Below are positions 1-64,000 of a stretch of DNA of 64,000 nucleotides, one piece after another. The DNA is from Gemmatimonadaceae bacterium (GTDB taxonomy: Bacteria > Gemmatimonadota > Gemmatimonadetes > Gemmatimonadales > Gemmatimonadaceae). The position numbers and the translations under genes were made by a program. Below the pieces are notes generated by a model, which had not been told where the DNA came from, did no database searches, and saw only the letters and a program-made list of their open reading frames with translations. The stretch is taken from positions 5,307-69,306 of the forward strand of contig JAICNG010000003.1 in NCBI GenBank assembly GCA_025931335.1, in the 5' to 3' direction. Each line of letters opens with the position of its first letter. Positions within the stretch are counted from its first letter, which is position 1.

Positions 1-1606
1 GCGCGTCCTCGTGGCGCCCGAGGAGGGCGAGGTTGTCCGCCAGCCAGAAGCTGCACGCGAGGAAGGCGCCTTCACCGGGGGGAAGGCCATCGTCGGTGAG
101 CTCGCTGTCGTAGCGATACACCAGCCCGTCCGCGACGAGGCGCTGCTCGATGGCCGCCACCGTCCCCACGACTCTCGGATCGTCGGGGGGCAGGAAGCCG
201 ACGAGTGGTATCTGGAGGAGGCTGGCGTCGAGCTGCGAGCTGCCATACGCCTGGACGAACGAGCTCACCGACGCGTTGAATCCGCGCGCGCACACCTCGG
301 CGTGGATGTGCTCTCGCAGCTGCCGCCATCGGTCGAGCGGACCGTCAAGCGCGAAGTGCTCGGCAGTCTTGATGGCCCGGTCGAGCGCCACCCAGGCCAT
401 GACCTTCGAGTGCGTGAAATGTTGATTCGGTCCGCGAACCTCCCATATGCCGCGATCGGGCTTGTCCCACACCGTCTCGAGATAGCCGACGAGCGCCTTC
501 TGCAGGTTCCAGCCATCGCTGCCCGTTAGGCCGTGGCGACGGGCGTGGTGCAGCGCGTCGAGCACTTCGCCGAACACGTCGATCTGCAGCTGGCCGTAGG
601 CGGCATTGCCGACGCGCACCGGAAGCGATTGCTCGTATCCTTGCAGCCAGGGAACCTCCCACTCCATGAGGTGCCGCTCGCCCCCGAGTCCGTACATGAT
701 CTGTAGATCGGCGGGGTGACCCGCGACGGCGCGCAGGAGCCACTCGCGCCACGCCTGCGCCTCCTCGATGTAGCCGGCGTCCATCAGCGCCAGCAGCGTC
801 AGCGTCGCGTCTCGAAGCCAGCAGTATCGGTAATCCCAGTTCCGCCGACCGCCCGGCTGCTCGGGAAGCGACGTGGTGGGCGCGGCCACGATGCCACCGG
901 TGGGTCGGTAGGTGAGCGCCTTGAGCGTGATGAGCGAGCGCATCACCGGTTCGCGCCACTCGCCATGGTACGAGCATCGCGACGCCCACGCGGTCCAGAA
1001 CGCTTCCGTGTCGGCCAGCGCCTTCTGCGCATCGACGCCCGACGGCGGTGGCAAGTGCGACGCCCCATAGGTCATCACGAAGCACGCCGTCTCGTCGGGA
1101 CCAACCGCGAATTCGCTGACGGTGCTGAGCCCCTCGCCGCGCAAGGGCACGTTCGACCGGATGATGACCATGTCCGGTCCCGCGATCGCGCGCATCGCGC
1201 CGTCATCCAGACGCGTCACCCACGGAATGCTCGAGCCATAGTTGAATCGAAGCATCAGCTCCGAGCGCATCGCGACGCGGCCGCGCTTGCCACGCACGAT
1301 GCGCACGAGATCGGACATTGGCCCGCGGAGCGGCATGAAGTCGGTGACCGTGACCTCTCCCTCGGCGCTGACGAACGTCGTCTCGAGAATGAGGGTGTCG
1401 CGTCGATACCGGCGCGTACTCGTGGCACGAGGATCGACGGGGGCGACGCGCCACCGCCCGTTGTCCGGGGTGCCGAGCAGCGCGGCGAAGCACGCGCCGG
1501 AGTCGAACCGTGGCCAACAGAGCCAGTCGATGGAGCCGTCGAGGGATACGAGCGCCGCCGTCTCGCAATCGCCCAGCAGCGCGTAGTCTTCGATCCGGGA
1601 CGTCAC
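1..1606 (-). CDS. Glycoside hydrolase family 15 (glucoamylase/trehalase-like); C-terminus lies beyond the left window edge
   Basis: Absent from the ORF track because it runs off the edge. My minus-strand translation from GTG at 1606 gives VTSRIEDYALLGDCETAALVSLDGSIDWLCWPRFDS..., then ...NWDYRYCWLRDATLTLLALMDAGY... and ...GLPPGEGAFLACSFWLADNL, typical GH15 N-domain and (alpha/alpha)6 motifs. Third-position GC is high. Confidence 0.85.
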   Translation of the reverse strand, partial: MTSRIEDYALLGDCETAALVSLDGSIDWLCWPRFDSGACFAALLGTPDNGRWRVAPVDPRATSTRRYRRDTLILETTFVSAEGEVTVTDFMPLRGPMSDLVRIVRGKRGRVAMRSELMLRFNYGSSIPWVTRLDDGAMRAIAGPDMVIIRSNVPLRGEGLSTVSEFAVGPDETACFVMTYGASHLPPPSGVDAQKALADTEAFWTAWASRCSYHGEWREPVMRSLITLKALTYRPTGGIVAAPTTSLPEQPGGRRNWDYRYCWLRDATLTLLALMDAGYIEEAQAWREWLLRAVAGHPADLQIMYGLGGERHLMEWEVPWLQGYEQSLPVRVGNAAYGQLQIDVFGEVLDALHHARRHGLTGSDGWNLQKALVGYLETVWDKPDRGIWEVRGPNQHFTHSKVMAWVALDRAIKTAEHFALDGPLDRWRQLREHIHAEVCARGFNASVSSFVQAYGSSQLDASLLQIPLVGFLPPDDPRVVGTVAAIEQRLVADGLVYRYDSELTDDGLPPGEGAFLACSFWLADNLALLGRHEDA

Positions 1607-1607
1607 G

Positions 1608-2648
1608 CTAGGCCTCGAGATCGAGGACGACCTTCACGTCGTCCGGCTCGTCGCGGAGCGCCGCGCGCCACTCCGCCAACGGCACTCGACGCGTGATCAT
1701 CCGCGCGAGCCACGACGCGTCCGCGCGACACAGGGCATCGACCGCCGCTTCGTGGTGGCGGCGGTTCGCGTTCACAGTGCCGAAGACGACGTCGTTCTCG
1801 AGCACAATGGTGCGATTGAGCTGCGCGACATCGACGGACATCCGCTGCCCGCCGTGTGACACGCCGGTGAGGCAGACGATACCAGAGCGCGCGCTGCGTG
1901 AGAGGACATCCCAGATCACCGCGCTCGCTCCGGTGCACTCCACGATTACGTCCGCCCCATCGCTCACGTCCATCAGCTCGCCGACGTGATATTCGGCCCC
2001 GAGGGCGCGCACGAGCTCCGGCTTGATGCCGGTGGGGTCCCGATCGAACACGTGTACGGCGAGGCCGCGCTGTCGTCCGAGAAGCGCGGCCAGCAATCCG
2101 ATGGGCCCCGCTCCCGTTACTAACGCGGTGCGGGGTTTCCAGAGCGCCCGCGCGCCGATGCGCTCGATGTGCTCCCATGCCTTGGCCACGATGCTCGCCG
2201 GCTCGATGAGGACGGCGAGCATCCCGAGCGAGTGGGGCACACGCACGAGCCGCTCCGCCTCCAGACGATAGTAATCGGCGGCGAACCCGTGCCGGCGGAG
2301 GATGCCGTGCTCGGTATACTGCCCATTCCGACACATGTCCCACTCCCCCGCGGCACAGTTCGCGCACGGCACGGGATCGGGATGACGCACCATTGGGACG
2401 ACCAGATCGCCGACGTGAACTCCGCCACCCCCGTCGACGCGCTCGACTCGGCCGAGCGCCTCATGACCGAGGACGAGCCGATCCTCGCCGGGCGGTGCCT
2501 GGCCATAGTCGCCATCGACGATCTCACGGTCCGTTCCGCAGATGCCGACGGCGAGCCCGCGCACCAGCACGCTTCCCGCATCGGGAACCGGGACATCGTC
2601 GAGCCGGGCGCTGTCCGCCACACGCGGGCGCACGGTCAGCGCGCGCAT
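1608..2648 (-). CDS. Zn-dependent medium-chain dehydrogenase, glucose 1-dehydrogenase-like
   Basis: ORF 1608..2732, with the start moved to MRALTV (2648). The 28 upstream codons are Arg/Ser-rich and would overlap the divergent M23 gene. Motifs GICGTDREI, GHEALGRV and a GAGPIGLL Rossmann fold. The stop lies 1 nt before the GH15 GTG. Confidence 0.8.
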   Translation of the reverse strand: MRALTVRPRVADSARLDDVPVPDAGSVLVRGLAVGICGTDREIVDGDYGQAPPGEDRLVLGHEALGRVERVDGGGGVHVGDLVVPMVRHPDPVPCANCAAGEWDMCRNGQYTEHGILRRHGFAADYYRLEAERLVRVPHSLGMLAVLIEPASIVAKAWEHIERIGARALWKPRTALVTGAGPIGLLAALLGRQRGLAVHVFDRDPTGIKPELVRALGAEYHVGELMDVSDGADVIVECTGASAVIWDVLSRSARSGIVCLTGVSHGGQRMSVDVAQLNRTIVLENDVVFGTVNANRRHHEAAVDALCRADASWLARMITRRVPLAEWRAALRDEPDDVKVVLDLEA

Positions 2649-2719
2649 GTGTCGCCCTGATGGACGTGAGCGAAGACCATGGACCCGGGTCGAGGCACGA
2701 TTGATACCATGCTTGCGAC

Positions 2720-3409
2720 ATGACGCGATCACGACTCCTCACGACGATGCTGGTCATCATCACCGCCTGCCAGGTCGTGCACGAGGGGGACCACGTGGTC
2801 TCCGACACGGCGGTCGCGCCGTCGGACACGCAGACGATCGAGCTCTCGGGGCCAACTCGGGAACCGGTCACCGACACGCTCATCGCGCTGGACAACGGCG
2901 GAGTGGTGGGAAGCGACACGCCGCGAGTGGCCGTTCCGCGCGCCGACGAGCTGTCGGCGCTCGGCGCGACGCTCGCGATTCCGGTGGCCGGTGTGAAGGC
3001 GGAAGAGCTGCTCGACACGTTCAACGAGATGCGTGGAACGCGGCGACACGACGCGCTCGACATTCCCGCGCCGCGGGGCACGCCCGTGCTGTCGGCGACC
3101 GATGGGCGCGTGCAGCGGCTGTTCACCAGCGAGCGGGGCGGTCTGATGATCTATGCCTCGGATTCGAGCGAGCGCTTCGTGCTGATGTACGCGCACCTCG
3201 ACCGGTACGCCGATGGTCTCACCGACAGTACGACTCTGCGACGGGGCCAGGTGATCGGATACGTCGGCACGACGGGAAACGCGCCGCCGCACCTGCCGCA
3301 CCTCCACTTCGCGATCGCGCGCTCGACGGACGTATCGCGATGGTGGGAGGGAACGCCGCTGGATCCGCTGCCGTTGCTGAAAAAAACGGGGGCGCTGGAG
3401 CAGCGCTAA
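2720..3409 (+). CDS. M23/LytM family metallopeptidase, lipoprotein-type signal (LVIITAC)
   Basis: HDALDIPAPRGTPV (HxxxD) and PHLPHLHFAI (HxH) motifs, with an N-terminal lipobox. Confidence 0.8.
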   Translation: MTRSRLLTTMLVIITACQVVHEGDHVVSDTAVAPSDTQTIELSGPTREPVTDTLIALDNGGVVGSDTPRVAVPRADELSALGATLAIPVAGVKAEELLDTFNEMRGTRRHDALDIPAPRGTPVLSATDGRVQRLFTSERGGLMIYASDSSERFVLMYAHLDRYADGLTDSTTLRRGQVIGYVGTTGNAPPHLPHLHFAIARSTDVSRWWEGTPLDPLPLLKKTGALEQR

Positions 3410-3450
3410 GGGCGCTGGAGAAGCGCTTTTGCCAGCGCTTCTCCAGCGCT
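3391..3450. repeat. GCGCTGGAGAAGCGCT unit x3 (two direct, one inverted), forming a perfect 16-bp hairpin; family A
   Basis: ggcgctggagcagcgct (3391-3407), ggcgctggagaagcgct (3411-3427), agcgcttctccagcgct (3434-3450). It lies between convergent genes, and the first unit overlaps the last codons of the M23 gene. Confidence 0.85.
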
Positions 3451-3455
3451 CCCGA

Positions 3456-3950
3456 TTATCTGTTGTTCCTGATCTCCGTCAGGATCTCTCGCGGCGAGTA
3501 GCCGGGGCAGAACCACCGGGTCGCGCTCGCGGCCGCGGTGATCGTCATGTAGCCGGTGCGCGGCAGAACATACTGCGCGCCGACCGCAAGTCCCCACAGC
3601 ACGATGAAGAGCGAGAGCGTGTGCGCGCGCGGCATGCGACCGCGCCACGTCCACCGCGCGGACCACAAGCCGCCCACGATCACGACTAGCGCGGCACCGA
3701 GAAACCAGAACAGCCCCGATCCGCAGTCGCGCGCGTAGGGCCAGAAATAGATGCCGATGGCGACGGCGCTCGAGAGTCCGATGCGCACCATCGCGCCGTT
3801 GGTCAGCTCTTCGGGGGTGAGCGAAGCGACCGCGAGTCCGTTGGGGGAAACACGCCCCGGCTTTCCGGTAGCACCGTGCGTGTCGTACTCGCGCTCGATC
3901 TTCTTGAGCTCGGCCTTCCAGTTGATGATGTCGGTCACGGGTGGCTCCAT
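3456..3950 (-). CDS. Hypothetical integral membrane protein (about 4 TM segments)
   Basis: ORF 3456..4001 with the start taken at MEPPVTD. Hydrophobic segments AVAIGIYFW, LFWFLGAALVVIVGGLW, LSLFIVLWGLAVGA. No family recognised. Confidence 0.55.
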   Translation of the reverse strand: MEPPVTDIINWKAELKKIEREYDTHGATGKPGRVSPNGLAVASLTPEELTNGAMVRIGLSSAVAIGIYFWPYARDCGSGLFWFLGAALVVIVGGLWSARWTWRGRMPRAHTLSLFIVLWGLAVGAQYVLPRTGYMTITAAASATRWFCPGYSPREILTEIRNNR

Positions 3951-4109
3951 GGGGGTAACGACCCCTGCACAGGTGAGACGGGGAAGCGCCGCGCAGGGCA
4001 ACGCCCGCGGTGACGGCTCCTCTTCGGTCGCCCGAACCTGCGTTCGCGTTCATCCCGAACACGCGCCAAATTGCGGTGTATCTCACAGGCACAATCACCC
4101 GAGAACACC

Positions 4110-4838
4110 GTGACAACTGACCGAACGACGATCGCCAGCGCCATTCTCGCCGTGGGGCTGGTGCTTGCGGGATTGCTCGTCGGCGGTGGATTCGCGCGGG
4201 GCCGCGACGCCGATCACTTCGTGACCGTGAAGGGGGTGTCGGAGCGCGAGGCCCGGGCCGACCTCGCCATCTGGCCCCTGGGCATCGTCGCCGCCGACAA
4301 CGATCTGAGCCGGGCGCACGCTAGCCTGTTGCGGAGTGTGCGTGAGGTGAAATCGTTCCTCGCGCGCAACCAGATCGACACCACCGACCTCACGCTTCAG
4401 CAATTCGTCGTCAACGACGCGATGACCAACCAATACGGCGGCGGGCAGGTGACGACGCGATTCGTCATCCGCCAGACGGTGGTCGTGCGATCGACGCAGC
4501 CGGATCGCGTGGCGGCGGCGAGTCAGCGAGTGGGCGAGCTGGTGGCTGCCGGCGTGGTGTTGTCGTCGGGTGGCGAGTACGGGCCGGGCGGCCCCACCTA
4601 CGTGTTCACGAAGCTCAACGATCTCAAGCCGCCGATGATCGCCGAGGCGACGGCGAGGGCGCGCGAGGCGGCGGAGCAATTCGCGCGCGATGCGCAAAGC
4701 GACCTGGGTGGGATTCGCCGCGCGAATCAGGGCATCTTCGAGATCCTTCCGCGCGATCAGGCCCCCGGCATCTTCGAGGGCAATCAGATTCTGAAAACGG
4801 TACGCGTGGTCTCGACGATCGAGTATTTGCTCGACTGA
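4110..4838 (+). CDS. SIMPL/DUF541-like periplasmic protein with N-terminal membrane anchor
   Basis: ORF 4071..4838 begins with TTG; a GTG at 4110 is nearer the TM anchor IASAILAVGLVLAGLLVGGG. The overall pattern (VTVKGVSERE...DLTLQQFVV...) resembles the SIMPL domain. The family call is from memory. Confidence 0.6.
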   Translation: MTTDRTTIASAILAVGLVLAGLLVGGGFARGRDADHFVTVKGVSEREARADLAIWPLGIVAADNDLSRAHASLLRSVREVKSFLARNQIDTTDLTLQQFVVNDAMTNQYGGGQVTTRFVIRQTVVVRSTQPDRVAAASQRVGELVAAGVVLSSGGEYGPGGPTYVFTKLNDLKPPMIAEATARAREAAEQFARDAQSDLGGIRRANQGIFEILPRDQAPGIFEGNQILKTVRVVSTIEYLLD

Positions 4839-4980
4839 CAGGTCACGTAGGTCGTTCGTGGCGTCAGGAAATTGTCGAGAAAAATCACGGTTGGCGCGTG
4901 AGCCGTCTCGCCGATCGCCGTGCTGGGCGCGACCTTTGCGCTGGACACCCCCGCTCCGCACGCTTATCACTTGACAGTCG

Positions 4981-5430
4981 ATGATTCTTCCCACGCGCAT
5001 GCCTTCACGATTACTCGTTTTGCTCGCGGCGCTCGTCGTCGCCTTCCCGTCGCTCGCTGCCGCGCAGTCGCCTGCGGCGCCCGCGAACCCGGCTGCCGAC
5101 ACGGTGGCGCTCGCGCTCGCGACGTACGATTCGGCCGCCGCGGGACAGGTCGAAATGGTCGTTCGCGCACGCCATCGTGAGGTGCAGTTCTGCTTCGAGG
5201 AAAGCGGACTCAAGACCGATCCGGAGCTGGCGGGCGTGTTCGCGATGGTCCTCACCCTCGACACGCTCGGGACCGTGTCTCGCGTCGACCCGTCGCATCG
5301 GGAGTGGAGCGGCCCTGATGGAGCCGCCGTCGAGGAGTGCGTGATGGAGCGCGCCAAAACGTGGAAGTTCCCGGTGCGTCTCGCGGCGGCGGCGGCGCGC
5401 CACGAAGTCACCTTCCGCTTCTCCAGATAA
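4981..5430 (+). CDS. Secreted hypothetical protein (signal peptide, Cys pair)
   Basis: Signal peptide SRLLVLLAALVVAFPSLAAAQS. The C-terminal domain carries CFEE...EECV and possibly resembles an AgmX/PglI-type C-terminal domain. Confidence 0.55.
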   Translation: MILPTRMPSRLLVLLAALVVAFPSLAAAQSPAAPANPAADTVALALATYDSAAAGQVEMVVRARHREVQFCFEESGLKTDPELAGVFAMVLTLDTLGTVSRVDPSHREWSGPDGAAVEECVMERAKTWKFPVRLAAAAARHEVTFRFSR

Positions 5431-5702
5431 TGCCTTGCCTGTTCGCGGTCTTCGCGCTGCTCACGCCGCGGCTCCTCATTGTCGTTCTCTGGTTCTTCAC
5501 CACCTGGTTCCGCGGGATCTTCGATTCCCTGCTCTTCCCCATCCTCGGCCTCATCTTCCTGCCGACGACGCTGCTCTGGTACACGGCGGTCCACCACTGG
5601 TTTGGAGGAGAGTGGAGCCTGTGGCCGATCGTCGGCCTCGTCATCGCGCTGATGATCGACATCTCGCCCGCGGGCGGGCGGCGTCGCCCCAAGGCGGCGT
5701 GA
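5430..5702 (+). CDS. Small membrane protein (90 aa)
   Basis: The second part of ORF 5337..5702. The ATG at 5430 overlaps the upstream TAA (TAATG). Sequence MPCLFAVFALLTPRLLIVVLWFF... has 3 hydrophobic segments. Confidence 0.55.
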   Translation: MPCLFAVFALLTPRLLIVVLWFFTTWFRGIFDSLLFPILGLIFLPTTLLWYTAVHHWFGGEWSLWPIVGLVIALMIDISPAGGRRRPKAA

Positions 5703-6094
5703 AAGCTCCGAGCTTCGGGCTGCTCCTCGTCGCCGCATTCGCGGTCGGGACCGGCCTCAACGGGATCTACAACGGCGCCACGGATCTTCCCACCGCGCCG
5801 AACGCGGCCGCGACCGTGCTCGGGGTGGTCAACATCGTCATGGGCATCGCGGGACTGACCGCGGCGGCGCTCATCTGGCGTCGCCACCGACTGGCGACGC
5901 CGGTGATCATCGCATGGGGAGCAACGGCCGTGGCGGCATCGGTGCTCGGCCCGCGCGCGTACGCTCCCGAGGCGGGGTGGCCGGGCGCGATCCTCGGCGG
6001 GGTGGTGACGGCGGCGCTCGTCGTCACCATCGTCCTCTACGCGAAATGGCGCCTCGGCTTCACGGCTGGCGGTGAATCGTCCCCTGCTTCATGA
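5699..6094 (+). CDS. Membrane protein (131 aa)
   Basis: The distal part of ORF 5435..6094. The GTG at 5699 overlaps the upstream TGA (GTGA). Four hydrophobic segments. Confidence 0.5.
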
Positions 6095-7373
6095 CGAGGC
6101 GAACACGGCGCAGCGCCCCGATGTCGCGCAGCGGATCGCCGTCCACCGCAATCACATCCGCGAGCAACCCGGGACGCACCGACCCGATCTGATCGTCGAG
6201 GTGCAGGACGCGCGCGTTCACCGACGTGGCGGCGCGCAGCGCCTGTAGGGGTGTGAGCCCGTAGTCGACGAGCAGCTCGAGCTCGCGCGCATTCTCGCCA
6301 TGCGCGAATACGCCCACATCGCTCCCATTGCAGATCGTCACTCCCGCATCGAGGGCGGCGCGCACGCTCGCGCGCTTTTCACGGATGCGTGCCGGATCGG
6401 GATCAATCCCCTTCTTCCACCCGCGGTACTGAAGCACCGCGTCTCCCGCGGCGATGGTGGGGCAGAGCGCCACACCCTTTTGCGCCATCAACCTGAAGAC
6501 CTCCGGCGTGCCGCCATCTCCGTGATCGATGGTCTCGACACCCGCGAGAACGGCGCGACGCATTCCCTCCGGCGTCGTCGCGTGCGCGACGACCGGTCGG
6601 CCCCCGCTGCGCGCAATCTCGACGAGCGCCGTCAGCTCGTCCTGTGTGAAGGCGGGGCGGGCTTCGCCCGTGGGGCCCCATCGATAGTCCGCGTACACCT
6701 TGATCCAATCTGCGCCACGGGCACTCTGGTCGCGCACGACGCGCCTGATGTCGTCGATCCCGCTCACCTCTTCGGCGCCCTGCGGAATCACGAGCTCGGG
6801 CGCGAACCCGGACGGAGCATACGTCCCGTTCGCGACGATGGCGCGCGTCGTCACGATCAAGCGCGGCCCGGGGATGATTCCTTGCTCGATCGCATCGCGA
6901 AGTCCGACGTCGGCATAGCCCGCGCCCTCGGTGCCGAGGTCGCGCAGCGTGGTAAAACCGGCCAGCAGAGTCGCGCGCGCGTGTGCGGTAGCGCGCGCCA
7001 CGCGCAGCGCCAGCGACTCGCGTAACACCTGGTCGTCCCACGAGGTTTCGTCGTACGGGTGGAGCAGCAGGTGCGAGTGCGCATCGATGAGTCCCGGAAG
7101 GAGCGTCATCCCCGGGAGCTCGATCACGCGCGCACCAGCGGCGCTCACATCACCGGCCGGTCCCACCGCCGAGATGCGATCGCCGCGAACGAGTACCACC
7201 CAGCCTTCTCGGGATTGCGCGGCGACGCCGTCGAACACTCGCGCCGGCCGAAGGAGTACGGATGACGGAGCGCGGGCCGTGTCAGCGCGTTGTGCCGCAG
7301 CGGACGCGGGAGCTAGTGTCGCGAGGAGGGCGAAAAGCGCGAGGGCGGCCGAGCGCCCTCGCGCGACGCTCAC
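6060..7373 (-). CDS. Amidohydrolase-family metallo-hydrolase (imidazolonepropionase/prolidase-like), secreted
   Basis: ORF 6060..7838 with the start moved to GTG 7373 ([28 protein letters not shown] signal peptide). Motifs [20 protein letters not shown] and NGSDV are metal-ligand motifs. Confidence 0.8.
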
Positions 7374-7771
7374 GCGGCGTCGGCCCCGGGATCGGGCGAC
7401 GGACGAGGCTCGACGCTTTGGTCCTTGCCATTGCCGCCGTTCCGGCCGGCGAAGAACCACCGCAGCAGCCAGACCACGAGGAGGATGGGAAGTGCGATCT
7501 TGAGGAGCGCGAACCCCACCGCGAGGACGGCCGAGATGACGCCGATGATCGCTATCCCCGCACCCACGACGAGGAGCAGCGGAAGCCCGATGATCGCCAG
7601 AAGCAGCAGGAGCGGGGCACCGACGATCAGGAGTACCAGCAGGATCGGGATCCCCACCACCTTGAGCATGGCCGCAATCGGAAGCAGGATGACGAGTAGC
7701 GCCGCGAGGACCGCCCCGAGCGACCGCTGCAGGACCAGCTTGAGCAACCAGGCTTTCACGAGCGTCCACAT
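7370..7771 (-). CDS. Hydrophobic membrane protein (133 aa)
   Basis: ORF 7370..7771. Extremely Leu/Ile/Val-rich with about 4 TM segments. Its stop overlaps the amidohydrolase GTG (GTGA). Confidence 0.55.
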
Positions 7772-8011
7772 GGCGACCTCCTCGCGGTGTCATGCCGTTT
7801 GGCCATCCTACGAAGCCGGCGAGAGGAAGTTTCACCATGGCCGTCGCCCCCTAACGAGTAAACGTATGCCCGCCATGCGATTCCAGGCGTGTCACATCCG
7901 CACTCCGAATCCCGCGAGCCCCGCTGCGTTGAGCGTGCGCGCCGCCGGGCGGGATGGCAAGGCCGCGTTGACGGCGGCTGACGCGGAACGCCCCCTGCGT
8001 AGGCTCGTCCC

Positions 8012-8707
8012 ATGACCAACTCACGCTCCTCGGCGCTCATCACCGGCGCGTCACGCGGCATCGGCCGCGCGATCGCGCTGCGCCTCGCCCCGCGCTGGCA
8101 CATCCTCGCCCTCGCGCGCACCGTCCCGGAGCTCGAGACGCTGGCACAGGAGATTCGGGGCAAGGGCGGCACCTGCGAGCAGCTGGTTGTCGACGTCACC
8201 GACGGGCGCGCCGTGCGCAGTGCCCTCCAGGGACGCGAGGTCGACGTCGCCATCAACAATGCCGGCGTGGGCGTGATGAAGCCGTTCGTCGAGCTTCAGC
8301 CCGACGAGTGGCAGCTCATGATGGACGTCAATCTCAACTCGGTGTATCACGTGACGCACACGGTCCTGCCGGGGATGATCGCGCGCAGTCGCGGACACGT
8401 GATCATCATCGGGTCCATCTCGGGAAAGGCAGGCTTCGCCGGAGGGGCGGCCTATTCGGCCACGAAATTCGCCGTCACCGGATTCGCCGAGAGTCTGATG
8501 CTCGAGGTGCGCGACGCAGGGGTGAAGGTCTCGGTCGTGATGCCCGGCTCGGTGGCGACGTCGTTCAGCCGAACTGGGCGGGATCAATCGTGGAAGCTGA
8601 TGGCGGAGGACGTCGCCGCATCGGTGGAGTTCGTGCTCGATACCCCGCAACGCATGCTGGTCGACCGCATCGAGATGCGTCCGCTGAATCCGCCGAAGAA
8701 GACGTGA
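8012..8707 (+). CDS. Short-chain dehydrogenase/reductase (SDR)
   Basis: TGASRGIG cofactor motif, NNAG, and the S...YSATK catalytic triad. Confidence 0.85.
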   Translation: MTNSRSSALITGASRGIGRAIALRLAPRWHILALARTVPELETLAQEIRGKGGTCEQLVVDVTDGRAVRSALQGREVDVAINNAGVGVMKPFVELQPDEWQLMMDVNLNSVYHVTHTVLPGMIARSRGHVIIIGSISGKAGFAGGAAYSATKFAVTGFAESLMLEVRDAGVKVSVVMPGSVATSFSRTGRDQSWKLMAEDVAASVEFVLDTPQRMLVDRIEMRPLNPPKKT

Positions 8708-9081
8708 GGGGCGCGACGATCGGCGCCCTCGCCGCCGCATTGGTCGCCGCCCCGATGCTCCCGGCCCAGGAACGCGGACCAACCATCGCTGCCGCGCGCG
8801 CCGCGGTGTTCGTGTCCTCGTCGGCGCCCTCGCCCGCCCCACGATCGATCGAGCTCCAGGCGTCGTGCGGGTCGGTGCTGAAGAACGGGGCGCTGCTCGG
8901 ACTTGGCCTCTCGCTGGCGACGGCGGTGATCGAACTGATGTATACCATCGTGCGCGAGCCGTTCGTCCGAAACGGACATGATCTCCCCGCCGCCGATCCG
9001 GCGCTCATCGCGTGGGCGGGGGGGGCAGGATTCGTCATCGGCCTCGTCGGCACCGAGGTCTGCCGGCGCAGGCGGCGTTAG
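8704..9081 (+). CDS. Hypothetical secreted/membrane protein (125 aa)
   Basis: The distal part of ORF 8308..9081. The GTG at 8704 overlaps the SDR stop (GTGA). It has a signal-like N-terminus and two C-terminal TM segments. Confidence 0.45.
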   Translation: MRGATIGALAAALVAAPMLPAQERGPTIAAARAAVFVSSSAPSPAPRSIELQASCGSVLKNGALLGLGLSLATAVIELMYTIVREPFVRNGHDLPAADPALIAWAGGAGFVIGLVGTEVCRRRRR

Positions 9082-9092
9082 GCGGGCGCCGG

Positions 9093-9302
9093 ATGGCTAC
9101 ACGGCGAATCGTGGGGTTCCATCGCGACGAGGAGGAGCACTGGGTGGCCGACCTCGAGTGCGGCCACACGCAGCACGTGCGGCACGATCCGCCCTGGCAG
9201 GTGCGCCCCTGGGTGATTACCGTCGAGGGACGCGCCGGGCGAATTGGCACCACGCTCGAGTGTCGACGATGTGATGAGCCCCCCTCGCCCGGAGCACCCT
9301 GA
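9093..9302 (+). CDS. DUF3565-like small protein (69 aa)
   Basis: ATG at 9093 inside ORF 9012..9302. The HWVADLECGHTQHVRHDPPWQVRPWV motif and a terminal CRRC; family assigned from memory. Confidence 0.6.
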   Translation: MATRRIVGFHRDEEEHWVADLECGHTQHVRHDPPWQVRPWVITVEGRAGRIGTTLECRRCDEPPSPGAP

Positions 9303-9376
9303 CTACCGCGACCCCCCCGAGTACTGGCTTCCTCGACACACCCCTCACGCGCCACGCGAAGGTCGAGGTCCCGCTC

Positions 9377-10306
9377 ATGTGCGGCGCCATGTATCCATGC
9401 AGCAATCCAGAGCTCGTCGCCGCGGTGTCCGACGCCGGGGCGCTGGGGATCGTGCAACCGGTGTCGCTCACCTTCGTCCACGGGCACGACTTCCGCGAGG
9501 GACTCCGGCTCATCCGACGCCTCACGCCCAGGCCGATCGGGATGAACGCGCTCATCGAGCAGTCGTCGCGCATCTATCACGAGCGGATGGTGAAATGGGT
9601 CGACATCGCGCTCGAGGAAGGCGTTCGCTTCTTCGTGACATCGCTGGGCAATCCGCGGTGGGTCGCCGAGCGGGCGCACGCGGCCGGCGGCGTCGTCTAT
9701 CACGACGTCACGGAGCGGAAGTGGGCGCTGAAGGGGCGTGACTCCGGCGTCGACGGGTTGATCGCGGTGAACAATCGCGCGGGTGGGCACGCCGGCCCCC
9801 GCACCGCCGAGCGACTCCTGACGGAGGTGGGCGACCTCGGCCTCCCTGTCGTCTGCGCCGGCGGTATCGGTGACGAGCGCGAGTTCGTGCAGGCGCTGCG
9901 CCTCGGGTACGCCGGCGCCCAGCTGGGGACGCGCTTCATCGCGACCACGGAGTGCCGCGCGAGCACCGCCTACAAGGACGCGATTCTCCGCGCTGATGAA
10001 GACGACATCGTCCTCACCGAGCGCATAACCGGCGTTCCGGTCTCGGTGATTCGCACGCCGTACATCGAGCGCATGGGACTACGAGCCGGTCCCATCGCCC
10101 GCTGGATGCTGCGCGGTCACCGGACCAAGCACTGGATGCGAACGATCTACGCCGTGCGCTCAGCGCTCCAGCTCAAGCGCGCGTCGCTCGATGAGACCGG
10201 CACGCGCGACTACTGGCAGGCCGGGAAGAGTGTGCGATCGATCGCCGAGATCGAGCCCGCGGGAGACATCGTGCGTCGATTCGCGAAGGCAGCGGTCAAC
10301 GCGTAG
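9377..10306 (+). CDS. Nitronate monooxygenase / FabK-like FMN oxidoreductase (NMO family)
   Basis: CGAMYPCSNPELVAAVSDAGALG, the GGIGD FMN motif and GAQLGTRF. Coordinates use the first canonical start. Conserved N-terminal sequence continues upstream to a CTG at 9299 (see findings). Confidence 0.8.
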   Translation: MCGAMYPCSNPELVAAVSDAGALGIVQPVSLTFVHGHDFREGLRLIRRLTPRPIGMNALIEQSSRIYHERMVKWVDIALEEGVRFFVTSLGNPRWVAERAHAAGGVVYHDVTERKWALKGRDSGVDGLIAVNNRAGGHAGPRTAERLLTEVGDLGLPVVCAGGIGDEREFVQALRLGYAGAQLGTRFIATTECRASTAYKDAILRADEDDIVLTERITGVPVSVIRTPYIERMGLRAGPIARWMLRGHRTKHWMRTIYAVRSALQLKRASLDETGTRDYWQAGKSVRSIAEIEPAGDIVRRFAKAAVNA

Positions 10307-10308
10307 AA

Positions 10309-10794
10309 TTGGATGTCAGCGCGCCGGTTCCCTCTTCCCCCGCCCCGACGCCCGTGAACAGCGACCGTCCGACCGACAAGCCGAATCGCATTCCGCAGAT
10401 CTACGGCTACACAGTATGTCTGATCGCCGTCATCGCGTTTCTCATCAGCATCAACGGCGTGGTCGACGCGAGCTTCACGCTCGCGAATCCGCTGCACGGA
10501 CCGTACGGGCCGGGAGAGGGGCTCACCAGCTTCGAGTCGTACGAAGCGAGTCGCGGAGACCGCATGTCCCCGGACCGCAATCTGCCACCGGACACGACGT
10601 CCGTTGAAACGCGGCAGCGGCGCTTCGAGGCGCTGCGGGCGGATCGAATCGGCATGAACAGACTTCAGGCGTGGCGGCGGATCGTGGGCAGCGGTCTCAC
10701 GATGCTGATCTCGATTGGGCTGTTCGCCTGGCACTGGGCATGGTTGCGCGCGCGGATGGCCGAGGAGCGCGCCGGGACGGCACGGGGCGCATGA
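10309..10794 (+). CDS. Hypothetical membrane protein (2 TM)
   Basis: ORF 10309..10794. TM segments YTVCLIAVIAFLISINGVV and GSGLTMLISIGLFAWHWAW. Confidence 0.5.
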   Translation: MDVSAPVPSSPAPTPVNSDRPTDKPNRIPQIYGYTVCLIAVIAFLISINGVVDASFTLANPLHGPYGPGEGLTSFESYEASRGDRMSPDRNLPPDTTSVETRQRRFEALRADRIGMNRLQAWRRIVGSGLTMLISIGLFAWHWAWLRARMAEERAGTARGA

Positions 10795-11360
10795 GTCTCC
10801 CGACGCTCACGGCCGAGCGTCTCATCCTTCGTCCGTTCGTGCTCGAGGATGCCGCGGAGGTGACGCGCCTGGTGAGTGATCGCCGCATCGCCGACACGAC
10901 GCTGAACATTCCCCACCCGTACGAGCAGAGCATCGCCGAGGGGTGGATCGGCACACATGCCGAGGTGGCCGAACGCGGGGAGGGGATCACGCTCGCGGTC
11001 ACCGAGCGCGAGAGCGGGGGAATCGTCGGCGCGGTGGGGCTCAGCATCACGCGGGCGCACCGTCGTGGCGAGCTCGGGTACTGGGTGGCCGTGGCGAAGT
11101 GGGGCCGCGGGTACGCGACCGAGGCCTCGCGTGCGATGCTCGACTACGCGTTCGGGCCGCTCGACCTCTCGCGCGTGGAGGCGCACTGCCTCACGAGAAA
11201 CGACGGCTCGTGGCGTGTGATGGAGAAGCTCGGCATGCAGCGCGAGGGACGGCTGCGCGCCCACGTGGTGAAGTGGGAGGTCGCCGAGGACATCTGGTTG
11301 TACGGGATACTGCGGGAGGAGTGGCTGGCGCTCAGGCGCGCGGCCGGTCCTTATACCTGA
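10791..11360 (+). CDS. GNAT N-acetyltransferase (RimJ/RimL-like)
   Basis: The ATG at 10791 overlaps the upstream stop (ATGA). Sequence LTAERLILRPFVLEDA...GELGYWVAVAKWGRGYATEA...NDGSWRVMEKLGM. Confidence 0.8.
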   Translation: MSLPTLTAERLILRPFVLEDAAEVTRLVSDRRIADTTLNIPHPYEQSIAEGWIGTHAEVAERGEGITLAVTERESGGIVGAVGLSITRAHRRGELGYWVAVAKWGRGYATEASRAMLDYAFGPLDLSRVEAHCLTRNDGSWRVMEKLGMQREGRLRAHVVKWEVAEDIWLYGILREEWLALRRAAGPYT

Positions 11361-11922
11361 ACCGCGCCCAGCCGGGAACGCGCATCCACCGCGCGCGATC
11401 GGCAAGCGAGCCGCCTCGCAGGATCTTCGGCTCCTCGACCGTGACGAACGCCTGCGAGTCCCACTGGTCGACGATCTCCATCACCTCGTCGAGATGTGAG
11501 CGATGGACGACCGAGTCGACGATCTCGACCGTCCCGTCGCGGCCGTAGCCCGCCACTTCCGTCGCCCCGTATCCGCGCTCGCGCAGCGCGTTGGCGATCT
11601 CCACGCCACCGTGCGGCGAGACGATGCGGACGGTCGACAGGCCGTAGGCGACGGCGTTCTCGATCTGGACGCCGACGAGCGTGCCGGTGGCAAACCCCGC
11701 CGCGTACCCGAGGACGTGCCAGACGCTCCCGAGATGCTGGATGACGTTCCCGACCACGAGGATGAAGATGAGCGCCTGGAAGAACCCGAGCGACGCGGCG
11801 TGATACCGCTTGCCGCGGACGGCGAACAGGACGCGCATGGTATCGAGGGAGACGTCGGCGACGCGAAGCCCGAAGATGAGCAGCGGGCCCCAGGGCAGGT
11901 CGAACAGCTCGGTGACGTTCAT
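11332..11922 (-). CDS. UPF0316/DUF2179 family membrane protein
   Basis: Three N-terminal TM segments plus a C-terminal GYGATEVAGYGRDG...AFVTVEE domain. Confidence 0.7.
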   Translation of the reverse strand: MNVTELFDLPWGPLLIFGLRVADVSLDTMRVLFAVRGKRYHAASLGFFQALIFILVVGNVIQHLGSVWHVLGYAAGFATGTLVGVQIENAVAYGLSTVRIVSPHGGVEIANALRERGYGATEVAGYGRDGTVEIVDSVVHRSHLDEVMEIVDQWDSQAFVTVEEPKILRGGSLADRARWMRVPGWARFRYKDRPRA

Positions 11923-11953
11923 GGAGTTGGGAAGCTAGTCGAGCCCGGTCGGT

Positions 11954-12126
11954 GCGCCACGAGCCCTGACAGCGTTATCACAGAGGGCACAGAGACGTAG
12001 CACAGGGACTCCCAGAGAACCCCAACTGCAAGGGCTTTTCCAAAGCTTTCGCCGTTGCAGTTCCTCTGTGAGTCCCTGTGGATGTCTCTGTACTCTCTGT
12101 GATCACGCTGTCACGGCTCGTTGCGC
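11954..12126. repeat. About 170-bp imperfect palindrome with CACAGRG-type tandem words in each arm
   Basis: The left arm gcgccacgagccctgacagcgttatcacagagggcacagagacgtagcacagggactc... matches the reverse complement of the right arm gagtccctgtggatgtctctgtactctctgtgatcacgctgtcacggctcgttgcgc. The loop is near 12035-12045. Confidence 0.85.
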
Positions 12127-12143
12127 ATCGGACCCGGAACCCA

Positions 12144-14345
12144 TCAGGCATCGACCGTCCGGCGCGGCTCGCTGGTGGGCTCGGGCTCGCTCGTGCCCTG
12201 CTCCAGCGCCTCGACCCGCGTCCCCAGGCGGTCGATCGCATCCTGCATTCGCGCGAGGCGGACGGTCATGTCGCCCACCGGGACCGCCGTCGGCGGCGCG
12301 CTGGGCAGGGCCACCGAGCGCGCGGGCCAGAACGTCTTCACGAGCGCGAAGACGAAGAGCACCACCAGGATCAGCTGGGCGAGCAGCGTCTCCACCGTCC
12401 CGTAGATTCCCATGGCATCGACCGAGGGGAACCCCGGGATGGGCGTGATCGAGACGACGTCGCCTTCCTGGAGCTCGCGCACCCCCTTCCCGGCGAACAC
12501 GAACGCCATGTAGTACAGGACCACGCTCGTGCCGGCGAAGAAGGGCCGGAGCGGAATGCGAACGCCGTACCGGTAGAAGAGGGTGAAGATGACGGCGAGA
12601 ATCGCCGCCCCGGCGACGATGCCGAGGACGATCGGGCCCACCGCGTCCCTCCCTTCACCGAAGAGCGCCTGGTAGAAGAGCGCCGTCTCGGCGCCTTCAC
12701 GATACACGGCGAGAAACGCGACGAAGGCGAGCGCGGAGCCACCGCCATGCTCGAGCGCATTGGTGACCTTGTCGCGAATGAACTGTTGCCACCGCGCGGC
12801 CTCCACCTTCGAGATGAGCCAGTAGCTCACCGAGAACAGCACCGCGACCGCGATCAGCATGGTCGCGCCTTCGATGATCTCGCGACTCGCCGGCATGGAG
12901 CGCAGCACCGTCTGGAGGACGACGGCCGTCACTGCGCTCGCGGCGAGGCCAAGGGCCGTGCCCGTCCAGATCGAGCGGAGCCGCGCTCGGTTACCAGTCT
13001 TGATCAGAAACGCGCACACCGCTCCGATCACGAGAATGGCCTCGAAGCCCTCGCGAAGGATGATCAGCAGCGACTGGAAGAACGTCGCCCACTTTCCCGA
13101 CGGCGCCTGCGTCAACGCCAGGACACTCGGGAGCTGTGCCTCGATGGTGTTCCGGGCGCGCTCCGCGCCGCGGAGATCTCCCGCGCGTACCGCTCCCTTG
13201 AAGTCGGCGAACTGGCGCTCGACCGCCGCGATCAGCCCAGGGTCACGAGCGCGGGCGCGCGTCTCGAGCGGCTCGAACGCGATGTACGCATCGAAGGCGA
13301 GATCCCCGGCCTCCGGCGCCCGCCCACGACGCGCGGCGGCGAGCGACTGATCGAGGATCGCGAGCACCCGGCGGGCGGTCCCTCGAACATCCTCGCGTCC
13401 GGCAACCACGTTAGGCACATCCGCCCGTGCCGCGGCGACCGTGCGCAGATGGGCGACGATTCCCGCCAGCTTCCTGGCGTCGATGTTCTCGGTCGCCGGC
13501 ATCGCCGTGCCTGGGATGCCATCCCGGATGATCTTCGCCAGCGCGGCGTCGCTTCGCTCCGCCTGCCACGCGAACGTGCCGATGTCCGGCGGAAGGCGGG
13601 TGAGCGAGGGGGCAGCGGGTCCGTCGGCCGCCCCGGATGGACCATGACAAGCCACGCATGCGCGCGCATAGAGTCCCTCACCTTCCAGCCGCTGTGCCTC
13701 GCTCGCGCGCAGCGAGTGCAAGTACGCGACGATGTCCCACCGCTGATCGGCCGTGAGGCTGTCACCCCAGCCCACCATGAGGGTCCCGGCAACTCCCACG
13801 GAGATCACCCGGAAGAGAAGCGCGGGGGTGCGATCCCCCATCGCGGTCGGATCGCCGATGGGCGGTGGCGGCGGGTTCATGCCACGCGCGGCGGGGCCGT
13901 CTCCGAGGCCCCCCGCACCGTGACATGCCGCGCAATTCTGCTCGTAGAGCGCGCGACCCGCGGCGACATCGAGCGCGCGCGTGGGCAGCTCGAGCGCTCC
14001 CTCGTTACCAAGCGCGATGACGAACCGCTGGTACAGCGCGTCGACCTCGGCGCGGGGACGCCTCGCGGCGACGACGCCGCGGAGGGAATCGACCAGCAGA
14101 CGAATAGTGGGAGCGCGATCTCCGCTCAGCCGATCGGCGACGCCCCGCGCATCCCGGAGGAAGTCGACGGCCTCCTGGTACTCGAGCTCGGAGGTGATCT
14201 TCCCGGAGTCGTCGACGCCCTTCGAGTATTCCTCGACGGCGACACCGACGATGCTCGAAAGGCGCCGCGCGGGATGCTCCTGCGCGCGCGCGATGGCGGT
14301 GGCCGCGAGGACGAGGCCAATGGTGAGAAACGCTCTGCGAAGCAT
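12144..14345 (-). CDS. Fusion of a periplasmic di-haem cytochrome c domain and an FTR1/EfeU-type iron permease
   Basis: Signal peptide, two CxxCH sites (CAACHG, CVACHG), then a polytopic domain with two REGxE motifs (REGFEA, REGAET). Confidence 0.85.
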   Translation of the reverse strand: MLRRAFLTIGLVLAATAIARAQEHPARRLSSIVGVAVEEYSKGVDDSGKITSELEYQEAVDFLRDARGVADRLSGDRAPTIRLLVDSLRGVVAARRPRAEVDALYQRFVIALGNEGALELPTRALDVAAGRALYEQNCAACHGAGGLGDGPAARGMNPPPPPIGDPTAMGDRTPALLFRVISVGVAGTLMVGWGDSLTADQRWDIVAYLHSLRASEAQRLEGEGLYARACVACHGPSGAADGPAAPSLTRLPPDIGTFAWQAERSDAALAKIIRDGIPGTAMPATENIDARKLAGIVAHLRTVAAARADVPNVVAGREDVRGTARRVLAILDQSLAAARRGRAPEAGDLAFDAYIAFEPLETRARARDPGLIAAVERQFADFKGAVRAGDLRGAERARNTIEAQLPSVLALTQAPSGKWATFFQSLLIILREGFEAILVIGAVCAFLIKTGNRARLRSIWTGTALGLAASAVTAVVLQTVLRSMPASREIIEGATMLIAVAVLFSVSYWLISKVEAARWQQFIRDKVTNALEHGGGSALAFVAFLAVYREGAETALFYQALFGEGRDAVGPIVLGIVAGAAILAVIFTLFYRYGVRIPLRPFFAGTSVVLYYMAFVFAGKGVRELQEGDVVSITPIPGFPSVDAMGIYGTVETLLAQLILVVLFVFALVKTFWPARSVALPSAPPTAVPVGDMTVRLARMQDAIDRLGTRVEALEQGTSEPEPTSEPRRTVDA

Positions 14346-14373
14346 CCCGATCGAATGTATCGGGATTTCAGGG

Positions 14374-14480
14374 CCAAGGTAAGTGCAAGGTGCTCAAGGT
14401 GCTCGAGGTGCTCAGGGTGCTCGAGGGAACGGCCCCCAACCTCGAGCACCTCGAGCACCTCGAGCACCTCGAGCACCTGG
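14374..14480. repeat. Palindrome with (GGTGCTCRA)n arms; family B copy 1
   Basis: aaggtgctcaaggtgctcgaggtgctcagggtgctcgaggg / aacggccccc / aacctcgagcacctcgagcacctcgagcacctcgagcacc. Confidence 0.9.
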
Positions 14481-14514
14481 TACAGACCCCGTACCCACCA
14501 CTAACTTTGTTCCC

Positions 14515-14985
14515 ATGCGCCCCCTACCCTTCCTCGCCATCCCGCTCTTCGCCGTCGCCGTCCCCCTCGGCGCCGCAGTGGTGTCTGCCCACGGGCACGA
14601 GCACGCTGCCCCCGTCGCCGTCACGGTCTACAAGAACGCGAGCTGCGGCTGCTGCAAGACCTGGGTGGAGCATCTCCGGAAGGAGGGCTTCAAGGTCACC
14701 GCCAAGGACGTGGATGACCTCGCCTCGATCAAGACCAAGCTCGGCGTTCCACCCTCGCTCGGCTCCTGCCACACCGCGATCGTCGGCGCGTACGTGATCG
14801 AAGGACACGTGCCGGCCGCGGACATTCAGCGACTGTTGAGCGAAAAGCCGAAGGTCGCCGGTCTTGGCGTCCCGGGCATGCCCATCGGTTCGCCGGGCAT
14901 GGAAGTACCGGGAGTGCCGGCCGAGAAGTACACCGTGATGGCGTTCACGAAGGACGGGAAGCAGCGGGTGTTCGCGTCGCACTGA
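14515..14985 (+). CDS. DUF411 (CopG-like) periplasmic metal-binding protein
   Basis: ATG at 14515 inside ORF 14383..14985; the upstream part of that ORF is repeat-derived. Signal peptide, CGCC motif and SCHTAIV. Confidence 0.75.
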   Translation: MRPLPFLAIPLFAVAVPLGAAVVSAHGHEHAAPVAVTVYKNASCGCCKTWVEHLRKEGFKVTAKDVDDLASIKTKLGVPPSLGSCHTAIVGAYVIEGHVPAADIQRLLSEKPKVAGLGVPGMPIGSPGMEVPGVPAEKYTVMAFTKDGKQRVFASH

Positions 14986-15021
14986 ACGACGGTCCCTGAC
15001 GTCGGGTTCGCTTCGGCGAGT

Positions 15022-15600
15022 CTACTTCACCACCTCGAGCACGAAGTTGATCTTCTCGGCGGGGAGTATCCACGCGAACTTCCGCTCGTAGCGCTCCGGG
15101 TCCCGGTTCGCCCAGCGCGCGATGGCGCGTTGAATCACGCTTCGCCCTTCGAATCCGATTCGCGCCTCGCGCTTTCTGAGGAAGGCGTTCGAGTACCGGT
15201 AGCGCGCGAGTGTCGTGCCTTCCACGAAATAGTCGAAGCTTCGCGTGCTGAACGCGTGGCGGTGCGTGGGATCGGTGTGAAAGTTCGCGCTGCTGAAGTG
15301 CGGCACCTCCACCAGCAGCATGCCTCCCGGCGCCACGATGCGGTGAAGCTCCTCGACCACACGGATCACCTGGTCCACGTGCTCGAGCACGTGCTCGGCG
15401 ATCACGATGTCGAATGAGCTCGTCGGAAACGGGTATGGCGTGACGTCGAGATCGTGAAGCACGTCGGGCGCGGCGAGCGGATTGACATCCAGCGTGACCG
15501 CGTGCGGCACGCGCTTGATCGTCCCGGCGCCGATCTCGAGGACGCGGACGTCCGGGGCGATCGTGCCGAGGCGATCGGGGGCAGGATGGGTCACGGGCAT
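15022..15600 (-). CDS. Class I SAM-dependent methyltransferase
   Basis: VLEIGAG motif I, FDIVIAEHVLEH, APGGMLLVEVP. Confidence 0.75.
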   Translation of the reverse strand: MPVTHPAPDRLGTIAPDVRVLEIGAGTIKRVPHAVTLDVNPLAAPDVLHDLDVTPYPFPTSSFDIVIAEHVLEHVDQVIRVVEELHRIVAPGGMLLVEVPHFSSANFHTDPTHRHAFSTRSFDYFVEGTTLARYRYSNAFLRKREARIGFEGRSVIQRAIARWANRDPERYERKFAWILPAEKINFVLEVVK

Positions 15601-15604
15601 CGCG

Positions 15605-15985
15605 TCATCGCTCGAGCACGACGAATGCCGCCGCGGTCGGTCCGTCGTGGGTCAACGTCAGCCAGGTTCGGACAACGGCGAGCTGCTCGGCGCGCGCGCG
15701 CGCGAGGCCGTGGAGGGCGAGCTCCGGCCGGCCGTGCGCGCCGATGACGACCTCCATCTCGCGCCAGGAGATCGCGTGCGCGCGGGCGTTCCCCGACAGC
15801 GCCTTGAACGTGGCTTCCTTGGCGGCGACGCGGGCGGCGAGGTGGCGCGCCGGCTCCACGCGCCCGAGTGCATAACGACGCTCTTCCTCGGTGAACAGCC
15901 GCTCGAGGGCACGGTGTCCCTTGGACGAGAGCAGGCGCTCGACGCGGGCGATGTGCACGAGATCGACCCCGATGCCGACGATCAC
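15605..15985 (-). CDS. acpS: Holo-[acyl-carrier-protein] synthase (4'-phosphopantetheinyl transferase)
   Basis: The GTG at 15985 overlaps the upstream stop (GTGA). Sequence VIVGIGVDLVHIARV...FTEEE...AAKEATFKAL...LTLTHDG. Confidence 0.85.
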   Translation of the reverse strand: MIVGIGVDLVHIARVERLLSSKGHRALERLFTEEERRYALGRVEPARHLAARVAAKEATFKALSGNARAHAISWREMEVVIGAHGRPELALHGLARARAEQLAVVRTWLTLTHDGPTAAAFVVLER

Positions 15986-18873
15986 GCCGGCCTCCGGGCG
16001 ACGAACAGCTTCAGGCGGCGGACGCGCCCTTCCGAGCGCGCGACCGCGATGTACACCCCGTTGCGCACCCCGGACGCAATGTCCCACCGGACGGTGTTCG
16101 CGTCCCCCGGTACCGATGTCGCCCACACCAGACGACCGGCGAAATCGAACACGCGCAGGTCTCCGGCGGCGCTCCCAAAGGGCCAGGTGAGGTGGACCTC
16201 GTTCGAGCGCACAGGGTTCGTCGAGGGCCGCAGCTCCCCCACCGCCTCGGCCACGACGGCCGCGCCGTGTGCGGCGACGAGAATCTCATCGAGCCACCAG
16301 CCCGATTGTGCCGAGAAGAACTGCGCGGCGAACTCGATCACGATCGCGCGACCGGCCAGACCAGACATCACCACGCGTTCTGGGTAATACACGGGCGCTC
16401 GCCCGGACACGCGCCCGACGGTAACCCAGGACGCCCCGGAGTCCACCGACAGTCGCACCTCACCCCAGGGGTCGAGGCTGAATCCGTTGCCGAGATAGCG
16501 CGTCCAGAAGAGCACCGACACCGTGTCGATCGTGGCCGGTACGTCGATCACCGGGGACCGAAGTCGTCCGACCCCGGCGTGCCACGCCCACCGTCCGCTC
16601 ACCGCCTCGGGCGCCGGGTGGAAGCCGTTAGGCAGCCAGCCCGACTCGTTGGCCTCGGCGCCCGTCGACGCCAGCACCGTGAGCTGAAGCGCCGCATCGG
16701 CGACGGTGATCGTCGCGCGCGTCGGCCGGCGGACCGTGTCGCTTTCCATCCGCACCATGTAGGCGCCGTCATCGACGCTCTGACGCAAGGGGATCGTCTG
16801 CGGCGCATCCGCCCTGGTGCGGAACGCCTCGCCGCGCGGAACGCGAACACGGATCACCGGCGAGAGCGACTCGATGCCAATGGTCTCGACCCCCAGCCCC
16901 GTCGTGATCGGGCGCGCGTTCATTGGATCGGCCGCCGCATCGAGGAGGTCGAGCGCGAACGGCAGATTGTCGGCGAACACCTGCGCGAGACGGGCCTCAT
17001 CGTCGGGGAACTCGAAGCCGTAGTACCCGTTTTCGCCGAAGCCGCTCGTCAGCTCCGGAGTGAACGAGAGCGTCCCGAACGTTGCGTACGCCCAGTCGGT
17101 GTATTCGCCGTTGGTCGGATAGAGATTCCACCCCCAGGCCGGGTGATAGTAGTCGCGCTCCGACCGGGGGAGATTGTCGCGGACGGACGGGCGAACGTCG
17201 GTGCCGCCGAGCGCGCGGAAGATGCCGTCATCGCCGGTGATGCGTCCGAAATCATTCCCCCACGGCCAGAGGATGAGCCCGGTGAAGGTGTGATAGCTCA
17301 CCGACACCACGGGCACGTGCGCGTGATGGAACGCGGCGATCGCCTGCGTCTCCAGCTCGGATTCCGCGGAGGGCCCGCGGTACGTCTCCGCCCACGCGAC
17401 CGAGGACGACCCGATCTCGTCGGCACCCCAGTGCGCGGCATGATTGCGATTGAGATCCACGCCAAAGGTGCCATCCCCGTTCGGCCGCCGGTTCTTCCGC
17501 CACAACCGGTCGGTGGTGAACGTGTACTCATACCCGTCGGGGTTCACGACCGGCACGACCCAGATGTCGCGTCGCCTGACGAGTGAGTCCACGCGCGGAT
17601 TCGGGGCGGGCGTGGTCGACAGGTGCGCGATGAGTCGCAGCGCCATCTCGGTCGCCGCCCACTCGCGGGCATGATAGGTGGCCATGAACAGCACGTTCGC
17701 GCGCGACGGAGAATCGTCCGGGGGACCGACCTTCACCGCGAGCATCGGCCGGCCCTCGAGCGTGCGGCCGATCGTGTCGAGGTGGATGAGTGAATTCGCG
17801 CGGGCGGCCGAGTCGAGCATCGCCACCACACCGCGCACCGGGTCGTCGTACGAACGATACACCGTCGTCGCCGTGACCGCCGACAGGCCGAGCTGCCGCT
17901 CGCGGCTCGTGCCCGGCGCGAACACCGCGGACACGCGCGCCCCGAGCAGCTCGAGCTGCCCGCGACGGGCCGTCTCGATGACGACGAGCGCGTGGTCCCT
18001 CGCCACGTGCACGACGTCGAAGCCACGGGCGACAAGCGTGTCGGCCGACACGCCGTCGACGCGGAGCGTGACGTGCTGCGCCCCGCTCGCGGCGGGCGCG
18101 AGGAGCGCCAGCGTCATGCCAAGGCGCAACCGATGCCACCAGCGGCGTCTCGGTACAGGGCCGCTCTCCCTCAGCACGGGGTGCATCGCGAACCAGCACC
18201 GGTCGGCCGAGTCGATGACGGCGTACACCGCGTCGCGCCACGCGCGCCACCGCGCGAGCTGCACCTCTGGTGGGCTCGATCGCACACCTGACGCCGCGGC
18301 CTCGAGCCGCTCGAGTCGCCGCACGACCTCGTCGGTGCACTCGCCGAGGATAGCCTCGGTGGCGCGGCGATCCGGCGGCTGATCGGGATATCGCGACCGC
18401 GCGAATTCGAGAACCTGCCGCTCGACCGCATCGCGCAGCCGCGCAGCGTCGAACGCCTCGAGGCGCACCGTTGAATCGCTCGTGCGCTCCGCGCGTGCGC
18501 GTGCGGAGATGAACGGCGCGAAGAAGCGATCGTGATCCTCATCGGGGCGCGCGCGGTGGGAGCCGAGGCCGCGAAGGGAGCGCGTCAGCTCGGGAAGCGC
18601 GTGCGCCGATGAGAGGATCTTCTGCGCGAGCACATCGAGGTTCGAGGGAGCGTACATCGCGATCGTGTCGCCGGTATCCGCGAACAGCTCGAGAATGCCT
18701 GGCGCTTGCCGAAGCCCGTCCAGCCGTCCGAACGCGACCAGCGCGCGCCGCTTGCCGACCGTGACGCCGAGCGCCTCGCCGACGAGCTCGACCGTGCCCT
18801 CGCCGCCGAACTCGACGCCGCGCAGAAAGGCATCGATACGCGCCTGGAAGATCGGCCCGGGCCGCTCAGGCAT
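15982..18873 (-). CDS. Unknown about 250-aa N-terminal domain, signal-peptide-like segment, M14 zinc carboxypeptidase, beta-rich region, FlgD-Ig/T9SS-like C-terminal tail
   Basis: ORF 15982..18900. The ATG at 18873 overlaps the CYTH stop by 8 nt (ATGCCTGA). M14 motifs YHAREWA, NPDGYEY, RKNRR and LNRN. The C-terminus is GDLRVFDFAGRLVW...NGVYIAVARSEG. Confidence 0.75.
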   Translation of the reverse strand: MPERPGPIFQARIDAFLRGVEFGGEGTVELVGEALGVTVGKRRALVAFGRLDGLRQAPGILELFADTGDTIAMYAPSNLDVLAQKILSSAHALPELTRSLRGLGSHRARPDEDHDRFFAPFISARARAERTSDSTVRLEAFDAARLRDAVERQVLEFARSRYPDQPPDRRATEAILGECTDEVVRRLERLEAAASGVRSSPPEVQLARWRAWRDAVYAVIDSADRCWFAMHPVLRESGPVPRRRWWHRLRLGMTLALLAPAASGAQHVTLRVDGVSADTLVARGFDVVHVARDHALVVIETARRGQLELLGARVSAVFAPGTSRERQLGLSAVTATTVYRSYDDPVRGVVAMLDSAARANSLIHLDTIGRTLEGRPMLAVKVGPPDDSPSRANVLFMATYHAREWAATEMALRLIAHLSTTPAPNPRVDSLVRRRDIWVVPVVNPDGYEYTFTTDRLWRKNRRPNGDGTFGVDLNRNHAAHWGADEIGSSSVAWAETYRGPSAESELETQAIAAFHHAHVPVVSVSYHTFTGLILWPWGNDFGRITGDDGIFRALGGTDVRPSVRDNLPRSERDYYHPAWGWNLYPTNGEYTDWAYATFGTLSFTPELTSGFGENGYYGFEFPDDEARLAQVFADNLPFALDLLDAAADPMNARPITTGLGVETIGIESLSPVIRVRVPRGEAFRTRADAPQTIPLRQSVDDGAYMVRMESDTVRRPTRATITVADAALQLTVLASTGAEANESGWLPNGFHPAPEAVSGRWAWHAGVGRLRSPVIDVPATIDTVSVLFWTRYLGNGFSLDPWGEVRLSVDSGASWVTVGRVSGRAPVYYPERVVMSGLAGRAIVIEFAAQFFSAQSGWWLDEILVAAHGAAVVAEAVGELRPSTNPVRSNEVHLTWPFGSAAGDLRVFDFAGRLVWATSVPGDANTVRWDIASGVRNGVYIAVARSEGRVRRLKLFVARRPA

Positions 18874-19459
18874 CTTCGAGCGCGTACGGGTGCTCGCCAC
18901 TCAGCTCGCGATCGCACAGCGCGGCGCTCTGACCGGTGCGCTCCTGCCACCGCCGCACGAAGTCGAACAGCCGGTCGGAGGTGAATGCCTCACGAGCAAG
19001 ACCGATCGCCGCGATGGCTCGCTCGATGGCGTCAGGATCGCCTTCCACCTCGACGAGATCGTCCATCCGGGGATAGCGCTCGAACCGCACCGTGGCGCCG
19101 TCCAGCTCGTACTGACTGATGTCGCGATCGATCTCGCGCGTGATCACGAACCCGAGGCGCTCGAGGATGTGGCGCAGGGCGTCCGCGTCCGGCGATCGCG
19201 CCCCCACCTCGTCGCGCACCTTGTATCCGTCCTCGTACTGGGTGGGCCCCTTCCAGCCCAGCTCGGCGCGCGTGCCGTGGTCGTCGCGGTACACGCGCAA
19301 CCGCAGCACATCGTCCCGCGCGCGAAGCTGACGCTCGGCCGTATCGTAGCGACAGTCCTCGAGCCGGCCGCGGAACACCAGTCGCCCACCCGCCCGCTCG
19401 ACGTTCGCGATGCGGGCCCCCATCGAATCCACGACCGCCTTGAGCTCGACCTCACGCAT
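18866..19459 (-). CDS. CYTH-domain protein (triphosphate tunnel metalloenzyme / CyaB-like)
   Basis: N-terminal EXEXK motif (REVELK) and the size and pattern of the CyaB/ThTPase fold. Confidence 0.75.
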   Translation of the reverse strand: MREVELKAVVDSMGARIANVERAGGRLVFRGRLEDCRYDTAERQLRARDDVLRLRVYRDDHGTRAELGWKGPTQYEDGYKVRDEVGARSPDADALRHILERLGFVITREIDRDISQYELDGATVRFERYPRMDDLVEVEGDPDAIERAIAAIGLAREAFTSDRLFDFVRRWQERTGQSAALCDRELSGEHPYALEDA

Positions 19460-20156
19460 CGACGATGGCGCTCATCACGCGCTCCGTGTCGGCGAGCGTC
19501 TCGAAGACGGCGTGTGCCCCGTAGCTGCGTAGCTCATCGACGCTGTACGAGCCGGTCGCCACACCGATGGCTCGCACGCCGATCGACCGTCCACATTCGA
19601 TGTCCGCCGGCGTGTCTCCGATGATCACGAGATGCTCACCCTGGAGGTCGATGCCAAGCTCCGCCTGTGCGCGGCGCTGCGCGACCGCCGGCAGCTCCGG
19701 CCGGTGCTCGTGATCGCTCCCGAACGCGCCGACGCGAAACCGCCCCGGATCGATCCCCGCCGCCCGCAGCTTGGCGTACGCACCCTCGCGCAGATTCCCG
19801 GTGAGCAGCCCGAGGATGGTATCGTGCCGTGCCTCGAGCGCGGAGAGCAGCTCGAAGATGCCGGGGTGAACGAGCGTGTGGGCCTGCTCCAGCTCGCGCT
19901 GGAGACGCGAGAGATAGAGGACCATCAGCGCATCCATGCGCTCATCGATGTCCGCATCCTCGTGCCCTTCGATGCGCATCACCTCGCGCACGATCTGCGG
20001 ATCCGTCTTTCCGTCATAGCGGTGATCCGCGGGGCCGGTGACGCCGAAGATCTCACGGAGCGCGGCGACCATCGCGCGCCGCCCGGCGCCGTTGCTTCGC
20101 AGAATGGTGCCGTCGATGTCGAACAGGACGAGCCGCACCGGTCGCGTGGCGCTCAT
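19452..20156 (-). CDS. HAD-superfamily phosphatase (phosphoglycolate phosphatase-like)
   Basis: The distal part of ORF 19452..21236. The ATG at 20156 overlaps the EamA stop (ATGA). Motifs LVLFDIDGT, LLTGN and IIGDTPADI. Confidence 0.85.
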   Translation of the reverse strand: MSATRPVRLVLFDIDGTILRSNGAGRRAMVAALREIFGVTGPADHRYDGKTDPQIVREVMRIEGHEDADIDERMDALMVLYLSRLQRELEQAHTLVHPGIFELLSALEARHDTILGLLTGNLREGAYAKLRAAGIDPGRFRVGAFGSDHEHRPELPAVAQRRAQAELGIDLQGEHLVIIGDTPADIECGRSIGVRAIGVATGSYSVDELRSYGAHAVFETLADTERVMSAIVDA

Positions 20157-21091
20157 TCCAGGAGCGGTCCCGCCGTTCGCGTCAACAGCACGCCGGCGAT
20201 GATCGCCGCCGCACCGAACAGCTGCCATACGCTCGGCTGTTCGGCCAGCATGACGCGGGCGGCGACGAGAGCGAAAATCGGCTGCAGGTTGCCGAACATC
20301 GCCGTTCGCGTGGGACCGAGCAGCCGCACGCCGCGGTTCCAGAACAGGTAGGCGATGACCATCGACGCCAGCCCCGCGTAGACGATCGCCCCCCACGTTC
20401 CAGGCGACAGCTCCTCCCAGGCGATCCGACCGACCCCGGGAAGCGCCAGCAGGGATAGCGGGACCGTTCCGCCGACGATGGTGATCGCGGTGACGACGCG
20501 CCCATCGAGCCGATTCGCGTACGGCTTGATGAGCACCGCGAACAGTGACCAGCAAATACACCCGATGAGCACGAGCGCACTGCCGAGCAGGGCGACACGG
20601 TGCGTGAAGACCTGCGGCTGAGTCAGCGCCACGAAGGCGATGCCCGCCATCGAGAGCGCGATGCCAAGCGCCCCGCGGCGCGTAATGCGCTCGACGCCAA
20701 GCAGGCGGCCGAACAGTGCGACGAACGCGGGGCCCGACGAAAGGATCAGCGCGGTGGTGCCTGCGCGCGTGCGCGCGAGGCCCTCGATCATGAAGAACTG
20801 ATACAGACCCGTTCCGAGCACGCCGAGCGCGAGCAGCATCCCGACATCGCGACGCGTGAGCGCGGGGCGGCGGACCGCGAGGGCGAGCACAACGAGCGCG
20901 ATCGACGCGAGACCCAGCCGCGCGGCGTTGAAGACGAGCGGCGGCATGTCGGTGACACCCAGCTTCATCACGCTCGCGTTCACACCCCAGATGAGCGCCA
21001 TGGCGACGAGCAGCGCGTCGGTGAGGGACGCCCCCGATCGAGCGAGCCCCGGGGTGGACGGCGCGACGCCGCTGGTGACGGTCGAGCTCAT
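20153..21091 (-). CDS. EamA/DMT-family transporter (10 TM)
   Basis: ORF 20153..21145 with the start taken at MSSTV. Two EamA repeats. Confidence 0.8.
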   Translation of the reverse strand: MSSTVTSGVAPSTPGLARSGASLTDALLVAMALIWGVNASVMKLGVTDMPPLVFNAARLGLASIALVVLALAVRRPALTRRDVGMLLALGVLGTGLYQFFMIEGLARTRAGTTALILSSGPAFVALFGRLLGVERITRRGALGIALSMAGIAFVALTQPQVFTHRVALLGSALVLIGCICWSLFAVLIKPYANRLDGRVVTAITIVGGTVPLSLLALPGVGRIAWEELSPGTWGAIVYAGLASMVIAYLFWNRGVRLLGPTRTAMFGNLQPIFALVAARVMLAEQPSVWQLFGAAAIIAGVLLTRTAGPLLE

Positions 21092-21171
21092 CCGAGAAAG
21101 GTAGACGGCGGCCCGATGCGGCGACAGCGCGATCTCTTCCCGCACCGCGCCCGCGCTCGTAGGTTGCGCGC

Positions 21172-21594
21172 ATGAACGTCTCTTTTGCGCTCTTCTGCGA
21201 CGCGGCCAACCTCTCCCAGGAAGGCAAGCTCAACATCCTCGGCGTCTTCGATGCGGTGCAAGTGGCCGCCGTCCCGACGATTCATCCGCGGGCGCACCTG
21301 GTCGTGCGGTTCAAGGGACGACGGGCCGACATCGGCACGCATTCGGTGGTGCTGCGGTGGACTGGCCCCGAGGGGAAGGAGCTGTGGTCGAGCGGCGGCG
21401 AGCTGGACGTCGGCACTCCGCCCGCCGGCGTCACCGAGATGGACCTGCCGTTGATCGCCGCGATCGATCTCCCGATCGAGACGACGGGCGCGCACACCAT
21501 GACGATAGCGCTCGATGGAGCTCGGCAGGCGGACATCACGCTCCAGGTCAGGTCGGGTCCCCCGGTGGCCAGTCCTGGCGGGATGATCAGCTAA
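21172..21594 (+). CDS. Conserved-looking hypothetical protein (140 aa, beta-rich)
   Basis: ORF 21172..21594 with good codon bias. Sequence MNVSFALFCDAANLSQEGKLNILGVFD. Family not securely recognised. Confidence 0.55.
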   Translation: MNVSFALFCDAANLSQEGKLNILGVFDAVQVAAVPTIHPRAHLVVRFKGRRADIGTHSVVLRWTGPEGKELWSSGGELDVGTPPAGVTEMDLPLIAAIDLPIETTGAHTMTIALDGARQADITLQVRSGPPVASPGGMIS

Positions 21595-21656
21595 CGATTG
21601 CGGAGCGCGGAGTGCGGATTGCGAGCGACAGCCTTCGATTCGCAATCCGCAATCGT
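21595..21656. repeat. Palindrome built from GCGGATTGCG words; family E copy 1
   Basis: acgattgcggagcgcggagtgcggattgcga ... tcgcaatccgcaatcgt, between convergent genes. It shares GGAGTGCGGATTGC with 44309-44369. Confidence 0.8.
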
Positions 21657-22405
21657 CATAACACCCGGCGTGCGAACAGATATCGCCCCACCAGCGCGCC
21701 GACGTAGGGGTCGGAGCGGTCGGTGAGATCCTCCAGACAATAGCCGCCGCGACCCAGCGCGAGGTGGACCAGACGCGGGCCGCCGAGCGCGATCGCGACG
21801 TGCGTGATGCGGCGGTCGGGGCGGTCGGAGAAGAACGACAGGTCGGCGGCGGCGAGATCGTCGAGCGCCTCGTCCACGGCCGCTCCGAGGCGAGCCTGCT
21901 GTGACGCGTCGCGCGGCAGCGCGATGCCGTGGAGACCGAACACGGTTTGTACGAGGCCGGAGCAGTCGGCTCCCCAGGGCGTGATTCCCCCCCACTGATA
22001 CGGCGTCCCGGCGAACAGGGTGAGCGCGCTCCGCGTGATGGCGTCGGCGGTACGCGGAAAGCGCTGCGGCATGTCGGCCGCGTCGACCGCCTCACCATGC
22101 TCGGGGTGTGCGTCGTCAGGCACGAGCGCCCCGAGGGGAAGTGCCCGCGACCAGCCCCGCGGATCCCGGACGACGCATTCGAGCGAGATGCGGCCGCGCC
22201 GGTACGGGGTCGATCCGTCTGGCTCCACGTATCCACGGTGAATCCAGCCCTCGTAGTCATCGGCCCCGCGCACGCGCATCCACGGGTCGCGCTCCTCGAT
22301 GATCGTTAGGCGGTGTCCGGCCAGCCGCTGCGACACCTGCTCGCTCCCCGCGGCCGGTTGCGCCTGGAGCGGGGCGATCGCGGCGCCGACGACGACCGTC
22401 GTCAT
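21656..22405 (-). CDS. SH3b + NlpC/P60 (C40) cell-wall peptidase, YkfC-like
   Basis: YQWGGITPWGADCSGLV catalytic Cys motif and HVAIAL His. The ATG overlaps the upstream stop (ATGA). Confidence 0.8.
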   Translation of the reverse strand: MTTVVVGAAIAPLQAQPAAGSEQVSQRLAGHRLTIIEERDPWMRVRGADDYEGWIHRGYVEPDGSTPYRRGRISLECVVRDPRGWSRALPLGALVPDDAHPEHGEAVDAADMPQRFPRTADAITRSALTLFAGTPYQWGGITPWGADCSGLVQTVFGLHGIALPRDASQQARLGAAVDEALDDLAAADLSFFSDRPDRRITHVAIALGGPRLVHLALGRGGYCLEDLTDRSDPYVGALVGRYLFARRVL

Positions 22406-23379
22406 GCGCGGCCCTCGTCGGCGAGCCCTGGAATGCCATCCCGGCCCCGCGCCATCCGGACCGCGCGCTCGATGGCGCGCTCGAGCGCGGCGACCGCCAG
22501 CACCTCGACCTGCAGCGGCGTCGCCGCGAGCCCGTCGAGCGGTGAGGTCGCGAACACGACATCGCCGTCGAACGACGTCCCGACGGGAGTGATGCGCCGC
22601 CCCAGAGCCACGCTCGACGCCCCCGCCAGCTGCGCGAGCGCCTCGCGCGACATCGTCGCGTTCGACATCACGACCGCGAGCGTCGTGTTGTGGAGCGCGC
22701 CGCTCGCGAAGCGCGACTGCGCGGGGAGCGAGCCCGTGGCGATCGACCGCGACAGGTCGAGGAACCGTCCCGCATCCCCGCGCGCCCCCGCGAGGATGCG
22801 ACCCTCGCCATCACGGACGTCGCCGAGGGCGTTCACGACGGCCAGGGCAGCGACCTGAAGCTCGCCCGAGGATTCGAGCGCGATCCCGACCCCACCCTTC
22901 ATCGCGCGATCGAGACCGGCCGCCTTCCCCACGGTCGTTCCCGTCCCCGCCCCCACGCTCCCTTCGGCGTGGCCGTTAGGCGCGGCGCGCTCGCAGGCCT
23001 CGTAGGCCATGGCCGCCGTCGGGCGCGCCGAGGGTGACCCACAGGGGGCCAGGTCGAACACCACCGCCGCGGGCACGATCGGCACCGTCGCGACGCCGAC
23101 CGGGAAGCCGCGCCCCCGCTCTTCCATCCATCGCATGACGCCGGCGGCCGCGTCGAGCCCGTACGCGGATCCACCGGTGAGCACGATGGCATCCACGCGA
23201 TCCACGAGGTGGCGCGGGGACAGGGCGTCGAGCTCGCGCGTCCCGGTGGCACGCCCGAGCAGTGCGCACCCGGCGCGAAATGGCGCGTCGATGCCGCGAA
23301 CGACCGTGACCCCGGTCGCGCCGATGTCGTCCGACGCATGACCGACGGCCATGCCCAGGGCGCGAAGGTCAGCGCCCAC
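22402..23379 (-). CDS. P1/S58 family peptidase (DmpA-like aminopeptidase)
   Basis: ORF 22402..23481 with GTG 23379 chosen. Motifs GATGVTVV, LTGGSAYGL, VPIVPAAVVFDL and GAGTGTTVGK. Confidence 0.75.
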   Translation of the reverse strand: MGADLRALGMAVGHASDDIGATGVTVVRGIDAPFRAGCALLGRATGTRELDALSPRHLVDRVDAIVLTGGSAYGLDAAAGVMRWMEERGRGFPVGVATVPIVPAAVVFDLAPCGSPSARPTAAMAYEACERAAPNGHAEGSVGAGTGTTVGKAAGLDRAMKGGVGIALESSGELQVAALAVVNALGDVRDGEGRILAGARGDAGRFLDLSRSIATGSLPAQSRFASGALHNTTLAVVMSNATMSREALAQLAGASSVALGRRITPVGTSFDGDVVFATSPLDGLAATPLQVEVLAVAALERAIERAVRMARGRDGIPGLADEGRA

Positions 23380-23668
23380 GTGACTTCTTCGACCGAATCT
23401 TGGGAATCGGGAGGTCGATGGCTCGCAAGGCGGCGGCGATCGCTCCGTCCTCCAGCGAGCGAACGGCCGCGAGCAGGTCATCGCGCCGCACCGCGCTGCT
23501 CACGGGCGCGCTGATCAGCGGCGCGGAGAACGACCGGTCGAGGGAGAGGAACACGAGCGGGGCCTGCCACATCCCCTTCGCCGCATCGAACCCCGGATCG
23601 GCCATGACGGTGTAGGCGCGATCGTCGAGATCGAACCGCTCGCGCACGAGCATCAGCTCGCCGCTCAC
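23369..23668 (-). CDS. Hypothetical protein (99 aa)
   Basis: ORF 23369..23767. The GTG at 23668 overlaps the upstream stop (GTGA); an alternative ATG is at 23653. No family recognised. Confidence 0.45.
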   Translation of the reverse strand: MSGELMLVRERFDLDDRAYTVMADPGFDAAKGMWQAPLVFLSLDRSFSAPLISAPVSSAVRRDDLLAAVRSLEDGAIAAALRAIDLPIPKIRSKKSRGR

Positions 23669-23844
23669 GTGGGCTGCGTCACCCCGCGCTTCTCCTGGCA
23701 CGCCTTGCACAGCGTGACCCCGCGCATCTGGCACACGAGGCAAATGAACGTGCCGCAGTCGTCGCACGGATAGCCTTCCGAGGCGCGCTCCTCATTGCCG
23801 CAACTGCGGCACTTCATGCTGTCCTTCTCCTTCAGGTCTGTCAT
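23665..23844 (-). CDS. Small Cys-rich zinc-ribbon protein (59 aa, four CxxC pairs)
   Basis: MTDLKEKDSMKCRSCGN...CDDCGTFICLVCQ...CKACQ. A GAGGAG Shine-Dalgarno lies 8 nt upstream. Confidence 0.6.
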   Translation of the reverse strand: MTDLKEKDSMKCRSCGNEERASEGYPCDDCGTFICLVCQMRGVTLCKACQEKRGVTQPT

Positions 23845-23894
23845 CGCTCGGATCTCCTCTCGCCTTTGGGCGGGTCGAGGGCCCCGGGCCCGCC

Positions 23895-25238
23895 TCATTT
23901 CCGCCCCAGTCCGTACCCGCGAATCTTGTTGATCAAGGTCGCCCGCGAAATGCCCAGCTCCTTCGCCGCCCGGGTGCGGTTGTCGTTATGCGCGCGGAGC
24001 GTTCGCTCGATGTGCGCGCGCTCCACCTCCTCCAGCGACTTCGGCACGTGTCGCTCGACGCCGGCGCCGGTCGCATCGCGCACCTCCGGCGGCAGGTGCT
24101 CGGTGCCGATCTTCCGCGCTCCGCGGCCCACGATCATCGCCCGCTCCAGAACGTTGCGCAGCTCGCGCACGTTCCCCGGCCACGAATAGCGCAGCAGCTG
24201 CTCGAGCGCCCCCTCCGTCAGCTCCACCGGCGCTTCCGGCAGCTGCACGTGCAGCTCCCCGAGTGAGCGCGCGATGAGGTCGAGCATGTCCTCGCGTGCG
24301 CGCGCCCGCAACGGCGGCAGGTGCACCGGCATCACACTCAGGCGATAGTACAGGTCTTCGCGAAACCGCTCCTCGACGACCTCGCTCGCCAAATCCCTGA
24401 TCGTGGCCGCGATCACGCGCACGTCGACCGTGATCTCCTGCGCTCCACCCAGGCGGTGAAAGGACTTCCCTTCCATCACCTTGAGCAGCTTCGGCTGGAT
24501 CGATGCGTCCAGGGCTCCGATCTCGTCGAGAAAGAGCGTTCCGCCATTCGCCACCTCGAACAATCCGAGCTTTCGCTCGCCGGCACCCGCGGCGCCTCCA
24601 GCATCTCGCCCGAACAGCTCCGCCTCGAGCGCCGATGCCGACAATCCAGCGCAGCTCAGCTCCACGAATGGCCGCGACCCGCGCGGACTCGACGTGTGAA
24701 TGGCCTCGGCCACCCGCCCCTTCCCGGTTCCCGTCTCGCCGATGAGCAGCACCGTCGTTCGCTCGGCGATCGCCAACAGCTCGATCTGATGCGCCAGCTC
24801 GCGCATCGCCGGCGACGGACCGAGCAACGCGGTCGTGCGGGCGCCACGGCGCTCCGTGAGGTGGCGGTTCAGCTCGCGCAGGCGTGCCTTCTCGAGCGCA
24901 CGCTCCGCCGCCACGCTGAGGTGCTCGAGCTCCACCGGCTTCGTCAGGAAGTTCTCGGCGCCCCGGCGCATCGCTTCCACCGCCAGCGGAATGTCGCCGT
25001 GCGCGGTGACCATGATGACCACACGCTCATCCGGCTGGAGCCGCTCGAGCAGCTCGAATCCCTGGACATCGGGGAGCTTGAGGTCGAGCAACACCAGATC
25101 AGGGCGCACGCGAAGGCACGCGTCGAGCCCATCGTCCCCGGTGTGGGCGCGCACGACCTGATGGCCCGCGCGCTCGAAGAACGTCCCGAGGGCGGCCGCC
25201 AGCTCGACTTCGTCGTCGATGATGACGATCGTTGCCAC
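23895..25238 (-). CDS. NtrC-family response regulator (REC + AAA+ + HTH) with a degenerate GAFTGA loop
   Basis: GTG at 25238, 1 nt after the kinase stop. REC (IIDDE...LLDLKLPD), Walker A GETGTGKG, Walker B LFLDEIG and a C-terminal Fis-type HTH. The loop reads GGAAGA. Confidence 0.85.
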   Translation of the reverse strand: MATIVIIDDEVELAAALGTFFERAGHQVVRAHTGDDGLDACLRVRPDLVLLDLKLPDVQGFELLERLQPDERVVIMVTAHGDIPLAVEAMRRGAENFLTKPVELEHLSVAAERALEKARLRELNRHLTERRGARTTALLGPSPAMRELAHQIELLAIAERTTVLLIGETGTGKGRVAEAIHTSSPRGSRPFVELSCAGLSASALEAELFGRDAGGAAGAGERKLGLFEVANGGTLFLDEIGALDASIQPKLLKVMEGKSFHRLGGAQEITVDVRVIAATIRDLASEVVEERFREDLYYRLSVMPVHLPPLRARAREDMLDLIARSLGELHVQLPEAPVELTEGALEQLLRYSWPGNVRELRNVLERAMIVGRGARKIGTEHLPPEVRDATGAGVERHVPKSLEEVERAHIERTLRAHNDNRTRAAKELGISRATLINKIRGYGLGRK

Positions 25239-25239
25239 G

Positions 25240-28200
25240 CTAGCGACGCACCTCCGTACAGAGCAGCTCCGCGACGTCCTCGAGCGCGAACGGCTTGACG
25301 ATCCACGGCCGCCCGCTCTGGTCCAGGAACGATCGCGCGGTCTCGTTGTCGGCGTCTCCCGTCGCGAAGACCACCCGCGCCGCGTGCTCGGGATCGCTGG
25401 CCTGGAGCTCCTCGAACAGCACGTCGCCCGACATGTCCGGCATGCGCAGGTCGAGCAGGATCGCGTCGTACCGGCGCGAGCGCGCATGCTCGAGCGCTTC
25501 TCTGCCGCTGGCCACCGCGTCGACGGTGTGCCCCTCGCGCTCGAGATAGAGTGACAGGGCCGCGCGCAGCGCCGGCTCGTCGTCGACGATCAGCATCGTG
25601 CGCGGCGCCGTCGAGCGCACGGGCGCAACGGGGGTCTCCCCCGTGCGCGGCGCCGGCGCGTGCACGATCGGAAGCTCGACCGTGAACGTCGCCCCTTCGC
25701 CCACCTTCGACGTCACGCGAATCTGGCCGCCGTGCTCGCGGACGATGGCGTCGGAGATGGAGAGGCCAAGCCCCGTCCCTTCGCCCACCGGCTTCGTGGT
25801 GAAGAAGGGATTGAAGATCTGATCGAGCTCCTCCGGGGGAATCCCCGGGCCGGAGTCGGCGATCGATGCGATGATGAGCTCGCCCTCCCGCCGCGTCCGC
25901 AGGGTGATCCGCTTTTCACCGCCGAAGTTGCGAAGCGCCTGCTCCGCGTTCGTGAGCAGATTGAGAATCACCTGCTGTAGCTGGAACGCATCCGCCCAGG
26001 TGAGCGGCAGCTCGGGATCGTAGTCGGTTTCGACATCGATCTGGTGCGTGCGGAGCGAATAGCGGCGCAGCTCGAGCGTGTCCTGCAGCACCTGGTTGAG
26101 ATCGGCATCGGTGCGCTCCGGGTGCCGCTGGCGCGCGAAAATGAGAAGGTTCGACACGATCTTCGCCGCGCGCTTCGCCTCCTTGTGAATCGTGACGAGC
26201 GCGTCCTGCTGGTCCGGGTTCGACGCGGACATCGCGAGCATGAGCTGCGAGAACGCCATGATGCCGGCGAGCGGGTTGTTGAGCTCGTGCGCCACGCCGC
26301 TGACGAGCTGCCCCACCGCCGCCAGCTTCTCGCGCTGAAGGAGCTGCTCCGCGAGCGTGCGCTCCTCCGTCATGTCGCGCACGATGCCGAGGCAGCCCGT
26401 CACGCGGCCCTCTTCGACGATCGGCGTCATCGTCACCGAGCCCACGCGCAGCGAGTCCTGCGCATCGCGATAGCGGATCTCGCCGCGAACGCGCTCGCCG
26501 CGCAGCGTCGCCTCGAAGTGCGACCACACGGCATCCCGATCGGAGGCTTCGATCACGTCGATGAACCGCATGCCGAACAGCTCGCCACGCGAGCGGCCGA
26601 TCGCGCGCTCGAGCGCGCGATTCACCGACGTCACACGCCCATCGGAGTCGATGGTGAAGATCGCGTCGGAAGCGGATTCGACGAGACGGAGATAGCGCGC
26701 CTCCGAGCGCACGAGCGCCTCCTCACGCGCGCGGTCCGCGGTGAGGTCGCGTGCGATCGCGAGCACACCCACCACCACGTTGCCACGCAGGATCGGCGTG
26801 TTCGTCACCGAGGCAACGCGGCGGTCGCCGGTCTTGCGGTAGAAGTGGCACTCGTAGCGCTGCGCGCCGCCCGCCAGCGCCTCCTTGAAGTGGGTCTTTA
26901 CCCCCGCCACCTCTTCCTCCTCGAGCAGCCCCAGGACGGAGCGGCCGAGCAGCTCCTCTCGCCCATAGCCGGTTATCTGGCAGGTGGCGGCGTTGGCCGA
27001 CGTGAAGTGCGCGCGCTTGTCGAGGGTGAAGATCGCGTCCGGCGCCGTCTCGAACAGGCTGCGATAGCGCGCCTCCGACTGGGTGACCGCGTCGCGCGCG
27101 CGACGTTCCTCGGTGACGTCGCGCAGCGACGCGACGACACCGGTGATCTGACCCACCTCACGCAACGGCGCGGTGCTGATGGCCACCGTCCGCCGATCGC
27201 CATCGGCGCGCACGATCACCGTCTCGTAGCGCTGCGGCTCCCCGGCGAACGCCAGCTCCTCGCGCCGCGCCACTTCCTCACGCAGCTCGGGGAGCACCAG
27301 CTCGGCGGCGGGCATTCCGATCGTCGCCCCATCGGCGTAGCCGAACAGGTCATCGGCGGCGGGGTTCGCGAACTCGATGCGCTTGGCGCGATTGGTGATG
27401 ACGATCGCGTCGCGCGACGTCTCCACCACCCGGCGATACCGCTCGGCCAGCATGTGGAACGACGTCACGTCGTCGAAGGTGACGACGGCGCCCCCGTTGG
27501 GATGCGGCGACGCGACGACGTCGAACACTTTGCCGCGTGACATGGATCGCTGCGTTCCGTGGCCAGTGTGCCCCTCGACCAACGCCTTGCCGATCACGCA
27601 GTCGCTCGGCGGATGATGCTCGCGCAGCACGCCCTCGTAGAACGGCAGCCCCACGAGGTCATCGGCACGCGTGACGTTCGCCAGCTGAAGCGCGCGGGCA
27701 TTACTGCGGACGATCCGCCCCTCCGCATCGAGCACCACCATGCCGCCGGCGATCGCGTCGAAGGCCACCTGCCATTCGCGTGTAGCGCTCGCCACCTCCT
27801 CGAACAGCCGCGCATTCACGATCGCGACACCGACGTGATCGGCGAGGCGCTGGAGGACGCGCGCGTCATCATCGGTGAAGTCGGCAGCACGATTGATCGC
27901 GGCCAACGTCCCGATCGCTCCGCGAGCGGTAATCAAGGGAACGACGATCGCCTTCTGGATCCCCGCCGCCTCGTCGGCGAGACGATACACGCCCTCGGTC
28001 GAAGCGTGATTGGCGATGACGGACGTGTGCGTGAGGAACGCGCGGCCGTTGAGGCTGTCATTGATGGGTAGCCGCATGCCACGCAGCGCCTCGGTGGCGC
28101 CGACCGCCTCGACGATCTCGAGATCGTCGCCATCCTGCAACGTCACGCACGAGCCCTCGGCACGCAGCAGCGCCGACGTGTGACGCAGCGTGAGGTTCAG

Positions 28201-29406
28201 CACGTCGCCGAGCCGCAGCGACTCGTTGACCGCGCGCGCGACGTCCGCCAGCGCTTCGCTCTGGCGCCGCTCGCGCTGGCTCTCCGCGTACAGGCGCGCG
28301 TTCGCGAGGGCGACGGCCGCCTGCGCACCCATCGTGAGCAGGACTTCCTCGTCCTCGTCGGTGTACCCCTCGTGCTCTCGCGTGTACGCCGCCAGCACAC
28401 CGAGAAGCTGGATGCCGACCATGATCGGCACCGCGATGAGGGCGCGCGCCGGCTCATCGTCGCCCACCACATCGTCATCGGAGAGGGCGGCGAGGGCCGG
28501 CTGGGTGAGCCGCACCGGCCGTCCCGTGCGCGCCACGGTGGCGATGGGCCCTCCGCCTAACGGGACCGGCGGGCGGACGGCGGGCATCGAGCGCACCAGG
28601 CGCACCAGCGTCACGGTGCGCCGCGCCTCGAGCTCGGGACGGGCGATAACGATCCCCTCGGCGTCGATCACCCGGGCGACCTGCCGCGCCAGCTCACGGA
28701 GGATCTCCCCCTCCTCGAGCGAGCGCGACAGCGCGCTCCCCACGTCGTGCAGTCGCTGCAGCCGCTCGGCGCGGCGGCGCGCCACGTCGGCCAGCGTCGC
28801 CTCTGTGATGGTGAGAACCACCTGCCGCCCGAGCAGCTCCGCCGTGCGGACCAGCGATTCCGACGCCGGCCCATCCTCGGTGCCGGCGAGCAGGAGGAGC
28901 GCGACCAGGCGGCCATCGCGACGACGAAGGGGAAGCAGGAGGATCTCCGGCGCGTCGAGCCCCACTGCGCCGAGCTCGCGGAGGACCCACGCGTCGTGCG
29001 TGTCGAGCCGGAACGAGGCGCCGTTTCTGAAGCGCCCCAGCTCGTCGAGACGCCGCGACCACGCCGCGGGGTCGCCGAGCGCCCGCCGGACGACACTCTC
29101 CGCGTCGGGCACCGCGCCGGAGGCACAGATGTGCACCGCCTCGCCAGCCTCGTCCTGGAGGGCGACCGCCGCGCGCGCGAACCCTATCGCCCGCATCCCG
29201 CGCAGCAGAACGGCCAGCCGCGCGTCGATCGACCCCGAGCGCTCCAACTCCCGCAGGGAATCCTGGAGCACGAGCAGGCGATCGCGCTCGCGTGCCAGCT
29301 CTCGGATCGCGCGCGCCTGATCCGGCGCGAGTCCCTCGAGCGATGGCAGCGGAGTGGCGGTCGTGGGACGGGCTACGGGTGTAGCTGGCCTCGAAACGTC
29401 GGTCAT
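25240..29406 (-). CDS. Hybrid sensor histidine kinase (multiple GAF and PAS domains, HisKA, HATPase_c, C-terminal REC), 1388 aa
   Basis: H-box HELNNPLAGI, N/G boxes (NLLTNAEQA, DSGPGI, GTGLGLS) and a terminal REC (LIVDDEP...DLRMPDMSG). Confidence 0.9.
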   Translation of the reverse strand: MTDVSRPATPVARPTTATPLPSLEGLAPDQARAIRELARERDRLLVLQDSLRELERSGSIDARLAVLLRGMRAIGFARAAVALQDEAGEAVHICASGAVPDAESVVRRALGDPAAWSRRLDELGRFRNGASFRLDTHDAWVLRELGAVGLDAPEILLLPLRRRDGRLVALLLLAGTEDGPASESLVRTAELLGRQVVLTITEATLADVARRRAERLQRLHDVGSALSRSLEEGEILRELARQVARVIDAEGIVIARPELEARRTVTLVRLVRSMPAVRPPVPLGGGPIATVARTGRPVRLTQPALAALSDDDVVGDDEPARALIAVPIMVGIQLLGVLAAYTREHEGYTDEDEEVLLTMGAQAAVALANARLYAESQRERRQSEALADVARAVNESLRLGDVLNLTLRHTSALLRAEGSCVTLQDGDDLEIVEAVGATEALRGMRLPINDSLNGRAFLTHTSVIANHASTEGVYRLADEAAGIQKAIVVPLITARGAIGTLAAINRAADFTDDDARVLQRLADHVGVAIVNARLFEEVASATREWQVAFDAIAGGMVVLDAEGRIVRSNARALQLANVTRADDLVGLPFYEGVLREHHPPSDCVIGKALVEGHTGHGTQRSMSRGKVFDVVASPHPNGGAVVTFDDVTSFHMLAERYRRVVETSRDAIVITNRAKRIEFANPAADDLFGYADGATIGMPAAELVLPELREEVARREELAFAGEPQRYETVIVRADGDRRTVAISTAPLREVGQITGVVASLRDVTEERRARDAVTQSEARYRSLFETAPDAIFTLDKRAHFTSANAATCQITGYGREELLGRSVLGLLEEEEVAGVKTHFKEALAGGAQRYECHFYRKTGDRRVASVTNTPILRGNVVVGVLAIARDLTADRAREEALVRSEARYLRLVESASDAIFTIDSDGRVTSVNRALERAIGRSRGELFGMRFIDVIEASDRDAVWSHFEATLRGERVRGEIRYRDAQDSLRVGSVTMTPIVEEGRVTGCLGIVRDMTEERTLAEQLLQREKLAAVGQLVSGVAHELNNPLAGIMAFSQLMLAMSASNPDQQDALVTIHKEAKRAAKIVSNLLIFARQRHPERTDADLNQVLQDTLELRRYSLRTHQIDVETDYDPELPLTWADAFQLQQVILNLLTNAEQALRNFGGEKRITLRTRREGELIIASIADSGPGIPPEELDQIFNPFFTTKPVGEGTGLGLSISDAIVREHGGQIRVTSKVGEGATFTVELPIVHAPAPRTGETPVAPVRSTAPRTMLIVDDEPALRAALSLYLEREGHTVDAVASGREALEHARSRRYDAILLDLRMPDMSGDVLFEELQASDPEHAARVVFATGDADNETARSFLDQSGRPWIVKPFALEDVAELLCTEVRR

Positions 29407-29450
29407 TCGGGCGGGATCATGGAACCACAGACCGCGCGGTAGGGGAGGCC

Positions 29451-29479
29451 AATGTAGAGATTCTTGACACCCGGGTCAA
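29451..29479 (-). promoter_or_regulatory. Sigma-70-like promoter candidate for the kinase/NtrC operon
   Basis: The minus strand reads TTGACC-17 nt-TACATT, 45 nt upstream of the ATG at 29406. It overlaps the stop of the lipid-kinase gene. Confidence 0.35.
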
Positions 29480-30369
29480 CCGACCCGAGGGAGCAACAGG
29501 CGCGCTGCGCCAGGATCCACGGTGAGCTCCAGAGGGGTCGTTCCGACGAGCTCGCCATCGGCCTGTGCGTCCTGAGGTGGATCGCATTCGATCCGAAAGC
29601 GTTTACCGGGCCGGTACGTGATCGCGCGGTGGGGCCGGAAGTCCTTGCGCAGCAAGCGCCAGGCAATGCTCACCGCCTCCCAGCCGCTCGCTGGAGAGAA
29701 GACGCACAAGTCCAGCTTGCCGTCATCTCTCGCGATGCCGGGGCCGAGGACGATCAGATCGTTGAGGACGGCGCCGAAGTTGGCGACCATCACCGCCGCC
29801 GCCTCCCGCTCGAGAACCTCCCCATCGACGGTCGCGCGGACGCGAAAGCGCGTGTTGCGCAGCGAGGCGCGGAACGCGACGTACGCGTAGGCGAGAATGC
29901 CCAGGCGCTTCTTCCACACCGGCGGCGTATCGTGGATCATGCGGGCGTCCACGCCGACACCGAACGAGAAGGCAAAGCACCTCCCGGACGCGAGCCGGCC
30001 GAGGTCGACGTCGGCGACGTCGCCGCGGAGGAGGGTCGCCGCCGCGCGGCGGGTCGCGATGGGAATGCCGAGCGCCCGCGCGACCAGGTTGCCCGTTCCC
30101 CCCGGGAGGATGCCGACGGGAATTCCGCTGTGCGCGAGCGCGCCGACGACTTCCATCGCGGTGCCATCGCCGCCGAGGGTGAACACGGCCTCGTAGCCGC
30201 TGGCGCGCGCGCGGATGATCTCGGCGGCGTGGCCCGGCCGCTCGGTGGTCGCGACATCGACGCGAGCGCCTTCGGCGCCTAGCGCCTGGGCAGCCACGGC
30301 GAGGCGCCGGCGGGCACGGCGCGCGGCGGGGTTGGCGACGAGGAGAAACGGTCCCGTCAGAAGCTCCAC
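29476..30369 (-). CDS. Diacylglycerol-kinase-family lipid kinase (YegS/BmrU-like)
   Basis: ORF 29476..30561 with GTG 30369 chosen (VELLTGPFLLVANPAARRA), a 13-nt overlap with the tamB end. GGDGT motif and ILPGGTGN. Confidence 0.8.
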   Translation of the reverse strand: MELLTGPFLLVANPAARRARRRLAVAAQALGAEGARVDVATTERPGHAAEIIRARASGYEAVFTLGGDGTAMEVVGALAHSGIPVGILPGGTGNLVARALGIPIATRRAAATLLRGDVADVDLGRLASGRCFAFSFGVGVDARMIHDTPPVWKKRLGILAYAYVAFRASLRNTRFRVRATVDGEVLEREAAAVMVANFGAVLNDLIVLGPGIARDDGKLDLCVFSPASGWEAVSIAWRLLRKDFRPHRAITYRPGKRFRIECDPPQDAQADGELVGTTPLELTVDPGAARLLLPRVG

Positions 30370-33300
30370 TCCCGGAACAGATCGAGACCGAATTGCCTTG
30401 GCCGGTTGAACTCCACGGCGTCGGTGCGGCACAGCGCGGCGCTCGTGGCGGGCTCGACGCTCATCTGCACCGAGAACCCGTGGTTGAGCCGGTGCTCCAG
30501 CGTGAGCCCGAAGGCGTCGAGGAACCGATGGTTCTGGGAATCCTGCCCGCCGATCGAGCACAGACCCGCGTTCGCGCTGAGGAAGGTCCGCTCGGTGAGC
30601 TGCTTCCCGAACGCGATGCGCGACTGCGCGAGGATGCCGAGCGGACCGCTCAGCCCCTGCTGGAAGAACTCGCGGTTGAGCGTGGTCGTCGCCGTCTGAA
30701 GCTGGAACATGTCGAGGAACTGAAGCTGCTCGACGATCGCGCGCTCGAACAGCGCGCCGAGGGTCGGGAGAATCGTCGCGAACGCGGTCTGAAGCTGACC
30801 ACTGTTCTCGGCGACGAACGTCGGCTGCCCGGACACGAGGTAGCTCAGGATCTGGGTTTCCGAGATCTGGATGCGCTCATCGCTCGACAGGGCGAGGCGC
30901 GGCTGCGAGAGCGTGCCGCCGATGGTGACGCGAATGCGGACGTCGCGCCTGTCGCTCCCCGCCTGACGAACGGTGTGCAGCGCGATGATGTCAAGCGCCG
31001 GATCGATCACCGGGCCACCGTAGAACGTGATCACTCCACGTTGCACCTCGAACGTCCGGATCACTCCGGGGGCGAGATACAGTCGATAGGTGCCGCGGTT
31101 GGCGAGCAGCGGCCCCTCGAGCGCGAGGCGGTCCCCCTGGCGCGTGACGCTCACCGAGCCGCCGAGCTTGATACTCGCCTCCTGCGAGCGGAGCCAGACA
31201 TCGTCGCCGATCGCGATGTCGACGTTGCTCACGCTCATGTTGTTGACGATGCCGGTCATCCACGCGGGGCGATCCCGCGGAGTCACGCCGCCGAAGGTCG
31301 TGTCGATGAATGCCCCGACCTCGTCCTCCGTGAGCGCGTTGACGTCGATGATCTGCTTCCGCAGCCGCTCGCGCAGGTAGATGGCGCCGCGCTCCACGCG
31401 AAGCCCGCCGGTGAGCATCGATTCACGATACGATCCGGAGAGGGCCAGGTTGCCGCCGATCTCGAGGTCGGCCAAGCGGCGCTGGCGTATGGCTTCGAAG
31501 TTGTCGGCGCGGAAGCGAATGTCGAACGCCGACCGCTGCGCGAGACAGTCGGCGACGGAGGCGGTGCCCGTCTCGCACTCGTCATCGGGACGTTCCGAGA
31601 AGCGCACCGTACCGGCCAGAAACGCGCGGCTGTCGCGGTGCGGACCGCTCGCCATGACGAGACTGTCGAGCCGAATGACAGGCACCGAGTCACCGGAGAG
31701 CGACAGGTGGCCGTTGACGTTGCGCAGCTCGATGCCGGCGGCCGCGAGCGCCATCCCGCCGCCGCGGACTGCGACCTCCCCCGCGAAGCTCGGCCGGGTC
31801 CACCGTCCGCTGACGTCGACGTGCGCCTGCAGCCTGCCGTGCGCGTTCGCGACGTTCGGGATCATCGCCTCGAGGAGCGCGAGGTCCACGCTGTCCGCCC
31901 GCACGCTCACCTGGAGCGAATCGTCGATCAACCGCTTCTCCACACCCACCATCGCGAGGTCCACCGGCAGGCTCGCCGTCATGGTGATGGCCGGTTGGGC
32001 GTCGCGAAGCAACCGCAGGTCGCCAATCAGGCGGCGCGCCGCGTAGGTGGCGCGCGCGTCCAGCCGCGGCACCCGCACGGTGCCGATGCGCACGGTGTCG
32101 GCGATCGCGGTGAGCCGCATCGTCGGGTTCTCGCGCATGCCGGCGACGCGCAGGTCGAGCGTGAGCAGGCCGCCTAACGCGGTACGGCTCTGTGCGAGCG
32201 CGGCGAGATCGGCGACGGGCATCTGATACATGCGGAGCGATACGTCGACCGGGCGCGTGCTGGGGAATTCACCGCCGAGCACGACCCGCGCTCCGCCGTC
32301 GGCGGTTACCGCCACCGAATCGACGGCCGCGCCCGTCGAATCGAGCGTGACGCGCGCGGGTGAGGCGAGCGTCCACCGCCGCTCCCCGATGACGGCACTG
32401 AGCGTGTCGACGAGCAGACGCGTGGTGTCGCTGCTCAGGGTGTACGCGAACGACATGCTCCCGCGGGGTCCGGTGGCGCTGGCAATGGCGAGCCCGAGCC
32501 GGCCAGCGTCGCGCGTTGGTGCATCGAGCGCGATGCGCGCGGAATCCAGGCGCAGCCCGGCCACGACGAGGGTATCGAGCGCGAGCGTCAGCAAGCCCGA
32601 GGGTGCGCGCGGCAGACCGCGTAACGCAAAGTTGCCGCGAACGGCGCGTGCGCGATCGCCGGCGACGAAGAGTCCGCGCCCTTCGATCGTCCCGCCGGCG
32701 ATGAGCGAATCGATCGAGCCGCTCAGCACTCCATTCACCGCCACTCGGCCGCCGAGTGAATCGCGGTACGCGGTGATGAGGGAGTCGCGACGCGCTCCGG
32801 TGGCGGTGTCTTCGCTCGCCAGTGCGCGTGCGCCTCGTCCACCGCGGTCGGTCGGGATCCAGGGGCGCAGCCCGCCGAGAGAATCGACGACGAGCGTGTA
32901 ACGCAGGGAGTCCGGACGGGTAGCGCCCAGGGACAAGGCGCCCGACGCGGTGAGTGTGGCGGCGGTGGTCTCGAGGCGAAGAGTGTCTACCCGGAGAAGC
33001 CCTTCGGTGAACGCGAGCGCGGCGACCGACGGGAAGATCCGAACACCGCCGACCGTCGAGCGGTCGAGCTCCACCGCAAGCGTGCCGTCGAGATTCGCGA
33101 GCGAGTCCCCGCTGAGATCGGCGCGGTATCGACCGGTAATCCGCGACGCGAACAAATCGGTGCGCGCGAGCAGCGTTCGCGGATCGAGATCCTCCACCGC
33201 ACCCGTCATCTGCGCGGCGAAGCGCGGCGCCGCCATGTCGAATCGACCGTCGACGCTCATCATCCCCGCGTCGCCGCGCATCGTGGCGGCAAGCAGCAGG

Positions 33301-34982
33301 TCCGCCATGGTCCCTTGCACGCGGAGCGGGCCGGTGTGTGGCCCGCGCGCGGGCAGCGACGGATACGAGCGGGCGAACTGCGTGAAGTCGACCGGCTGGG
33401 CGAAGAGGTCGACGTCGAACGCCATCAGCTCGTCGCCGTAGGTCACGCGGCCCGACCCGGAAAACCGCGATTCCCCCGGGCCGTCGTCGCGAAGGGTGAC
33501 GTCCGCATCCCGGAAGCGGACGTCCAGCCACGACGAATCGAGCACGGCGTGGCCGGAAATGACGCCGCGAAGCCGCGGAAAATCGGTGAAGAGAAATTGC
33601 GGCGTGCGAAGATCCAGCCGCTCGATGTCGAGCGAGAGGCCGAGGAACTTCGTGAACGCGGGCTCCCGGATGTCGAGGCCGCCGCTCGCCGTCGCGCGGG
33701 TCACCGCCCCGGGAACGTGCTTGTCGCGGAAGGTGATGTTCGCCTGATCGACCATGAAGCGATCCAGGCGCCCGCCGGGTCCGCGAACGGTTCCGGTGAG
33801 CGTGCCTTGCCAGTCCACCGGGAATGGTCCGCCCGCCAACGTCCGAAACAGATCGAAATCCACTGGCTCGGCGCGCAAGTCGACGTCCTTGACGACGAGG
33901 ACGGGACCGCCGACGCCGAACGTCCAGTCTCCGACGAGGTGCGACTTCGCCGCTCGCACGTCCATTCGGCTGATGCGGTAGTCGATGACGCGAGGATCCC
34001 GCACATCGCTCACGATGTGCAGGAGCATGCGGCCGCCTCCCTGTCGCGGGAGCGTCGGATAGACCCATGCGATGTCGGCGAGCGAGACGCTGTCTCCGGC
34101 CACCTGCACGTCGTAGCGCACCGGCCCCGGCTGCTTCCAGTGCACCATCCCACGCGCTCGTCCAGTCGAGCCGGGCAGATCGAAATGCGTGAGATCGAAG
34201 CGCACCGTGTCATCCCCGATGCGCACCGGACCGCGGATGTTGCGGAAGCGGAAGGGCGGGTCGGTCTCGTCCACATCCATGTCGGCCACGACGATGAGCC
34301 GCCCCGCGCTGTCGGGATCGGCGATGCGGACGTACGGTGCCTCGACCTCGAGCCCGGTCCAGCGCCACGTCTTCTTCAGCCCTTCCCTCGTCTCGCGGAT
34401 CTCGTGGCCGCCCGTCGTGCGCGCGTAGGCGAGAACCGAATCCCGCTGTCGTGCGCTGAGGGTATCGGACGCCGACCACGGCATGGTGACGATGACGGTC
34501 CCGTCGTGGATCGTCGCCGTGTCGATGACGATGTAATCGCCGAAACGACGATCGGGCGTGCGCGGACGTGGAGCACCTTTCGGGAAAATGCGGCGGTAGT
34601 TCCACACGCCATCCGCGTGGCGGCGCAGATTGACAAACGGCTTGTGCACGACGAGCTGTCCGATCAACAGGCGCCGGTCGAGGATGTCGCGCGGATCGTA
34701 GGTGATCTCGATCGGCCCGGCGCTCACGAAGAGCGAATCCTCGTCATCCCGGATGGCGAAGGAGTCGACGACGACCCCGGTGACGAGTCCGCCGCTGATC
34801 CGCCCGATGTACATCGTCCCGCGCTTGCCCAGCTTGGAGGCCACCTGCGACTGCAGATACCGGCGCACGTAGTCGCGGCCGAGGTCCGTCTGCGTCACCG
34901 ACAACACAGTCGCCGCCACGATGACTCCGATGAGGAGCAAGGCGGCGGCGCTGATGATGGCGACGAGACGGCGGCGGGACAT
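30357..34982 (-). CDS. tamB: TamB-like translocation and assembly module protein (AsmA-like / DUF490), 1541 aa
   Basis: N-terminal signal anchor, very long beta-rich body, C-terminal DUF490-like region, and position directly downstream of an Omp85 gene. Confidence 0.8.
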   Translation of the reverse strand: MSRRRLVAIISAAALLLIGVIVAATVLSVTQTDLGRDYVRRYLQSQVASKLGKRGTMYIGRISGGLVTGVVVDSFAIRDDEDSLFVSAGPIEITYDPRDILDRRLLIGQLVVHKPFVNLRRHADGVWNYRRIFPKGAPRPRTPDRRFGDYIVIDTATIHDGTVIVTMPWSASDTLSARQRDSVLAYARTTGGHEIRETREGLKKTWRWTGLEVEAPYVRIADPDSAGRLIVVADMDVDETDPPFRFRNIRGPVRIGDDTVRFDLTHFDLPGSTGRARGMVHWKQPGPVRYDVQVAGDSVSLADIAWVYPTLPRQGGGRMLLHIVSDVRDPRVIDYRISRMDVRAAKSHLVGDWTFGVGGPVLVVKDVDLRAEPVDFDLFRTLAGGPFPVDWQGTLTGTVRGPGGRLDRFMVDQANITFRDKHVPGAVTRATASGGLDIREPAFTKFLGLSLDIERLDLRTPQFLFTDFPRLRGVISGHAVLDSSWLDVRFRDADVTLRDDGPGESRFSGSGRVTYGDELMAFDVDLFAQPVDFTQFARSYPSLPARGPHTGPLRVQGTMADLLLAATMRGDAGMMSVDGRFDMAAPRFAAQMTGAVEDLDPRTLLARTDLFASRITGRYRADLSGDSLANLDGTLAVELDRSTVGGVRIFPSVAALAFTEGLLRVDTLRLETTAATLTASGALSLGATRPDSLRYTLVVDSLGGLRPWIPTDRGGRGARALASEDTATGARRDSLITAYRDSLGGRVAVNGVLSGSIDSLIAGGTIEGRGLFVAGDRARAVRGNFALRGLPRAPSGLLTLALDTLVVAGLRLDSARIALDAPTRDAGRLGLAIASATGPRGSMSFAYTLSSDTTRLLVDTLSAVIGERRWTLASPARVTLDSTGAAVDSVAVTADGGARVVLGGEFPSTRPVDVSLRMYQMPVADLAALAQSRTALGGLLTLDLRVAGMRENPTMRLTAIADTVRIGTVRVPRLDARATYAARRLIGDLRLLRDAQPAITMTASLPVDLAMVGVEKRLIDDSLQVSVRADSVDLALLEAMIPNVANAHGRLQAHVDVSGRWTRPSFAGEVAVRGGGMALAAAGIELRNVNGHLSLSGDSVPVIRLDSLVMASGPHRDSRAFLAGTVRFSERPDDECETGTASVADCLAQRSAFDIRFRADNFEAIRQRRLADLEIGGNLALSGSYRESMLTGGLRVERGAIYLRERLRKQIIDVNALTEDEVGAFIDTTFGGVTPRDRPAWMTGIVNNMSVSNVDIAIGDDVWLRSQEASIKLGGSVSVTRQGDRLALEGPLLANRGTYRLYLAPGVIRTFEVQRGVITFYGGPVIDPALDIIALHTVRQAGSDRRDVRIRVTIGGTLSQPRLALSSDERIQISETQILSYLVSGQPTFVAENSGQLQTAFATILPTLGALFERAIVEQLQFLDMFQLQTATTTLNREFFQQGLSGPLGILAQSRIAFGKQLTERTFLSANAGLCSIGGQDSQNHRFLDAFGLTLEHRLNHGFSVQMSVEPATSAALCRTDAVEFNRPRQFGLDLFREWSF

Positions 34983-34985
34983 GGG

Positions 34986-35079
34986 CTAGGTGCTCAAGGT
35001 GCTCGAGGAAGTCGAGGTGCTCGAGGTGAACGGTCCTTAACCTAGAGCACCTCGAGCACCTCGAGCACCTCGAGCACCC
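34986..35079. repeat. Palindrome with (GGTGCTCGA)n arms; family B copy 2
   Basis: ctaggtgctcaaggtgctcgaggaagtcgaggtgctcgaggtg / aacggtcctt / aacctagagcacctcgagcacctcgagcacctcgagcaccc. It fills the tamA-tamB spacer. Confidence 0.9.
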
Positions 35080-35082
35080 TTT

Positions 35083-37299
35083 TCAGAACGCCTGCCCTAT
35101 CGAGAAATGGAACGTCAGCTTCTGAAAGAAAGAGTCGTCCTGCCGCGGGGTGAAGGTTGCCGGACACCCCTCGCCGAACCCGTTCGGCAGCGTGTTCCCT
35201 GGGCTGACGCACCGGAGGCGGCTGGGGTTTCCGGTCACTTCGTCCCGAACGATCGTGTAGGCGGGACCACGCTGCTGCGCGTATCTGTTGTACGCTAAAT
35301 CGAACCGGATGGGTCCGACCGGCGAGGCGACCCGGAGGCCGATCCCGGGCGTCCACCGAAACTGGTCGAGCCGCACCGTTTCGGCTCGCCGGTTGTAAAC
35401 CTGGCCGCCATCGACGAACAGCGCGAATTGAAGGAGCTGCCGAAGAAAGGGCGGCCGCATACGAAGCTCCACGTTGACGATCGCCTGAGCGTTTCCCCCC
35501 GTCGGCGACGTCCGAATGACCCCGATCGTGTCGTCAGCGACGAACACGGTGTCCCCCCCGGGGAGGATCGAGTCGACCCGGGCGTCGTCCACCAGGTAAA
35601 CGAGGGGGCCCAGCTCGTTCTGGCGGTAGCCGCGCACGGAGTTGGGCCCGCCCCCGTACATGCGCTCCTGGGGCGGAACGAAATCGTCGGCGCCCCGGAG
35701 GGTGCCGAGGGCCAGCACTCCCCCCACCTGGATGCGGGACGCGAAGGTGACGCTCGGGGTCAGCCCTTTGTACCAGTTGGCCTCCCCCGTCCACTTGTTG
35801 AAGCGAAAGTCCGACCCAATGAACCGCGACGAGTGACGCCACTCGAGCCGGACGATGTCGCCCCGCCGCGGGTCGTAGAGGTTGTCGGTGCGATCACGTG
35901 ACAGACTCATGCGCCCCGTCGCGAGTCGCGTGTTCTGCGTCAGCTCCCCGATCGCCTGTAGCTCGCAGACGTTGAAGACGGCACAAAAGACGGCGTCGGC
36001 GGCCTGCGTGCGACCGTATTCGAGTTGATAGGCGAGCGTGAGGGGCGTGCGCGGCCGTGTCTCACGCGTGACGGACGCGACGCCACCGATCGTGGTGCGG
36101 CGCAGATACGCGTCGAGCTCGGAGTAGCGCTCGCTGAAGAGCGTGAGCGTGGGCGAGAGGCGCAACCCGAACAGCAGCGGCTGACGGACGGTCGCCCCCG
36201 CGTAGTAGTTGACCGTGTCACTGAACACGTCCTTGCGCACTTGCGACGCACACATCTGCTCCACCCCATCGAGCGGATATCCGACGCCGATCTTCGACAG
36301 GCGGCCGTTCACTTCCAGTCGCCGCGCGCCGCCGATGAAATCGCGATCGACGAATCGCCCCTGCGTGCGAAAGCAGTCCAGCGTGGCCCATCCGGCGCCG
36401 AGGCGCACCGAGTGCATCGCCGCCTCGCTGAGGAACACGCGCACCGCGAGCAGCGAATCGCCGCGCGGCTGCAGGCTGTCGGGAGCGAGACGAATCTCGA
36501 CGTGCGCGTACGTCTCCAGCTGATAGAGATCGCGTTGGCTTCGAAAGAGGTCCTGCTCGCGGAAGATCTCGCCAACCCGCAGCGAGAGGAGCCGGCGCAC
36601 CTCCGCCTCCGTAATCTCCTGCCGCTTCCCTTCCCGCGGCTGAATCTCGACGTCGATGCGCGCGATGCGCATCACGCGCCCGGGGAGAAACTGGAGCTCG
36701 ACGGTCGCCCGGTCGGTCGAATCGACGTCGTAGTTGCTGAGGACCTCGGCGCGCGCGTACCCCTGGTCACGAAGCCGGTCGATGATCCCCGCGACACGGA
36801 CCTGCAGCTCCTGCCGGTCGAAGCGTCCGCCGCGCATCTCCTCCAGCTGCCGCGCGAATCGCGATCCATCGCGCACCGTGTCGAGCCCGCTCACGCGCAT
36901 CGTGTCGATCAGGACGGGCGGTCCCTCGACGATGTCGAAGCGGATGTCGACGCGGCCCGGGTCCTTCGTCACCACGGTCGTATCGACGGCGGCCTTGTAG
37001 AATCCGCGCTGGCGATAGAAGAGGCGAAGCCGAAGGACGTCGCGCTGGAACTCGACGCGATCCAGACAGCGCTGCGCACCGAAAAAGAGGCCGATTCGCC
37101 GCCAGAAGCTCGACGGCGTGGTGGCGATGGCGGCCTCCAGCTCGGCGTCGGGAAACGTCTCGTTGCCGCGGAACTCGATGTCGTCGACACGCACGTCCCC
37201 CGGGTCGCACTCGAGGTCCTGCGCGCCGGCCGCGGCCGGCAGCGCGAGGACGAGCGCGACCGCTAGCGGCGCGACACGTCGCCTGGCACTCCGAATCAC
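35083..37299 (-). CDS. Omp85-family outer-membrane protein (TamA/BamA-like) with POTRA repeats
   Basis: Signal peptide, POTRA-like repeats (IEFRGNETF..., VSGLDTV...), and a C-terminal barrel ending in F (HFSIGQAF). Confidence 0.85.
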   Translation of the reverse strand: MIRSARRRVAPLAVALVLALPAAAGAQDLECDPGDVRVDDIEFRGNETFPDAELEAAIATTPSSFWRRIGLFFGAQRCLDRVEFQRDVLRLRLFYRQRGFYKAAVDTTVVTKDPGRVDIRFDIVEGPPVLIDTMRVSGLDTVRDGSRFARQLEEMRGGRFDRQELQVRVAGIIDRLRDQGYARAEVLSNYDVDSTDRATVELQFLPGRVMRIARIDVEIQPREGKRQEITEAEVRRLLSLRVGEIFREQDLFRSQRDLYQLETYAHVEIRLAPDSLQPRGDSLLAVRVFLSEAAMHSVRLGAGWATLDCFRTQGRFVDRDFIGGARRLEVNGRLSKIGVGYPLDGVEQMCASQVRKDVFSDTVNYYAGATVRQPLLFGLRLSPTLTLFSERYSELDAYLRRTTIGGVASVTRETRPRTPLTLAYQLEYGRTQAADAVFCAVFNVCELQAIGELTQNTRLATGRMSLSRDRTDNLYDPRRGDIVRLEWRHSSRFIGSDFRFNKWTGEANWYKGLTPSVTFASRIQVGGVLALGTLRGADDFVPPQERMYGGGPNSVRGYRQNELGPLVYLVDDARVDSILPGGDTVFVADDTIGVIRTSPTGGNAQAIVNVELRMRPPFLRQLLQFALFVDGGQVYNRRAETVRLDQFRWTPGIGLRVASPVGPIRFDLAYNRYAQQRGPAYTIVRDEVTGNPSRLRCVSPGNTLPNGFGEGCPATFTPRQDDSFFQKLTFHFSIGQAF

Positions 37300-37547
37300 C
37301 GGCGCGCGGACGTCCCGGGGTGCTTTCGCGGCGTGCGCCTCACGATGACACCGCGCTCGTCGATTTGAGGAATGCCCTGCTCACGCGCGATCGGCGTGCG
37401 CTGGAGCATCATGCGCGCGAGGTAGAACGTCGCGAGCCCCGCGCCGAGCGCGATCCCCGCCGCCGTGAGGGTTTCTCGCGGGTCGAGCTCGCGGCGGAAG
37501 TAGTACACGGCGGGAGGAACGAGGCGGGAGCCTGAGTCTGGCTTCAT
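37296..37547 (-). CDS. Small membrane protein (83 aa)
   Basis: ORF 37296..37547 with one TM segment (TAAGIALGAGLATFYLARMML). The stop overlaps the tamA GTG (GTGA). Confidence 0.5.
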   Translation of the reverse strand: MKPDSGSRLVPPAVYYFRRELDPRETLTAAGIALGAGLATFYLARMMLQRTPIAREQGIPQIDERGVIVRRTPRKHPGTSARR

Positions 37548-37586
37548 TGATCTCTGTGAGAGAGAGATGCGTGCGGGATTGGACTC

Positions 37587-38507
37587 CTACACCGTATGCA
37601 CGAGAATCGTCCCCGGCCCCTTCTGCTTCGCCCGGCGCTTCACGTCCGCGGCGAGCGAGCCGATCTGGCCAATGGACGTGAATCGATCGGGCTGCACCAG
37701 CAGGATCGCTACTGATAGACGAGCGATCGGGAATTCCCGTGCCCGGCCGTCGCGGTCGATCCCCATGAAATGCCCGCGGCGCACCGCTTCCTCCCCAACG
37801 GCGTGGGCCGCCACCTCCACGAAACGGCTCGCCGTCTCGCGCGCGATCGCCTCCGCACGCTCGGCCACCGTGACGACGATGAAGTCGTCACCCCCGATGT
37901 GGCCGACGAAATCCTTCGGCGTCCCGACCGTCTGCACCGCGGCGCGCACCGCGGCCCCCATCTCGCGGATGACCGTGTCCGCCGCGGTGAAGCCGAACGT
38001 GTCGGCGAAGGGCTTGAAGTTGTCCAGGTCGATGTAGCACACCGCGAACGCTTCGTTCTGCTGCGCGCGGCGAGTGATCTCCTCCTCGATGGCGGTTCCC
38101 CCGGGAAGCCCGCTGGTGGGGTTGCGATCCCCTTCACGACGGACGATGCGGAGGAGCGCGACGACGCGCGCGCGGAGCTCGCGCGGGTCGAAGGGCTTGG
38201 CGAGATAGTCGTCCGCGCCCGCCTCGAATCCGGCGACCTTGTGGTCGACGTCTCCCTGCGCGGTGAGCATGAGCACCGGAATGCGCGCGGTGAACGGGTT
38301 CCGCTTCACCGCCCGGCACACCTCGAAGCCCGACATGCCGGGCATGACCAGATCGAGCACGAGCAGGTCCGGCTCTCGCTGCTGAATGGAAGCGAGAGCG
38401 GTCACGCCATCGGCGGCGAGCGCCACCTCGTGTCCCGCTGACTCGAGGATGTCGCGTACCACGAGGCGCATGTCCTCGTTATCGTCCACGAACAGCAGGT
38501 AACTCAC
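37587..38507 (-). CDS. Response regulator with GGDEF-type output domain (motif reads GGDDF)
   Basis: ORF 37587..38732 with GTG 38507 chosen (VSYLLFVDDNEDM). REC (LVLDLVMPGMSG) plus a diguanylate-cyclase fold (GHIGGDDFIVV). No RxxD I-site seen. Confidence 0.8.
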   Translation of the reverse strand: MSYLLFVDDNEDMRLVVRDILESAGHEVALAADGVTALASIQQREPDLLVLDLVMPGMSGFEVCRAVKRNPFTARIPVLMLTAQGDVDHKVAGFEAGADDYLAKPFDPRELRARVVALLRIVRREGDRNPTSGLPGGTAIEEEITRRAQQNEAFAVCYIDLDNFKPFADTFGFTAADTVIREMGAAVRAAVQTVGTPKDFVGHIGGDDFIVVTVAERAEAIARETASRFVEVAAHAVGEEAVRRGHFMGIDRDGRAREFPIARLSVAILLVQPDRFTSIGQIGSLAADVKRRAKQKGPGTILVHTV

Positions 38508-38509
38508 GA

Positions 38510-38538
38510 TTGACGCTGCGCTTAGGGCGCGATAAGGT
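38510..38538 (+). promoter_or_regulatory. Sigma-70-like promoter candidate for the ABC binding-protein gene
   Basis: TTGACG (38510-38515), 17 nt, TAAGGT (38533-38538), 65 nt upstream of the ATG at 38603. Confidence 0.3.
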
Positions 38539-38602
38539 TCACCGGCGCGGACGCCCGTGTCAACGGTACGCGATCGTGCATCCCCCGAGAGCGATCCGAC
38601 CC

Positions 38603-40153
38603 ATGCGCCGACTTCTCGCCGCGCTATTCCTCCTCGTTCCCTTCGCCTGCCGCGGGGGCGAGTCCGCTCCGCAACGTCGCACGCTGATCGACTCGAGGGA
38701 CACCTATGACCCTCGCACCCTCGATCCGGCACTCGCGACTGACGTGCCCAGCGGTCGCGCGGTGGCGTACGTCTTCGACGGCCTCACGCGCTTTACCCCC
38801 GACGCGCGGCTCGAGCCGGCGCTCGCCGAGCGCTGGGACGTATCCGCTGATGGGAAAGTATACACCTTCCACTTGCGGCGCGGCGTGCGCTTTCACGACG
38901 GAACGCCCTTCGCGGCGCGTCACGTCGTCCAGAGCTTTCACCGGGTGCTCGATCCCGCCACGAAGAGCACCGGCCCATGGGTGCTCTATCCAGTCGCCGG
39001 CGCGCGCGACTTCGCCGACCGGAAGGCGACGTCCATTCGCGGCATCGAGGCACCCGACGACTCGACCGTCCGCATCACACTCGATCAGCCGCTGGCGATC
39101 TTCCTGAAGCTCCTCGCGATGCCGGTGGCGTCGATCGTCCCCGACTCGGTGGGTCCCGACTTCCGCGAGCACCCGGTGGGCACAGGGCCGTGGAGATTCG
39201 TCGAATGGCGGCACGACGATTATCTCCTGTTCGCGAAGAACGCCGAGTACTTCGACGGTGCGCCGAAGACCGACTCGCTGCGCGCGCGCATCATCCGGGA
39301 GCCGAGCACGGCGGTCGCCGAGTTCGAGGTGGGCAACGTCGACCTACTCTACGTGCCCGAGGCGGAGACGCGACGCTGGGAACAGACCGACGAGCGGAGC
39401 GCGATGCTCTCCGCCGCGCCCGCGCTGCGCCTCTGGTACATCGGCATCAACACGACGCGCGGCCCCCTGAAGGACGTCCGCGTGCGTCAGGCGATCAACC
39501 ACGCGATCGACGTCGGCGTCATCCTCGACCGCCTCGTCGGGGGCCGCGGCCGGCATGCGGCCGGCGTGATCCCGCCCATCCTCGACGGTGCGGACACCAC
39601 GCGTCGCCCGTACGCGCACGATGTCGATCGCGCGCGGCAGCTGTTGACGCAGGCCGGATTCCCGAATGGCATCGACATCGATCTCTGGCATTCGGACAAC
39701 GAGAGCTTCTCGCGCGTCGCCCAGTCGATTCAGAGCTATCTCGGCGAAGCGGGCATTCGTGCGCGGCTGGTGCAGCGCGAGGCAGCCGCGATGCGGGCGG
39801 CGGCGCGCAACGGCGAGACCGACATGGTGCTGAAGGACTGGTACGCGGACTATCCGGACGCCGAGAATTTCCTGTACCCGCTGCTGCACACCGCGAATCG
39901 CGGGATTGGTGGGAACGTGTCGTTCTACTCGAATCCCGCGTTCGACCGTTTGGTGGATTCCTCCCGCATCGAGCTCGACAGCGCGCGGCGCGCGGAGCTG
40001 TATCGTCGCGCCGACTCGATCGCCTTCGCCGACGCGCCGATGGGGTTTCTGTTCTTCTATAACGAGCTCTACGCGGTGCAGCCGTGGGTGAGGGGCTTCC
40101 AGGTGCCCGTGATCTTCAACGGGCAGCGGTGGGTCCAGGCGGAGCTTCGGTGA
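38603..40153 (+). CDS. ABC transporter substrate-binding protein, family 5 (peptide/nickel type), lipoprotein
   Basis: ATG at 38603 inside ORF 38510..40153. Lipobox LLVPFAC and the family-5 pattern (YTFHLRRGVRFHDG...). Confidence 0.85.
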   Translation: MRRLLAALFLLVPFACRGGESAPQRRTLIDSRDTYDPRTLDPALATDVPSGRAVAYVFDGLTRFTPDARLEPALAERWDVSADGKVYTFHLRRGVRFHDGTPFAARHVVQSFHRVLDPATKSTGPWVLYPVAGARDFADRKATSIRGIEAPDDSTVRITLDQPLAIFLKLLAMPVASIVPDSVGPDFREHPVGTGPWRFVEWRHDDYLLFAKNAEYFDGAPKTDSLRARIIREPSTAVAEFEVGNVDLLYVPEAETRRWEQTDERSAMLSAAPALRLWYIGINTTRGPLKDVRVRQAINHAIDVGVILDRLVGGRGRHAAGVIPPILDGADTTRRPYAHDVDRARQLLTQAGFPNGIDIDLWHSDNESFSRVAQSIQSYLGEAGIRARLVQREAAAMRAAARNGETDMVLKDWYADYPDAENFLYPLLHTANRGIGGNVSFYSNPAFDRLVDSSRIELDSARRAELYRRADSIAFADAPMGFLFFYNELYAVQPWVRGFQVPVIFNGQRWVQAELR

Positions 40154-40155
40154 AC

Positions 40156-40283
40156 GAGGAGGCAGGAGTCAGGAGTCAGGAATCAGGGGGTGTCAGGGGG
40201 GAGGTTGCAGGAGCTGCGCGGGCCGTGCTCCTCGAACCTTCACCCTGACACCCCTGACGCCTGACTCCTGACTCCTGACCCCC
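40156..40283. repeat. Palindrome with (TCAGGAG)n arms and a structured centre; family C copy 1
   Basis: ggcaggagtcaggagtcaggaatcagggggtgtcagggggg / aggttgcaggagctgcgcgggccgtgctcctcgaacct / tcaccctgacacccctgacgcctgactcctgactcctgaccccc. It ends 1 nt before the permease ATG. Confidence 0.9.
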
Positions 40284-41204
40284 ATGTTTTCCTTCATCGC
40301 ACGCCGGCTGCTCCTCGCGATCCCCACGCTCTTCGGCGTTCTCGTCGTCGTGTTCCTGCTGTTGTACATCGCGCCCGGCGACCCCGTGATGGAGATGGTG
40401 GGTGAGCGCGCCGATGCCGAGACGATCGCGCGTCTTCGCGCGGAGCTGCGGCTCGACGATCCGGTCCCGGTGCAATTCGCCCATTACGCGGGCGGCGTGC
40501 TCACCGGCGACCTCGGCACCTCCTACATCACCGGGCGCCCGATCACGCGCGACATCCTCGAGCGATTCCCCAAGACCCTTCAGCTCGCCACGGCGGCGAT
40601 GCTGCTCGCGGCGTCCCTCGGCATCACCATTGGAGTGCTCAGCGCCCGGCGCCCGGGGAGCACGTTCGATCGGCTGGCGATGGCCGGCGCGTACCTCGGC
40701 ATCTCGTTCCCGGTCTACTGGGTGGGGCTGATCCTCATCCTCGTCTTCGCCGTCACCCTCCGCTGGCTGCCGCCGTCGGGATTCGGCCGCGTGGAGTACC
40801 TGATCCTCCCCGCCCTGGCGTTAGGCACGCGCTCGATCGCGTTCCTCGCGCGCATGACTCGCTCGGCCATGCTGGAGGTGCTCGGGAGCGACTTCGTGCG
40901 CACCGCACGGGCGAAAGGCCTGCGTGAACGGGTGGTGCTCGGGCGCCACGCGCTCCGCAACGCGCTCATCCCGATCATCACCGTGCTCGGCCTCGACTTC
41001 GGCTATTACCTCACGGGCAGCATTCTCACCGAAACGATTTTTTCGTGGCCCGGGATCGGGCGCTACGTCGTCAACGCGATCGCCCGTCGCGATCTGCCCG
41101 CGATCCAGGGGAGCGTGCTGTTCCTGAGCGTGGTCTTCGTGCTGGTGAACCTGGCGACGGACCTGTTGTATGCGAAGGCGGATCCGCGAGTGAGGTACGA
41201 CTGA
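40284..41204 (+). CDS. ABC transporter permease (DppB/OppB-like)
   Basis: ORF 40284..41204 with an EAA-like loop (RTARAKGLRERVVLGRHALRNAL). Six TM segments. Confidence 0.85.
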   Translation: MFSFIARRLLLAIPTLFGVLVVVFLLLYIAPGDPVMEMVGERADAETIARLRAELRLDDPVPVQFAHYAGGVLTGDLGTSYITGRPITRDILERFPKTLQLATAAMLLAASLGITIGVLSARRPGSTFDRLAMAGAYLGISFPVYWVGLILILVFAVTLRWLPPSGFGRVEYLILPALALGTRSIAFLARMTRSAMLEVLGSDFVRTARAKGLRERVVLGRHALRNALIPIITVLGLDFGYYLTGSILTETIFSWPGIGRYVVNAIARRDLPAIQGSVLFLSVVFVLVNLATDLLYAKADPRVRYD

Positions 41205-41211
41205 CAGAGGC

Positions 41212-41373
41212 GAAGGGGTCAAAGGGGTCGAGGGATCGAAGGGATCGAGGGGATGGAAAGGCGCCGCGGCTTCGCCGCGGCGCTCATCAGATGAGCGCGG
41301 CTCGCTGCGAAGCAGCGGCCGCGCTTTTCCATCCCCTCGATCCCTCGACCCCTTTGACCCCTTTGACCCCTTC
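41212..41373. repeat. Palindrome with GGGGTCRAG/GGGATCGAR arms enclosing three short GC hairpins; family D copy 1
   Basis: The arms gaaggggtcaaaggggtcgagggatcgaagggatcgaggggatggaaa and ttttccatcccctcgatccctcgacccctttgacccctttgaccccttc. The centre holds gcgccgcggc-ttc-gccgcggcgc, gcgctcat-cag-atgagcgc and gctgc-gaa-gcagc. Confidence 0.9.
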
Positions 41374-41379
41374 TTCCTC

Positions 41380-42405
41380 TCACACCCCCGCCTCCTCCTT
41401 CACCCCAAACACCGCCATATGCGAGGAGTGCCCCGGGTTCACCTTCTTCTCGGGGTAAATCCAGTGCACAGCCTGGTTGACGGCGATGGCGGCCTCGGAA
41501 TAGCCGGTCGCGATGAGCTTCAGCTTGCCGGGGTAGGTCGTGATGTCGCCCGCCGCCCAGATCCCCTGCCGCCCCGTCTCCATCGCGCTGTTCACGACGA
41601 TCTCGTCCTTCTCGAGACTGAGCCCCCACTCCGCCATCGAGCCGAGGTCGCTGACGAAGCCGAGCATGGGGAGGATTGCGTCGCAGTCGATGGCGACCGT
41701 CGTCTTCGCCTTGATGTCCTTCAGCACGACGCCCGACAGGTTCTCCCCGTTGCCGGTGATGTCGTGCAGCTCGTGGAAGGTGAGCATGCGGGCGCGTCCT
41801 TCGGCGCACGCGGCGCGGATCTCCTCGACCGTCGCGGCGTGCGCGCGAAACCGGTCGCTCCGGTGGGCGAGCGTCACCGCCGACGCGCGATCCAGCAGCT
41901 GGTGCGCCCAGTCGAATGCCGAGTCGCCGCCGCCGATGATCAGCACCTGCTTGCCGCGAAACCGCTCCGGATCGAGAACCCGGTCGTGAATTCCCTTCCC
42001 GTACCAGGGTTCCGCGCACGGCTGCGGAAGGCGGCGCGGTGAGAACGCCCCGATGCCGGCGGCGATCACAATTGCCCTGGTCGGAAACCGGTCCGTTTCG
42101 GTGACCAGCGTGAAGGTCCCGCCGTCCTCCTCGAGAGAGACGACGCGCTGATCGAAATGCATGGGTGCGCCGAACTGCTTGGCCTGCTCGAGCTGCCCCG
42201 CCACGAGGTCTTTCGCGAGCACCCGAGGAAACCCGGCGACGTCAAAGATGTACTTCTCAGGGTAGAGGGCGGTCAGCTGGCCGCCGGGCTCCGACAGGGC
42301 GTCGATGATCTGGGCGGAAACGCCCCGCATCCCCGCGTAGAAAAGAGCAAAGAGGCCGGTTGGGCCGGCGCCGAGAATGGTGATGTCCTTGGTTTCGTGC
42401 ACCAT
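41380..42405 (-). CDS. Thioredoxin-reductase-like ferredoxin-NADP(+) reductase (type 2 FNR, YumC-like)
   Basis: GAGPTGLFA FAD motif, GGQLTALYPEKYIFDVAGFP, and a second Rossmann motif GGGDSAFDWA. Confidence 0.8.
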   Translation of the reverse strand: MVHETKDITILGAGPTGLFALFYAGMRGVSAQIIDALSEPGGQLTALYPEKYIFDVAGFPRVLAKDLVAGQLEQAKQFGAPMHFDQRVVSLEEDGGTFTLVTETDRFPTRAIVIAAGIGAFSPRRLPQPCAEPWYGKGIHDRVLDPERFRGKQVLIIGGGDSAFDWAHQLLDRASAVTLAHRSDRFRAHAATVEEIRAACAEGRARMLTFHELHDITGNGENLSGVVLKDIKAKTTVAIDCDAILPMLGFVSDLGSMAEWGLSLEKDEIVVNSAMETGRQGIWAAGDITTYPGKLKLIATGYSEAAIAVNQAVHWIYPEKKVNPGHSSHMAVFGVKEEAGV

Positions 42406-42416
42406 GCAATAAGGTT

Positions 42417-42531
42417 AACACCCGAAGACGTCAGGTCACAGACGTCAGGGATCAGTGGTCAGTGGTGCACGTGCAGTCGACGTTTCTGAAATCTGACACC
42501 TGACGTCTGATACCTCACATCTTCGGGTGTT
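42417..42531. repeat. Imperfect palindrome with GACGTCAGG/GTCAG words
   Basis: acacccgaagacgtcaggtcacagacgtcagggatcagtggtcag ... ctgaaatctgacacctgacgtctgatacctcacatcttcgggtgt. The outer 11 bp are perfectly complementary. Confidence 0.8.
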
Positions 42532-43609
42532 GATCTCCGCGAAGGATTCTATGGAGCACTCGGAAGACCACATCCTCGACTACGCCGGCTCCTTCCGGCT
42601 GCTCCGAAAGGTGGCAGACGGTGGAATGGCCACCGTCTACGAGGCCGAGCAGCTCGGGCCCGCCGGGTTCGCGAAGCGGGTCGCGCTGAAGGTGATCCAT
42701 CCGCAGTACGCGTCGGAGCGGCACTGGCTGCAGCTCTTCATCGACGAGGCGAAGCTCTCCGCCAACCTCGCGCACGGCAACATCGTTCAGATCTACCAGC
42801 TCGGCCAAGTCGATGGGCAGTACTACATGGCGATGGAGTACATCCAGGGCCCCACGCTGCGGTCGATCATCGATCGCCATGCCGAGCTGCAGCAGCCGAT
42901 GCCCCTCCCGATCGCCGCCTACATCGCCTCGCGCGTGTGTCGCGCGCTCGACTACGCACACAACTTCGTCGCGCCGGGCGGACAGCGGCTCGACGTGGTG
43001 CACCGCGACGTCTCGCCCGGCAACATCATGGCGTCGTGGGACGGCCACATCAAACTGGCCGACTTCGGGATCGCGAAGGCCCGGACGTCGTTCGATCCGG
43101 CGGCCGAGCGGCACATCCTCATGGGGAAGAAGCACTACATGTCCCCGGAGCAGGCGCTCGCCCTCGCGGTGGACGCGCGGTCCGACGTCTTCACGTTAGG
43201 TGTCGTGCTGTACGAGATGCTCACCCTCGAGCCGCTGTTCAAGGAGGACATCACCGATCTCCTCCTCGACGAGGTGACGGTGCATCCGCTGCCGAGTGTG
43301 CGGGCGCGCGTCCCGCAGCTGCCGGGCGAGGTCGAGGACGTGCTGACGCGGGCGCTCGCGCGCGACCCGAACCGCCGCCCCACCGCCGCCGCGATGGGGC
43401 ACGCGCTCGACAAGTGGATCGAGCGCCAGCGTCCGGTCGCCACGCCCGACCGGTTGCAGGAGCACCTGGCGACGATCTTCCCGACGTCGCAGAAGCGCAT
43501 TTCCGGCTCGTCCGCCAAGGCGGAGACGCCGACGAAGTTCTCGAACTTCAAGCGCGGCCTGCGGCGGCCGAGAAAGCCGGGGTTCTTGGCGAGGCTGTTC
43601 GGGCTGTAG
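42527..43609 (+). CDS. Hanks-type Ser/Thr protein kinase (soluble, basic C-terminal tail)
   Basis: VALKVI Lys, HRDVSPGNI catalytic loop, DFG and MSPEQ. An alternative start is at 42551. Confidence 0.85.
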   Translation: MLISAKDSMEHSEDHILDYAGSFRLLRKVADGGMATVYEAEQLGPAGFAKRVALKVIHPQYASERHWLQLFIDEAKLSANLAHGNIVQIYQLGQVDGQYYMAMEYIQGPTLRSIIDRHAELQQPMPLPIAAYIASRVCRALDYAHNFVAPGGQRLDVVHRDVSPGNIMASWDGHIKLADFGIAKARTSFDPAAERHILMGKKHYMSPEQALALAVDARSDVFTLGVVLYEMLTLEPLFKEDITDLLLDEVTVHPLPSVRARVPQLPGEVEDVLTRALARDPNRRPTAAAMGHALDKWIERQRPVATPDRLQEHLATIFPTSQKRISGSSAKAETPTKFSNFKRGLRRPRKPGFLARLFGL

Positions 43610-43743
43610 GGGCCGGGGTCGAGGGATCGCGGGGTCACGGGGTCGAGGGCTCGTCTCGAGATCTCGACCGACGACGTCAGGGCCGGCCATCTCGACGAGG
43701 CGCCCTCGATCCCCCCGACACCTCGACACCCCGACCCCGGTCC
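43609..43743. repeat. Palindrome with GGGGTCGAG-type arms; family D copy 2
   Basis: ggggccggggtcgagggatcgcggggtcacggggtcgaggg ... ccctcgatccccccgacacctcgacaccccgaccccgg. It shares the 15-mer GGGGTCGAGGGATCG with 41224-41238. Confidence 0.85.
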
Positions 43744-43758
43744 GATAACGTGCCCCCC

Positions 43759-44304
43759 ATGAAGATCTACACGAAGACCGGCGACAAGGGCGACACCGGG
43801 CTCTTCGGTGGCGGGCGCGTTCCGAAGAATCATCCGCGCGTCGAAGCGTACGGCGACGTCGATGAGCTGAACGCCATCCTCGGCATGGCGCGGTCGGTCG
43901 AGATGATGCCGCGCATCGACGAAGTGCTGGTACCGGTCCAGCGCGATCTCTTTTCCCTGGGCGCCCTTCTCGCCACACCGCACCCCGAGAAGGTGCAGCA
44001 GCAGCTCGCGAAGGCTCGCATCGACGACGGACGCATTGCCGAGCTGGAGCGCGCCATCGATGAGGGAGAGGCCGAGCTGGAGCCGCTCGAGGCGTTCATT
44101 CTTCCCGGCGGCACGCCCAAGGCCTCCGCGCTCCACGTCGCGCGCACCGTGTGCCGGCGCGCCGAGCGTCGCGTGATCGCGCTTGCCGCCGAGGTGGACG
44201 TGCCCCCCATCGTGATCACCTATCTCAATCGCCTCTCCGACCTGCTCTTCGTGCTCTCGCGCGTCGCCAACCGCCGCGCCGGCGCGGGAGAGGTGACATG
44301 GTAA
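43759..44304 (+). CDS. PduO-type ATP:cob(I)alamin adenosyltransferase
   Basis: ATG at 43759 inside ORF 42937..44304. Sequence MKIYTKTGDKGDTGL...ILPGG...ARTVCRRAER...YLNRLSD. Confidence 0.85.
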   Translation: MKIYTKTGDKGDTGLFGGGRVPKNHPRVEAYGDVDELNAILGMARSVEMMPRIDEVLVPVQRDLFSLGALLATPHPEKVQQQLAKARIDDGRIAELERAIDEGEAELEPLEAFILPGGTPKASALHVARTVCRRAERRVIALAAEVDVPPIVITYLNRLSDLLFVLSRVANRRAGAGEVTW

Positions 44305-44308
44305 GGCG

Positions 44309-44369
44309 AGATTACGGATAGCGGATTGCGGCTTGAGCATCCCCATCAGCAATCCGCACTCCGCAATCT
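44309..44369. repeat. Palindrome built from GCGGATT words; family E copy 2
   Basis: gattacggatagcggattgcgg / cttgagcatccccat / cagcaatccgcactccgcaatc. Confidence 0.8.
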
Positions 44370-44377
44370 TCCTTTCC

Positions 44378-45460
44378 ATGCATTCCATCTCTCTCCCGAC
44401 CTACGACGTTCTCGTCAAGCACGGTGCCCTGGCGAGCGTCGCCGACATCGCGCGGAGCACGACGCGCGCCCATCGGTATGCGGTCATCACGGACACCAAC
44501 GTCGTGCGCCCACATGCCGAGCGCGTGGTCAACGAGCTCGGGTCGGTGGGGACGCGGACGTTCACGGTGCCGCCGGGGGAGAGCTCGAAGACGCGCGAGA
44601 CGTGGGCGCGTGTCACCGACGAGATGCTGGAGGCCGGCTTCGGGCGCGACGCCGCGATCATCGCCGTCGGCGGTGGCGTCATCGGCGATCTGGCCGGTTT
44701 CGTCGCCGCGACGTTCATGCGCGGCATAAAGTACGTCCAGGTGCCGACGTCGCTGATCGCGATGATCGATGCCTCGATCGGCGGAAAGACCGGCGTCGAT
44801 ACACCGCGCGGCAAGAACCTCGTCGGCGCGTTCCATCAGCCGACGGCGGTGCTCGCCGATCCGGCCGTGCTCTCGACACTGCCCCCCGAGCACTTTCGCG
44901 CGGGGCTCGGCGAAGCGATCAAGCACGGCGTGATCGCCGACGCGATGTACCTCGAGCGGACGGTCACCGACGTCCCGATGCTGCTCGATCGCTCCACCCG
45001 GCGGCCCGACGCGACCGAGGCCCTCGTCGCACGCAGCATCGAGATCAAGGCGGAGATCGTCCGTCGCGACGAGCGCGAGCATGGGCTGCGACAGGTCCTC
45101 AACTTCGGGCACACGATCGGGCACGCGATCGAGGCCGCGTCGGGCTACACCCTCCTCCACGGCGAGTGCGTGGCGGTGGGCATGGTCTACGAGGCGACGA
45201 TGGCGGTGAAGATGGGGGTCGCGACGCCGGGCACGGCGCGCGACGTCAAACGGGCCGTGGAGCGCGTTGGGCTCCCGACCGCGCTCCCGCCGGGGGCGAC
45301 GGTCGACAAGCTGCTGGCGCTCATGAGAGCGGACAAGAAAGTGCGCTCGGGCGCGCTCCGCTTCGCGCTCCCGCGCGAGATCGGCGCGATGGCGAGCGGC
45401 GATGGGACCTGGTCGGTGCCGGTGGAGGAGTCGGTGGTGCGAGGGGTGCTGGCGTCCTGA
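44378..45460 (+). CDS. aroB: 3-dehydroquinate synthase
   Basis: GGGVIGDLAGF, VPTSLIAMIDASIGGKTGV, NLVGAFHQP and the GHTIGHAIE motifs. Confidence 0.9.
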   Translation: MHSISLPTYDVLVKHGALASVADIARSTTRAHRYAVITDTNVVRPHAERVVNELGSVGTRTFTVPPGESSKTRETWARVTDEMLEAGFGRDAAIIAVGGGVIGDLAGFVAATFMRGIKYVQVPTSLIAMIDASIGGKTGVDTPRGKNLVGAFHQPTAVLADPAVLSTLPPEHFRAGLGEAIKHGVIADAMYLERTVTDVPMLLDRSTRRPDATEALVARSIEIKAEIVRRDEREHGLRQVLNFGHTIGHAIEAASGYTLLHGECVAVGMVYEATMAVKMGVATPGTARDVKRAVERVGLPTALPPGATVDKLLALMRADKKVRSGALRFALPREIGAMASGDGTWSVPVEESVVRGVLAS

Positions 45461-45549
45461 GCCGGCAGACCGTTGCCGCCTGAACGGGGCACCTAACTTG
45501 CCTGAGCCCCCATCGTTCGCTCCAGTGGCGCGCTAACCTCGGAGGCATC

Positions 45550-45729
45550 ATGTCTTCGTTCTCGACGTACATCGTTGGCTTCATCATCCTCGTCATCGGG
45601 CTCGCGCTCGCGGCCTACCTGCTGAACGTGCCGGCGATGTGGATCGCGGTCGGGGTCGTGATCCTGATCGGGATCGGCGTCCTGATGGCGACCAGCCGCA
45701 CGAAGCCCAGGGACCCGCCGGTCGCATAG
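45550..45729 (+). CDS. Small two-TM membrane protein (59 aa); not in the ORF track
   Basis: My translation is MSSFSTYIVGFIILVIGLALAAYLLNVPAMWIAVGVVILIGIGVLMATSRTKPRDPPVA. A GGAGG Shine-Dalgarno sits at 45541-45545. Confidence 0.55.
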   Translation: MSSFSTYIVGFIILVIGLALAAYLLNVPAMWIAVGVVILIGIGVLMATSRTKPRDPPVA

Positions 45730-45746
45730 CGACTAGCCCGGGCCCG

Positions 45747-45849
45747 GGGCCAAGGGCCACGGGCCAAGGGGTGGGTCCGGGTTATCCGATGAGCAACCGG
45801 CGGCGCGGGAGCGCCGCCGATTGCCTTTCCACCCCCTTGGCCCGTGGCC
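45747..45849. repeat. Palindrome with GGGCCAAGG/GGCCACGG arms and a central GC hairpin
   Basis: gggccaagggccacgggccaaggggtgg ... ccggcggcgc-ggga-gcgccgccg ... ccacccccttggcccgtggcc. Confidence 0.75.
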
Positions 45850-45919
45850 ACTGACCCTCGACCCACCCACGCCGTCCCTAACCCTTAAGCCCGAAAAACG
45901 CCGGTTAGTGCGCCAACAG

Positions 45920-45946
45920 TTGACCTTTCGATGCCGAGGCTATTAT
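45920..45946 (+). promoter_or_regulatory. Possible promoter of the sigma-factor gene
   Basis: TTGACC (45920-45925) and TATTAT (45941-45946), but the spacer is only 15 nt. Confidence 0.25.
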
Positions 45947-46024
45947 CCTGCCCCTCCCCGACGGAGCTATGCCTGCACGACGGCCTACCGGCCCACACCA
46001 TCACCTTCCATGTAAGGGGTGTGT

Positions 46025-46918
46025 ATGCAGCATGTGACGGAGAGCAGGTCCAAAGGTTACTTCCGTTCCTCTCCTTCCACCGCATTCGACCAATACCTCC
46101 AGGACATCCAAAAACTTCCTCTCATAGAGGACCCCGAAGAAGAACGGCGCCTCGCCCGTCGCGCCCAGAAAGGTGATGAGAAAGCCGCCGAGCGGCTCGT
46201 CACGGCGAACCTCAGATTCGTCATCTCGTACGTCAAGAAGTACCAGGGCCACGGCCTCGACCTCTCCGAGCTCGTCGCCATCGGCAATGAGGGCCTCCTC
46301 AAGGCCGTCAAGAAATTCGATCCCGACCAGGGCGTGAAATTCATCTCCTACGCCGTCTGGTGGGTTCGTCAGGCAGTACTCAAGGCACTCGCCGAGCAGA
46401 CCCGGTCCGTCCGCATCCCCCTCAACCAGAACTCGCAGCTCATCAAGCTCGCGCGCGCCGAAACGGTGCTCGCGCAGGTGCTGAAGCGCGATCCGACCGA
46501 TGATGAGATCGGGCGTCTGATCGAGGAAACGCCGGACCAGGTTCGCGCCGCCCGACAGATGTCGGCCACCGAGGTGTCGCTCGATGCGCCGATCGATCGT
46601 TCGGACCGCGAAGCGTCCACGTTAGGTGAGCGCTTCGTCGGCGTCGACGGCCGCGACATTGAAGACGTAACCGACTTCAAGCTCATGCGGGAGTTCATCG
46701 ATCGCGTCTTCACCAAGTACCTGACGCCACGCGAACGGAAGATCCTCTACCTGTACTACGGGCTCGAGGAAGGCTCCGAGGCGATGACGCTGGAGAAGAT
46801 CGGCGCGCTGATGGGCGTCACCCGCGAGCGCATTCGTCAAATCCGTGAGCGGGCGTTCGAGAAGCTGCGCGAATCACCGGACGGACGGGCGCTGGCCGGA
46901 TTCTGGAACTTCGCCTGA
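46025..46918 (+). CDS. Sigma-70 family RNA polymerase sigma factor, RpoD-like (regions 1.2-4, no long region 1.1)
   Basis: Region 2 (NLRFVISYVKKY...LVAIGNEGLLKAVKKFD...FISYAVWWVRQA), region 3 and region 4 (TLEKIGALMGVTRERIRQI). The ATG at 46025 follows an AAGGGG. Confidence 0.85.
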   Translation: MQHVTESRSKGYFRSSPSTAFDQYLQDIQKLPLIEDPEEERRLARRAQKGDEKAAERLVTANLRFVISYVKKYQGHGLDLSELVAIGNEGLLKAVKKFDPDQGVKFISYAVWWVRQAVLKALAEQTRSVRIPLNQNSQLIKLARAETVLAQVLKRDPTDDEIGRLIEETPDQVRAARQMSATEVSLDAPIDRSDREASTLGERFVGVDGRDIEDVTDFKLMREFIDRVFTKYLTPRERKILYLYYGLEEGSEAMTLEKIGALMGVTRERIRQIRERAFEKLRESPDGRALAGFWNFA

Positions 46919-46938
46919 CCACGTCCACTCTCACGAGA

Positions 46939-46969
46939 AACGGGGGCTCGGCTCAGCCGGGCCCCCGTT
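46939..46969 (+). terminator. Stem-loop downstream of the sigma-factor gene (14-bp stem, 3-nt loop, no U tract)
   Basis: aacgggggctcggc-tca-gccgggcccccgtt, 20 nt after the stop. Confidence 0.45.
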
Positions 46970-47003
46970 CTCGCATCCGGGGGCGAGTCGTTATGTTGGC
47001 GGC

Positions 47004-47417
47004 GTGAGCTCCGAGCCCAACGTGCCTCCAAAACCGCGCGTGCTCGTGATCGACGACGAGGCGACGATCCGCGCAGCCCTCCGGCGCTTCTTCAAGCGTC
47101 GTGACTGGCTCTACGATGAAGCCGAGGATGGCGCGCGCGGCCTCGCGAAGCTCCTTGCCCCCGGCGCGGGGTACACGGCCATCATCTCGGACCTTCGCAT
47201 GCCGGGGATGTCGGGCATGGCGCTGCACGACGAGCTCGCCCAGCGGCGCCCCGAATTGCTCGACCGGCTCGTGTTCTCCACCGGTGACGTCGCGTCGAAG
47301 GACGCCGCCGAGTTCGTGCAGCGCACCCGCTGCTTCATCCTCGAAAAGCCATTCGAGCTGAGCAAGCTGGGAGAAACGTTGGAGCGGATCCGGGCCACCG
47401 CCCCACCGATTCCCTGA
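47004..47417 (+). CDS. Stand-alone response-regulator receiver protein
   Basis: GTG at 47004 inside ORF 46845..47417. Sequence VLVIDDEATIR...IISDLRMPGMSG...KPF. Confidence 0.8.
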   Translation: MSSEPNVPPKPRVLVIDDEATIRAALRRFFKRRDWLYDEAEDGARGLAKLLAPGAGYTAIISDLRMPGMSGMALHDELAQRRPELLDRLVFSTGDVASKDAAEFVQRTRCFILEKPFELSKLGETLERIRATAPPIP

Positions 47418-47470
47418 CTACCTCCCGCCTTCCGCTGCTCATCAATGCCTCGGCCCCTCGCGCGCGCGAG

Positions 47471-48289
47471 GTGGCCGATGCCGTGCGCGACAGCGGCCTT
47501 CCGATCGATCCGCGCGTACTGCCCGCGGCACAGATCGCCGAGACGCTCCGTCGGCTCGCCGAGTCAGGCGTTAGGCGCGCCGGCGTCTCGGGAGGGGATG
47601 GGACGATCGCGCTGGCGGCCGGCGTCGCCTCGAGCGTCGCGCTCGAGCTGGCCGTGATCCCTGGCGGCACGCTGAACCACCTCGCCCGGGACCTCGGCAT
47701 CCCGAGCGAGCTGGACGAGGCGCTTCGCGTCGCGGTTACCGGTGAGGCGCGACCCATCGATGCGGGCTCGGTGAACGGTCACCTTTTCCTCAACACCAGC
47801 TCGGTCGGGACGTACGTCACCTTCGTGCGGCTTCGCGAGCGTCTCGAGCGCTACCTCGGCTATCGCCTGGCGAGCATCGCGGCAGCCCTTCGCCTGCTCG
47901 TCCGCCCGCGCACCTTCACCGTCGAGGTCGAGGTCGAGGGAAGGTTGCGGGCCGACATCTCCCCGCTCGTGTTTGTCGGTGTCGGCGAGCGAGAGTTGAA
48001 GCTGCCAACACTCGGCGGCCGCGCCGAGGGCGGGCGACGGGGCCTGCACCTGATGATCGTGCGGGGTCGATCGCGCGCGCGTCTGGCGGCCCTGGCGTTC
48101 GCGGCGGCGGCTCGCGGAACTCGCTCCGCCATGCGGAGCCCGGCGCTCGAGGCGGTAATCGTGAACCAGTTCACGATCCGCATGCGCCGCCCGCACGGAC
48201 GCGTCGCGACCGATGGCGAGCTGAACACGATGATCGCGCCGCTGGAATACCGGTGGCTGCCGGGTGCGGTGATGGTGGTGACACCCTGA
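47471..48289 (+). CDS. Diacylglycerol-kinase-family lipid kinase paralogue
   Basis: GGDGT motif and VIPGGTLNHLARDLG. Coordinates use the first canonical start (GTG). The conserved LPLLINASAP strand lies upstream, back to a CTG at 47414 (see findings). Confidence 0.75.
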   Translation: MADAVRDSGLPIDPRVLPAAQIAETLRRLAESGVRRAGVSGGDGTIALAAGVASSVALELAVIPGGTLNHLARDLGIPSELDEALRVAVTGEARPIDAGSVNGHLFLNTSSVGTYVTFVRLRERLERYLGYRLASIAAALRLLVRPRTFTVEVEVEGRLRADISPLVFVGVGERELKLPTLGGRAEGGRRGLHLMIVRGRSRARLAALAFAAAARGTRSAMRSPALEAVIVNQFTIRMRRPHGRVATDGELNTMIAPLEYRWLPGAVMVVTP

Positions 48290-48382
48290 GAGGTGCTCAA
48301 GGTGCTCGAGGTGCCCGAGGTGCTCGAGGTGCGCTGAAGTCCCCCCTGGAGCACCTTGAGCACCTCGAGCACCTCGAGCACC
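48290..48382. repeat. Palindrome with (GGTGCTCGA)n arms; family B copy 3
   Basis: gaggtgctcaaggtgctcgaggtgcccgaggtgctcgaggtgcgc / tgaagtcccccc / tggagcaccttgagcacctcgagcacctcgagcacc. It fills the spacer from stop 48289 to start 48391. Confidence 0.9.
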
Positions 48383-48390
48383 TTTCAGTC

Positions 48391-49059
48391 GTGGCCGCGT
48401 CCACACTCCCGATCTTCCCGCTCCCGCTGGTTCTCTTCCCGGGCGTCACGATCCCGCTGCACATCTTCGAGCCGCGCTACCGCCGCATGCTCGCGGACTG
48501 CCTCGAGCGCGATCGGCGCTTTGGCGTTCTGTTTCTCGCCGAGGGAACCGCCGAAGAGAGTCTTGCCGCCGGCGGCGAGGTGGGCTGCGTCGCGCACATC
48601 GAGTCGCGCGACGAGCTTCCCGACGGACGGTCCAACATCACGGTCGAGGGCCGCGAGCGGTTTCTGCTGCGCGCGCTGGTGACGTCGCCGCTCCCGTACC
48701 ACGTGGGGATGATCGTGCCGTACGAGGATGCACCCGAGCCCACGGCGCTGCTCGAGCCCTTGGCCACCCGCGTTCGAGAGCGCTTCGAGCGCATCGCGCA
48801 TGCCGCGCGCACGATCTCGGATGATGCTGACGCCATCCCCGAGCTCCCCGATGATCCCGCGTTGCTCGCTTTCCGTGTCGCGTCGTTCATCGACCTCGAT
48901 GTTCCCGCGCGGCGGCAGCTGCTCGCATCGACATCGCCGGGCGAGCGGCTGCGCACCGTCGACAGTGTCCTCGCTCCCGCCGTCGACCCCATGGAGCAGC
49001 GCGCGACGACGCACGAGCGAGCCAAGACGAATGGCCATGGCGGCGTTGCCCATCTCTGA
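48391..49059 (+). CDS. Lon N-terminal (LON substrate-binding) domain protein
   Basis: GTG at 48391 inside ORF 48253..49059; the upstream part is repeat-derived. Sequence LPIFPLPLVLFPGVTIPLHIFEPRYRRML. Confidence 0.8.
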   Translation: MAASTLPIFPLPLVLFPGVTIPLHIFEPRYRRMLADCLERDRRFGVLFLAEGTAEESLAAGGEVGCVAHIESRDELPDGRSNITVEGRERFLLRALVTSPLPYHVGMIVPYEDAPEPTALLEPLATRVRERFERIAHAARTISDDADAIPELPDDPALLAFRVASFIDLDVPARRQLLASTSPGERLRTVDSVLAPAVDPMEQRATTHERAKTNGHGGVAHL

Positions 49060-50521
49060 GGCCGCGAGCGTCGCGCTCTCACCGGCGCTGGAGCGCGCCG
49101 CCAGCCGCCTGGCGTCGATCGTCGGGCCGCGCGCCATCCTCTCGCGACCCAGCGAGCTCGTTACGTACAGCGCCGACGGGCTGCCCTTCTATCGCAAGCG
49201 CCCGGCGCTGGCGGTGTTTCCCGAGACGCGGGAGCAGCTCATCGCCGTCGTGCGGGCGCTGGCGGAGGAGCGCGTACCCTTCGTGCCTCGCGGCGCGGGG
49301 ACGGGACTCTCCGGTGGCGCGCTCGCCGAGAACGACGCCGTGGTCATCGGCCTCAATCGGCTGCGTCGCATCATCTCGATCGACCCGGAGAATCGGCGCG
49401 CCGTGGTGGAGCCGGGAGCGGTGAATGCCGGGCTCACGCGCGCGGCGAGCGAGTACGGGCTGCACTATGCGCCGGATCCCTCGAGCCAGACCGCCTGCAC
49501 CATCGGCGGCAACGTGGCCGAGAATGCCGGCGGCCCACACTGCCTCAAGTATGGCGTGACGCTCAACCACGTCATCGCGCTGACGGTGATTCTCCCCGAT
49601 GGCGAGCTCGTGTCGTTAGGCTCGACCGAGGGCGAGCGCGATGGATACGATCTACTCGGTGCCTTCGTCGGCTCGGAAGGGTGCTTCGGCGTGGCCGTCG
49701 ACGTCACCGTTCGGCTGGTGAAGAACCCCGAGTCGGTGCGCACGCTTCTGGCCGACTACACCGCGATCGTCGACGCCGCCCGCGCCGTCTCGGCGATCAT
49801 TGCGTCCGGTGTCGTCCCGGCGGCGATGGAGATGATGGACGGCCCCACCATTCGGGCCGTCGAGGCGTCGATCTACGCCGCGGGGTATCCCGTGGATGCC
49901 GACGCCGTGCTGCTCGTCGAGCTCGACGGGCTCGCCGCCGGACTCGAGGAGGATGTCGCGCTCGTCGAGCGACTCTGTCGCGAGGCGGGCGCGCGCTCGG
50001 TGCGCGTCGCGCGGGACGAGGCCGAGCGCGCGCGTCTCTGGCAGGGGAGAAAGAAAGCGTTCGGGGCGATGGGACGCATTTCCCCCGATCTCGTCGTGCA
50101 GGACGCGGTGGTCCCGCGCACGCGTCTTCCCGACGTCCTGGCCGAGATTCATCGCATTGCCCAGGAGACCGGTGTGCTCGTGTGCAACGTCTTCCACGCC
50201 GGCGACGGAAACCTCCACCCGAACATCGCCTACGACGCGCGGAACCCGGAGGCGACCGCCCGCGTCCATCACGCCATGCGCGCGATCATGAACGCGTGCA
50301 TCGCCGCGGGCGGCACGATCACCGGCGAGCACGGCGTCGGACTCGACAAGCTCGACTACATGCCGCTCGTCTTCACCGACGACACGCTCGACGCCATGTG
50401 CCGGCTGCGCGATGTCTTCGATCCCGAGCGCCGGGCCAATCCCGGGAAGGTCGTGCCGGTACGATCGTGCCGGGAATGGCGAATGGCGCCCAACACGCGG
50501 CGCGGCGAGCTGCCGGCGTGA
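49031..50521 (+). CDS. glcD: Glycolate oxidase subunit GlcD (FAD-linked oxidase)
   Basis: ATG at 49031 inside ORF 48728..50521. FVPRGAGTGLSGGA, a PCMH FAD domain, and GEHGVGLDK at the C-terminus. Confidence 0.85.
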   Translation: MAMAALPISEAASVALSPALERAASRLASIVGPRAILSRPSELVTYSADGLPFYRKRPALAVFPETREQLIAVVRALAEERVPFVPRGAGTGLSGGALAENDAVVIGLNRLRRIISIDPENRRAVVEPGAVNAGLTRAASEYGLHYAPDPSSQTACTIGGNVAENAGGPHCLKYGVTLNHVIALTVILPDGELVSLGSTEGERDGYDLLGAFVGSEGCFGVAVDVTVRLVKNPESVRTLLADYTAIVDAARAVSAIIASGVVPAAMEMMDGPTIRAVEASIYAAGYPVDADAVLLVELDGLAAGLEEDVALVERLCREAGARSVRVARDEAERARLWQGRKKAFGAMGRISPDLVVQDAVVPRTRLPDVLAEIHRIAQETGVLVCNVFHAGDGNLHPNIAYDARNPEATARVHHAMRAIMNACIAAGGTITGEHGVGLDKLDYMPLVFTDDTLDAMCRLRDVFDPERRANPGKVVPVRSCREWRMAPNTRRGELPA

Positions 50522-51642
50522 CATCGAGCGACGTGCGCGATGCCGTTCGCGATGCGACAGCCGCTCGAGCGCCGCTGCGGATCGCCGGGCGGGGAACGTG
50601 GCTGCACGCGGGGCGACCGGTGAACGCCACGCGCACGCTGTCGCTGTCGGATCTGGGTGGCGTCGTGCATTACGAGCCCGGCGACTTCACGCTGACGGCC
50701 CGCGCGGGGACGACGCTCGGCGAGCTGACGAGCGCAACGCTCCCTCATCGACAGTTCCTCGCGCTCGACCCGTTCGGCGATCCGAGCGGCACGCTCGGCG
50801 CGACGGTGGCGACCGCCGCCAGCGGACCGCTGGCGTACGCGTTTGGTGGTCCGCGCGACAACGTGATCGGCCTCGAGGTCGTCACCGGCGACGGCGCGAT
50901 CGTGCGCTGCGGAGGGCGCGTGGTGAAGAACGTCGCCGGCTTCGACCTCACGCGACTCTTCACCGGCGCCTGGGGGACGCTCGGCGTCATCACCGAGGTG
51001 AGCGTACGACTCCGCGCGCTTCCCGCGGTCGATGAGACGTACGCCATGGCGGTGGATGACCGGCCCGACCAGTTGAGCGCCCTGATCGCCGCGCTCCGGG
51101 TAGCCTCGATCGCACCGCTCGCGATGGACCTGGCCTCGCCCCTCCTCGCCTCACGAGTGGGCGCAGGAAGCACGACCACCCTGCTCGTGCGGCTGGCCGG
51201 CAATGCGGCCTCGGTTCGCGCGCAGCGACGCGTCCTCGACACCTTTGGGGACGTTCACGACATGCCGGTCGATGTCTGGAACATCGTCCGCACCGCCGAG
51301 CCGGCGAGCGCGATCGTCGCGCGGCTGTCGGCGCGGCCTTCGCGGATGGCGAGCGTCTGGACGGACGCTCGTGAGGCGATGGCGGGAGTGCCCGGGGCGA
51401 TGATGATCGCGTCGGTGGGGCGCGGCATTGCTCGCTGCGTACTCCCCGAGACCACGCCGGACGCCGCGCGCCGACTCGCGCGGTGCGACGCCACCGTGAT
51501 CTTCGAGCAGCTTCCGGCTGCGCTGTGGAAGGAGATCGCGCCCTCTCCGGTGAGCGATCGACTGTCGCGCGACATCAGGGAGCGCTTCGATCCCGCACAC
51601 GTCCTCAACCCGGGCGTGCTCGGCGAGGCCGTCGCGCCATGA
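50518..51642 (+). CDS. glcE: Glycolate oxidase FAD-binding subunit GlcE
   Basis: The GTG at 50518 overlaps the glcD stop (GTGA). VKNVAGFDLTRLFTGAWGTLGVITEV, and its position between glcD and glcF. Confidence 0.8.
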   Translation: MTSSDVRDAVRDATAARAPLRIAGRGTWLHAGRPVNATRTLSLSDLGGVVHYEPGDFTLTARAGTTLGELTSATLPHRQFLALDPFGDPSGTLGATVATAASGPLAYAFGGPRDNVIGLEVVTGDGAIVRCGGRVVKNVAGFDLTRLFTGAWGTLGVITEVSVRLRALPAVDETYAMAVDDRPDQLSALIAALRVASIAPLAMDLASPLLASRVGAGSTTTLLVRLAGNAASVRAQRRVLDTFGDVHDMPVDVWNIVRTAEPASAIVARLSARPSRMASVWTDAREAMAGVPGAMMIASVGRGIARCVLPETTPDAARRLARCDATVIFEQLPAALWKEIAPSPVSDRLSRDIRERFDPAHVLNPGVLGEAVAP

Positions 51643-52925
51643 CGGCCGCCGTCGGACCCACCTGCGCACTCCCCGACACGCCGCTGGCGGCCGCCGTTCC
51701 CGGGATCATGACGTGCGTGCATTGCGGATTCTGTCTGCAAGCCTGCCCGACGTACCTCGCGCTCGGCGACGAGAACGATTCCCCGCGAGGCCGCATTCTG
51801 CTCATGCGCTCGCTCGTCGAAGGCACGCTCGGCATCGACGATCCGGACGTTCACACGCACATCGATCAGTGTCTCGGCTGTCGCGGATGCGAGACCGCAT
51901 GCCCGTCGGGCGTACCGTACGGGCATCTGCTCGAGGCGACGCGCGCCACGATCGCGCTGGCGCGGCCGCTGCCGCTCGTCGCGCGTCTCATCCTGCGCAC
52001 CTTCGAGCGCCCGCACCTCCTCGCGGCGATGCTCGCGGGAGCGCGGCTGCTTCGCGCGACACGTCTGCCGCGTTTGCTCGGCCGTCTTCCCGGGCGGCTT
52101 GGTTTCGCGATGGCAATGTTGGCGGCAACGGAAGGGCGCGTCCCACATCGTCCCTACACACGGCGCGGAACGGGAGCGCGCGGCGCGACCGCCGTCTTGC
52201 GGGGGTGCGTCATGCGCGGCCTCTACGCCGAGACGAATCGCGCAACCGAGCGCACGCTGCGCGCGAACGACTACGAGGTGGTCGATGTCGCCGGTCAGCA
52301 ATGCTGCGGCGCGTTGCACGCGCACGCTGGCGATCTCGAGGGAGCGCGCCGTCTCGCGCGCGTGAACATCGCCGCGTTCGAACGCTCCGCTCTGTCGTTC
52401 ATTGCCGTGAACGCGGCGGGATGCGGCGCGATGATGAAGGAGTACGGTCATCTCCTCGCATCGGATCCCCTGTGGGCGGAGCGGGCGGCGGCAGTGAGCG
52501 CGAAGGTGCGCGACGCCACCGAGCTCCTCGCCGACGCCGGCCCCGCGCGCGGCGCTTCACTGCCGCTCGCCATCACGTACGACGCGCCCTGCCATCTGCT
52601 GCACGCACAGCGGCTCGTGCGGCCGCCGCTCGCGGTGCTCGGCGCGATCCCGGACCTCGAGATCGTTCCCTTGACCGACACCGACCAATGCTGCGGTGCG
52701 GCCGGCATCTACAATCTTCTGGAGCCCGAGGTTTCGGGCCTCGTTCTGACGCCGAAGCTCGCGAACATCTCGGCCACCGGGGCGGAGTTGGTCGCCACCG
52801 GCAACCCGGGCTGCCAGATGCAGATCGGCGCGGGGATGCTGCGCACCCGAACAGGGCGCGGCACCGTGCATCCCATCGATCTGCTCGACGCCTCCTATTC
52901 GCGCGCCGAGCGCTCGCCCACGTAG
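51639..52925 (+). CDS. glcF: Glycolate oxidase iron-sulfur subunit GlcF
   Basis: The ATG at 51639 overlaps the glcE stop (ATGA). CVHCGFCLQACPTY and CLGCRGCETACPSG clusters, and two CCG domains. Confidence 0.85.
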   Translation: MTAAVGPTCALPDTPLAAAVPGIMTCVHCGFCLQACPTYLALGDENDSPRGRILLMRSLVEGTLGIDDPDVHTHIDQCLGCRGCETACPSGVPYGHLLEATRATIALARPLPLVARLILRTFERPHLLAAMLAGARLLRATRLPRLLGRLPGRLGFAMAMLAATEGRVPHRPYTRRGTGARGATAVLRGCVMRGLYAETNRATERTLRANDYEVVDVAGQQCCGALHAHAGDLEGARRLARVNIAAFERSALSFIAVNAAGCGAMMKEYGHLLASDPLWAERAAAVSAKVRDATELLADAGPARGASLPLAITYDAPCHLLHAQRLVRPPLAVLGAIPDLEIVPLTDTDQCCGAAGIYNLLEPEVSGLVLTPKLANISATGAELVATGNPGCQMQIGAGMLRTRTGRGTVHPIDLLDASYSRAERSPT

Positions 52926-52984
52926 TTACTTTCCGGTAGATTGCGGACGGAAGCGGCACTGAGGCCCAGCGGTTCGATGAGAGC

Positions 52985-54058
52985 ATGACGACACCAGTCA
53001 CAGGCGGAGCGGCGACGGCGGACGTCGGCGGGCGTACCGTCGTCCTGCATTACGGCGACGCGGCGGAGGAGTATGCGGCGCTGCGCTCGGGCGCGATGCT
53101 CGTCGACCGCAGCGCGCGCGGTCGCCTGCGCATCCACGGGCCAAAGGCGGGCGAGCTCGTCACCGGGCTCGTGACGAACGACGTGAGCGCGCTCTCGCCC
53201 GGTCAGGGCTGCTATGCCGCCGCGCTCACCCCGAAGGGGAAGATCGTCGCCGACCTTCGCATCTTCGCGCTGCGCGATGCGCTGCTGATCGATTCGCCGC
53301 CGCGTGCGCGCGAGGGGTGGCTGGCGATGGTGCGCAAGTACATCAACCCGCGCGTCGCGCGCTTCGACGATGAATCGGCGTCGACGCGTCAGCTCGGCAT
53401 CTTCGGCGCGCGCGCACGTCTGGCCCTGGCCACGGCAACCGGACTCGACCCCGAGCTGCTCGGCGCGCTGCCGCGGTATGGTCACGTCGCGCTGGACCTT
53501 CCGGCGGGCGCGATCATCGCGCGCGTGCCCGACCTCGAGCTCGAGGGATACGAGATCATCGTGCCCGAGTCCGCGTTCGAGCCGCTCTGGGAGCGGTTGC
53601 TCACCGAGGGCGCGACGCCGGCGGGGCTCGCCGCGTGGGACATCGCGCGCATCGAGGCTGGCCGTCCCGAGTGGGGGATCGACATCGACGACACGACCAT
53701 CCCACAGGAAGCCAACTTCGACGAGCTGCACGCCATCTCGTACACGAAAGGATGCTACGTGGGTCAGGAGACGGTGGCGCGCGTTCACTTTCGCGGACAC
53801 GTGAACCGCGTGCTGCGCGGGCTGATGGTGCCGCAAGGACCGGTGGTCCGAGGCGCTACGCTGGCCGACGCGCAGGGAAAGCCAGTCGGCGACGTGCGAA
53901 GCACCGCGATCTCCCCGCGGCTCGGCGCGATCGCGCTCGCCATGGTCCGTCGTGAGATCGAGCCCGGCACGACGGTGGACGTCATCTTCCAATCCGACAC
54001 GGTGGAGCGGGACGCCGTTCCCGCGCAGGTGGTTCGCCTCCCCTTCCCCATCGCGTGA
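52985..54058 (+). CDS. ygfZ: YgfZ-type folate-binding protein (GcvT fold)
   Basis: The KGCYVGQETVARV signature and a GcvT-like N-terminal region. Confidence 0.75.
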   Translation: MTTPVTGGAATADVGGRTVVLHYGDAAEEYAALRSGAMLVDRSARGRLRIHGPKAGELVTGLVTNDVSALSPGQGCYAAALTPKGKIVADLRIFALRDALLIDSPPRAREGWLAMVRKYINPRVARFDDESASTRQLGIFGARARLALATATGLDPELLGALPRYGHVALDLPAGAIIARVPDLELEGYEIIVPESAFEPLWERLLTEGATPAGLAAWDIARIEAGRPEWGIDIDDTTIPQEANFDELHAISYTKGCYVGQETVARVHFRGHVNRVLRGLMVPQGPVVRGATLADAQGKPVGDVRSTAISPRLGAIALAMVRREIEPGTTVDVIFQSDTVERDAVPAQVVRLPFPIA

Positions 54059-55059
54059 GGCGGGCGCTCGTCACCGGAGCCACGGGACTCGTCGGTTCGT
54101 ACCTCGTCGAGCGTCTCACCGCCGATGGCTGGCGCGTTCGCGCACTCGTGCGTAATGCCGCAGGCGCCGCCTGGCTCCAGCCGTTAGGCGCCGAGCTGAT
54201 CGTGGGGGACGTGCTCGACGCGGCGGCCTTCCACCGCGCGGCCGCCTCGTGCGAAGCCCTCTTTCATTGCGCGGCCGCCATCCTGCCCGAGCGCGCCGAG
54301 TGGGAAGCCTATCGCGCGACGAATCTGGATGGGACCGCGAACGCGATCGCCGCGGCGCGCGCATCGGGTGCGCGCCTTCTTCAGGTGTCGAGCGTCGCGG
54401 TGTACGGCGGCGCGAGCCGCTACCGAGACACGCCCACCGACGAAAGCGTCGAGCTCCCTCCGCTCCCCGAGACGGCGTTCTACGCCCGCTCCAAGCGGGA
54501 GTCGGAAGCGATGGTGCTCGATGCGCACCGGCGCGGGGAGATCTGGGGCTGCGCGGTGCGACCCGACGTGGTCTATGGCAGGCGTGACCGACAGTTCACC
54601 CCGCGCATCGCCAGGGTGTTGTCGCGCGGGTTCTTCCCATTGCTCGGCGGCGGCCGCTCGACGCTCCCCATCGTCCACGCCGGGAACGTGGCCGATGGCG
54701 CGATCCGCGCCGTGCTCACGGATGGCGCTGGGGGGAAGGCATACAACCTCGCGAACGATTACGATGTGACGGTGCGCGACTTCATCCGTCTCGCGGGACA
54801 GGGACTGCGCCGCCGAGTTCGCCCCATTCCGATTCCCATGCCTCTGGCGAAAACCGTGTTCAAGCTCGTGACGCTCGTCGTCGGCCTGGCCCGGCGCGGC
54901 GCTCCGCTTACCCAGGCGGGAGGTGCCGTGGCGTTTCTCTCGCGGAACAACCCCTTCTCGTCCGACCGCGCAAAGCGCGAGCTCGGCTGGGCGCCGCCGG
55001 TGCGCCCCGAGATCGGCATCCCCGAGGCGTTCCGGTGGTGGGCGGACCAGCGCGCGTGA
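54055..55059 (+). CDS. NAD-dependent epimerase/dehydratase (extended SDR)
   Basis: The GTG overlaps the ygfZ stop (GTGA). VTGATGLVGSYL motif and YARSK catalytic pair. Confidence 0.8.
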   Translation: MRRALVTGATGLVGSYLVERLTADGWRVRALVRNAAGAAWLQPLGAELIVGDVLDAAAFHRAAASCEALFHCAAAILPERAEWEAYRATNLDGTANAIAAARASGARLLQVSSVAVYGGASRYRDTPTDESVELPPLPETAFYARSKRESEAMVLDAHRRGEIWGCAVRPDVVYGRRDRQFTPRIARVLSRGFFPLLGGGRSTLPIVHAGNVADGAIRAVLTDGAGGKAYNLANDYDVTVRDFIRLAGQGLRRRVRPIPIPMPLAKTVFKLVTLVVGLARRGAPLTQAGGAVAFLSRNNPFSSDRAKRELGWAPPVRPEIGIPEAFRWWADQRA

Positions 55060-55646
55060 TCACGAGCACGACCGTCGAGCGCACGGCGCTCAAGGAGTGG
55101 GCGGTGCTCTGCGACGCGATGGCGCGCGGGGACATTATCGCCATGGTGCGCAAGGGAGGCATTCGCGAGCAGCGCGCCGGCTTCGCAGTGCGCCACGATC
55201 GCTTTCTGCTTTATCCGACGTTCTTCCACGCGCGCGACGCCGAGCTCGCCCCGCGCTTTCGGGCAATGCTCGGGAGCACCCACGCCACGCAGCCGCCGTC
55301 AGGAATCGTGAGGCTCACGCTGCTGGCCGACGTCGCCGCCGTGTGGCAGGTCAAGGATCTCGACGCGCTGCGCGGCATCGAAGGCGATCACGGACTGGCG
55401 TGGACGGCGGTCGAGTCGCGCTTCCACTACCGTGGTGTGCCGGAAGTGCAGGTCGTCGCCGTCCGTGTGTCTCGCCTGCCGGCGGCGGCCGAGCTACCAG
55501 AGGTCAGGCGTTATGCCGGGTGCGTTTCGTGGGTGGAGCTGGACAGCGATGTCGACGTCAGTGGCGCGTGTCCCGTAATCGACGATGCGCACTTCACCCA
55601 GCGACTCGCGCGGATGCGCACCGCACTCGGCGAGGCGGCTGCGTGA
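55056..55646 (+). CDS. DUF1802-like protein
   Basis: The GTG at 55056 overlaps the upstream stop (GTGA). LKEWAVLCDAMARGDIIAMVRKGGI...FLLYPTFFH; family assigned from memory. Confidence 0.6.
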   Translation: MITSTTVERTALKEWAVLCDAMARGDIIAMVRKGGIREQRAGFAVRHDRFLLYPTFFHARDAELAPRFRAMLGSTHATQPPSGIVRLTLLADVAAVWQVKDLDALRGIEGDHGLAWTAVESRFHYRGVPEVQVVAVRVSRLPAAAELPEVRRYAGCVSWVELDSDVDVSGACPVIDDAHFTQRLARMRTALGEAAA

Positions 55647-55710
55647 GCCGCCTGATGCACGAAGGGCGCGACTCGACGAGTCGCGCCCTCGCTGTCCGAG
55701 TCGCGAGCGA

Positions 55711-55878
55711 TCAGGGGTTGCGCATCGTCGTGTCGCGCATCGTCGTGTCACGCATCATCGTGTCCGCGGGGGCGGGGGCGGGCGCGACCTGCGTGGTCGT
55801 ATCGGCGGTGTTGTCCGCGTCATTCGCCTTGCAGGCGGTGATGACAACCAGTGCGGCAACGAGGGCCAGGCGCTTCAT
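55711..55878 (-). CDS. Small lipoprotein (55 aa) with a triple DT(T/M)MR repeat; not in the ORF track
   Basis: My translation is MKRLALVAALVVITACKANDADNTADTTTQVAPAPAPADTMMRDTTMRDTTMRNP. AAGGAG Shine-Dalgarno 7 nt upstream and a lipobox VITAC. Confidence 0.6.
   Translation of the reverse strand: MKRLALVAALVVITACKANDADNTADTTTQVAPAPAPADTMMRDTTMRDTTMRNP
55720..55765. repeat. 15-nt tandem repeat x3 inside the small lipoprotein gene
   Basis: gcgcatcgtcgtgtc / gcgcatcgtcgtgtca / cgcatcatcgtgtcc. This encodes the DT(T/M)MR repeats on the minus strand. Confidence 0.7.
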
Positions 55879-56049
55879 TTACGCTCTCCTTGTGGGGGGC
55901 CTTGAGGCTTGGTGTTCGTCCGGCCCGCGCTTGGCGATGCTCGGAGCGAGCGGCAAGTATTCTACGATGCCCAGACGCAGTGTCAAGAGCGAAGAAGCGT
56001 ACCGAAGCGTAAGGAACGCAAGGATTTCGGAGCAGAACGGAGGTCGACG

Positions 56050-57528
56050 GTGCGCCTGAGCGCGCTCGCCGGCGCCCTCGGCGTCCCGCTGTCGGGGGAA
56101 GACCGGGAGATCACGGGCATAACGCTCGATTCCCGCCAAGTGCAGCCCGGTCAACTCTTTGTCGCCATTCCCGGCGCCAACGCCGATGGAACGCGCTTCA
56201 TCCCCGATGCCCTCGAGCGCGGCGCCGTCGCCGTCTGCGCCGTCCGAGCCTGGGACGGAGTGCCCTCACTGGTCGTCGACGACCCGCGTGAGGCGCTCGC
56301 CAGGCTCGCGAGCGAGTTCCACGGTCACCCCGCGCGCGAGGTGCGCATGATCGGGATCACCGGATCGCTCGGAAAGACGTCGACCGCATTGCTGCTCGAG
56401 ACGATCATCGGCGCGGCCGGCGAGAAGGTGGGGGTGATCGGATCGCTAGGCATCCGGTTCGAGGGACACGTCGTCGAGACGGGGATGACGACACCGGAGG
56501 CGCCGGCCATTCACGGCTCGTTGCGCTACTTCGCGGCGCAGGGCGCCGGCACGGCCGTCATGGAGGTGACGTCACACTCCATCCTGCTCAAGCGCGTCGA
56601 CGGCCTCCAGTACGATCTCGGCTTGCTCACGAACATCGTGCCTTACGAGCACCTCGAGTTTCACCCCACCCCCGAGCACTACGTCCGCACGAAGACCCGC
56701 TTCTTCGGCATGCTCAAGCCGGGCGCGCCGCTGGTCGTCAACGACGATGATCCCACGGCGCGACAGGTGAGCACCGGACTGGATCGTCCGGTGATCGGCG
56801 TGTCGCTGCGCACGCGCGAGACGGCGGCGGTGCACGTGCAGCGCGTGCTGATGGGAGTGGAAGGCTCGACGTTCGCGCTCCACGTCCGGCGCCCGCTCCC
56901 GCTGCTCGACGGCGGCGAGGTGACGCCGATGACGATCCCGCTGGCGCTTCCCATCCTCGGGCGACAGCAGGTGGCCAATGCCGCGCTCGCGGCGACGGCG
57001 GCGCTCATCGCGGGCATTCCGGCGGAGACGATCGCATTCGCGCTCGCGGACGTCGAGCCGATGCACCGCCGCATGCACATCCTCTACGAGGAGGGGCCCG
57101 TGCTTCTCGACGACACCGTCGGGAACCCGGAGAGCATCCGCGCCGTCTTCGAGGCCATTCGGTCGATCCCGCACCACAATCTGCGCGTCGCGTACGCGAT
57201 TCGCGGATCGCGCGGCGTCGAGGTCAACGAGCGGAACGCCGAAGCGCTCGCGCGCGAGCTGGAGCCGATGGTTGCGACGCTGATCGTGACGGCGAGCGAC
57301 GACCACGCGAGCGAGCGGGACCGCGTGGAGGACGAGGAGCGGGATGCGGTGCTGCGCACGCTCGAGGCGACGGGCGTGCCGTTCATCTACGAGCCGACGC
57401 TCGAGCGGGCGGTGACGCGGGCGATCGAGGGCGCGGCGAGGGGAGATCTGGTCGCGCTTCTGGGGGCCCAGGGGATGGACAAGGGCGGCGAGATCGCGCG
57501 CCGGCTGCTGCCGGCTCCGAGAGTATAG
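56050..57528 (+). CDS. Mur ligase family protein, MurE-like but divergent
   Basis: GTG at 56050 inside ORF 55909..57528. GITGSLGKTST P-loop, MEVTSHS and TNIVPYEHLEFH. The C-terminal domain lacks the canonical DNPR motif. Confidence 0.7.
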   Translation: MRLSALAGALGVPLSGEDREITGITLDSRQVQPGQLFVAIPGANADGTRFIPDALERGAVAVCAVRAWDGVPSLVVDDPREALARLASEFHGHPAREVRMIGITGSLGKTSTALLLETIIGAAGEKVGVIGSLGIRFEGHVVETGMTTPEAPAIHGSLRYFAAQGAGTAVMEVTSHSILLKRVDGLQYDLGLLTNIVPYEHLEFHPTPEHYVRTKTRFFGMLKPGAPLVVNDDDPTARQVSTGLDRPVIGVSLRTRETAAVHVQRVLMGVEGSTFALHVRRPLPLLDGGEVTPMTIPLALPILGRQQVANAALAATAALIAGIPAETIAFALADVEPMHRRMHILYEEGPVLLDDTVGNPESIRAVFEAIRSIPHHNLRVAYAIRGSRGVEVNERNAEALARELEPMVATLIVTASDDHASERDRVEDEERDAVLRTLEATGVPFIYEPTLERAVTRAIEGAARGDLVALLGAQGMDKGGEIARRLLPAPRV

Positions 57529-57529
57529 A

Positions 57530-57650
57530 GGGGTCAGGAGTCAGGAGTCAGGAGGCAGGGAGTGTCAGGGAGAAGGTTGCAGGCGCGAGCCGGTCTCCTC
57601 GAACCTGCAACCTGTCCCCCCCTGCCTCCTGACTCCTGACTCCCGACCCC
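57530..57650. repeat. Palindrome with (TCAGGAG)n arms; family C copy 2
   Basis: ggggtcaggagtcaggagtcaggaggcagggagtgtcagggag / aaggttgcaggcgcgagccggtctcctcgaacctgcaacct / gtcccccctgcctcctgactcctgactcccgacccc. Confidence 0.9.
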
Positions 57651-57666
57651 TATATTGTTAGGAACC

Positions 57667-59757
57667 ATGGCCGCCACCATAGTCAAAGGCGCCTGCCCGC
57701 ACGACTGCCCCGACACCTGCGCCATGCTGGTGACGGTGGAGGATGGGCGCGCCGTGAAGGTCGCCGGCGATCCCGACCATCCCTTCACGCAGGGCTTCCT
57801 CTGCACGAAGGTCAACCGCTACGTCGAGCGGACGTATCATGCCGAGCGGCTGCTTCGGCCGCTGCGCCGCGTCGGCAGGAAGGGGGAAGGCCGGTTCGAG
57901 CCGATCTCGTGGGACGATGCGCTCGATGAGATCGCGGCGCGCCTGACGAGTATCGCGCGCTCGCCAGACGGGCCGCAGGCGATTCTGCCGTATTCGTACG
58001 CGGGCACGATGGGCTTCGTGCAGAGCTCGTCGATGGACCGGCGATTCTTCCATCTCCTCGGCGCATCGAAGCTCGATCGCACCATCTGCTCGATGGCCGG
58101 GACGATGGGAATGCGGATGACGGTCGGCGCGAACATTGGCGCCGACGCCGAGGGGATTCCGGAGAGCGATCTCGTCCTCCTGTGGGGAACGAATACCCTG
58201 ACGTCGAATCCGCACCTCTGGCCGTTCGTGCTCCAGGCGCGCGAGCGGGGCGCGCCCATCATCGCGATCGACCCGCTGCGCACGCGCACGGCCGCGCAGT
58301 GCGATGACTGGATCGCGATTCGCCCCGGCACCGACGCCGCGCTCGCCCTCGGCATCATGCACGTGGTGTTCGCCGAGGAGATGGAAGACCGCGACTATCT
58401 CGCGCAGCATACGCTCGGGGTGGAGCAGCTGCGCGACCGCGTGCTCGAGTACGACCCGGATCGCGTGTCGTCGATTACGGGCATCCCTGCGTCGCGCATC
58501 ATCGACCTCGCTCTGCGCTATGGGCAGGCTCGCGCGGCGTTCATTCGCGTCAACTACGGGCTCCAGCGGCACAAGGGCGGCGGAATGGCGGTGCGGACGA
58601 TCGCCTGTCTGCCGGCCGTGGTCGGCCATTGGCGCCGTCCGGGCGGCGGAGTACAGCTGTCCACCAGCGCGAACTTCCAGTTCGACAAGAACACGCTCGA
58701 GCGCCCCGACCTCTCACCTCCGGTTCGCACGATCAACATGATCCGGCTCGGCGAGGCACTGACGACGCCGAACGCCGGCGTTGGCGGACCGCCGGTGCGC
58801 GCGATGATCGTGTACAACTCGAATCCCGCCGCCGTCGCGCCCGACCGGAACGCGGTCATGCGCGGGCTCGCGCGCGAGGATCTGTTCACGGTGGTGCTCG
58901 ACCACTTCCAGACCGATACGGCGGACTGGGCGGACATCGTCCTGCCGGCGACGACGCAGCTGGAGCACTGGGATCTCCATTTGGCGTACGGCCACCACTA
59001 CGTGTCGCTGAATCGCCCGTCGATCGAGCCGGTGGGCGAAGCGAAGCCGAACTCCGAGATCTTCCGTCTGCTGGCCGCGCGGATGGGAATGAACCACCCC
59101 GCGCTTCGCGACGACGATTTAACCGTGATTCGTCAGGCGATCGAGGGCGCGACGCCCGGCGCATGGCAGGCGGAGAAGCTCCGCGGGGTCACGATGGAGG
59201 CGCTGCTCGAGCGGGGCTGGATGCGCCTCAACGTTCCGAAGCCGTATCTGCCGTTCGCGGACGGCAGGTTCCTCACGCCGAGCGGCAAGTGCGAGTTCTA
59301 CTCCGAGCGGATGAAGGAGATGGGACTCGATCCGCTGCCATCGTTCACCGCGCCGTACGAGTTCCCGGAAGATGTCCCGGCGCTGGCGTCGCGCTTTCCA
59401 CTGACGCTCATCTCGTCGCCGGCGCACCAGTTCCTGAACTCGACGTTCGTGAACATCGGCGCCCTGCGCCGCGCCGCTCGCGAGCCGGAGCTGATGATCC
59501 ACCCGAGCGACGCCGAGCCGCGCGGCATCGCCACCGGCATGCGGGTGGTGGTGCATAACGACCGTGGCGAGTTCACGGCCGTGGCCCGGGTCGATGAGTC
59601 GGTGCGCGCGACGGTGGTGTGGGCGCCGTCGATCTGGTGGGCGAAGTACGCGGCCGATGGCCAGAACGCGAACGCGACGACGTCGCAGCTCGAGACCGAC
59701 ATGGGACATGGGCCGGTGTTCTACGACAACCTGGTGGAGGTGATGGCGGCGGATTGA
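57667..59757 (+). CDS. Molybdopterin (bis-MGD) oxidoreductase family protein with an N-terminal Fe-S motif
   Basis: CPHDCPDTCAMLV cluster motif, molybdopterin-binding domains, and a C-terminal MopB_CT-like barrel. Confidence 0.8.
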   Translation: MAATIVKGACPHDCPDTCAMLVTVEDGRAVKVAGDPDHPFTQGFLCTKVNRYVERTYHAERLLRPLRRVGRKGEGRFEPISWDDALDEIAARLTSIARSPDGPQAILPYSYAGTMGFVQSSSMDRRFFHLLGASKLDRTICSMAGTMGMRMTVGANIGADAEGIPESDLVLLWGTNTLTSNPHLWPFVLQARERGAPIIAIDPLRTRTAAQCDDWIAIRPGTDAALALGIMHVVFAEEMEDRDYLAQHTLGVEQLRDRVLEYDPDRVSSITGIPASRIIDLALRYGQARAAFIRVNYGLQRHKGGGMAVRTIACLPAVVGHWRRPGGGVQLSTSANFQFDKNTLERPDLSPPVRTINMIRLGEALTTPNAGVGGPPVRAMIVYNSNPAAVAPDRNAVMRGLAREDLFTVVLDHFQTDTADWADIVLPATTQLEHWDLHLAYGHHYVSLNRPSIEPVGEAKPNSEIFRLLAARMGMNHPALRDDDLTVIRQAIEGATPGAWQAEKLRGVTMEALLERGWMRLNVPKPYLPFADGRFLTPSGKCEFYSERMKEMGLDPLPSFTAPYEFPEDVPALASRFPLTLISSPAHQFLNSTFVNIGALRRAAREPELMIHPSDAEPRGIATGMRVVVHNDRGEFTAVARVDESVRATVVWAPSIWWAKYAADGQNANATTSQLETDMGHGPVFYDNLVEVMAAD

Positions 59758-59798
59758 TGGGTTTGTGCAAGGTTCGATGTGGCGGGTCGAAGAGCCGA

Positions 59799-60281
59799 CC
59801 ACGGATATACACGAATGAGCACGGATCCGCCCGCCCTGAAGCTGGTTGCAGTGCGCACCACCGAAACGACCCGTGCAGTCATCGGTTCGTTTTTCGAGGT
59901 GTACAATGAGCTCGGAACCGGGTTCCTCGAATCGGTCTATCGGAACGCGCTTTCGGTCGCGCTGGATCAGCTGGGGATTGCAAACCGCCGAGAGGCGCCG
60001 TTGGATGTGTTTTTCCGAGGAGCACGTGTCGGCCTCTTTCGTGCCGATATCCTCGTGAATGATTGCGTCGTGGTCGAGACCAAAGCCGCGCATGCCTTGG
60101 ACCGGTCTCACGAGGCGCAGCTTATCAACTACCTGCGCGCATCTTCGATTGAGGTCGGACTGCTCCTCAATTTCGGGCCCGAGGCAAAGTTCCGACGCCT
60201 GGTTTACACGAACGACCGCAAGGCGCTCTATCTCTGGTCACAGGCGTCTGTCGATCCGTGAAGATTCGTGTCAATCCGTGG
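59799..60281 (+). mobile_element. Candidate GxxExxY cassette bounded by 29-bp inverted repeats, each made of three 10-bp-phased ACACGRAT units
   Basis: Left repeat ccacggatatacacgaatgagcacggatc (59799-59827). The reverse complement of the right repeat (60253-60281) is ccacggattgacacgaatcttcacggatc, 24/29 identical. The ORF start and stop lie inside the repeats. Confidence 0.45.
59815..60261 (+). CDS. GxxExxY protein (PD-(D/E)XK nuclease fold)
   Basis: VIGSFFEVYNELGTGFLESVYRNAL (GxxExxY), then ADILVNDCVVVETKA and QLINYL; the D..E.K core. Confidence 0.8.
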   Translation: MSTDPPALKLVAVRTTETTRAVIGSFFEVYNELGTGFLESVYRNALSVALDQLGIANRREAPLDVFFRGARVGLFRADILVNDCVVVETKAAHALDRSHEAQLINYLRASSIEVGLLLNFGPEAKFRRLVYTNDRKALYLWSQASVDP

Positions 60282-60349
60282 TTCGCAGGGCCACTGGCGC
60301 GATGAAGTACGCTCGCCCATCCTGAAGAAGCACCCAAACGGAGCACACG

Positions 60350-61822
60350 TTGCAGACGCAGCAGCACCCCACGACGCTCGGCGCCCTCAAGCGCTCGCCC
60401 TATGCCACGCGCGCCAAGCGCACGGTCAAGGACGAGCTGCGCGAGAATCTCCTCCAGCGGCTCGCGCGCGGAGGGGCACTGTTCGAGGGCGTCATCGGCT
60501 ATGAGGACACCGTCCTGCCGCAGCTGGTCAACGCCATCCTCGCCAGGCACAACTTCATTCTCCTCGGCCTGCGCGGACAGGCGAAGTCTCGCATTCTGCG
60601 CTCGCTCGTCACGCTGCTCGACGACACCATTCCCATCGTCGCCGGGAGTGAGATCAACGACGATCCCTTCGCGCCCATCTCGAAGCAGGCGCACCAGTTG
60701 ATCGAGGAGGCGGGGGACGACACACCGATCGCGTGGATCGGGCGCGATCAGCGCTATGTCGAGAAGCTGGCGACGCCCGACGTCACTATCGCCGACATCA
60801 TCGGCGACGTCGACCCGATCAAGGCCGCGCGCGGCGGCCACATTCTCTCCGACGAGCTCACCATCCATTACGGGATGCTGCCGCGCGCGAACCGTGGCAT
60901 CTTCGCGCTCAACGAGCTGCCCGATCTCGCCGGAAAGATCCAGGTGGGATTGTTCAACATCATGCAGGAAGGGGATGTCCAGATCAAAGGCTATCCCGTT
61001 CGCATCCCCCTCGACGTGCTCCTCTGCTTCACCGCCAATCCCGAGGATTACACCGCGCGCGGGAAGATCATCACTCCGCTCAAGGATCGCATCGGCAGCG
61101 AGATCATGACGCACTATCCCGAGTCGGTCGAGGTCGGGATGGAGATCACGCAGCAGGAGGCCTGGACCACGCGCGGCTCGCTTCCCGTGCGCGTGCCCGA
61201 CTTCATCGCCGAGGTCATCGAGCGCGTCGCGTTCGAGGCGCGCACGGACAAGCGCGTCGACAAACGCTCCGGCGTCTCGCAGCGCATGCCGATCACCGTG
61301 CTCGAGAGCGTCGTGTCGAACGCCGAGCGTCGCGCCGTGGAACGGCATGAGTGCACGGTCGTGCCGCGCGTGTCCGACATCTATGCCGCGCTGCCGTCCA
61401 TTACCGGCAAGATCGAGCTGGAGTACGAGGGGGAGCTCATCGGCGGTCAGGTGATCGCGCGCGAGCTCATCCGTCGTGCGGCCGACGCGACCTTCCAGGC
61501 GCGCGCCGGCGGCTCCGACACGGACGAGATCGTGATGTGGTTCGACACCGGCAATGCGCTCGAGGTGCCTGACGACGCCGCCAGCGAGCCGCTCGCGGGG
61601 GCGTTCGAGGATGTGCCGACGCTGCTCGAGCTGGTCCACGGAGTTGGGCTCGCGCAGCAGGGGGACACCGAGACGACCGTCGCCGCCTGCGAGCTCGTGC
61701 TCGAGGCGCTCGTGGGCCGGCGGAAGATCTCCCGCTCCGACGCGGGACGGTATGGTCGCGCGCAGCCGCCGGAGCGCCGCCGGCCGAACGATCTCTTCGG
61801 CAGCGGCGGCATGACCGCCTGA
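60350..61822 (+). CDS. ChlI/BchI-like AAA+ protein with deviant Walker motifs and a long C-terminal extension
   Basis: TTG start preceded by GGAG. Sequence VIGYEDTVLPQLVNAILARHNFILLGLRGQAKSR (P-loop GLRGQAKS), GIFALNELPDL (Walker B reads NE), VSQRMPITV. Confidence 0.7.
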   Translation: MQTQQHPTTLGALKRSPYATRAKRTVKDELRENLLQRLARGGALFEGVIGYEDTVLPQLVNAILARHNFILLGLRGQAKSRILRSLVTLLDDTIPIVAGSEINDDPFAPISKQAHQLIEEAGDDTPIAWIGRDQRYVEKLATPDVTIADIIGDVDPIKAARGGHILSDELTIHYGMLPRANRGIFALNELPDLAGKIQVGLFNIMQEGDVQIKGYPVRIPLDVLLCFTANPEDYTARGKIITPLKDRIGSEIMTHYPESVEVGMEITQQEAWTTRGSLPVRVPDFIAEVIERVAFEARTDKRVDKRSGVSQRMPITVLESVVSNAERRAVERHECTVVPRVSDIYAALPSITGKIELEYEGELIGGQVIARELIRRAADATFQARAGGSDTDEIVMWFDTGNALEVPDDAASEPLAGAFEDVPTLLELVHGVGLAQQGDTETTVAACELVLEALVGRRKISRSDAGRYGRAQPPERRRPNDLFGSGGMTA

Positions 61823-61825
61823 CTG

Positions 61826-62317
61826 GTGCGCGCGGCGCCGGTGCGGTCACGCCTGCGCGTTCGCCCGGCCACCATGGCGGACGCCGAGCGAATCGCCGAG
61901 CTGCGCCTCGCATTGCTCGGCGAGCATTCGTCGAACGCGATTTATTCGCGTCTGCGACGCGACGCACCGTCTCGCGCCATCGAGTTGACCAGGGATCAGC
62001 TCGCGCGGGAGCATGAGGCGATGTTCGTCGCCACGAAAGGGCAGCGCGTCGTCGGCGTGCTCCGCTGCATCGACCAGCGTGGCCACCGGCTGCTTCGCCC
62101 GGCGCGGTTCGCGCTCATCTCCACGGTGTACGTCGAGCCGGCCGTCCGCCGGCAGGGCGTGCTCCGCTCGCTGATGGAAGCCGCCGTCGGGTGGAGCCGC
62201 GAGCGCGGCCTCACCGAGATGCGGCTTCAGAACGCCATCGACAATCCCCTCGCGCTCGCCGCCTGGGATGCGCTAGGATTTCGCGTCGTCGAGCAGATCC
62301 GGCTTCGGCCCATCTAG
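61826..62317 (+). CDS. GNAT acetyltransferase
   Basis: VRPATMADAERIAELRL...VEPAVRRQGVLRSLMEAA...NPLALAAWDALGF. Confidence 0.75.
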   Translation: MRAAPVRSRLRVRPATMADAERIAELRLALLGEHSSNAIYSRLRRDAPSRAIELTRDQLAREHEAMFVATKGQRVVGVLRCIDQRGHRLLRPARFALISTVYVEPAVRRQGVLRSLMEAAVGWSRERGLTEMRLQNAIDNPLALAAWDALGFRVVEQIRLRPI

Positions 62318-62327
62318 CACCAACGAA

Positions 62328-62948
62328 ATGGCGATCATCACGGTCTCGCGGATGTACGGATCCGGCGGCTCGGACGTCGCCGCGCGCGTCGCGCAGATGC
62401 TCGGCTGGTCGCTGCTCGACAACGCCTTCGTCGACGCGGTGGCGGAGCGACTCGGCGTGCCCGCATCGGAGGTGCAGGCGCGCGAGGAGCGCACGCCGTC
62501 GCTCGTCGAGCGGCTCGCGTCCGCGCTGGCGGTCGCGTCTCCCGAGATCCTCCCGCCCCCCACCGAGCAGATTCCGCCGAGCGAGGAGCGCATGGCGGAT
62601 GTCACGCGACGGATCATCGAGGAGGCGGTCGCGCGCGGGAATGCCGTGCTCGTGGGACGTGGCGCGCAATCCGTGCTGGCCCGGCGCGCCGGCGTGCTTC
62701 ACGTCTTCTGTTACGCGCCTCGTGAGGCGCTCGTGAGGCGCGTCGCCGAGCGGCGCGGCATTGCCGCGGCCGAGGCGGAGAAGGTCGTCGAGGAGACCAA
62801 CAAGCAGCGGGACCAGTACGTGCGCACGACGTTCAAGCGGTCATGGAAGGCGCACGAGAACTATCACCTGTCCGTAAACACGGAGTGGCTGGGCGTCGAA
62901 GGGGCGGCGCAGGCGATCGTGGACGTGGCGCGGCGGATGGGCTTTTAA
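62328..62948 (+). CDS. Cytidylate-kinase-like family protein
   Basis: The MAIITVSRMYGSGGSDVAARVAQMLGW N-terminal signature of the family. Confidence 0.7.
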   Translation: MAIITVSRMYGSGGSDVAARVAQMLGWSLLDNAFVDAVAERLGVPASEVQAREERTPSLVERLASALAVASPEILPPPTEQIPPSEERMADVTRRIIEEAVARGNAVLVGRGAQSVLARRAGVLHVFCYAPREALVRRVAERRGIAAAEAEKVVEETNKQRDQYVRTTFKRSWKAHENYHLSVNTEWLGVEGAAQAIVDVARRMGF

Positions 62949-62956
62949 GCAACAAA

Positions 62957-63020
62957 GCCGCTGGAAAAGCGTTGAGGGCGCTGGAGAAGCGCTGGAAACC
63001 CTCAGCGCGTCTCCAGCGCC
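62957..63020. repeat. GCGCTGGAGAAGCGCT unit x3 (two direct, one inverted); family A copy 2
   Basis: gccgctggaaaagcgtt (62957-62973), ggcgctggagaagcgct (62977-62993, identical to 3411-3427), agcgcgtctccagcgcc (63004-63020). Between convergent genes. Confidence 0.85.
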
Positions 63021-63029
63021 TTCGCTTCT

Positions 63030-63452
63030 TCACCCCTTGTCCGACCGGAAGTTGATGGTCCCGCTCGTCCCCGAGAACACGACGCGAACCGTCCACGTTC
63101 CGGCCACGCCGGCCGTCGACGTGAAGGTCCCGTTGTCGCTCAGCGAACGCGAGTACACCTGCGTTCCCGCCGCGTCGCGGATGACGAGCGTGGCCGAGCC
63201 GCTCGCGATCGATGCCGACTGATTGACGGTGGCCACCGTCCCGGTGTTCTGCCAGCTGTAGTCGAGCGTCGCCGACGCGTTCTGCACTCCGGTGACCTGG
63301 AACGAGAACGCATCCGTGTTGTTGACCACCTCCGGCTGAACGGCCGGGCTGAGTGGATTGCTTCGATCGCTTCCGCAGGCGCTGAGCGCGCCGAGCATAA
63401 CGACGGCCGTGACGAGACGAACGGACTGAATGATCCGAGCACGTGCTTGCAT
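63030..63452 (-). CDS. Lipoprotein, beta-rich (140 aa)
   Basis: ORF 63030..63551 with the start taken at MQARARIIQSVRLVTAVVMLGALSACG (lipobox). Thr/Ser/Gly-rich beta pattern. Confidence 0.6.
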   Translation of the reverse strand: MQARARIIQSVRLVTAVVMLGALSACGSDRSNPLSPAVQPEVVNNTDAFSFQVTGVQNASATLDYSWQNTGTVATVNQSASIASGSATLVIRDAAGTQVYSRSLSDNGTFTSTAGVAGTWTVRVVFSGTSGTINFRSDKG

Positions 63453-63551
63453 TGTGACATTCCAGAGTTGCGTGAGAATGGCGCTGATGGAATCGGCGCG
63501 GAGCACCATCGCTCCCATCGAAACGACGCGACGCTGTCCTGCACGCAACAC

Positions 63552-63615
63552 ATGTCACGAAACGATCGAGATTTCCCGCGATGTGTCACGAAACGATAGA
63601 GCACTTTTCGTCACG
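63552..63615. promoter_or_regulatory. Two 19-nt direct repeats 31 bp apart plus a partial inverted copy; candidate operator upstream of the lipoprotein gene
   Basis: atgtcacgaaacgatcgag (63552-63570) and gtgtcacgaaacgatagag (63583-63601), 17/19 identical, then ttttcgtcacg (63605-63615), whose reverse complement is cgtgacgaaaa. Confidence 0.4.
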
Positions 63616-63799
63616 CCCCCGCGCGAGTTCGGCCGCTTTTGCGGGAGAGGCTATGTGAGCCGAACGGAGGGCCATACCCCGGGCCGGGTGCAAGACCAGA
63701 AGATCATCGCCGCGGCGCGCTCCCTCGAGAAGCCTCACTGCGAGCCGCGAGATCGGTGTGTGGGTCCGCAGCGCCAGCGGTCCATGAAAGGTCGGAGAT

Positions 63800-64000
63800 T
63801 TACCGTTGGACCGACACCACCCTGGTAATGACGAACCCGTGCTCTGGACTCACGACGTCATGGATGCCGGTGACGAGCAATCCCCAGTCGTGCAGCTCGT
63901 GGACGAGCTCTTCGGCGCGAGCGCCCTCGAAGCGCGAGCTCCCAACGCGATCTCGCGATCCTGCTCCTGCCAGTCCTCGGGCCCCTTCGGGACCTTGAAC
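63800..64000 (-). CDS. 3' end of an unidentified gene running off the right edge; apparent frame change near 63930-63950
   Basis: The minus-strand frame ending at TAA (63800-63802) reads ...FEGARAEELVHELHDWGLLVTGIHDVVSPEHGFVITRVVSVQR with coding-like GC3/GC2. Upstream of about 63945 the coding-like frame is the neighbouring one (FKVPKGPEDWQEQDREIA). Confidence 0.35.
   Translation of the reverse strand, partial: VQGPEGARGLAGAGSRDRVGSSRFEGARAEELVHELHDWGLLVTGIHDVVSPEHGFVITRVVSVQR

Follow-up and report, generated by a model that had tools for sequence, protein, structure and literature searches.

Intergenic foldback repeats of Gemmatimonadaceae as probable MITE-like mosaic elements

The hairpins that occupy gene spacers in an uncultured member of the Gemmatimonadaceae, a family of soil bacteria, are best read as selfish foldback elements of mosaic, MITE-like build on which slippage and arm conversion also act, an interpretation that we consider probable. 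They appear to be non-coding palindromic repeats of 60-180 nt, and their superfamily, large and quick to change, is likely lineage-specific to the Gemmatimonadaceae, with members also elsewhere in the Gemmatimonadota and at least one case in the Ignavibacteriales.

Hairpins of the 64-kb window

A preliminary description had listed 14 hairpin loci in the window, that is, the whole 64-kb stretch of DNA analysed here, and strong inverted repeats are indeed present at all of them (Table 1). An ungapped inverted-repeat search of the 64 kb (score >=16) returned 10 clusters, each intergenic and at a listed locus, and the same arms were recovered by a separate repeat search. The intergenic spacers with hairpins fold at -0.43 to -0.85 kcal/mol/nt according to RNAfold; against shuffles, the 12 loci tested gave z = -2.8 to -13.7, and at 11 of them 0 of 200 shuffles folded equally well. 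Since independent assemblies (GCA_025922835.1, ENA, JGI, Logan) contain the same hairpins, these are not assembly artefacts.

With the software TRF, an array of one unit was found paired with an array of the reverse-complement unit at eight loci: 14386/14439, 34988/35040, 40157/40253, 41211/41333, 43614/43713, 44310/44345, 48290/48345 and 57529/57621. Tandem-unit arms, ascribed earlier to all 14 loci, are clear at about 10 and weak or asymmetric at four (3391, 11954, 42417 and 62957), and a unit given as GGGCCAAGG is actually the heptamer GGGCCAA/G. The gene contexts had been assigned correctly (SBP_bac_5 adjoining a permease, Omp85/POTRA adjoining TamB), as had the lack of a U tract: terminator-like sites number 8 in the window versus 5.9 +/- 2.4 in shuffles, with none at an element base. 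That almost every spacer is filled is true of the 8 kb first described (7 of 10 spacers of at least 25 nt) but not of the window (14 of about 37), and at three loci the element is not close to both genes: 45.7k, where the next start is 160 nt away, 11.9k and 14.3k.

Table 1. Elements of the window (window coordinates; strand not assigned) with z of folding against shuffles and the state of the site in relatives
Coordinates	Element	Gene context	z	Details
3390..3452	GCGCTGGAGAAG-family element	convergent genes	-6.4	perfect 18-bp stem, 3410-3427 / 3434-3451; one further unit copy upstream (3390-3409), inside M23 peptidase gene end
11950..12130	181-nt hairpin, imperfect CACAGAGGG-type units	co-directional (-) genes		unit family also in L023, L148, L031
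14374..14490	(GGTGCTCRA)x4.6 / loop / (TCGAGCACC)x4.4 foldback	divergent spacer	-12.3	
21595..21656	(TGCGGAK)x3.6 heptamer hairpin	convergent genes	-2.8	strain L199: only a 12-nt spacer, CGATTGCGATCG, vs 61 nt in window
34986..35080	(GGTGCTCGA)x4.6 / x4.3 foldback	fills tamA-tamB spacer	-10.5	sister species L011: (GGGCGCTAR)n
40156..40283	Type II element	SBP stop codon to permease ATG	-10.6	outer (AGGAGTC)x4.4 at 40157-40187, (CCTGACT)x3.9 at 40253-40279; nested centre GGGGTGTCAGGG..GGTTGCAGGAG..CTCCTCGAACC..CCCTGACACCCC at 40187-40254
41207..41378	Type I element: array, mosaic centre, complementary array	convergent genes		(GGGRTCRAR)x5.4 at 41211-41258; complementary array at 41333-41372
41255..41330	mosaic centre of Type I element			GGAAAGGC, GC-rich hairpin (TTC loop), CTCATCAGATGAG (41283-41295), GC-rich hairpin (GAA loop), GCTTTTCC; also at L011 12056-12129
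42417..42531	degenerate GTCAGNN heptamer hairpin	divergent spacer	-7.1	strain L001: 174-nt (TCAGAWT)n version, arms re-matched
43609..43745	degenerate (GGGGTCGN) hairpin	begins at kinase stop codon	-4.5	relatives L020 and L025: ~30-nt spacer without hairpin
44309..44372	(GATTGCG)x3.7 / (ATCCGCA)x3.4 hairpin	pduO stop to aroB ATG (44378)	-4.9	L012-L029: genes overlap (TGGTGA / TGGTAG), hairpin absent; strains L007 and L009: (GAGGAAT)n instead
45740..45864	(GGGCCAA/G) heptamer arms, 45740-45771 / 45833-45864		-6.7	between the arms, half of the mosaic centre, inverted and degenerate (..TTATCCGATGAGC..CGGCGGCGC..GCGCCGCCG..CCTTTCC); L011: GTCAGGA arms and full centre
48286..48388	(GAGGTGCTC)x4.8 / x4.3 foldback	overlaps TGA stop of DAGK-like gene; ends 2 nt before next ATG	-11.7	L011: (GTCGTCGAG)n
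57525..57655	Type II element, paralogue of 40156-40283	begins at Mur-ligase gene TAG stop; molybdopterin oxidoreductase ATG ~12 nt later (~57667)	-13.7	
62955..63027	GCGCTGGAGAAG-family hairpin	convergent genes	-6.2	only weakly periodic (11 nt, 68% matches); L181 and L193 hold multi-copy relatives

Mosaic anatomy and dispersal

In the general plan, a unit of 7 or 9 nt, usually in four copies, forms a purine-rich array, which is followed by a centre and a complementary pyrimidine-rich array. The purine-rich arm is 5' in 137 of 138 inverted repeats, and array pairs run from G-rich to C-rich in 91 cases and in the reverse order in 0; simple selfish spread leaves this purine-first rule unexplained unless all families had one ancestor. 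The preliminary description had overlooked this polarity, as well as the mosaic centre and the abutment of stop codons with enrichment of TAG considered below.

A centre of 75-85 nt, represented in the window at 41255-41330, consists of GGAAAGGC, a hairpin, CTCATCNGATGAG, a second hairpin and GCCTTTCC, with compensatory changes in 12 of 23 pairs of its hairpins. Scanning the metagenome for it yielded 106 stretches, including 88 complete elements at 77 or more distinct loci. The arms around this centre are interchangeable (heptamer GTCAGGA or GGCCAAG, usually four copies), and from locus to locus the unit variants keep the order GGGGTCA-GGAGTCA-GGAGTCA-GGGGTCA. Type II copies at 40.2k, 57.5k, L011 and L154 share 81% column identity. 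The same element-rich contigs, 516 kb in all, contain another 66 hairpins, which represent at least 10 unit families, so that confinement to the window is contradicted. Paired inverted arrays reach 3.9 per 100 kb in Gemmatimonadales versus 0.2 in outgroups, the two "outgroup" matches belonging to Longimicrobiaceae and Ignavibacteriales. Because the complex centre and the unit-variant order recur at dozens of unrelated loci, whole elements have been copied into new spacers, and this sharing of non-periodic centres points to the MITE-like dispersal first proposed. Chimeric arms also occur (e.g., L124, L154), and arms and centres can be regarded as interchangeable modules, by analogy with BIME mosaics.

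Spread of a MITE or REPIN kind would use an enzyme encoded elsewhere, and the ends of the elements, often (C)TAG, hint at a transposase targeting TA or CTAG; template switching between copies is an alternative route that might serve. Within the 516 kb neither a transposase nor any other gene family that recurs and could be a candidate was found, the paralogue families there being kinases, TonB/SusCD-like receptors and similar, and the target-site duplications that were sought were not demonstrable; both observations speak against selfish spread.

Turnover at orthologous spacers

In relatives, elements are missing from orthologous sites, and the polymorphism of these spacers includes replacement as well as presence and absence. 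Two elements are present in L011 only (their empty sites are at 37.55k and 52.95k of the window), the pduO/aroB overlap and the 12-nt spacer of L199 provide further cases, and strains hold different elements in the same spacer. Three "empty" sites of the GCGGATT family each retain exactly one unit-like relic (GATTGCG in L199; the sites at 37.55k and 52.95k of the window, when set against L011), a pattern compatible with local seeding or collapse no less than with insertion, and one that counts against selfish spread.

We weighed an explanation without mobility, in which each hairpin grew where it stands out of a short seed already present there and similar units arose by convergence; replication slippage would expand the unit and snap-back or template-switch copying would transfer one arm onto the other. 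Besides the relics, this would account for copy numbers that vary between arms and strains (L004 versus the window at 41k; (CTGCGAR)n with 13+ copies versus 3-4 in L175/L176) and for a unit change concerted in both arms of one spacer (GCGGATT versus GAGGAAT), which agrees with the concerted arm evolution suggested earlier. It would also suit the GCGGAAT- and GGTGCTCGA-type elements, in which common arms enclose unrelated, locus-specific centres, a combination unusual for a cut- or copy-paste MITE and thus unfavourable to selfish spread. However, a non-periodic three-hairpin centre of 75-85 nt with an identical unit-variant order at at least 77 unrelated loci, and a Type II centre common to 40.2k and 57.5k, make a convergent origin not credible. 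As a full account, growth in place is improbable; the shared centres refute it as the sole process, and it survives as a contributing one. Comparison of strains indicates rapid in-place turnover by copy-number change, collapse, replacement and chimeric arms, and the symmetry of the arrays may be kept by slippage together with template switching inside the palindrome or gene conversion.

Position between genes and possible roles

The positions in which elements land or survive are almost exclusively intergenic and place one edge at a stop codon: 2 of 155 lie inside genes, and the distance from edge to stop is 0-15 nt. The abutting stops are TAG in 51 cases, TGA in 28 and TAA in 8, where the background counts are 63, 178 and 33, such that TAG is enriched (59% versus 23%). 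Convergent spacers are occupied in 46 of 83 cases (55%), co-directional ones in 59 of 316 and divergent ones in 13 of 76 (17-19% for the latter two). In six of the eight co-directional cases of the window the stem base is at most 15 nt away from the stop and likewise from the following start, with no Shine-Dalgarno motif upstream of those starts. When the window is compared with a species that has 82% nucleotide identity to it, a strong hairpin is kept at 8 of 8 orthologous spacers despite a different unit family at four or more of them, which could mean selection for the hairpin itself and counts against selfish spread.

The retained hairpins, the high occupancy of convergent spacers, the edges near stop codons and the stem bases near both genes would suit hairpins that are primarily functional RNA elements under selection, with dispersal secondary: factor-independent bidirectional terminators devoid of a U tract, barriers to 3' exonucleases like the REP in malE-malF, intercistronic RNase III processing sites, or devices that keep translation coupled by joining stop and next start at the stem base. 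Stems of 30-75 bp fall within the length range of RNase III, and for the cyanobacterial STRR hairpins a role in transcript stabilisation or translational coupling has been proposed (PMC2670836). We nevertheless hold such a primary role to be rather unlikely. Base substitutions in the hairpins accumulate at the neutral, roughly synonymous rate (0.03-0.065 per site; 0.038-0.052 at codon position 3 and 0.004-0.005 at positions 1+2), G.U-compatible mismatches have no sense-strand bias (54 versus 49, p = 0.69), and the sense RNA is no more stable, antisense folds being equally stable or more so. These three results also leave the formerly suggested protein or RNase reading the shape unsupported. 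In addition, the U tract is absent, many relatives have no elements and show overlapping genes or spacers of 15-30 nt at these junctions, and divergent promoter spacers hold 13 of the elements.

Under selfish spread, which we prefer, a transcribed element would form an RNA duplex of 30-75 bp directly 3' of the stop codon that would block 3' exonucleases, serve RNase III as substrate and bring the upstream stop beside the downstream start; this could be the reason that operons tolerate insertions. An influence on RNA 3' ends, on processing by RNase III and on translational coupling is plausible but unproven, and we treat such effects as consequences of the elements and not as the reason for their existence.

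Very improbable, in our judgement, is a role of the arrays as signals at the DNA level or for protein binding, either G-quadruplexes in the G-rich arms, as proposed for the Xanthomonas GGGAATC repeats, or units and CTCATCNGATGAG palindromes acting as nucleoid, regulatory or recombinase sites. Such signals would fit the modal four units, as in the Xanthomonas report (PMC4692102), the G-rich arm that is strictly 5' on both strands, the dyad-symmetric 13-mer of the centre, whose constancy is partly imposed by the search pattern, and the binding of heptamer repeats by cold-shock proteins, one per unit, as cited in PMC4679880. However, the canonical G3+ x4 motif occurs in just 3 of the 14 loci of the window and 31 of the 77 core elements, many families (CAGAATT, CACGAATGA, GGTGCTCGA) have no G-runs, the complementary arm would out-compete a G-quadruplex, and the units are too diverse for one sequence-specific reader.

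The earlier view that this element class was undescribed is too strong. Among published elements, those that come nearest are the inverted GGGAATC arrays of Xanthomonas, with 70-75 convergent (GGGAATC)n pairs per genome that are intergenic and hug stop codons (Rehm et al. 2015, PMC4692102), and the heptamer STRR hairpins found between cyanobacterial genes (PMC2670836). The Gemmatimonadaceae elements represent a bacterial form of REP/MITE-type repeat that is itself new but does not amount to a new kind of system.

Hairpins in the spacers of the window

The hairpins between genes of the window are best read as a superfamily of selfish, non-coding foldback elements, MITE/BIME-like mosaics with short tandem-array arms. 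All 14 loci of the preliminary description do carry a hairpin; the spacers fold at -0.43 to -0.85 kcal/mol/nt, and against dinucleotide shuffles the z values run from -2.8 to -13.7, with no equally stable shuffle at 11 of 12 loci. A seed-and-extend inverted-repeat finder detected 10 clusters in the 64 kb, every one of them intergenic and at one of these loci, and a separate repeat search recovered identical arms. An assembly artefact was ruled out, as identical hairpins occur in five independent sources. The G+C content of the window is 66-70%. Genes were called with a codon-usage model trained on the window, which agrees with the public calls on overlapping contigs, and the gene contexts previously named for the hairpins were correct. 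The claim that almost every spacer is filled holds for the 8 kb segment at 40156-48382, where 7 of the 10 spacers of at least 25 nt are occupied, but not for the whole window (14 of about 37).

TRF detected a unit array together with its reverse-complement array at eight loci (14.4k, 35.0k, 40.2k, 41.2k, 43.6k, 44.3k, 48.3k and 57.5k), in line with the tandem-unit arms proposed; at 3.4k, 12.0k, 42.4k and 63.0k periodicity is weak or one-sided, and a strict paired-array detector recovers only 4-5 of the 14 loci. The unit first given as GGGCCAAGG is actually a heptamer. Neither tRNA genes nor Rfam matches at gathering level occur in the window; at E<=1 Rfam gave only sub-threshold matches to eukaryotic miRNA-precursor models, which indicate generic long hairpins. 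The elements had been described as lacking a following U tract, and they do: no U-tract terminator coincides with an element, and a pattern scan of 34-50 kb gave 8 sites (5.9 +/- 2.4 expected), none at element bases and one within the 45.7k centre. The short GC-rich stem-loop with an immediate U tract that defines an intrinsic terminator is not what is found here. G-quadruplex formation was rejected as a general property, since the motif occurs at only 3 of the 14 loci of the window and in 31 of the 77 core elements. A hammerhead ribozyme was likewise rejected; CTGATGAG occurs in some centres, but its central base is variable (T/A/G/C), stem II is not followed by GAAA and, despite the motif, Rfam returned no hammerhead match at E<=1.

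The window also contains a plain, non-periodic GC-rich hairpin that resembles an ordinary terminator-type stem but has no clear U tract, located after a sigma-70 family gene. Elsewhere, a 15-nt unit is repeated three times (93% identity, TRF score 76) without an inverted partner, beside a (GCGGGG)x3.5 run and overlapping a weak 55-aa minus-strand ORF call. A small PD-(D/E)XK nuclease family gene (PF13366, PDDEXK_3) lies about 2 kb from the 57.5k element; we found no link between this gene and the elements.

Positions of features in the window and in related or metagenome sequences (L-handles)
Feature	Sequence	Position	Remark
41.2k element	window	41207-41378	
Mosaic centre of 41.2k	window	41255-41330	
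Stretch matching a MAG contig	window	33758-46662	contig of GCA_025922835.1, 99.7% identity
PduO-type adenosyltransferase gene	window	43759-44304	
Early start in public aroB calls	window	44333-44377	same in L001, L003-L006, L008
True aroB ATG	window	44378	by alignment with L007 and relatives
Stretches before starts that follow hairpins	window	40270-40283, 43745-43758, 44363-44377, 48378-48390	
Plain hairpin GAGAACGGGGGCTCGGCTCAGCCGGGCCCCCGTTCTC	window	46935-46975	
15-nt unit GCGCATCGTCGTGTC	window	55720-55764	
PDDEXK_3 gene	window; L207	59815-60261; 488-934	
(CACAGAGAA)n foldback hairpin	L031	9912-9991	Ignavibacteriales MAG
Same unit family as L031 hairpin	window	11950-12130	also in L023/L148
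~135-nt tandem unit (GGTCGCGAAGGNGCGAAGGTCGC...)	L014	4385-4930	
16-nt direct repeat (ACCCTACAGCACAGCG)	L017	~60-170	upstream of pduO
(CTGCGAR)n	L175; L176; L182	1966-2118; 1-138; 1338-1412	

Lineage distribution and modular anatomy

The protein of the PduO-type adenosyltransferase gene is identical on the MAG contig of GCA_025922835.1 listed in the table, and several farmland and JGI metagenome contigs of 94-98% identity to the window also encode this enzyme. A scan of species representatives places the window among uncultured Gemmatimonadaceae; the best match has 94% aa identity (82% nt across 20 kb), and other Gemmatimonadales come next. The elements are not confined to the window, as they were found in other Gemmatimonadales and on metagenome contigs. 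Around the pduO orthologues of 19 Gemmatimonadales species, 280 kb contained 24 strong inverted-repeat clusters, 12 of them pairing in several registers and 11 being paired inverted tandem arrays. The corresponding figures for 61 other taxa, in 900 kb, were 26 clusters, 2 multi-register and 2 paired inverted arrays, these last two from Longimicrobiaceae (Gemmatimonadota) and Ignavibacteriales. The elements form a dispersed, lineage-restricted superfamily. Their distribution is patchy, with nine elements in 20 kb of the sister species and none in several Gemmatimonadales, and the units in relatives include GGGCGCTAR, GCGGAAT, GTCGTCGAG, GTCAGAG, CACAGAGGA, GGGAGAA and GGCGGCGNAGG.

The Ignavibacteriales hairpin, whose unit family is also that of the 12.0k region, belongs to another phylum-level FCB lineage and raises the question of horizontal spread. 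Other repeats of the relatives have a different build. The relative L014 carries four tandem copies of a ~135-nt unit with a strong hairpin in each, a BIME-like or array-like cluster unlike the solitary elements, and L017 has five direct tandem copies of a 16-nt unit with no inverted partner.

The centre of 41.2k is non-periodic and folds as three hairpins closed by GGAAAGG/CCTTTCC, and the sister species has a centre of this type in another spacer and between other arms. By scanning metagenomes with the pattern GGAAAGGC-N18-26-GCTCATCNGATGAG we obtained 106 stretches, which gave 88 complete elements at 77 distinct loci. Their arms are GTCAGGA on both sides in 35, GGCCAAG in 17 and GGGATCGAR in one, while 4-5 have unlike families on the two sides. 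Since the order of unit variants GGGGTCA GGAGTCA GGAGTCA GGGGTCA is identical at many loci, the arms move with the element rather than being built afresh at each site. The centre itself is laid out as GGAAAGG, hairpin X, CTCATCNGATGAG, hairpin Y and CCTTTCC, where the GC-rich hairpins X and Y come in about seven types and in either order; compensatory double changes were observed at 12 of the 23 predicted pairs of these hairpins. Palindromic and linker modules are thus combined as in a BIME, one centre being associated with GTCAGGA, GGCCAAG or GGGATCGAR arms, and chimeras also exist.

Another 66 hairpins lie on the same element-bearing contigs (516 kb); they belong to ten or more unit families, with all those of the window among them, and the density of about one element per 4 kb applies to these element-selected contigs. 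A second, nested centre is common to 40.2k, 57.5k, two elements of the sister species and one metagenome copy, with 81% column identity. As with MITEs, the elements are 60-180 nt long, non-coding and multi-copy at unrelated loci, and the arms act as terminal inverted repeats, though made of tandem units. The earlier MITE-like reading with concerted evolution was largely right, given the centres and unit-variant orders shared between loci and the matched unit change in both arms. The other mechanism suggested there, recognition of the shape by a protein or RNase, is hypothetical. In the (CTGCGAR)n arrays one arm has expanded alone, unmirrored, with at least 13 copies in the 5' arm and 3-4 in the 3' arm.

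Placement, turnover and proposed mode of spread

Only 2 of 155 elements lie inside called genes. Occupied spacers number 46 of 83 between convergent genes, 59 of 316 between co-directional ones and 13 of 76 between divergent ones, counts from contigs selected for holding an element in which only the ratios are meaningful; the unoccupied convergent spacers have a median of 21 nt. From the element edge to the stop codon of a gene whose 3' end faces it there are 0-15 nt, and these stops are TAG in 51 cases, TGA in 28 and TAA in 8, compared with 63, 178 and 33 for other genes of the same contigs. Since (C)TAGGRG is found at about 45% of the GTCAGGA-type ends, either the element itself frequently provides the stop codon or it targets TA-containing stops. 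As in inverted SSRs and STRRs, a 7-nt tandem array followed by its reverse-complement array stands between genes. All 91 array pairs are G-rich and then C-rich, with a modal copy number of four, and a purine-rich 5' arm is seen in 137 of 138 strong inverted repeats from the lineage versus 17 of 25 from other taxa. As the elements are palindromic, this purine-first layout reads alike from either flanking gene.

The public calls of aroB are 375 aa instead of 360 aa and begin 15 codons too early because the ORF runs back into the hairpin. The 15 nt preceding this and three other ATGs after hairpins are pyrimidine-rich arm sequence, and no Shine-Dalgarno-like motif was found before these four starts (positions in the table). 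It points to initiation that does not depend on an SD, as is seen elsewhere in the FCB group of phyla (Fibrobacterota-Chlorobiota-Bacteroidota). Effects on RNA are plausible, given a duplex that begins right at the stop codon and in many cases reaches the next start, near which there is no Shine-Dalgarno motif; a 3'-end barrier, an RNase III substrate and preserved translational coupling are all candidates.

Sites with and without an element were compared among relatives. The genes pduO and aroB abut or overlap (TGGTGA / TGGTAG) in 17 Gemmatimonadales of greater distance; in the window, its strains and the sister species, a hairpin is inserted exactly between the pduO stop codon and the aroB ATG. 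The kinase-pduO spacer is about 30 nt in the relatives L020 and L025 versus 149 nt in the window, two elements of the sister species are absent from the window at orthologous sites, and at 21.6k, where the window carries a 61-nt element, the spacer of strain L199 is 12 nt long. Empty orthologous sites, whose existence had been proposed as a check, were therefore found in relatives, in the window relative to the sister species and in L199, a presence/absence polymorphism of the kind known from MITEs. In each of three such sites (two in the window, one in L199) a single unit-like copy (GATTGCG) is left, which makes collapse or local seeding indistinguishable from insertion. L211 and L212 were rejected as empty sites, as these contigs break inside the hairpin, and a search for further strain-level empty sites through contigs encoding the permease and LON-domain genes led only to the same MAG. 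Many short contigs end within a hairpin (e.g., the ends of L200, L211 and L212), the elements being assembly breakpoints, and the whole contigs L127 and L180 are palindromic over more than 300 nt around an element, probably by fold-back mis-assembly.

Among strains 94-98% identical, the 44.3k spacer holds (GCGGATT)n or (GAGGAAT)n with differing centres, the element of the 42.4k spacer is 121 nt or 174 nt long with its arms re-matched, and the 41.2k element has gained a single unit, confined to one arm. All eight spacers common to the window and the sister species retain a strong hairpin, and the unit family differs in at least four. Between strains, the fraction of differing sites is 0.03-0.065 for hairpins, 0.038-0.052 for third codon positions and 0.004-0.005 for positions 1+2. 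The sense RNA does not fold more stably than the antisense, and G.U-compatible mismatches in co-directional contexts gave no strand bias (sense 54 vs antisense 49, p = 0.69). This synonymous-like drift and the lack of a sense-strand signal argue for a neutral primary sequence in which the palindrome is kept by a strand-symmetric process at the DNA level, and not by selection on one transcript.

As selfish foldback elements, they would spread from spacer to spacer and persist at gene 3' ends, while slippage, deletion and conversion, both from arm to arm and from copy to copy, would remodel them. No ORF was enclosed by array pairs 0.2-3 kb apart. The seven largest recurrent families from 496 ORFs of element-rich contigs included nothing transposase-like when a representative sequence of each was read; these are ordinary paralogues such as histidine and Ser/Thr kinases, TonB-dependent/SusD-like proteins and an aldehyde dehydrogenase. 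The sequence covered consisted of short metagenome contigs and stretches of about 20 kb from related genomes; the ORF families examined included no RAYT look-alike, and the plasmid database had no match to the 41.2k element. When each palindrome was extended to its maximum and the flanks read, and when the arrays were walked unit by unit to their ends, no flanking direct repeat was found at 70 elements, nor any target-site duplication at L199, the sole strain-level empty site. The palindromic CTAG/TAG ends cannot be separated, as a target-site duplication, from an extension of the arm. Beyond the arrays, additional palindromic flanks peculiar to the locus occur in some cases; with the nested layers, they hint by inference at insertion into existing hairpins.

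We consider it rather unlikely that the elements are a self-templating palindrome system instead of ordinary transposase-driven MITEs. In such a system, the purine-rich heptamer or nonamer arrays flanking a centre on either side would be synthesised or copied in one fixed polarity. Slippage synthesis from both 3' ends at a break or extruded hairpin could achieve this, as could template switching among copies guided by microhomology, and the dyad CTCATCNGATGAG would be the putative site of a dedicated recombinase or nuclease. One mechanism would then lie behind the purine-first rule (137/138), the single-unit relics and the unlike arms around one centre, and also behind the apparent lack of target-site duplications and transposase. 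If true, it might account for the excess of heptamer repeats in Xanthomonas and cyanobacteria.

If the reading as selfish foldback elements is correct, the Gemmatimonadaceae, abundant and little-studied soil bacteria, hold about one such element per 4 kb in the contigs examined, occupying spacers that are otherwise 15-30 nt long. Annotation is affected through ORFs extended into hairpins, as in aroB, and stop codons supplied by elements; metagenome assembly through contigs that break or fold back; and genome rearrangement through the inter-copy recombination that chimeric arms imply. The elements offer a tractable case for studying what causes the excess of 7-nt tandem repeats in some bacteria and how perfect palindromes with repetitive arms arise and keep their symmetry. 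Purine-first polarity and abutment to stop codons with TAG enrichment are simple, testable rules. Should RNase III cut the RNA duplexes or translational coupling be preserved by them, the elements would constitute a widespread modular layer of post-transcriptional organisation.

Comparison with known systems

For high-GC bacteria, U-tract-less 'I-shaped' terminator hairpins have been proposed. The elements resemble intrinsic terminators as GC-rich hairpins right after a stop codon that are common between convergent genes; unlike them, they have no U tract, their stems are 3-10 times longer, they form multi-copy dispersed families and they are also present within operons and between divergent genes. 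Among bacterial MITEs, Correia/nemis elements of Neisseria and ERIC/RUP are non-coding, intergenic sequences of less than 200 nt with terminal inverted repeats and strain insertion polymorphism, and RNase III cutting of nemis RNA hairpins has been reported. Our elements are similarly small, intergenic and able to form RNA hairpins, and their (C)TAG ends are compatible with a TA or CTAG target. MITEs have unique terminal repeats, target-site duplications and a matching IS, whereas here the arms are tandem arrays and neither a target-site duplication nor a matching IS was found among the elements and ORFs examined.

In form, the elements recall the Foldback (FB) transposons of Drosophila and relatives, which have long inverted terminal repeats of tandem subrepeats around a variable centre and are unstable and recombinogenic. 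The elements share inverted arms of short tandem subrepeats, a variable centre and this instability and recombinogenicity; FB elements are eukaryotic, kilobase-sized and have transposase-bearing partners, so the analogy is one of form only. The literature searched held no description of bacterial foldback elements and nothing relevant on repeat elements of Gemmatimonas, Gemmatimonadetes or Gemmatimonadota. To our knowledge, the mosaic centre, the strict purine-first polarity and the association with TAG stops are so far unreported.

A classic REP position is between binding-protein and permease genes (malE-malF), which the 40.2k element mirrors. REPs are single imperfect palindromes of 20-40 nt with a GTAG/CGTC head, without tandem-unit arms or the 40-75 bp stems seen here. 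The GC-rich 20-30 nt hairpin modules of the centre resemble REPs, but they begin with GCGCGG, GCAAACGG or GGGCCGC and not with GTAG/CGTC. Like REP/BIME and REPIN/RAYT sequences (Bertels and Rainey, 2011; PMC3116915), the elements are extragenic, palindromic, high-copy and, as BIMEs, mosaic, they are enriched at gene 3' ends and between convergent genes, and no target-site duplication was found at those examined; in difference from REPIN/RAYT, no RAYT gene was found in the sequence examined. The niche and the mosaic logic are held in common, the anatomy is not.

The STRR heptamers of cyanobacteria form intergenic hairpins, as at hupS-hupL, are dispersed in the genome and have been proposed to act in transcript stability, translational coupling or termination (PMC2670836). 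They share with our elements the 7-bp tandem units, the hairpin between genes of one operon and the dispersal; they differ in their low-GC hosts, in their units and in their mostly direct arrays, and no complex shared centre has been described for them. Few inverted array pairs are known from Nostoc, and the over-representation of heptamers in bacteria has been noted and left unexplained (Rehm et al., 2015; PMC4692102).

The nearest description is that of the convergent (GGGAATC)n pairs of Xanthomonas campestris and X. axonopodis, with 70-75 per genome and a modal four units, which are intergenic, dispersed and very near or overlapping stop codons and are not kept at the same genes in sister species; they were framed as G-quadruplex SSRs, not as mobile foldback elements (Rehm et al., 2015; PMC4692102). 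In both cases a G-rich heptamer array, modally of four units, is followed by its reverse complement in an intergenic position in contact with a stop codon. The units here (GTCAGGA, GGCCAAG, GCGGAWT, GGTGCTCGA, GGGATCGAR and others) are not homologous to GGGAATC, CCCCAGT or the like, and GCGGAAT merely resembles GGGAATC. Compared by description, the Gemmatimonadaceae elements belong to another phylum and, unlike the Xanthomonas pairs, comprise many unit families including 9-mers, with nested mosaic centres common to families, chimeric arms and near-saturated spacers.

Follow-up and report, generated by a model that had tools for sequence, protein, structure and literature searches.

Between a molybdopterin oxidoreductase gene and a gene for an AAA+/chelatase-like ATPase, the 64-kb stretch of Gemmatimonadaceae DNA analysed here (the window) carries a short open reading frame for a protein of the GxxExxY family, enclosed by two inverted arrays of heptamers (Table 1). 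The left array begins 40 nt after the oxidoreductase stop and the right array ends 67 nt before the TTG start of the AAA+ gene. An inverted-repeat search of the window returned the arms as 30-nt sequences, 25/30 (83%) complementary and 425 nt apart; the best of 300 random placements of two segments at the same distance reached 21/30. Each arm consists of the heptamers CACGGAT, CACGAAT and CACGGAT in a phase of exactly 10 nt, and all five mismatches between the arms fall in the 3-nt spacers. The middle unit shows the same G-to-A variant on the left and on the right. The ATG sits in the spacer between left units 2 and 3, and the stop codon TGA (60259-60261) falls within the first right-hand unit. 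A previous reading made from the sequence alone had described this arrangement as a 24/29 inverted repeat with three units per arm and with both ends of the reading frame inside the repeats, and the unit coordinates confirm it over slightly longer arms.

Table 1. Features of the cassette and its neighbours, in positions of the window
Feature	Position	Strand	Description
Upstream neighbour, molybdopterin oxidoreductase	57655..59757	+	Pfam PF04879, PF00384, PF01568
Whole cassette (left array, GxxExxY ORF, right array)	59798..60282	+	Inverted-repeat search
Left arm	59798..59827	+	ACCACGGAT-ATA-CACGAAT-GAG-CACGGATC; units 59800-59806, 59810-59816, 59820-59826
GxxExxY ORF	59815..60261	+	148 aa and stop, PD-(D/E)XK fold
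Right arm	60253..60282	-	GATCCGTG-AAG-ATTCGTG-TCA-ATCCGTGGT; minus-strand units 60254-60260, 60264-60270, 60274-60280
Downstream neighbour, AAA+/chelatase-like ATPase, 490 aa	60350..61822	+	Weak family assignment

The cassette has a GC content of about 58-59% and a GC3 of 0.70, compared with 67% and 0.88-0.89 in the neighbouring genes. Heptamers of the CACGGAT type are about as frequent in the window as expected (18 found, 20 expected) and cluster only at the cassette. In a single-stranded DNA fold of positions 59790-60290, the arms are paired in the MFE as well as the centroid structure. Neither a sigma-70-like promoter nor an intrinsic terminator was found within 59500-60500, and an Rfam search gave no family matching the cassette or its arms.

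The encoded protein

The protein scores well above the curated cut-offs of TIGR04256 (124.5 bits, E 2.7e-36; cut-off 35) and of PF13366 (PDDEXK_3; 126.2 bits, E 1.1e-36; cut-off 22), the latter being the sole Pfam family matched. Residues G36, E39 and Y42 form the motif that names the family, and D78, E88 and K90 the putative catalytic D...ExK; all six occupy invariant columns of the family alignment. The AF2 model (pLDDT 85.5) has an alpha-beta nuclease core, with Cas4 SSO0001 (4ic1, E 4e-6, TM 0.51), lambda-exonuclease-like nucleases and MGME1 as the nearest folds. All of these are PD-(D/E)XK nucleases of the RecB type, acting on DNA ends and flaps. At the sequence level, matches to Cas4 models were insignificant (E 0.01-0.06), as were all matches in PADLOC and PHROGs searches; a PDB sequence search with the protein returned no solved relative, only chance matches to S100 proteins, and no relatives were found among viral contigs scanned with the family alignment. 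The 148-aa nuclease domain is all that the cassette encodes, with no strand-transfer enzyme alongside, and we know of no joining activity in a PD-(D/E)XK domain of some 130 aa, strand transfer being, to our knowledge, beyond such a domain on its own.

The family comprises 27,326 clusters at 50% identity (E <= 0.001), and our protein search collected 2,857 relatives. Many of these begin with MNTDKHG, MSTD or INADERG and end with ...KKIRVDPRESAA or ...SIRENPCLSVA. Terminal strings such as MNTDKHG... and ...IRVDPRESAA are translated CACGGAT-type units at 10-nt phase, which bears out the earlier suspicion that odd peptide ends in this family derive from repeats. A survey of the fold from 2012 entered the family as 'unknown, multiple transfers' (PMC3424549); in our literature search, no function or context was found assigned to GxxExxY/PDDEXK_3, and the family was otherwise mentioned incidentally.

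Association of the arrays with GxxExxY genes

A homologue scan over one genome per species, in a collection outside which the window's own genome lies, gave 80 loci at 48-68% identity from at least eight phyla (Gemmatimonadota, Acidobacteriota, Planctomycetota, Bacteroidota, Chloroflexota, Pseudomonadota, Nitrospirota and Ignavibacteriota). When inverted repeats with a score of at least 14 that bracket the ORF were sought, they were present at 52 of 73 usable loci (71%), as against one of 372 control positions within the same loci (0.3%). Phased flanking repeats, which the sequence-only reading had proposed to look for around other GxxExxY genes, are thus a regular companion of the family. Forward units are densest immediately ahead of the ORF and reverse units where it ends, with 20-23 per 10-nt bin where about 0.7 are expected, a density roughly 30-fold over background. 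The family unit is C-R-C-N-G-A-T, usually in three copies per arm, with a period of 10 nt in 101 unit pairs and of 9 nt in 39. A distant plasmid-borne member from Sphingomonas has RCGCGARG units with an 8-nt period, and those from Bacteroides finegoldii and Bernardetia have CACAGAG units, all with the architecture kept. The spacing of one helical turn emphasized in the sequence-only reading accordingly holds for the window cassette and is common among homologues, but it is not general.

Arrays of at least three C-R-C-N-G-A-T units number 140 in the 452 kb around GxxExxY genes and zero both in 397 kb of Gemmatimonadota control loci and in shuffled sequence; within the window, the two cassette arms are the only ones. 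When tandem-periodic inverted repeats enclosing loops of at least 250 nt were sought in an unbiased scan, GxxExxY array arms came up almost exclusively, in pairs that bracket the gene and in a few cross-pairings to hairpins nearby; one pair (L036) has a 7-nt period. Across the 452 kb of flanks and the unbiased scan, the sole gene found in the loop of such arrays is GxxExxY. One apparent second gene between such arms (L007, 96-493) was rejected as a chance pairing inside an ordinary gene. Gene and arrays hence travel together across at least eight phyla, and the arrays are essentially confined to the neighbourhood of GxxExxY genes and to gene-less hairpins composed of the same units. No rRNA gene contains or adjoins any of the 80 loci, and the window region has no rRNA match; the 23S rRNA intervening-sequence context that the sequence-only reading had brought up for such ORFs was found at none of them.

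Gene-less hairpins and other palindromes

Repeat pairs that lack the ORF, also among the things that the sequence-only reading had suggested looking for, do exist. The 3-kb flanks of the loci hold 21 short hairpins of the same units, their loops measuring 16-145 nt. At one locus (L045), two 200-nt copies flank a full element and are internal-deletion derivatives, as evident from the ORF ends VYNELG and RKRIRVNP that they retain. Another (L050) carries two 93%-identical GxxExxY genes, each with complete hairpins at its flanks; it belongs to a minority of opposite polarity (8 of 59 elements) and resembles a cassette array, in which hairpins stand between toxin-antitoxin-like genes and the two copies of GxxExxY. 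The cultured Gemmatirosa kalamazoonensis has a hairpin with CGCGGAT in three copies following the gene. BLAST located this hairpin at six places on plasmid 1 and eleven on plasmid 2, whereas the gene was located twice on plasmid 1 and nowhere on plasmid 2. Across these two megaplasmids, hairpin places thus outnumber gene places by 17 to 2; the 64-kb window holds no gene-less hairpin of this kind. One copy on plasmid 2 (L184) is a hairpin of 4+3 units with no GxxExxY gene within 20 kb. The other gene-less hairpins lie mostly less than 3 kb from a gene and could be local duplications.

Intergenic gaps elsewhere in the window are filled by at least 11 gene-less palindromes of tandem units, with periods of 7-9 nt, and similar palindromes are common in related Gemmatimonadota contigs. 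The cassette had been proposed to be built like these palindromes. That comparison stands for the geometry and fails for the units, since none of the others contains C-R-C-N-G-A-T. Just after the AAA+ gene, relatives carry palindromes with units TCGGGAA, GACGGGA, CAGACRT or AAGCCRT at one orthologous position, and this turnover of units between relatives at a single site marks the window's other palindromes as a separate, fast-evolving class. A possible exception, judged by its units, is the palindrome at 11950-12130, whose CACAGAG-type units are those in the arms of distant GxxExxY genes.

History of the locus

Empty sites at the junction of oxidoreductase and AAA+ gene, which the sequence-only reading had suggested seeking in relatives, were found in metagenomes probed with the downstream AAA+ protein. 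In four contigs (L082-L085), 60-80 nt separate the oxidoreductase stop from the AAA+ start, with neither cassette nor arrays; these sites are too diverged for base-by-base alignment with the window. The cassette occupies the same junction in the window, L081, L001, L172, L174, P0017 and P0021, and the contigs of P0002, P0012, P0017 and P0021 have it there at 61-78% identity. The GxxExxY protein of L081 is 98% identical to that of the window. L001, a Gemmatimonadaceae MAG, shows 68% identity for GxxExxY, 87% for the oxidoreductase and 92% for the AAA+ protein. The oxidoreductase neighbour is present in all relatives of the clade. All five orthologues with readable DNA have three units per arm, with the ATG placed after the second unit and before the third. 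Of the six L001 units, five read CACGGAC/GTCCGTG, the middle left unit being CACGGAA. Empty sites on the one hand and a cassette common to relatives at this junction on the other are explained by one old insertion in the clade ancestor, or by a loss of the same age on the side of the sister group, after which the cassette was passed on vertically.

Comparable stability is seen in Terriglobia, where about 20 genomes have the cassette between ispD and ispF down to roughly 50% protein identity; the window-junction cassette is stable at its one site down to 61%. Mobility is consequently rare at best, and selection at the level of the host could equally maintain such stable cassettes. On an evolutionary time scale the package does relocate or transfer, as seen from a tblastx comparison of locus flanks in which five pairs of loci with proteins 70-79% identical (L010/L046, L032/L069, L005/L019, L008/L024 and L003/L048) lie in contexts without detectable similarity. 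The pair L008/L018 shares its flanks. An insertion between fabD and fabG is found in Sphingomonas, and cassettes in unrelated contexts often stand inside operons. At 40 of 75 loci and at all six annotated plasmid loci, both neighbours run in the same direction as the gene, which is probably expressed by read-through from the host operon. Inspection by eye of the window and about 48 elements revealed no direct repeat outside the arms that would represent a target-site duplication, and no defined target.

Constraint on gene and arms

The protein evolves with a dN/dS of 0.07-0.22 (0.22 against L001), and the dS of the cassette gene is higher than that of the neighbouring genes. Orthologues so far apart that their synonymous sites have reached saturation (dS about 2) still have an intact non-coding left arm. 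Protein and arms are both under purifying selection. Comparison of the two arms within an element gives 93% identity at unit positions and 61% in the spacers. Among 23 Terriglobia orthologues, co-variation of the arms amounts to 59 double-sided cells as compared to 24.9 ± 4 in shuffles (0 of 500 as high), and it collapses in slid controls; one co-varying pair comprises A-U in 12 cases, G-C in 9 and another combination in 1. The concordance of variable unit positions is 0.88 in register, a figure favoured by the method of arm alignment, as against 0.82 out of register, 0.83 within an arm and 0.51 between elements. We do not claim strict base pairing of the arms as proven, given the weak in-register signal and this alignment bias. 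What stands out above all is the uniformity within an element, all of whose units stay alike and share the same variant. In L081 (98% identical), the left-right match of the middle-unit variant seen in the window is broken. Likeness of the units could also arise through slippage and gene conversion with no protein involved, and the unit variant tracks the divergence of the protein no better than shared ancestry predicts.

Mismatches between the arms are G:T and A:C about equally often, 35 against 31 in one count and 24 against 27 in another. As judged from this pattern, which lacks a G:U bias, the constraint on the arms appears to act at the level of DNA, and the pattern argues against a selected stem in sense RNA.

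Discussion

The cassette is best understood as a hairpin-type element made of a nuclease gene and cognate inverted heptamer arrays, which gives rise to non-autonomous gene-less derivatives and is inherited mostly vertically, with occasional relocation. We assign this reading a probability slightly above one half (roughly 0.55). The element looks like a REPIN/RAYT- or MITE-like hairpin element that uses a PD-(D/E)XK nuclease, of a kind apparently undescribed before; a literature search for a prior description of the gene-and-array element gave nothing relevant. Mechanistically, the nuclease would recognise the arrays, or a DNA hairpin or cruciform formed by them, and its cutting there would drive or maintain copies of the element. 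The gene-less hairpins would be non-autonomous derivatives. By analogy, the nuclease might relate to them as RAYT does to REPINs, through a different enzyme and with joining or repair left to the host. The suggestion in the sequence-only reading of an autonomous element is doubtful for a long-term vertical resident that shows no target-site duplication and has no known joining activity. More tentatively, and with the odds rather against it, GxxExxY nucleases in general may play the part of RAYT for a second, hitherto unrecognised and very widespread class of hairpin repeats in bacteria. Each subfamily would recognise its own phased array (C-R-C-N-G-A-T here, RCGCGARG in Sphingomonas, CACAGAG in Bernardetia and Bacteroides) in the form of a DNA hairpin or cruciform, cut it and thereby generate and spread gene-less tandem-unit palindromes.

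Several properties of the cassette are also those of an element acting at the RNA level, whose arms pair in the operon mRNA so that the stem either serves as a cleavage site (e.g., for RNase III) or insulates the insert, the latter being tolerated inside operons like an ORF-bearing 23S rRNA intervening sequence. Co-directionality with both neighbours, tight packing between operon genes (ispD-ispF, fabD-fabG), the lack of a promoter or terminator of the types sought around the cassette and the predicted pairing of the arms are all in line with it. Selected RNA stems, however, normally show an excess of G:U over A:C mismatches, which the counts given above do not; moreover, the units are conserved far beyond the needs of pairing while the spacers are much less complementary, the gene-less hairpins are dispersed on a replicon without the gene (Gemmatirosa plasmid 2), and neither an Rfam match nor an rRNA context at any of the 80 loci was found. 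We consider action through RNA unlikely. A low probability is likewise given to a host-beneficial nuclease gene with operator-like arrays that serve auto-regulation or DNA looping, in other words an ordinary, horizontally transferred accessory gene. Three sites at about one helical turn are typical of cooperative binding, every member of the window clade has its ATG within the left array, and purifying selection acts on protein and arrays in vertically inherited loci. Operators would, however, have nothing to regulate in the gene-less hairpins and deletion derivatives that keep the arrays; periods of 9 and 8 nt are found besides 10, and the arrays bracket the whole gene instead of a promoter, none having been detected.

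It is quite improbable that the arrays are the ends or recombination sites of a transposase or recombinase acting in trans and that GxxExxY is passenger cargo, comparable to attC gene cassettes. No gene other than GxxExxY occupies the loop in the 452 kb of flanks or in the unbiased scan, no recombinase gene was noticed among the loci inspected by eye, and the arrays are absent from the 397 kb of related control DNA; these findings outweigh the symmetry of the element ends, the want of an obvious joining enzyme of its own and the appearance of L050 as a cassette array. The abundance of gene-less tandem-unit palindromes in the window and in related contigs could be taken to mean that the arms are simply one more generic intergenic palindrome in which the gene landed by chance. 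This idea, to which we attach very little credence, is largely refuted by the flank test, the array census and the unit turnover at the orthologous palindrome: the other palindromes differ in units and period and vary their units at the same site, whereas the GxxExxY arms keep C-R-C-N-G-A-T across phyla and share it with nothing else in the window.

Regarded as a nuclease-array element, the cassette has its closest analogy in the REPIN-RAYT system (PMC3116915, bioRxiv 10.1101/2022.05.22.493013), with which it shares a small, usually low-copy gene between cognate inverted repeats, long vertical persistence and a repeat sequence that differs between subfamilies. Dispersed gene-less hairpins that outnumber the gene, as in that system, were observed on the two Gemmatirosa megaplasmids, and none is present in the 64-kb window. 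The systems differ in the enzyme, which is PD-(D/E)XK here (PF13366 only) and an HUH/Y1 IS200-like transposase in RAYT, in the arm, which is a phased array of three heptamers as compared to the single hairpin of a REP, and in the position of the gene, which here is the loop of a single long inverted repeat; mobility of the present element is putative. A textbook REPIN-RAYT example, an IS200-like gene with an Acido-Lenti-1 motif on either side in inverted orientation, was observed at one of the loci (L019).

Terminal inverted repeats composed of repeated short sites, internal-deletion derivatives that keep their ends (L045) and presence or absence at a junction are features in common with MITEs and transposons with terminal inverted repeats, such as Tn7. 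TnsA of Tn7 is itself a PD-(D/E)XK nuclease, and the Tn7 ends have several subterminal binding sites. Unlike those transposons, the present element measures only about 0.5 kb, shows no target-site duplication and has neither a DDE nor another joining enzyme. Free-standing homing endonuclease genes (phage T4 seg/mob; I-Ssp6803I, a PD-(D/E)XK homing enzyme) are similar in being selfish nuclease genes between conserved genes, in their presence or absence at the same site (here the window, L081, L001, L172 and L174 versus L082-L085) and with respect to a dS above that of the neighbours, but they lack conserved inverted arrays and gene-less hairpin copies. Cas4 and the RecB family provide the nearest structural neighbours of the model and have the D...ExK motif in common; differences from Cas4 are that no Fe-S cluster cysteines are evident on reading the 148-aa sequence and that there is no CRISPR context. 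On reading, the arms are also devoid of the R''/R' core sites of integron cassettes (RYYYAAC...GTTRRRY), and no integrase gene was noticed among the loci inspected. With the intervening sequences of 23S rRNA (Coxiella, Leptospira; PMC4990558), the cassette shares a small ORF enclosed by complementary arms and insertion, with tolerance, in a transcribed essential unit. It is set apart from them by the absence of rRNA loci and by a mismatch pattern that speaks against an RNA stem, and the intervening-sequence protein belongs to a different family, a four-helix bundle.

Lastly, the analysis has importance in offering a concrete hypothesis of substrate and mechanism for a large family without assigned function, on the grounds that the gene is packaged with a conserved, selected DNA architecture that leaves gene-less hairpin copies. 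The element may constitute an independent case of the long-lived relationship between nuclease and repeat known from RAYT and REPINs. If GxxExxY nucleases were indeed RAYT-equivalents in general, a function would be suggested for a family of about 27,000 clusters, and an origin for at least part of the tandem-unit intergenic palindromes of Gemmatimonadota, Acidobacteriota and Bacteroidota, among them perhaps the CACAGAG-type palindrome of the window. For genome annotation, the odd termini of many database entries can be recognised as translated repeat units, and ispD-ispF and fabD-fabG are among the essential operons interrupted by cassettes of this type.

Gene-less palindromes and the turnover of their units

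Many intergenic gaps of the window are occupied by palindromes devoid of a gene, all of one design in which tandem units of 7-9 nt run up to a centre and then recur inverted. The units include AGGTGCTCG, AGGAGTC, AGGGATCG and GGGCCAA, among others. Comparison of related contigs at the palindrome directly 3' of the AAA+ gene reveals a unit that changes from lineage to lineage (see the table): in these intergenic palindromes, the sequence turns over and the architecture is retained. The palindrome at 11950-12130 is composed of CACAGAG, CACAGGG and CCAGAG units, and in Bacteroides finegoldii (L183) and Bernardetia (L181) the arms of GxxExxY genes are likewise made up of CACAGAG. This palindrome may belong to another GxxExxY subfamily as a copy that lacks the gene, or the units may match by coincidence.

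Features of the window and of the compared loci
Feature	Locus	Position	Detail
Gene-less tandem-unit palindromes	Window	11950-12130, 14378-14488, 34988-35078, 40148-40299, 41212-41373, 42412-42536, 43610-43743, 44310-44368, 45740-45864, 48286-48388, 57525-57655	
Palindrome after AAA+ gene	L084		Unit TCGGGAA
Palindrome after AAA+ gene	L085		Unit GACGGGA
Palindrome after AAA+ gene	L110/L114/L117		Unit CAGACRT
Palindrome after AAA+ gene	L123/L131		Unit AAGCCRT
ispD-ispF cassettes, Terriglobia	L162-L171 and about 20 genome loci	Example: L014 2929-3414	
fabD-fabG cassette, Sphingomonas parapaucimobilis	L179	1429-1865	
Two-GxxExxY-domain proteins	P0121-P0125, P0176, P0200, P0210, P0233, P0246, P0267		
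IS200-like/RAYT-type gene	L019	1519-1962, minus strand	HVHLL motif

The Mo-oxidoreductase/AAA+ junction in relatives

In another lineage (L103, 1976-2501), the junction between the Mo-oxidoreductase and AAA+ genes carries a non-coding insert of 525 nt, which is bounded by inverted arms of ~45 nt with CACGGAA-type units (ATCACGGAACTGAACTGCCACGGAA...) and contains runs of (AACGGC)n; no convincing ORF was found within it. Between the window (59815-60258) and L001 (3001-3423), the Gemmatimonadaceae MAG with a cassette at the same junction, the GxxExxY gene shows a dS of 1.16, and the two genes neighbouring the cassette show about half that value (0.52 and 0.57). The raised dS of the GxxExxY gene could arise from a weaker codon bias, or from a diverged allele having replaced the cassette at the same site.

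Cassettes within operons and in multiple copies

The cassette also interrupts essential operons: in Terriglobia it separates ispD from ispF, and in Sphingomonas parapaucimobilis it separates fabD from fabG. In these operon cassettes the left arm directly adjoins the upstream stop codon, and 10-16 nt separate the end of the right arm from the downstream start. Three elements stand in tandem in L045 (2733-3684), a full-length GxxExxY element between two deletion derivatives that are nearly identical to each other; since this is a MAG contig, the set is possibly an artefact of assembly. In several database entries, a protein of 250-276 aa has two GxxExxY domains, probably as the result of read-through of tandem cassettes. 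On a Prolixibacteraceae contig (L050, 190-3480), two GxxExxY genes of 93% identity and five gene-less hairpins are interspersed with toxin-antitoxin-like and nucleotidyltransferase genes, all within 6 kb, in what looks like an island of accessory genes.

Other repeat systems in the compared loci

An Anaerolineae contig (L036, 5005-5971) harbours two short palindromes of 7-nt, GGCTGTC-type units, which lie ~900 nt apart; each is complementary to the other as well. In L019 (1403-2051), two inverted copies of Acido-Lenti-1 (Rfam RF01687) flank an IS200-like/RAYT-type gene, and because of this arrangement the Acido-Lenti-1 'sRNA' motif is suggested to be the REP sequence of a RAYT.
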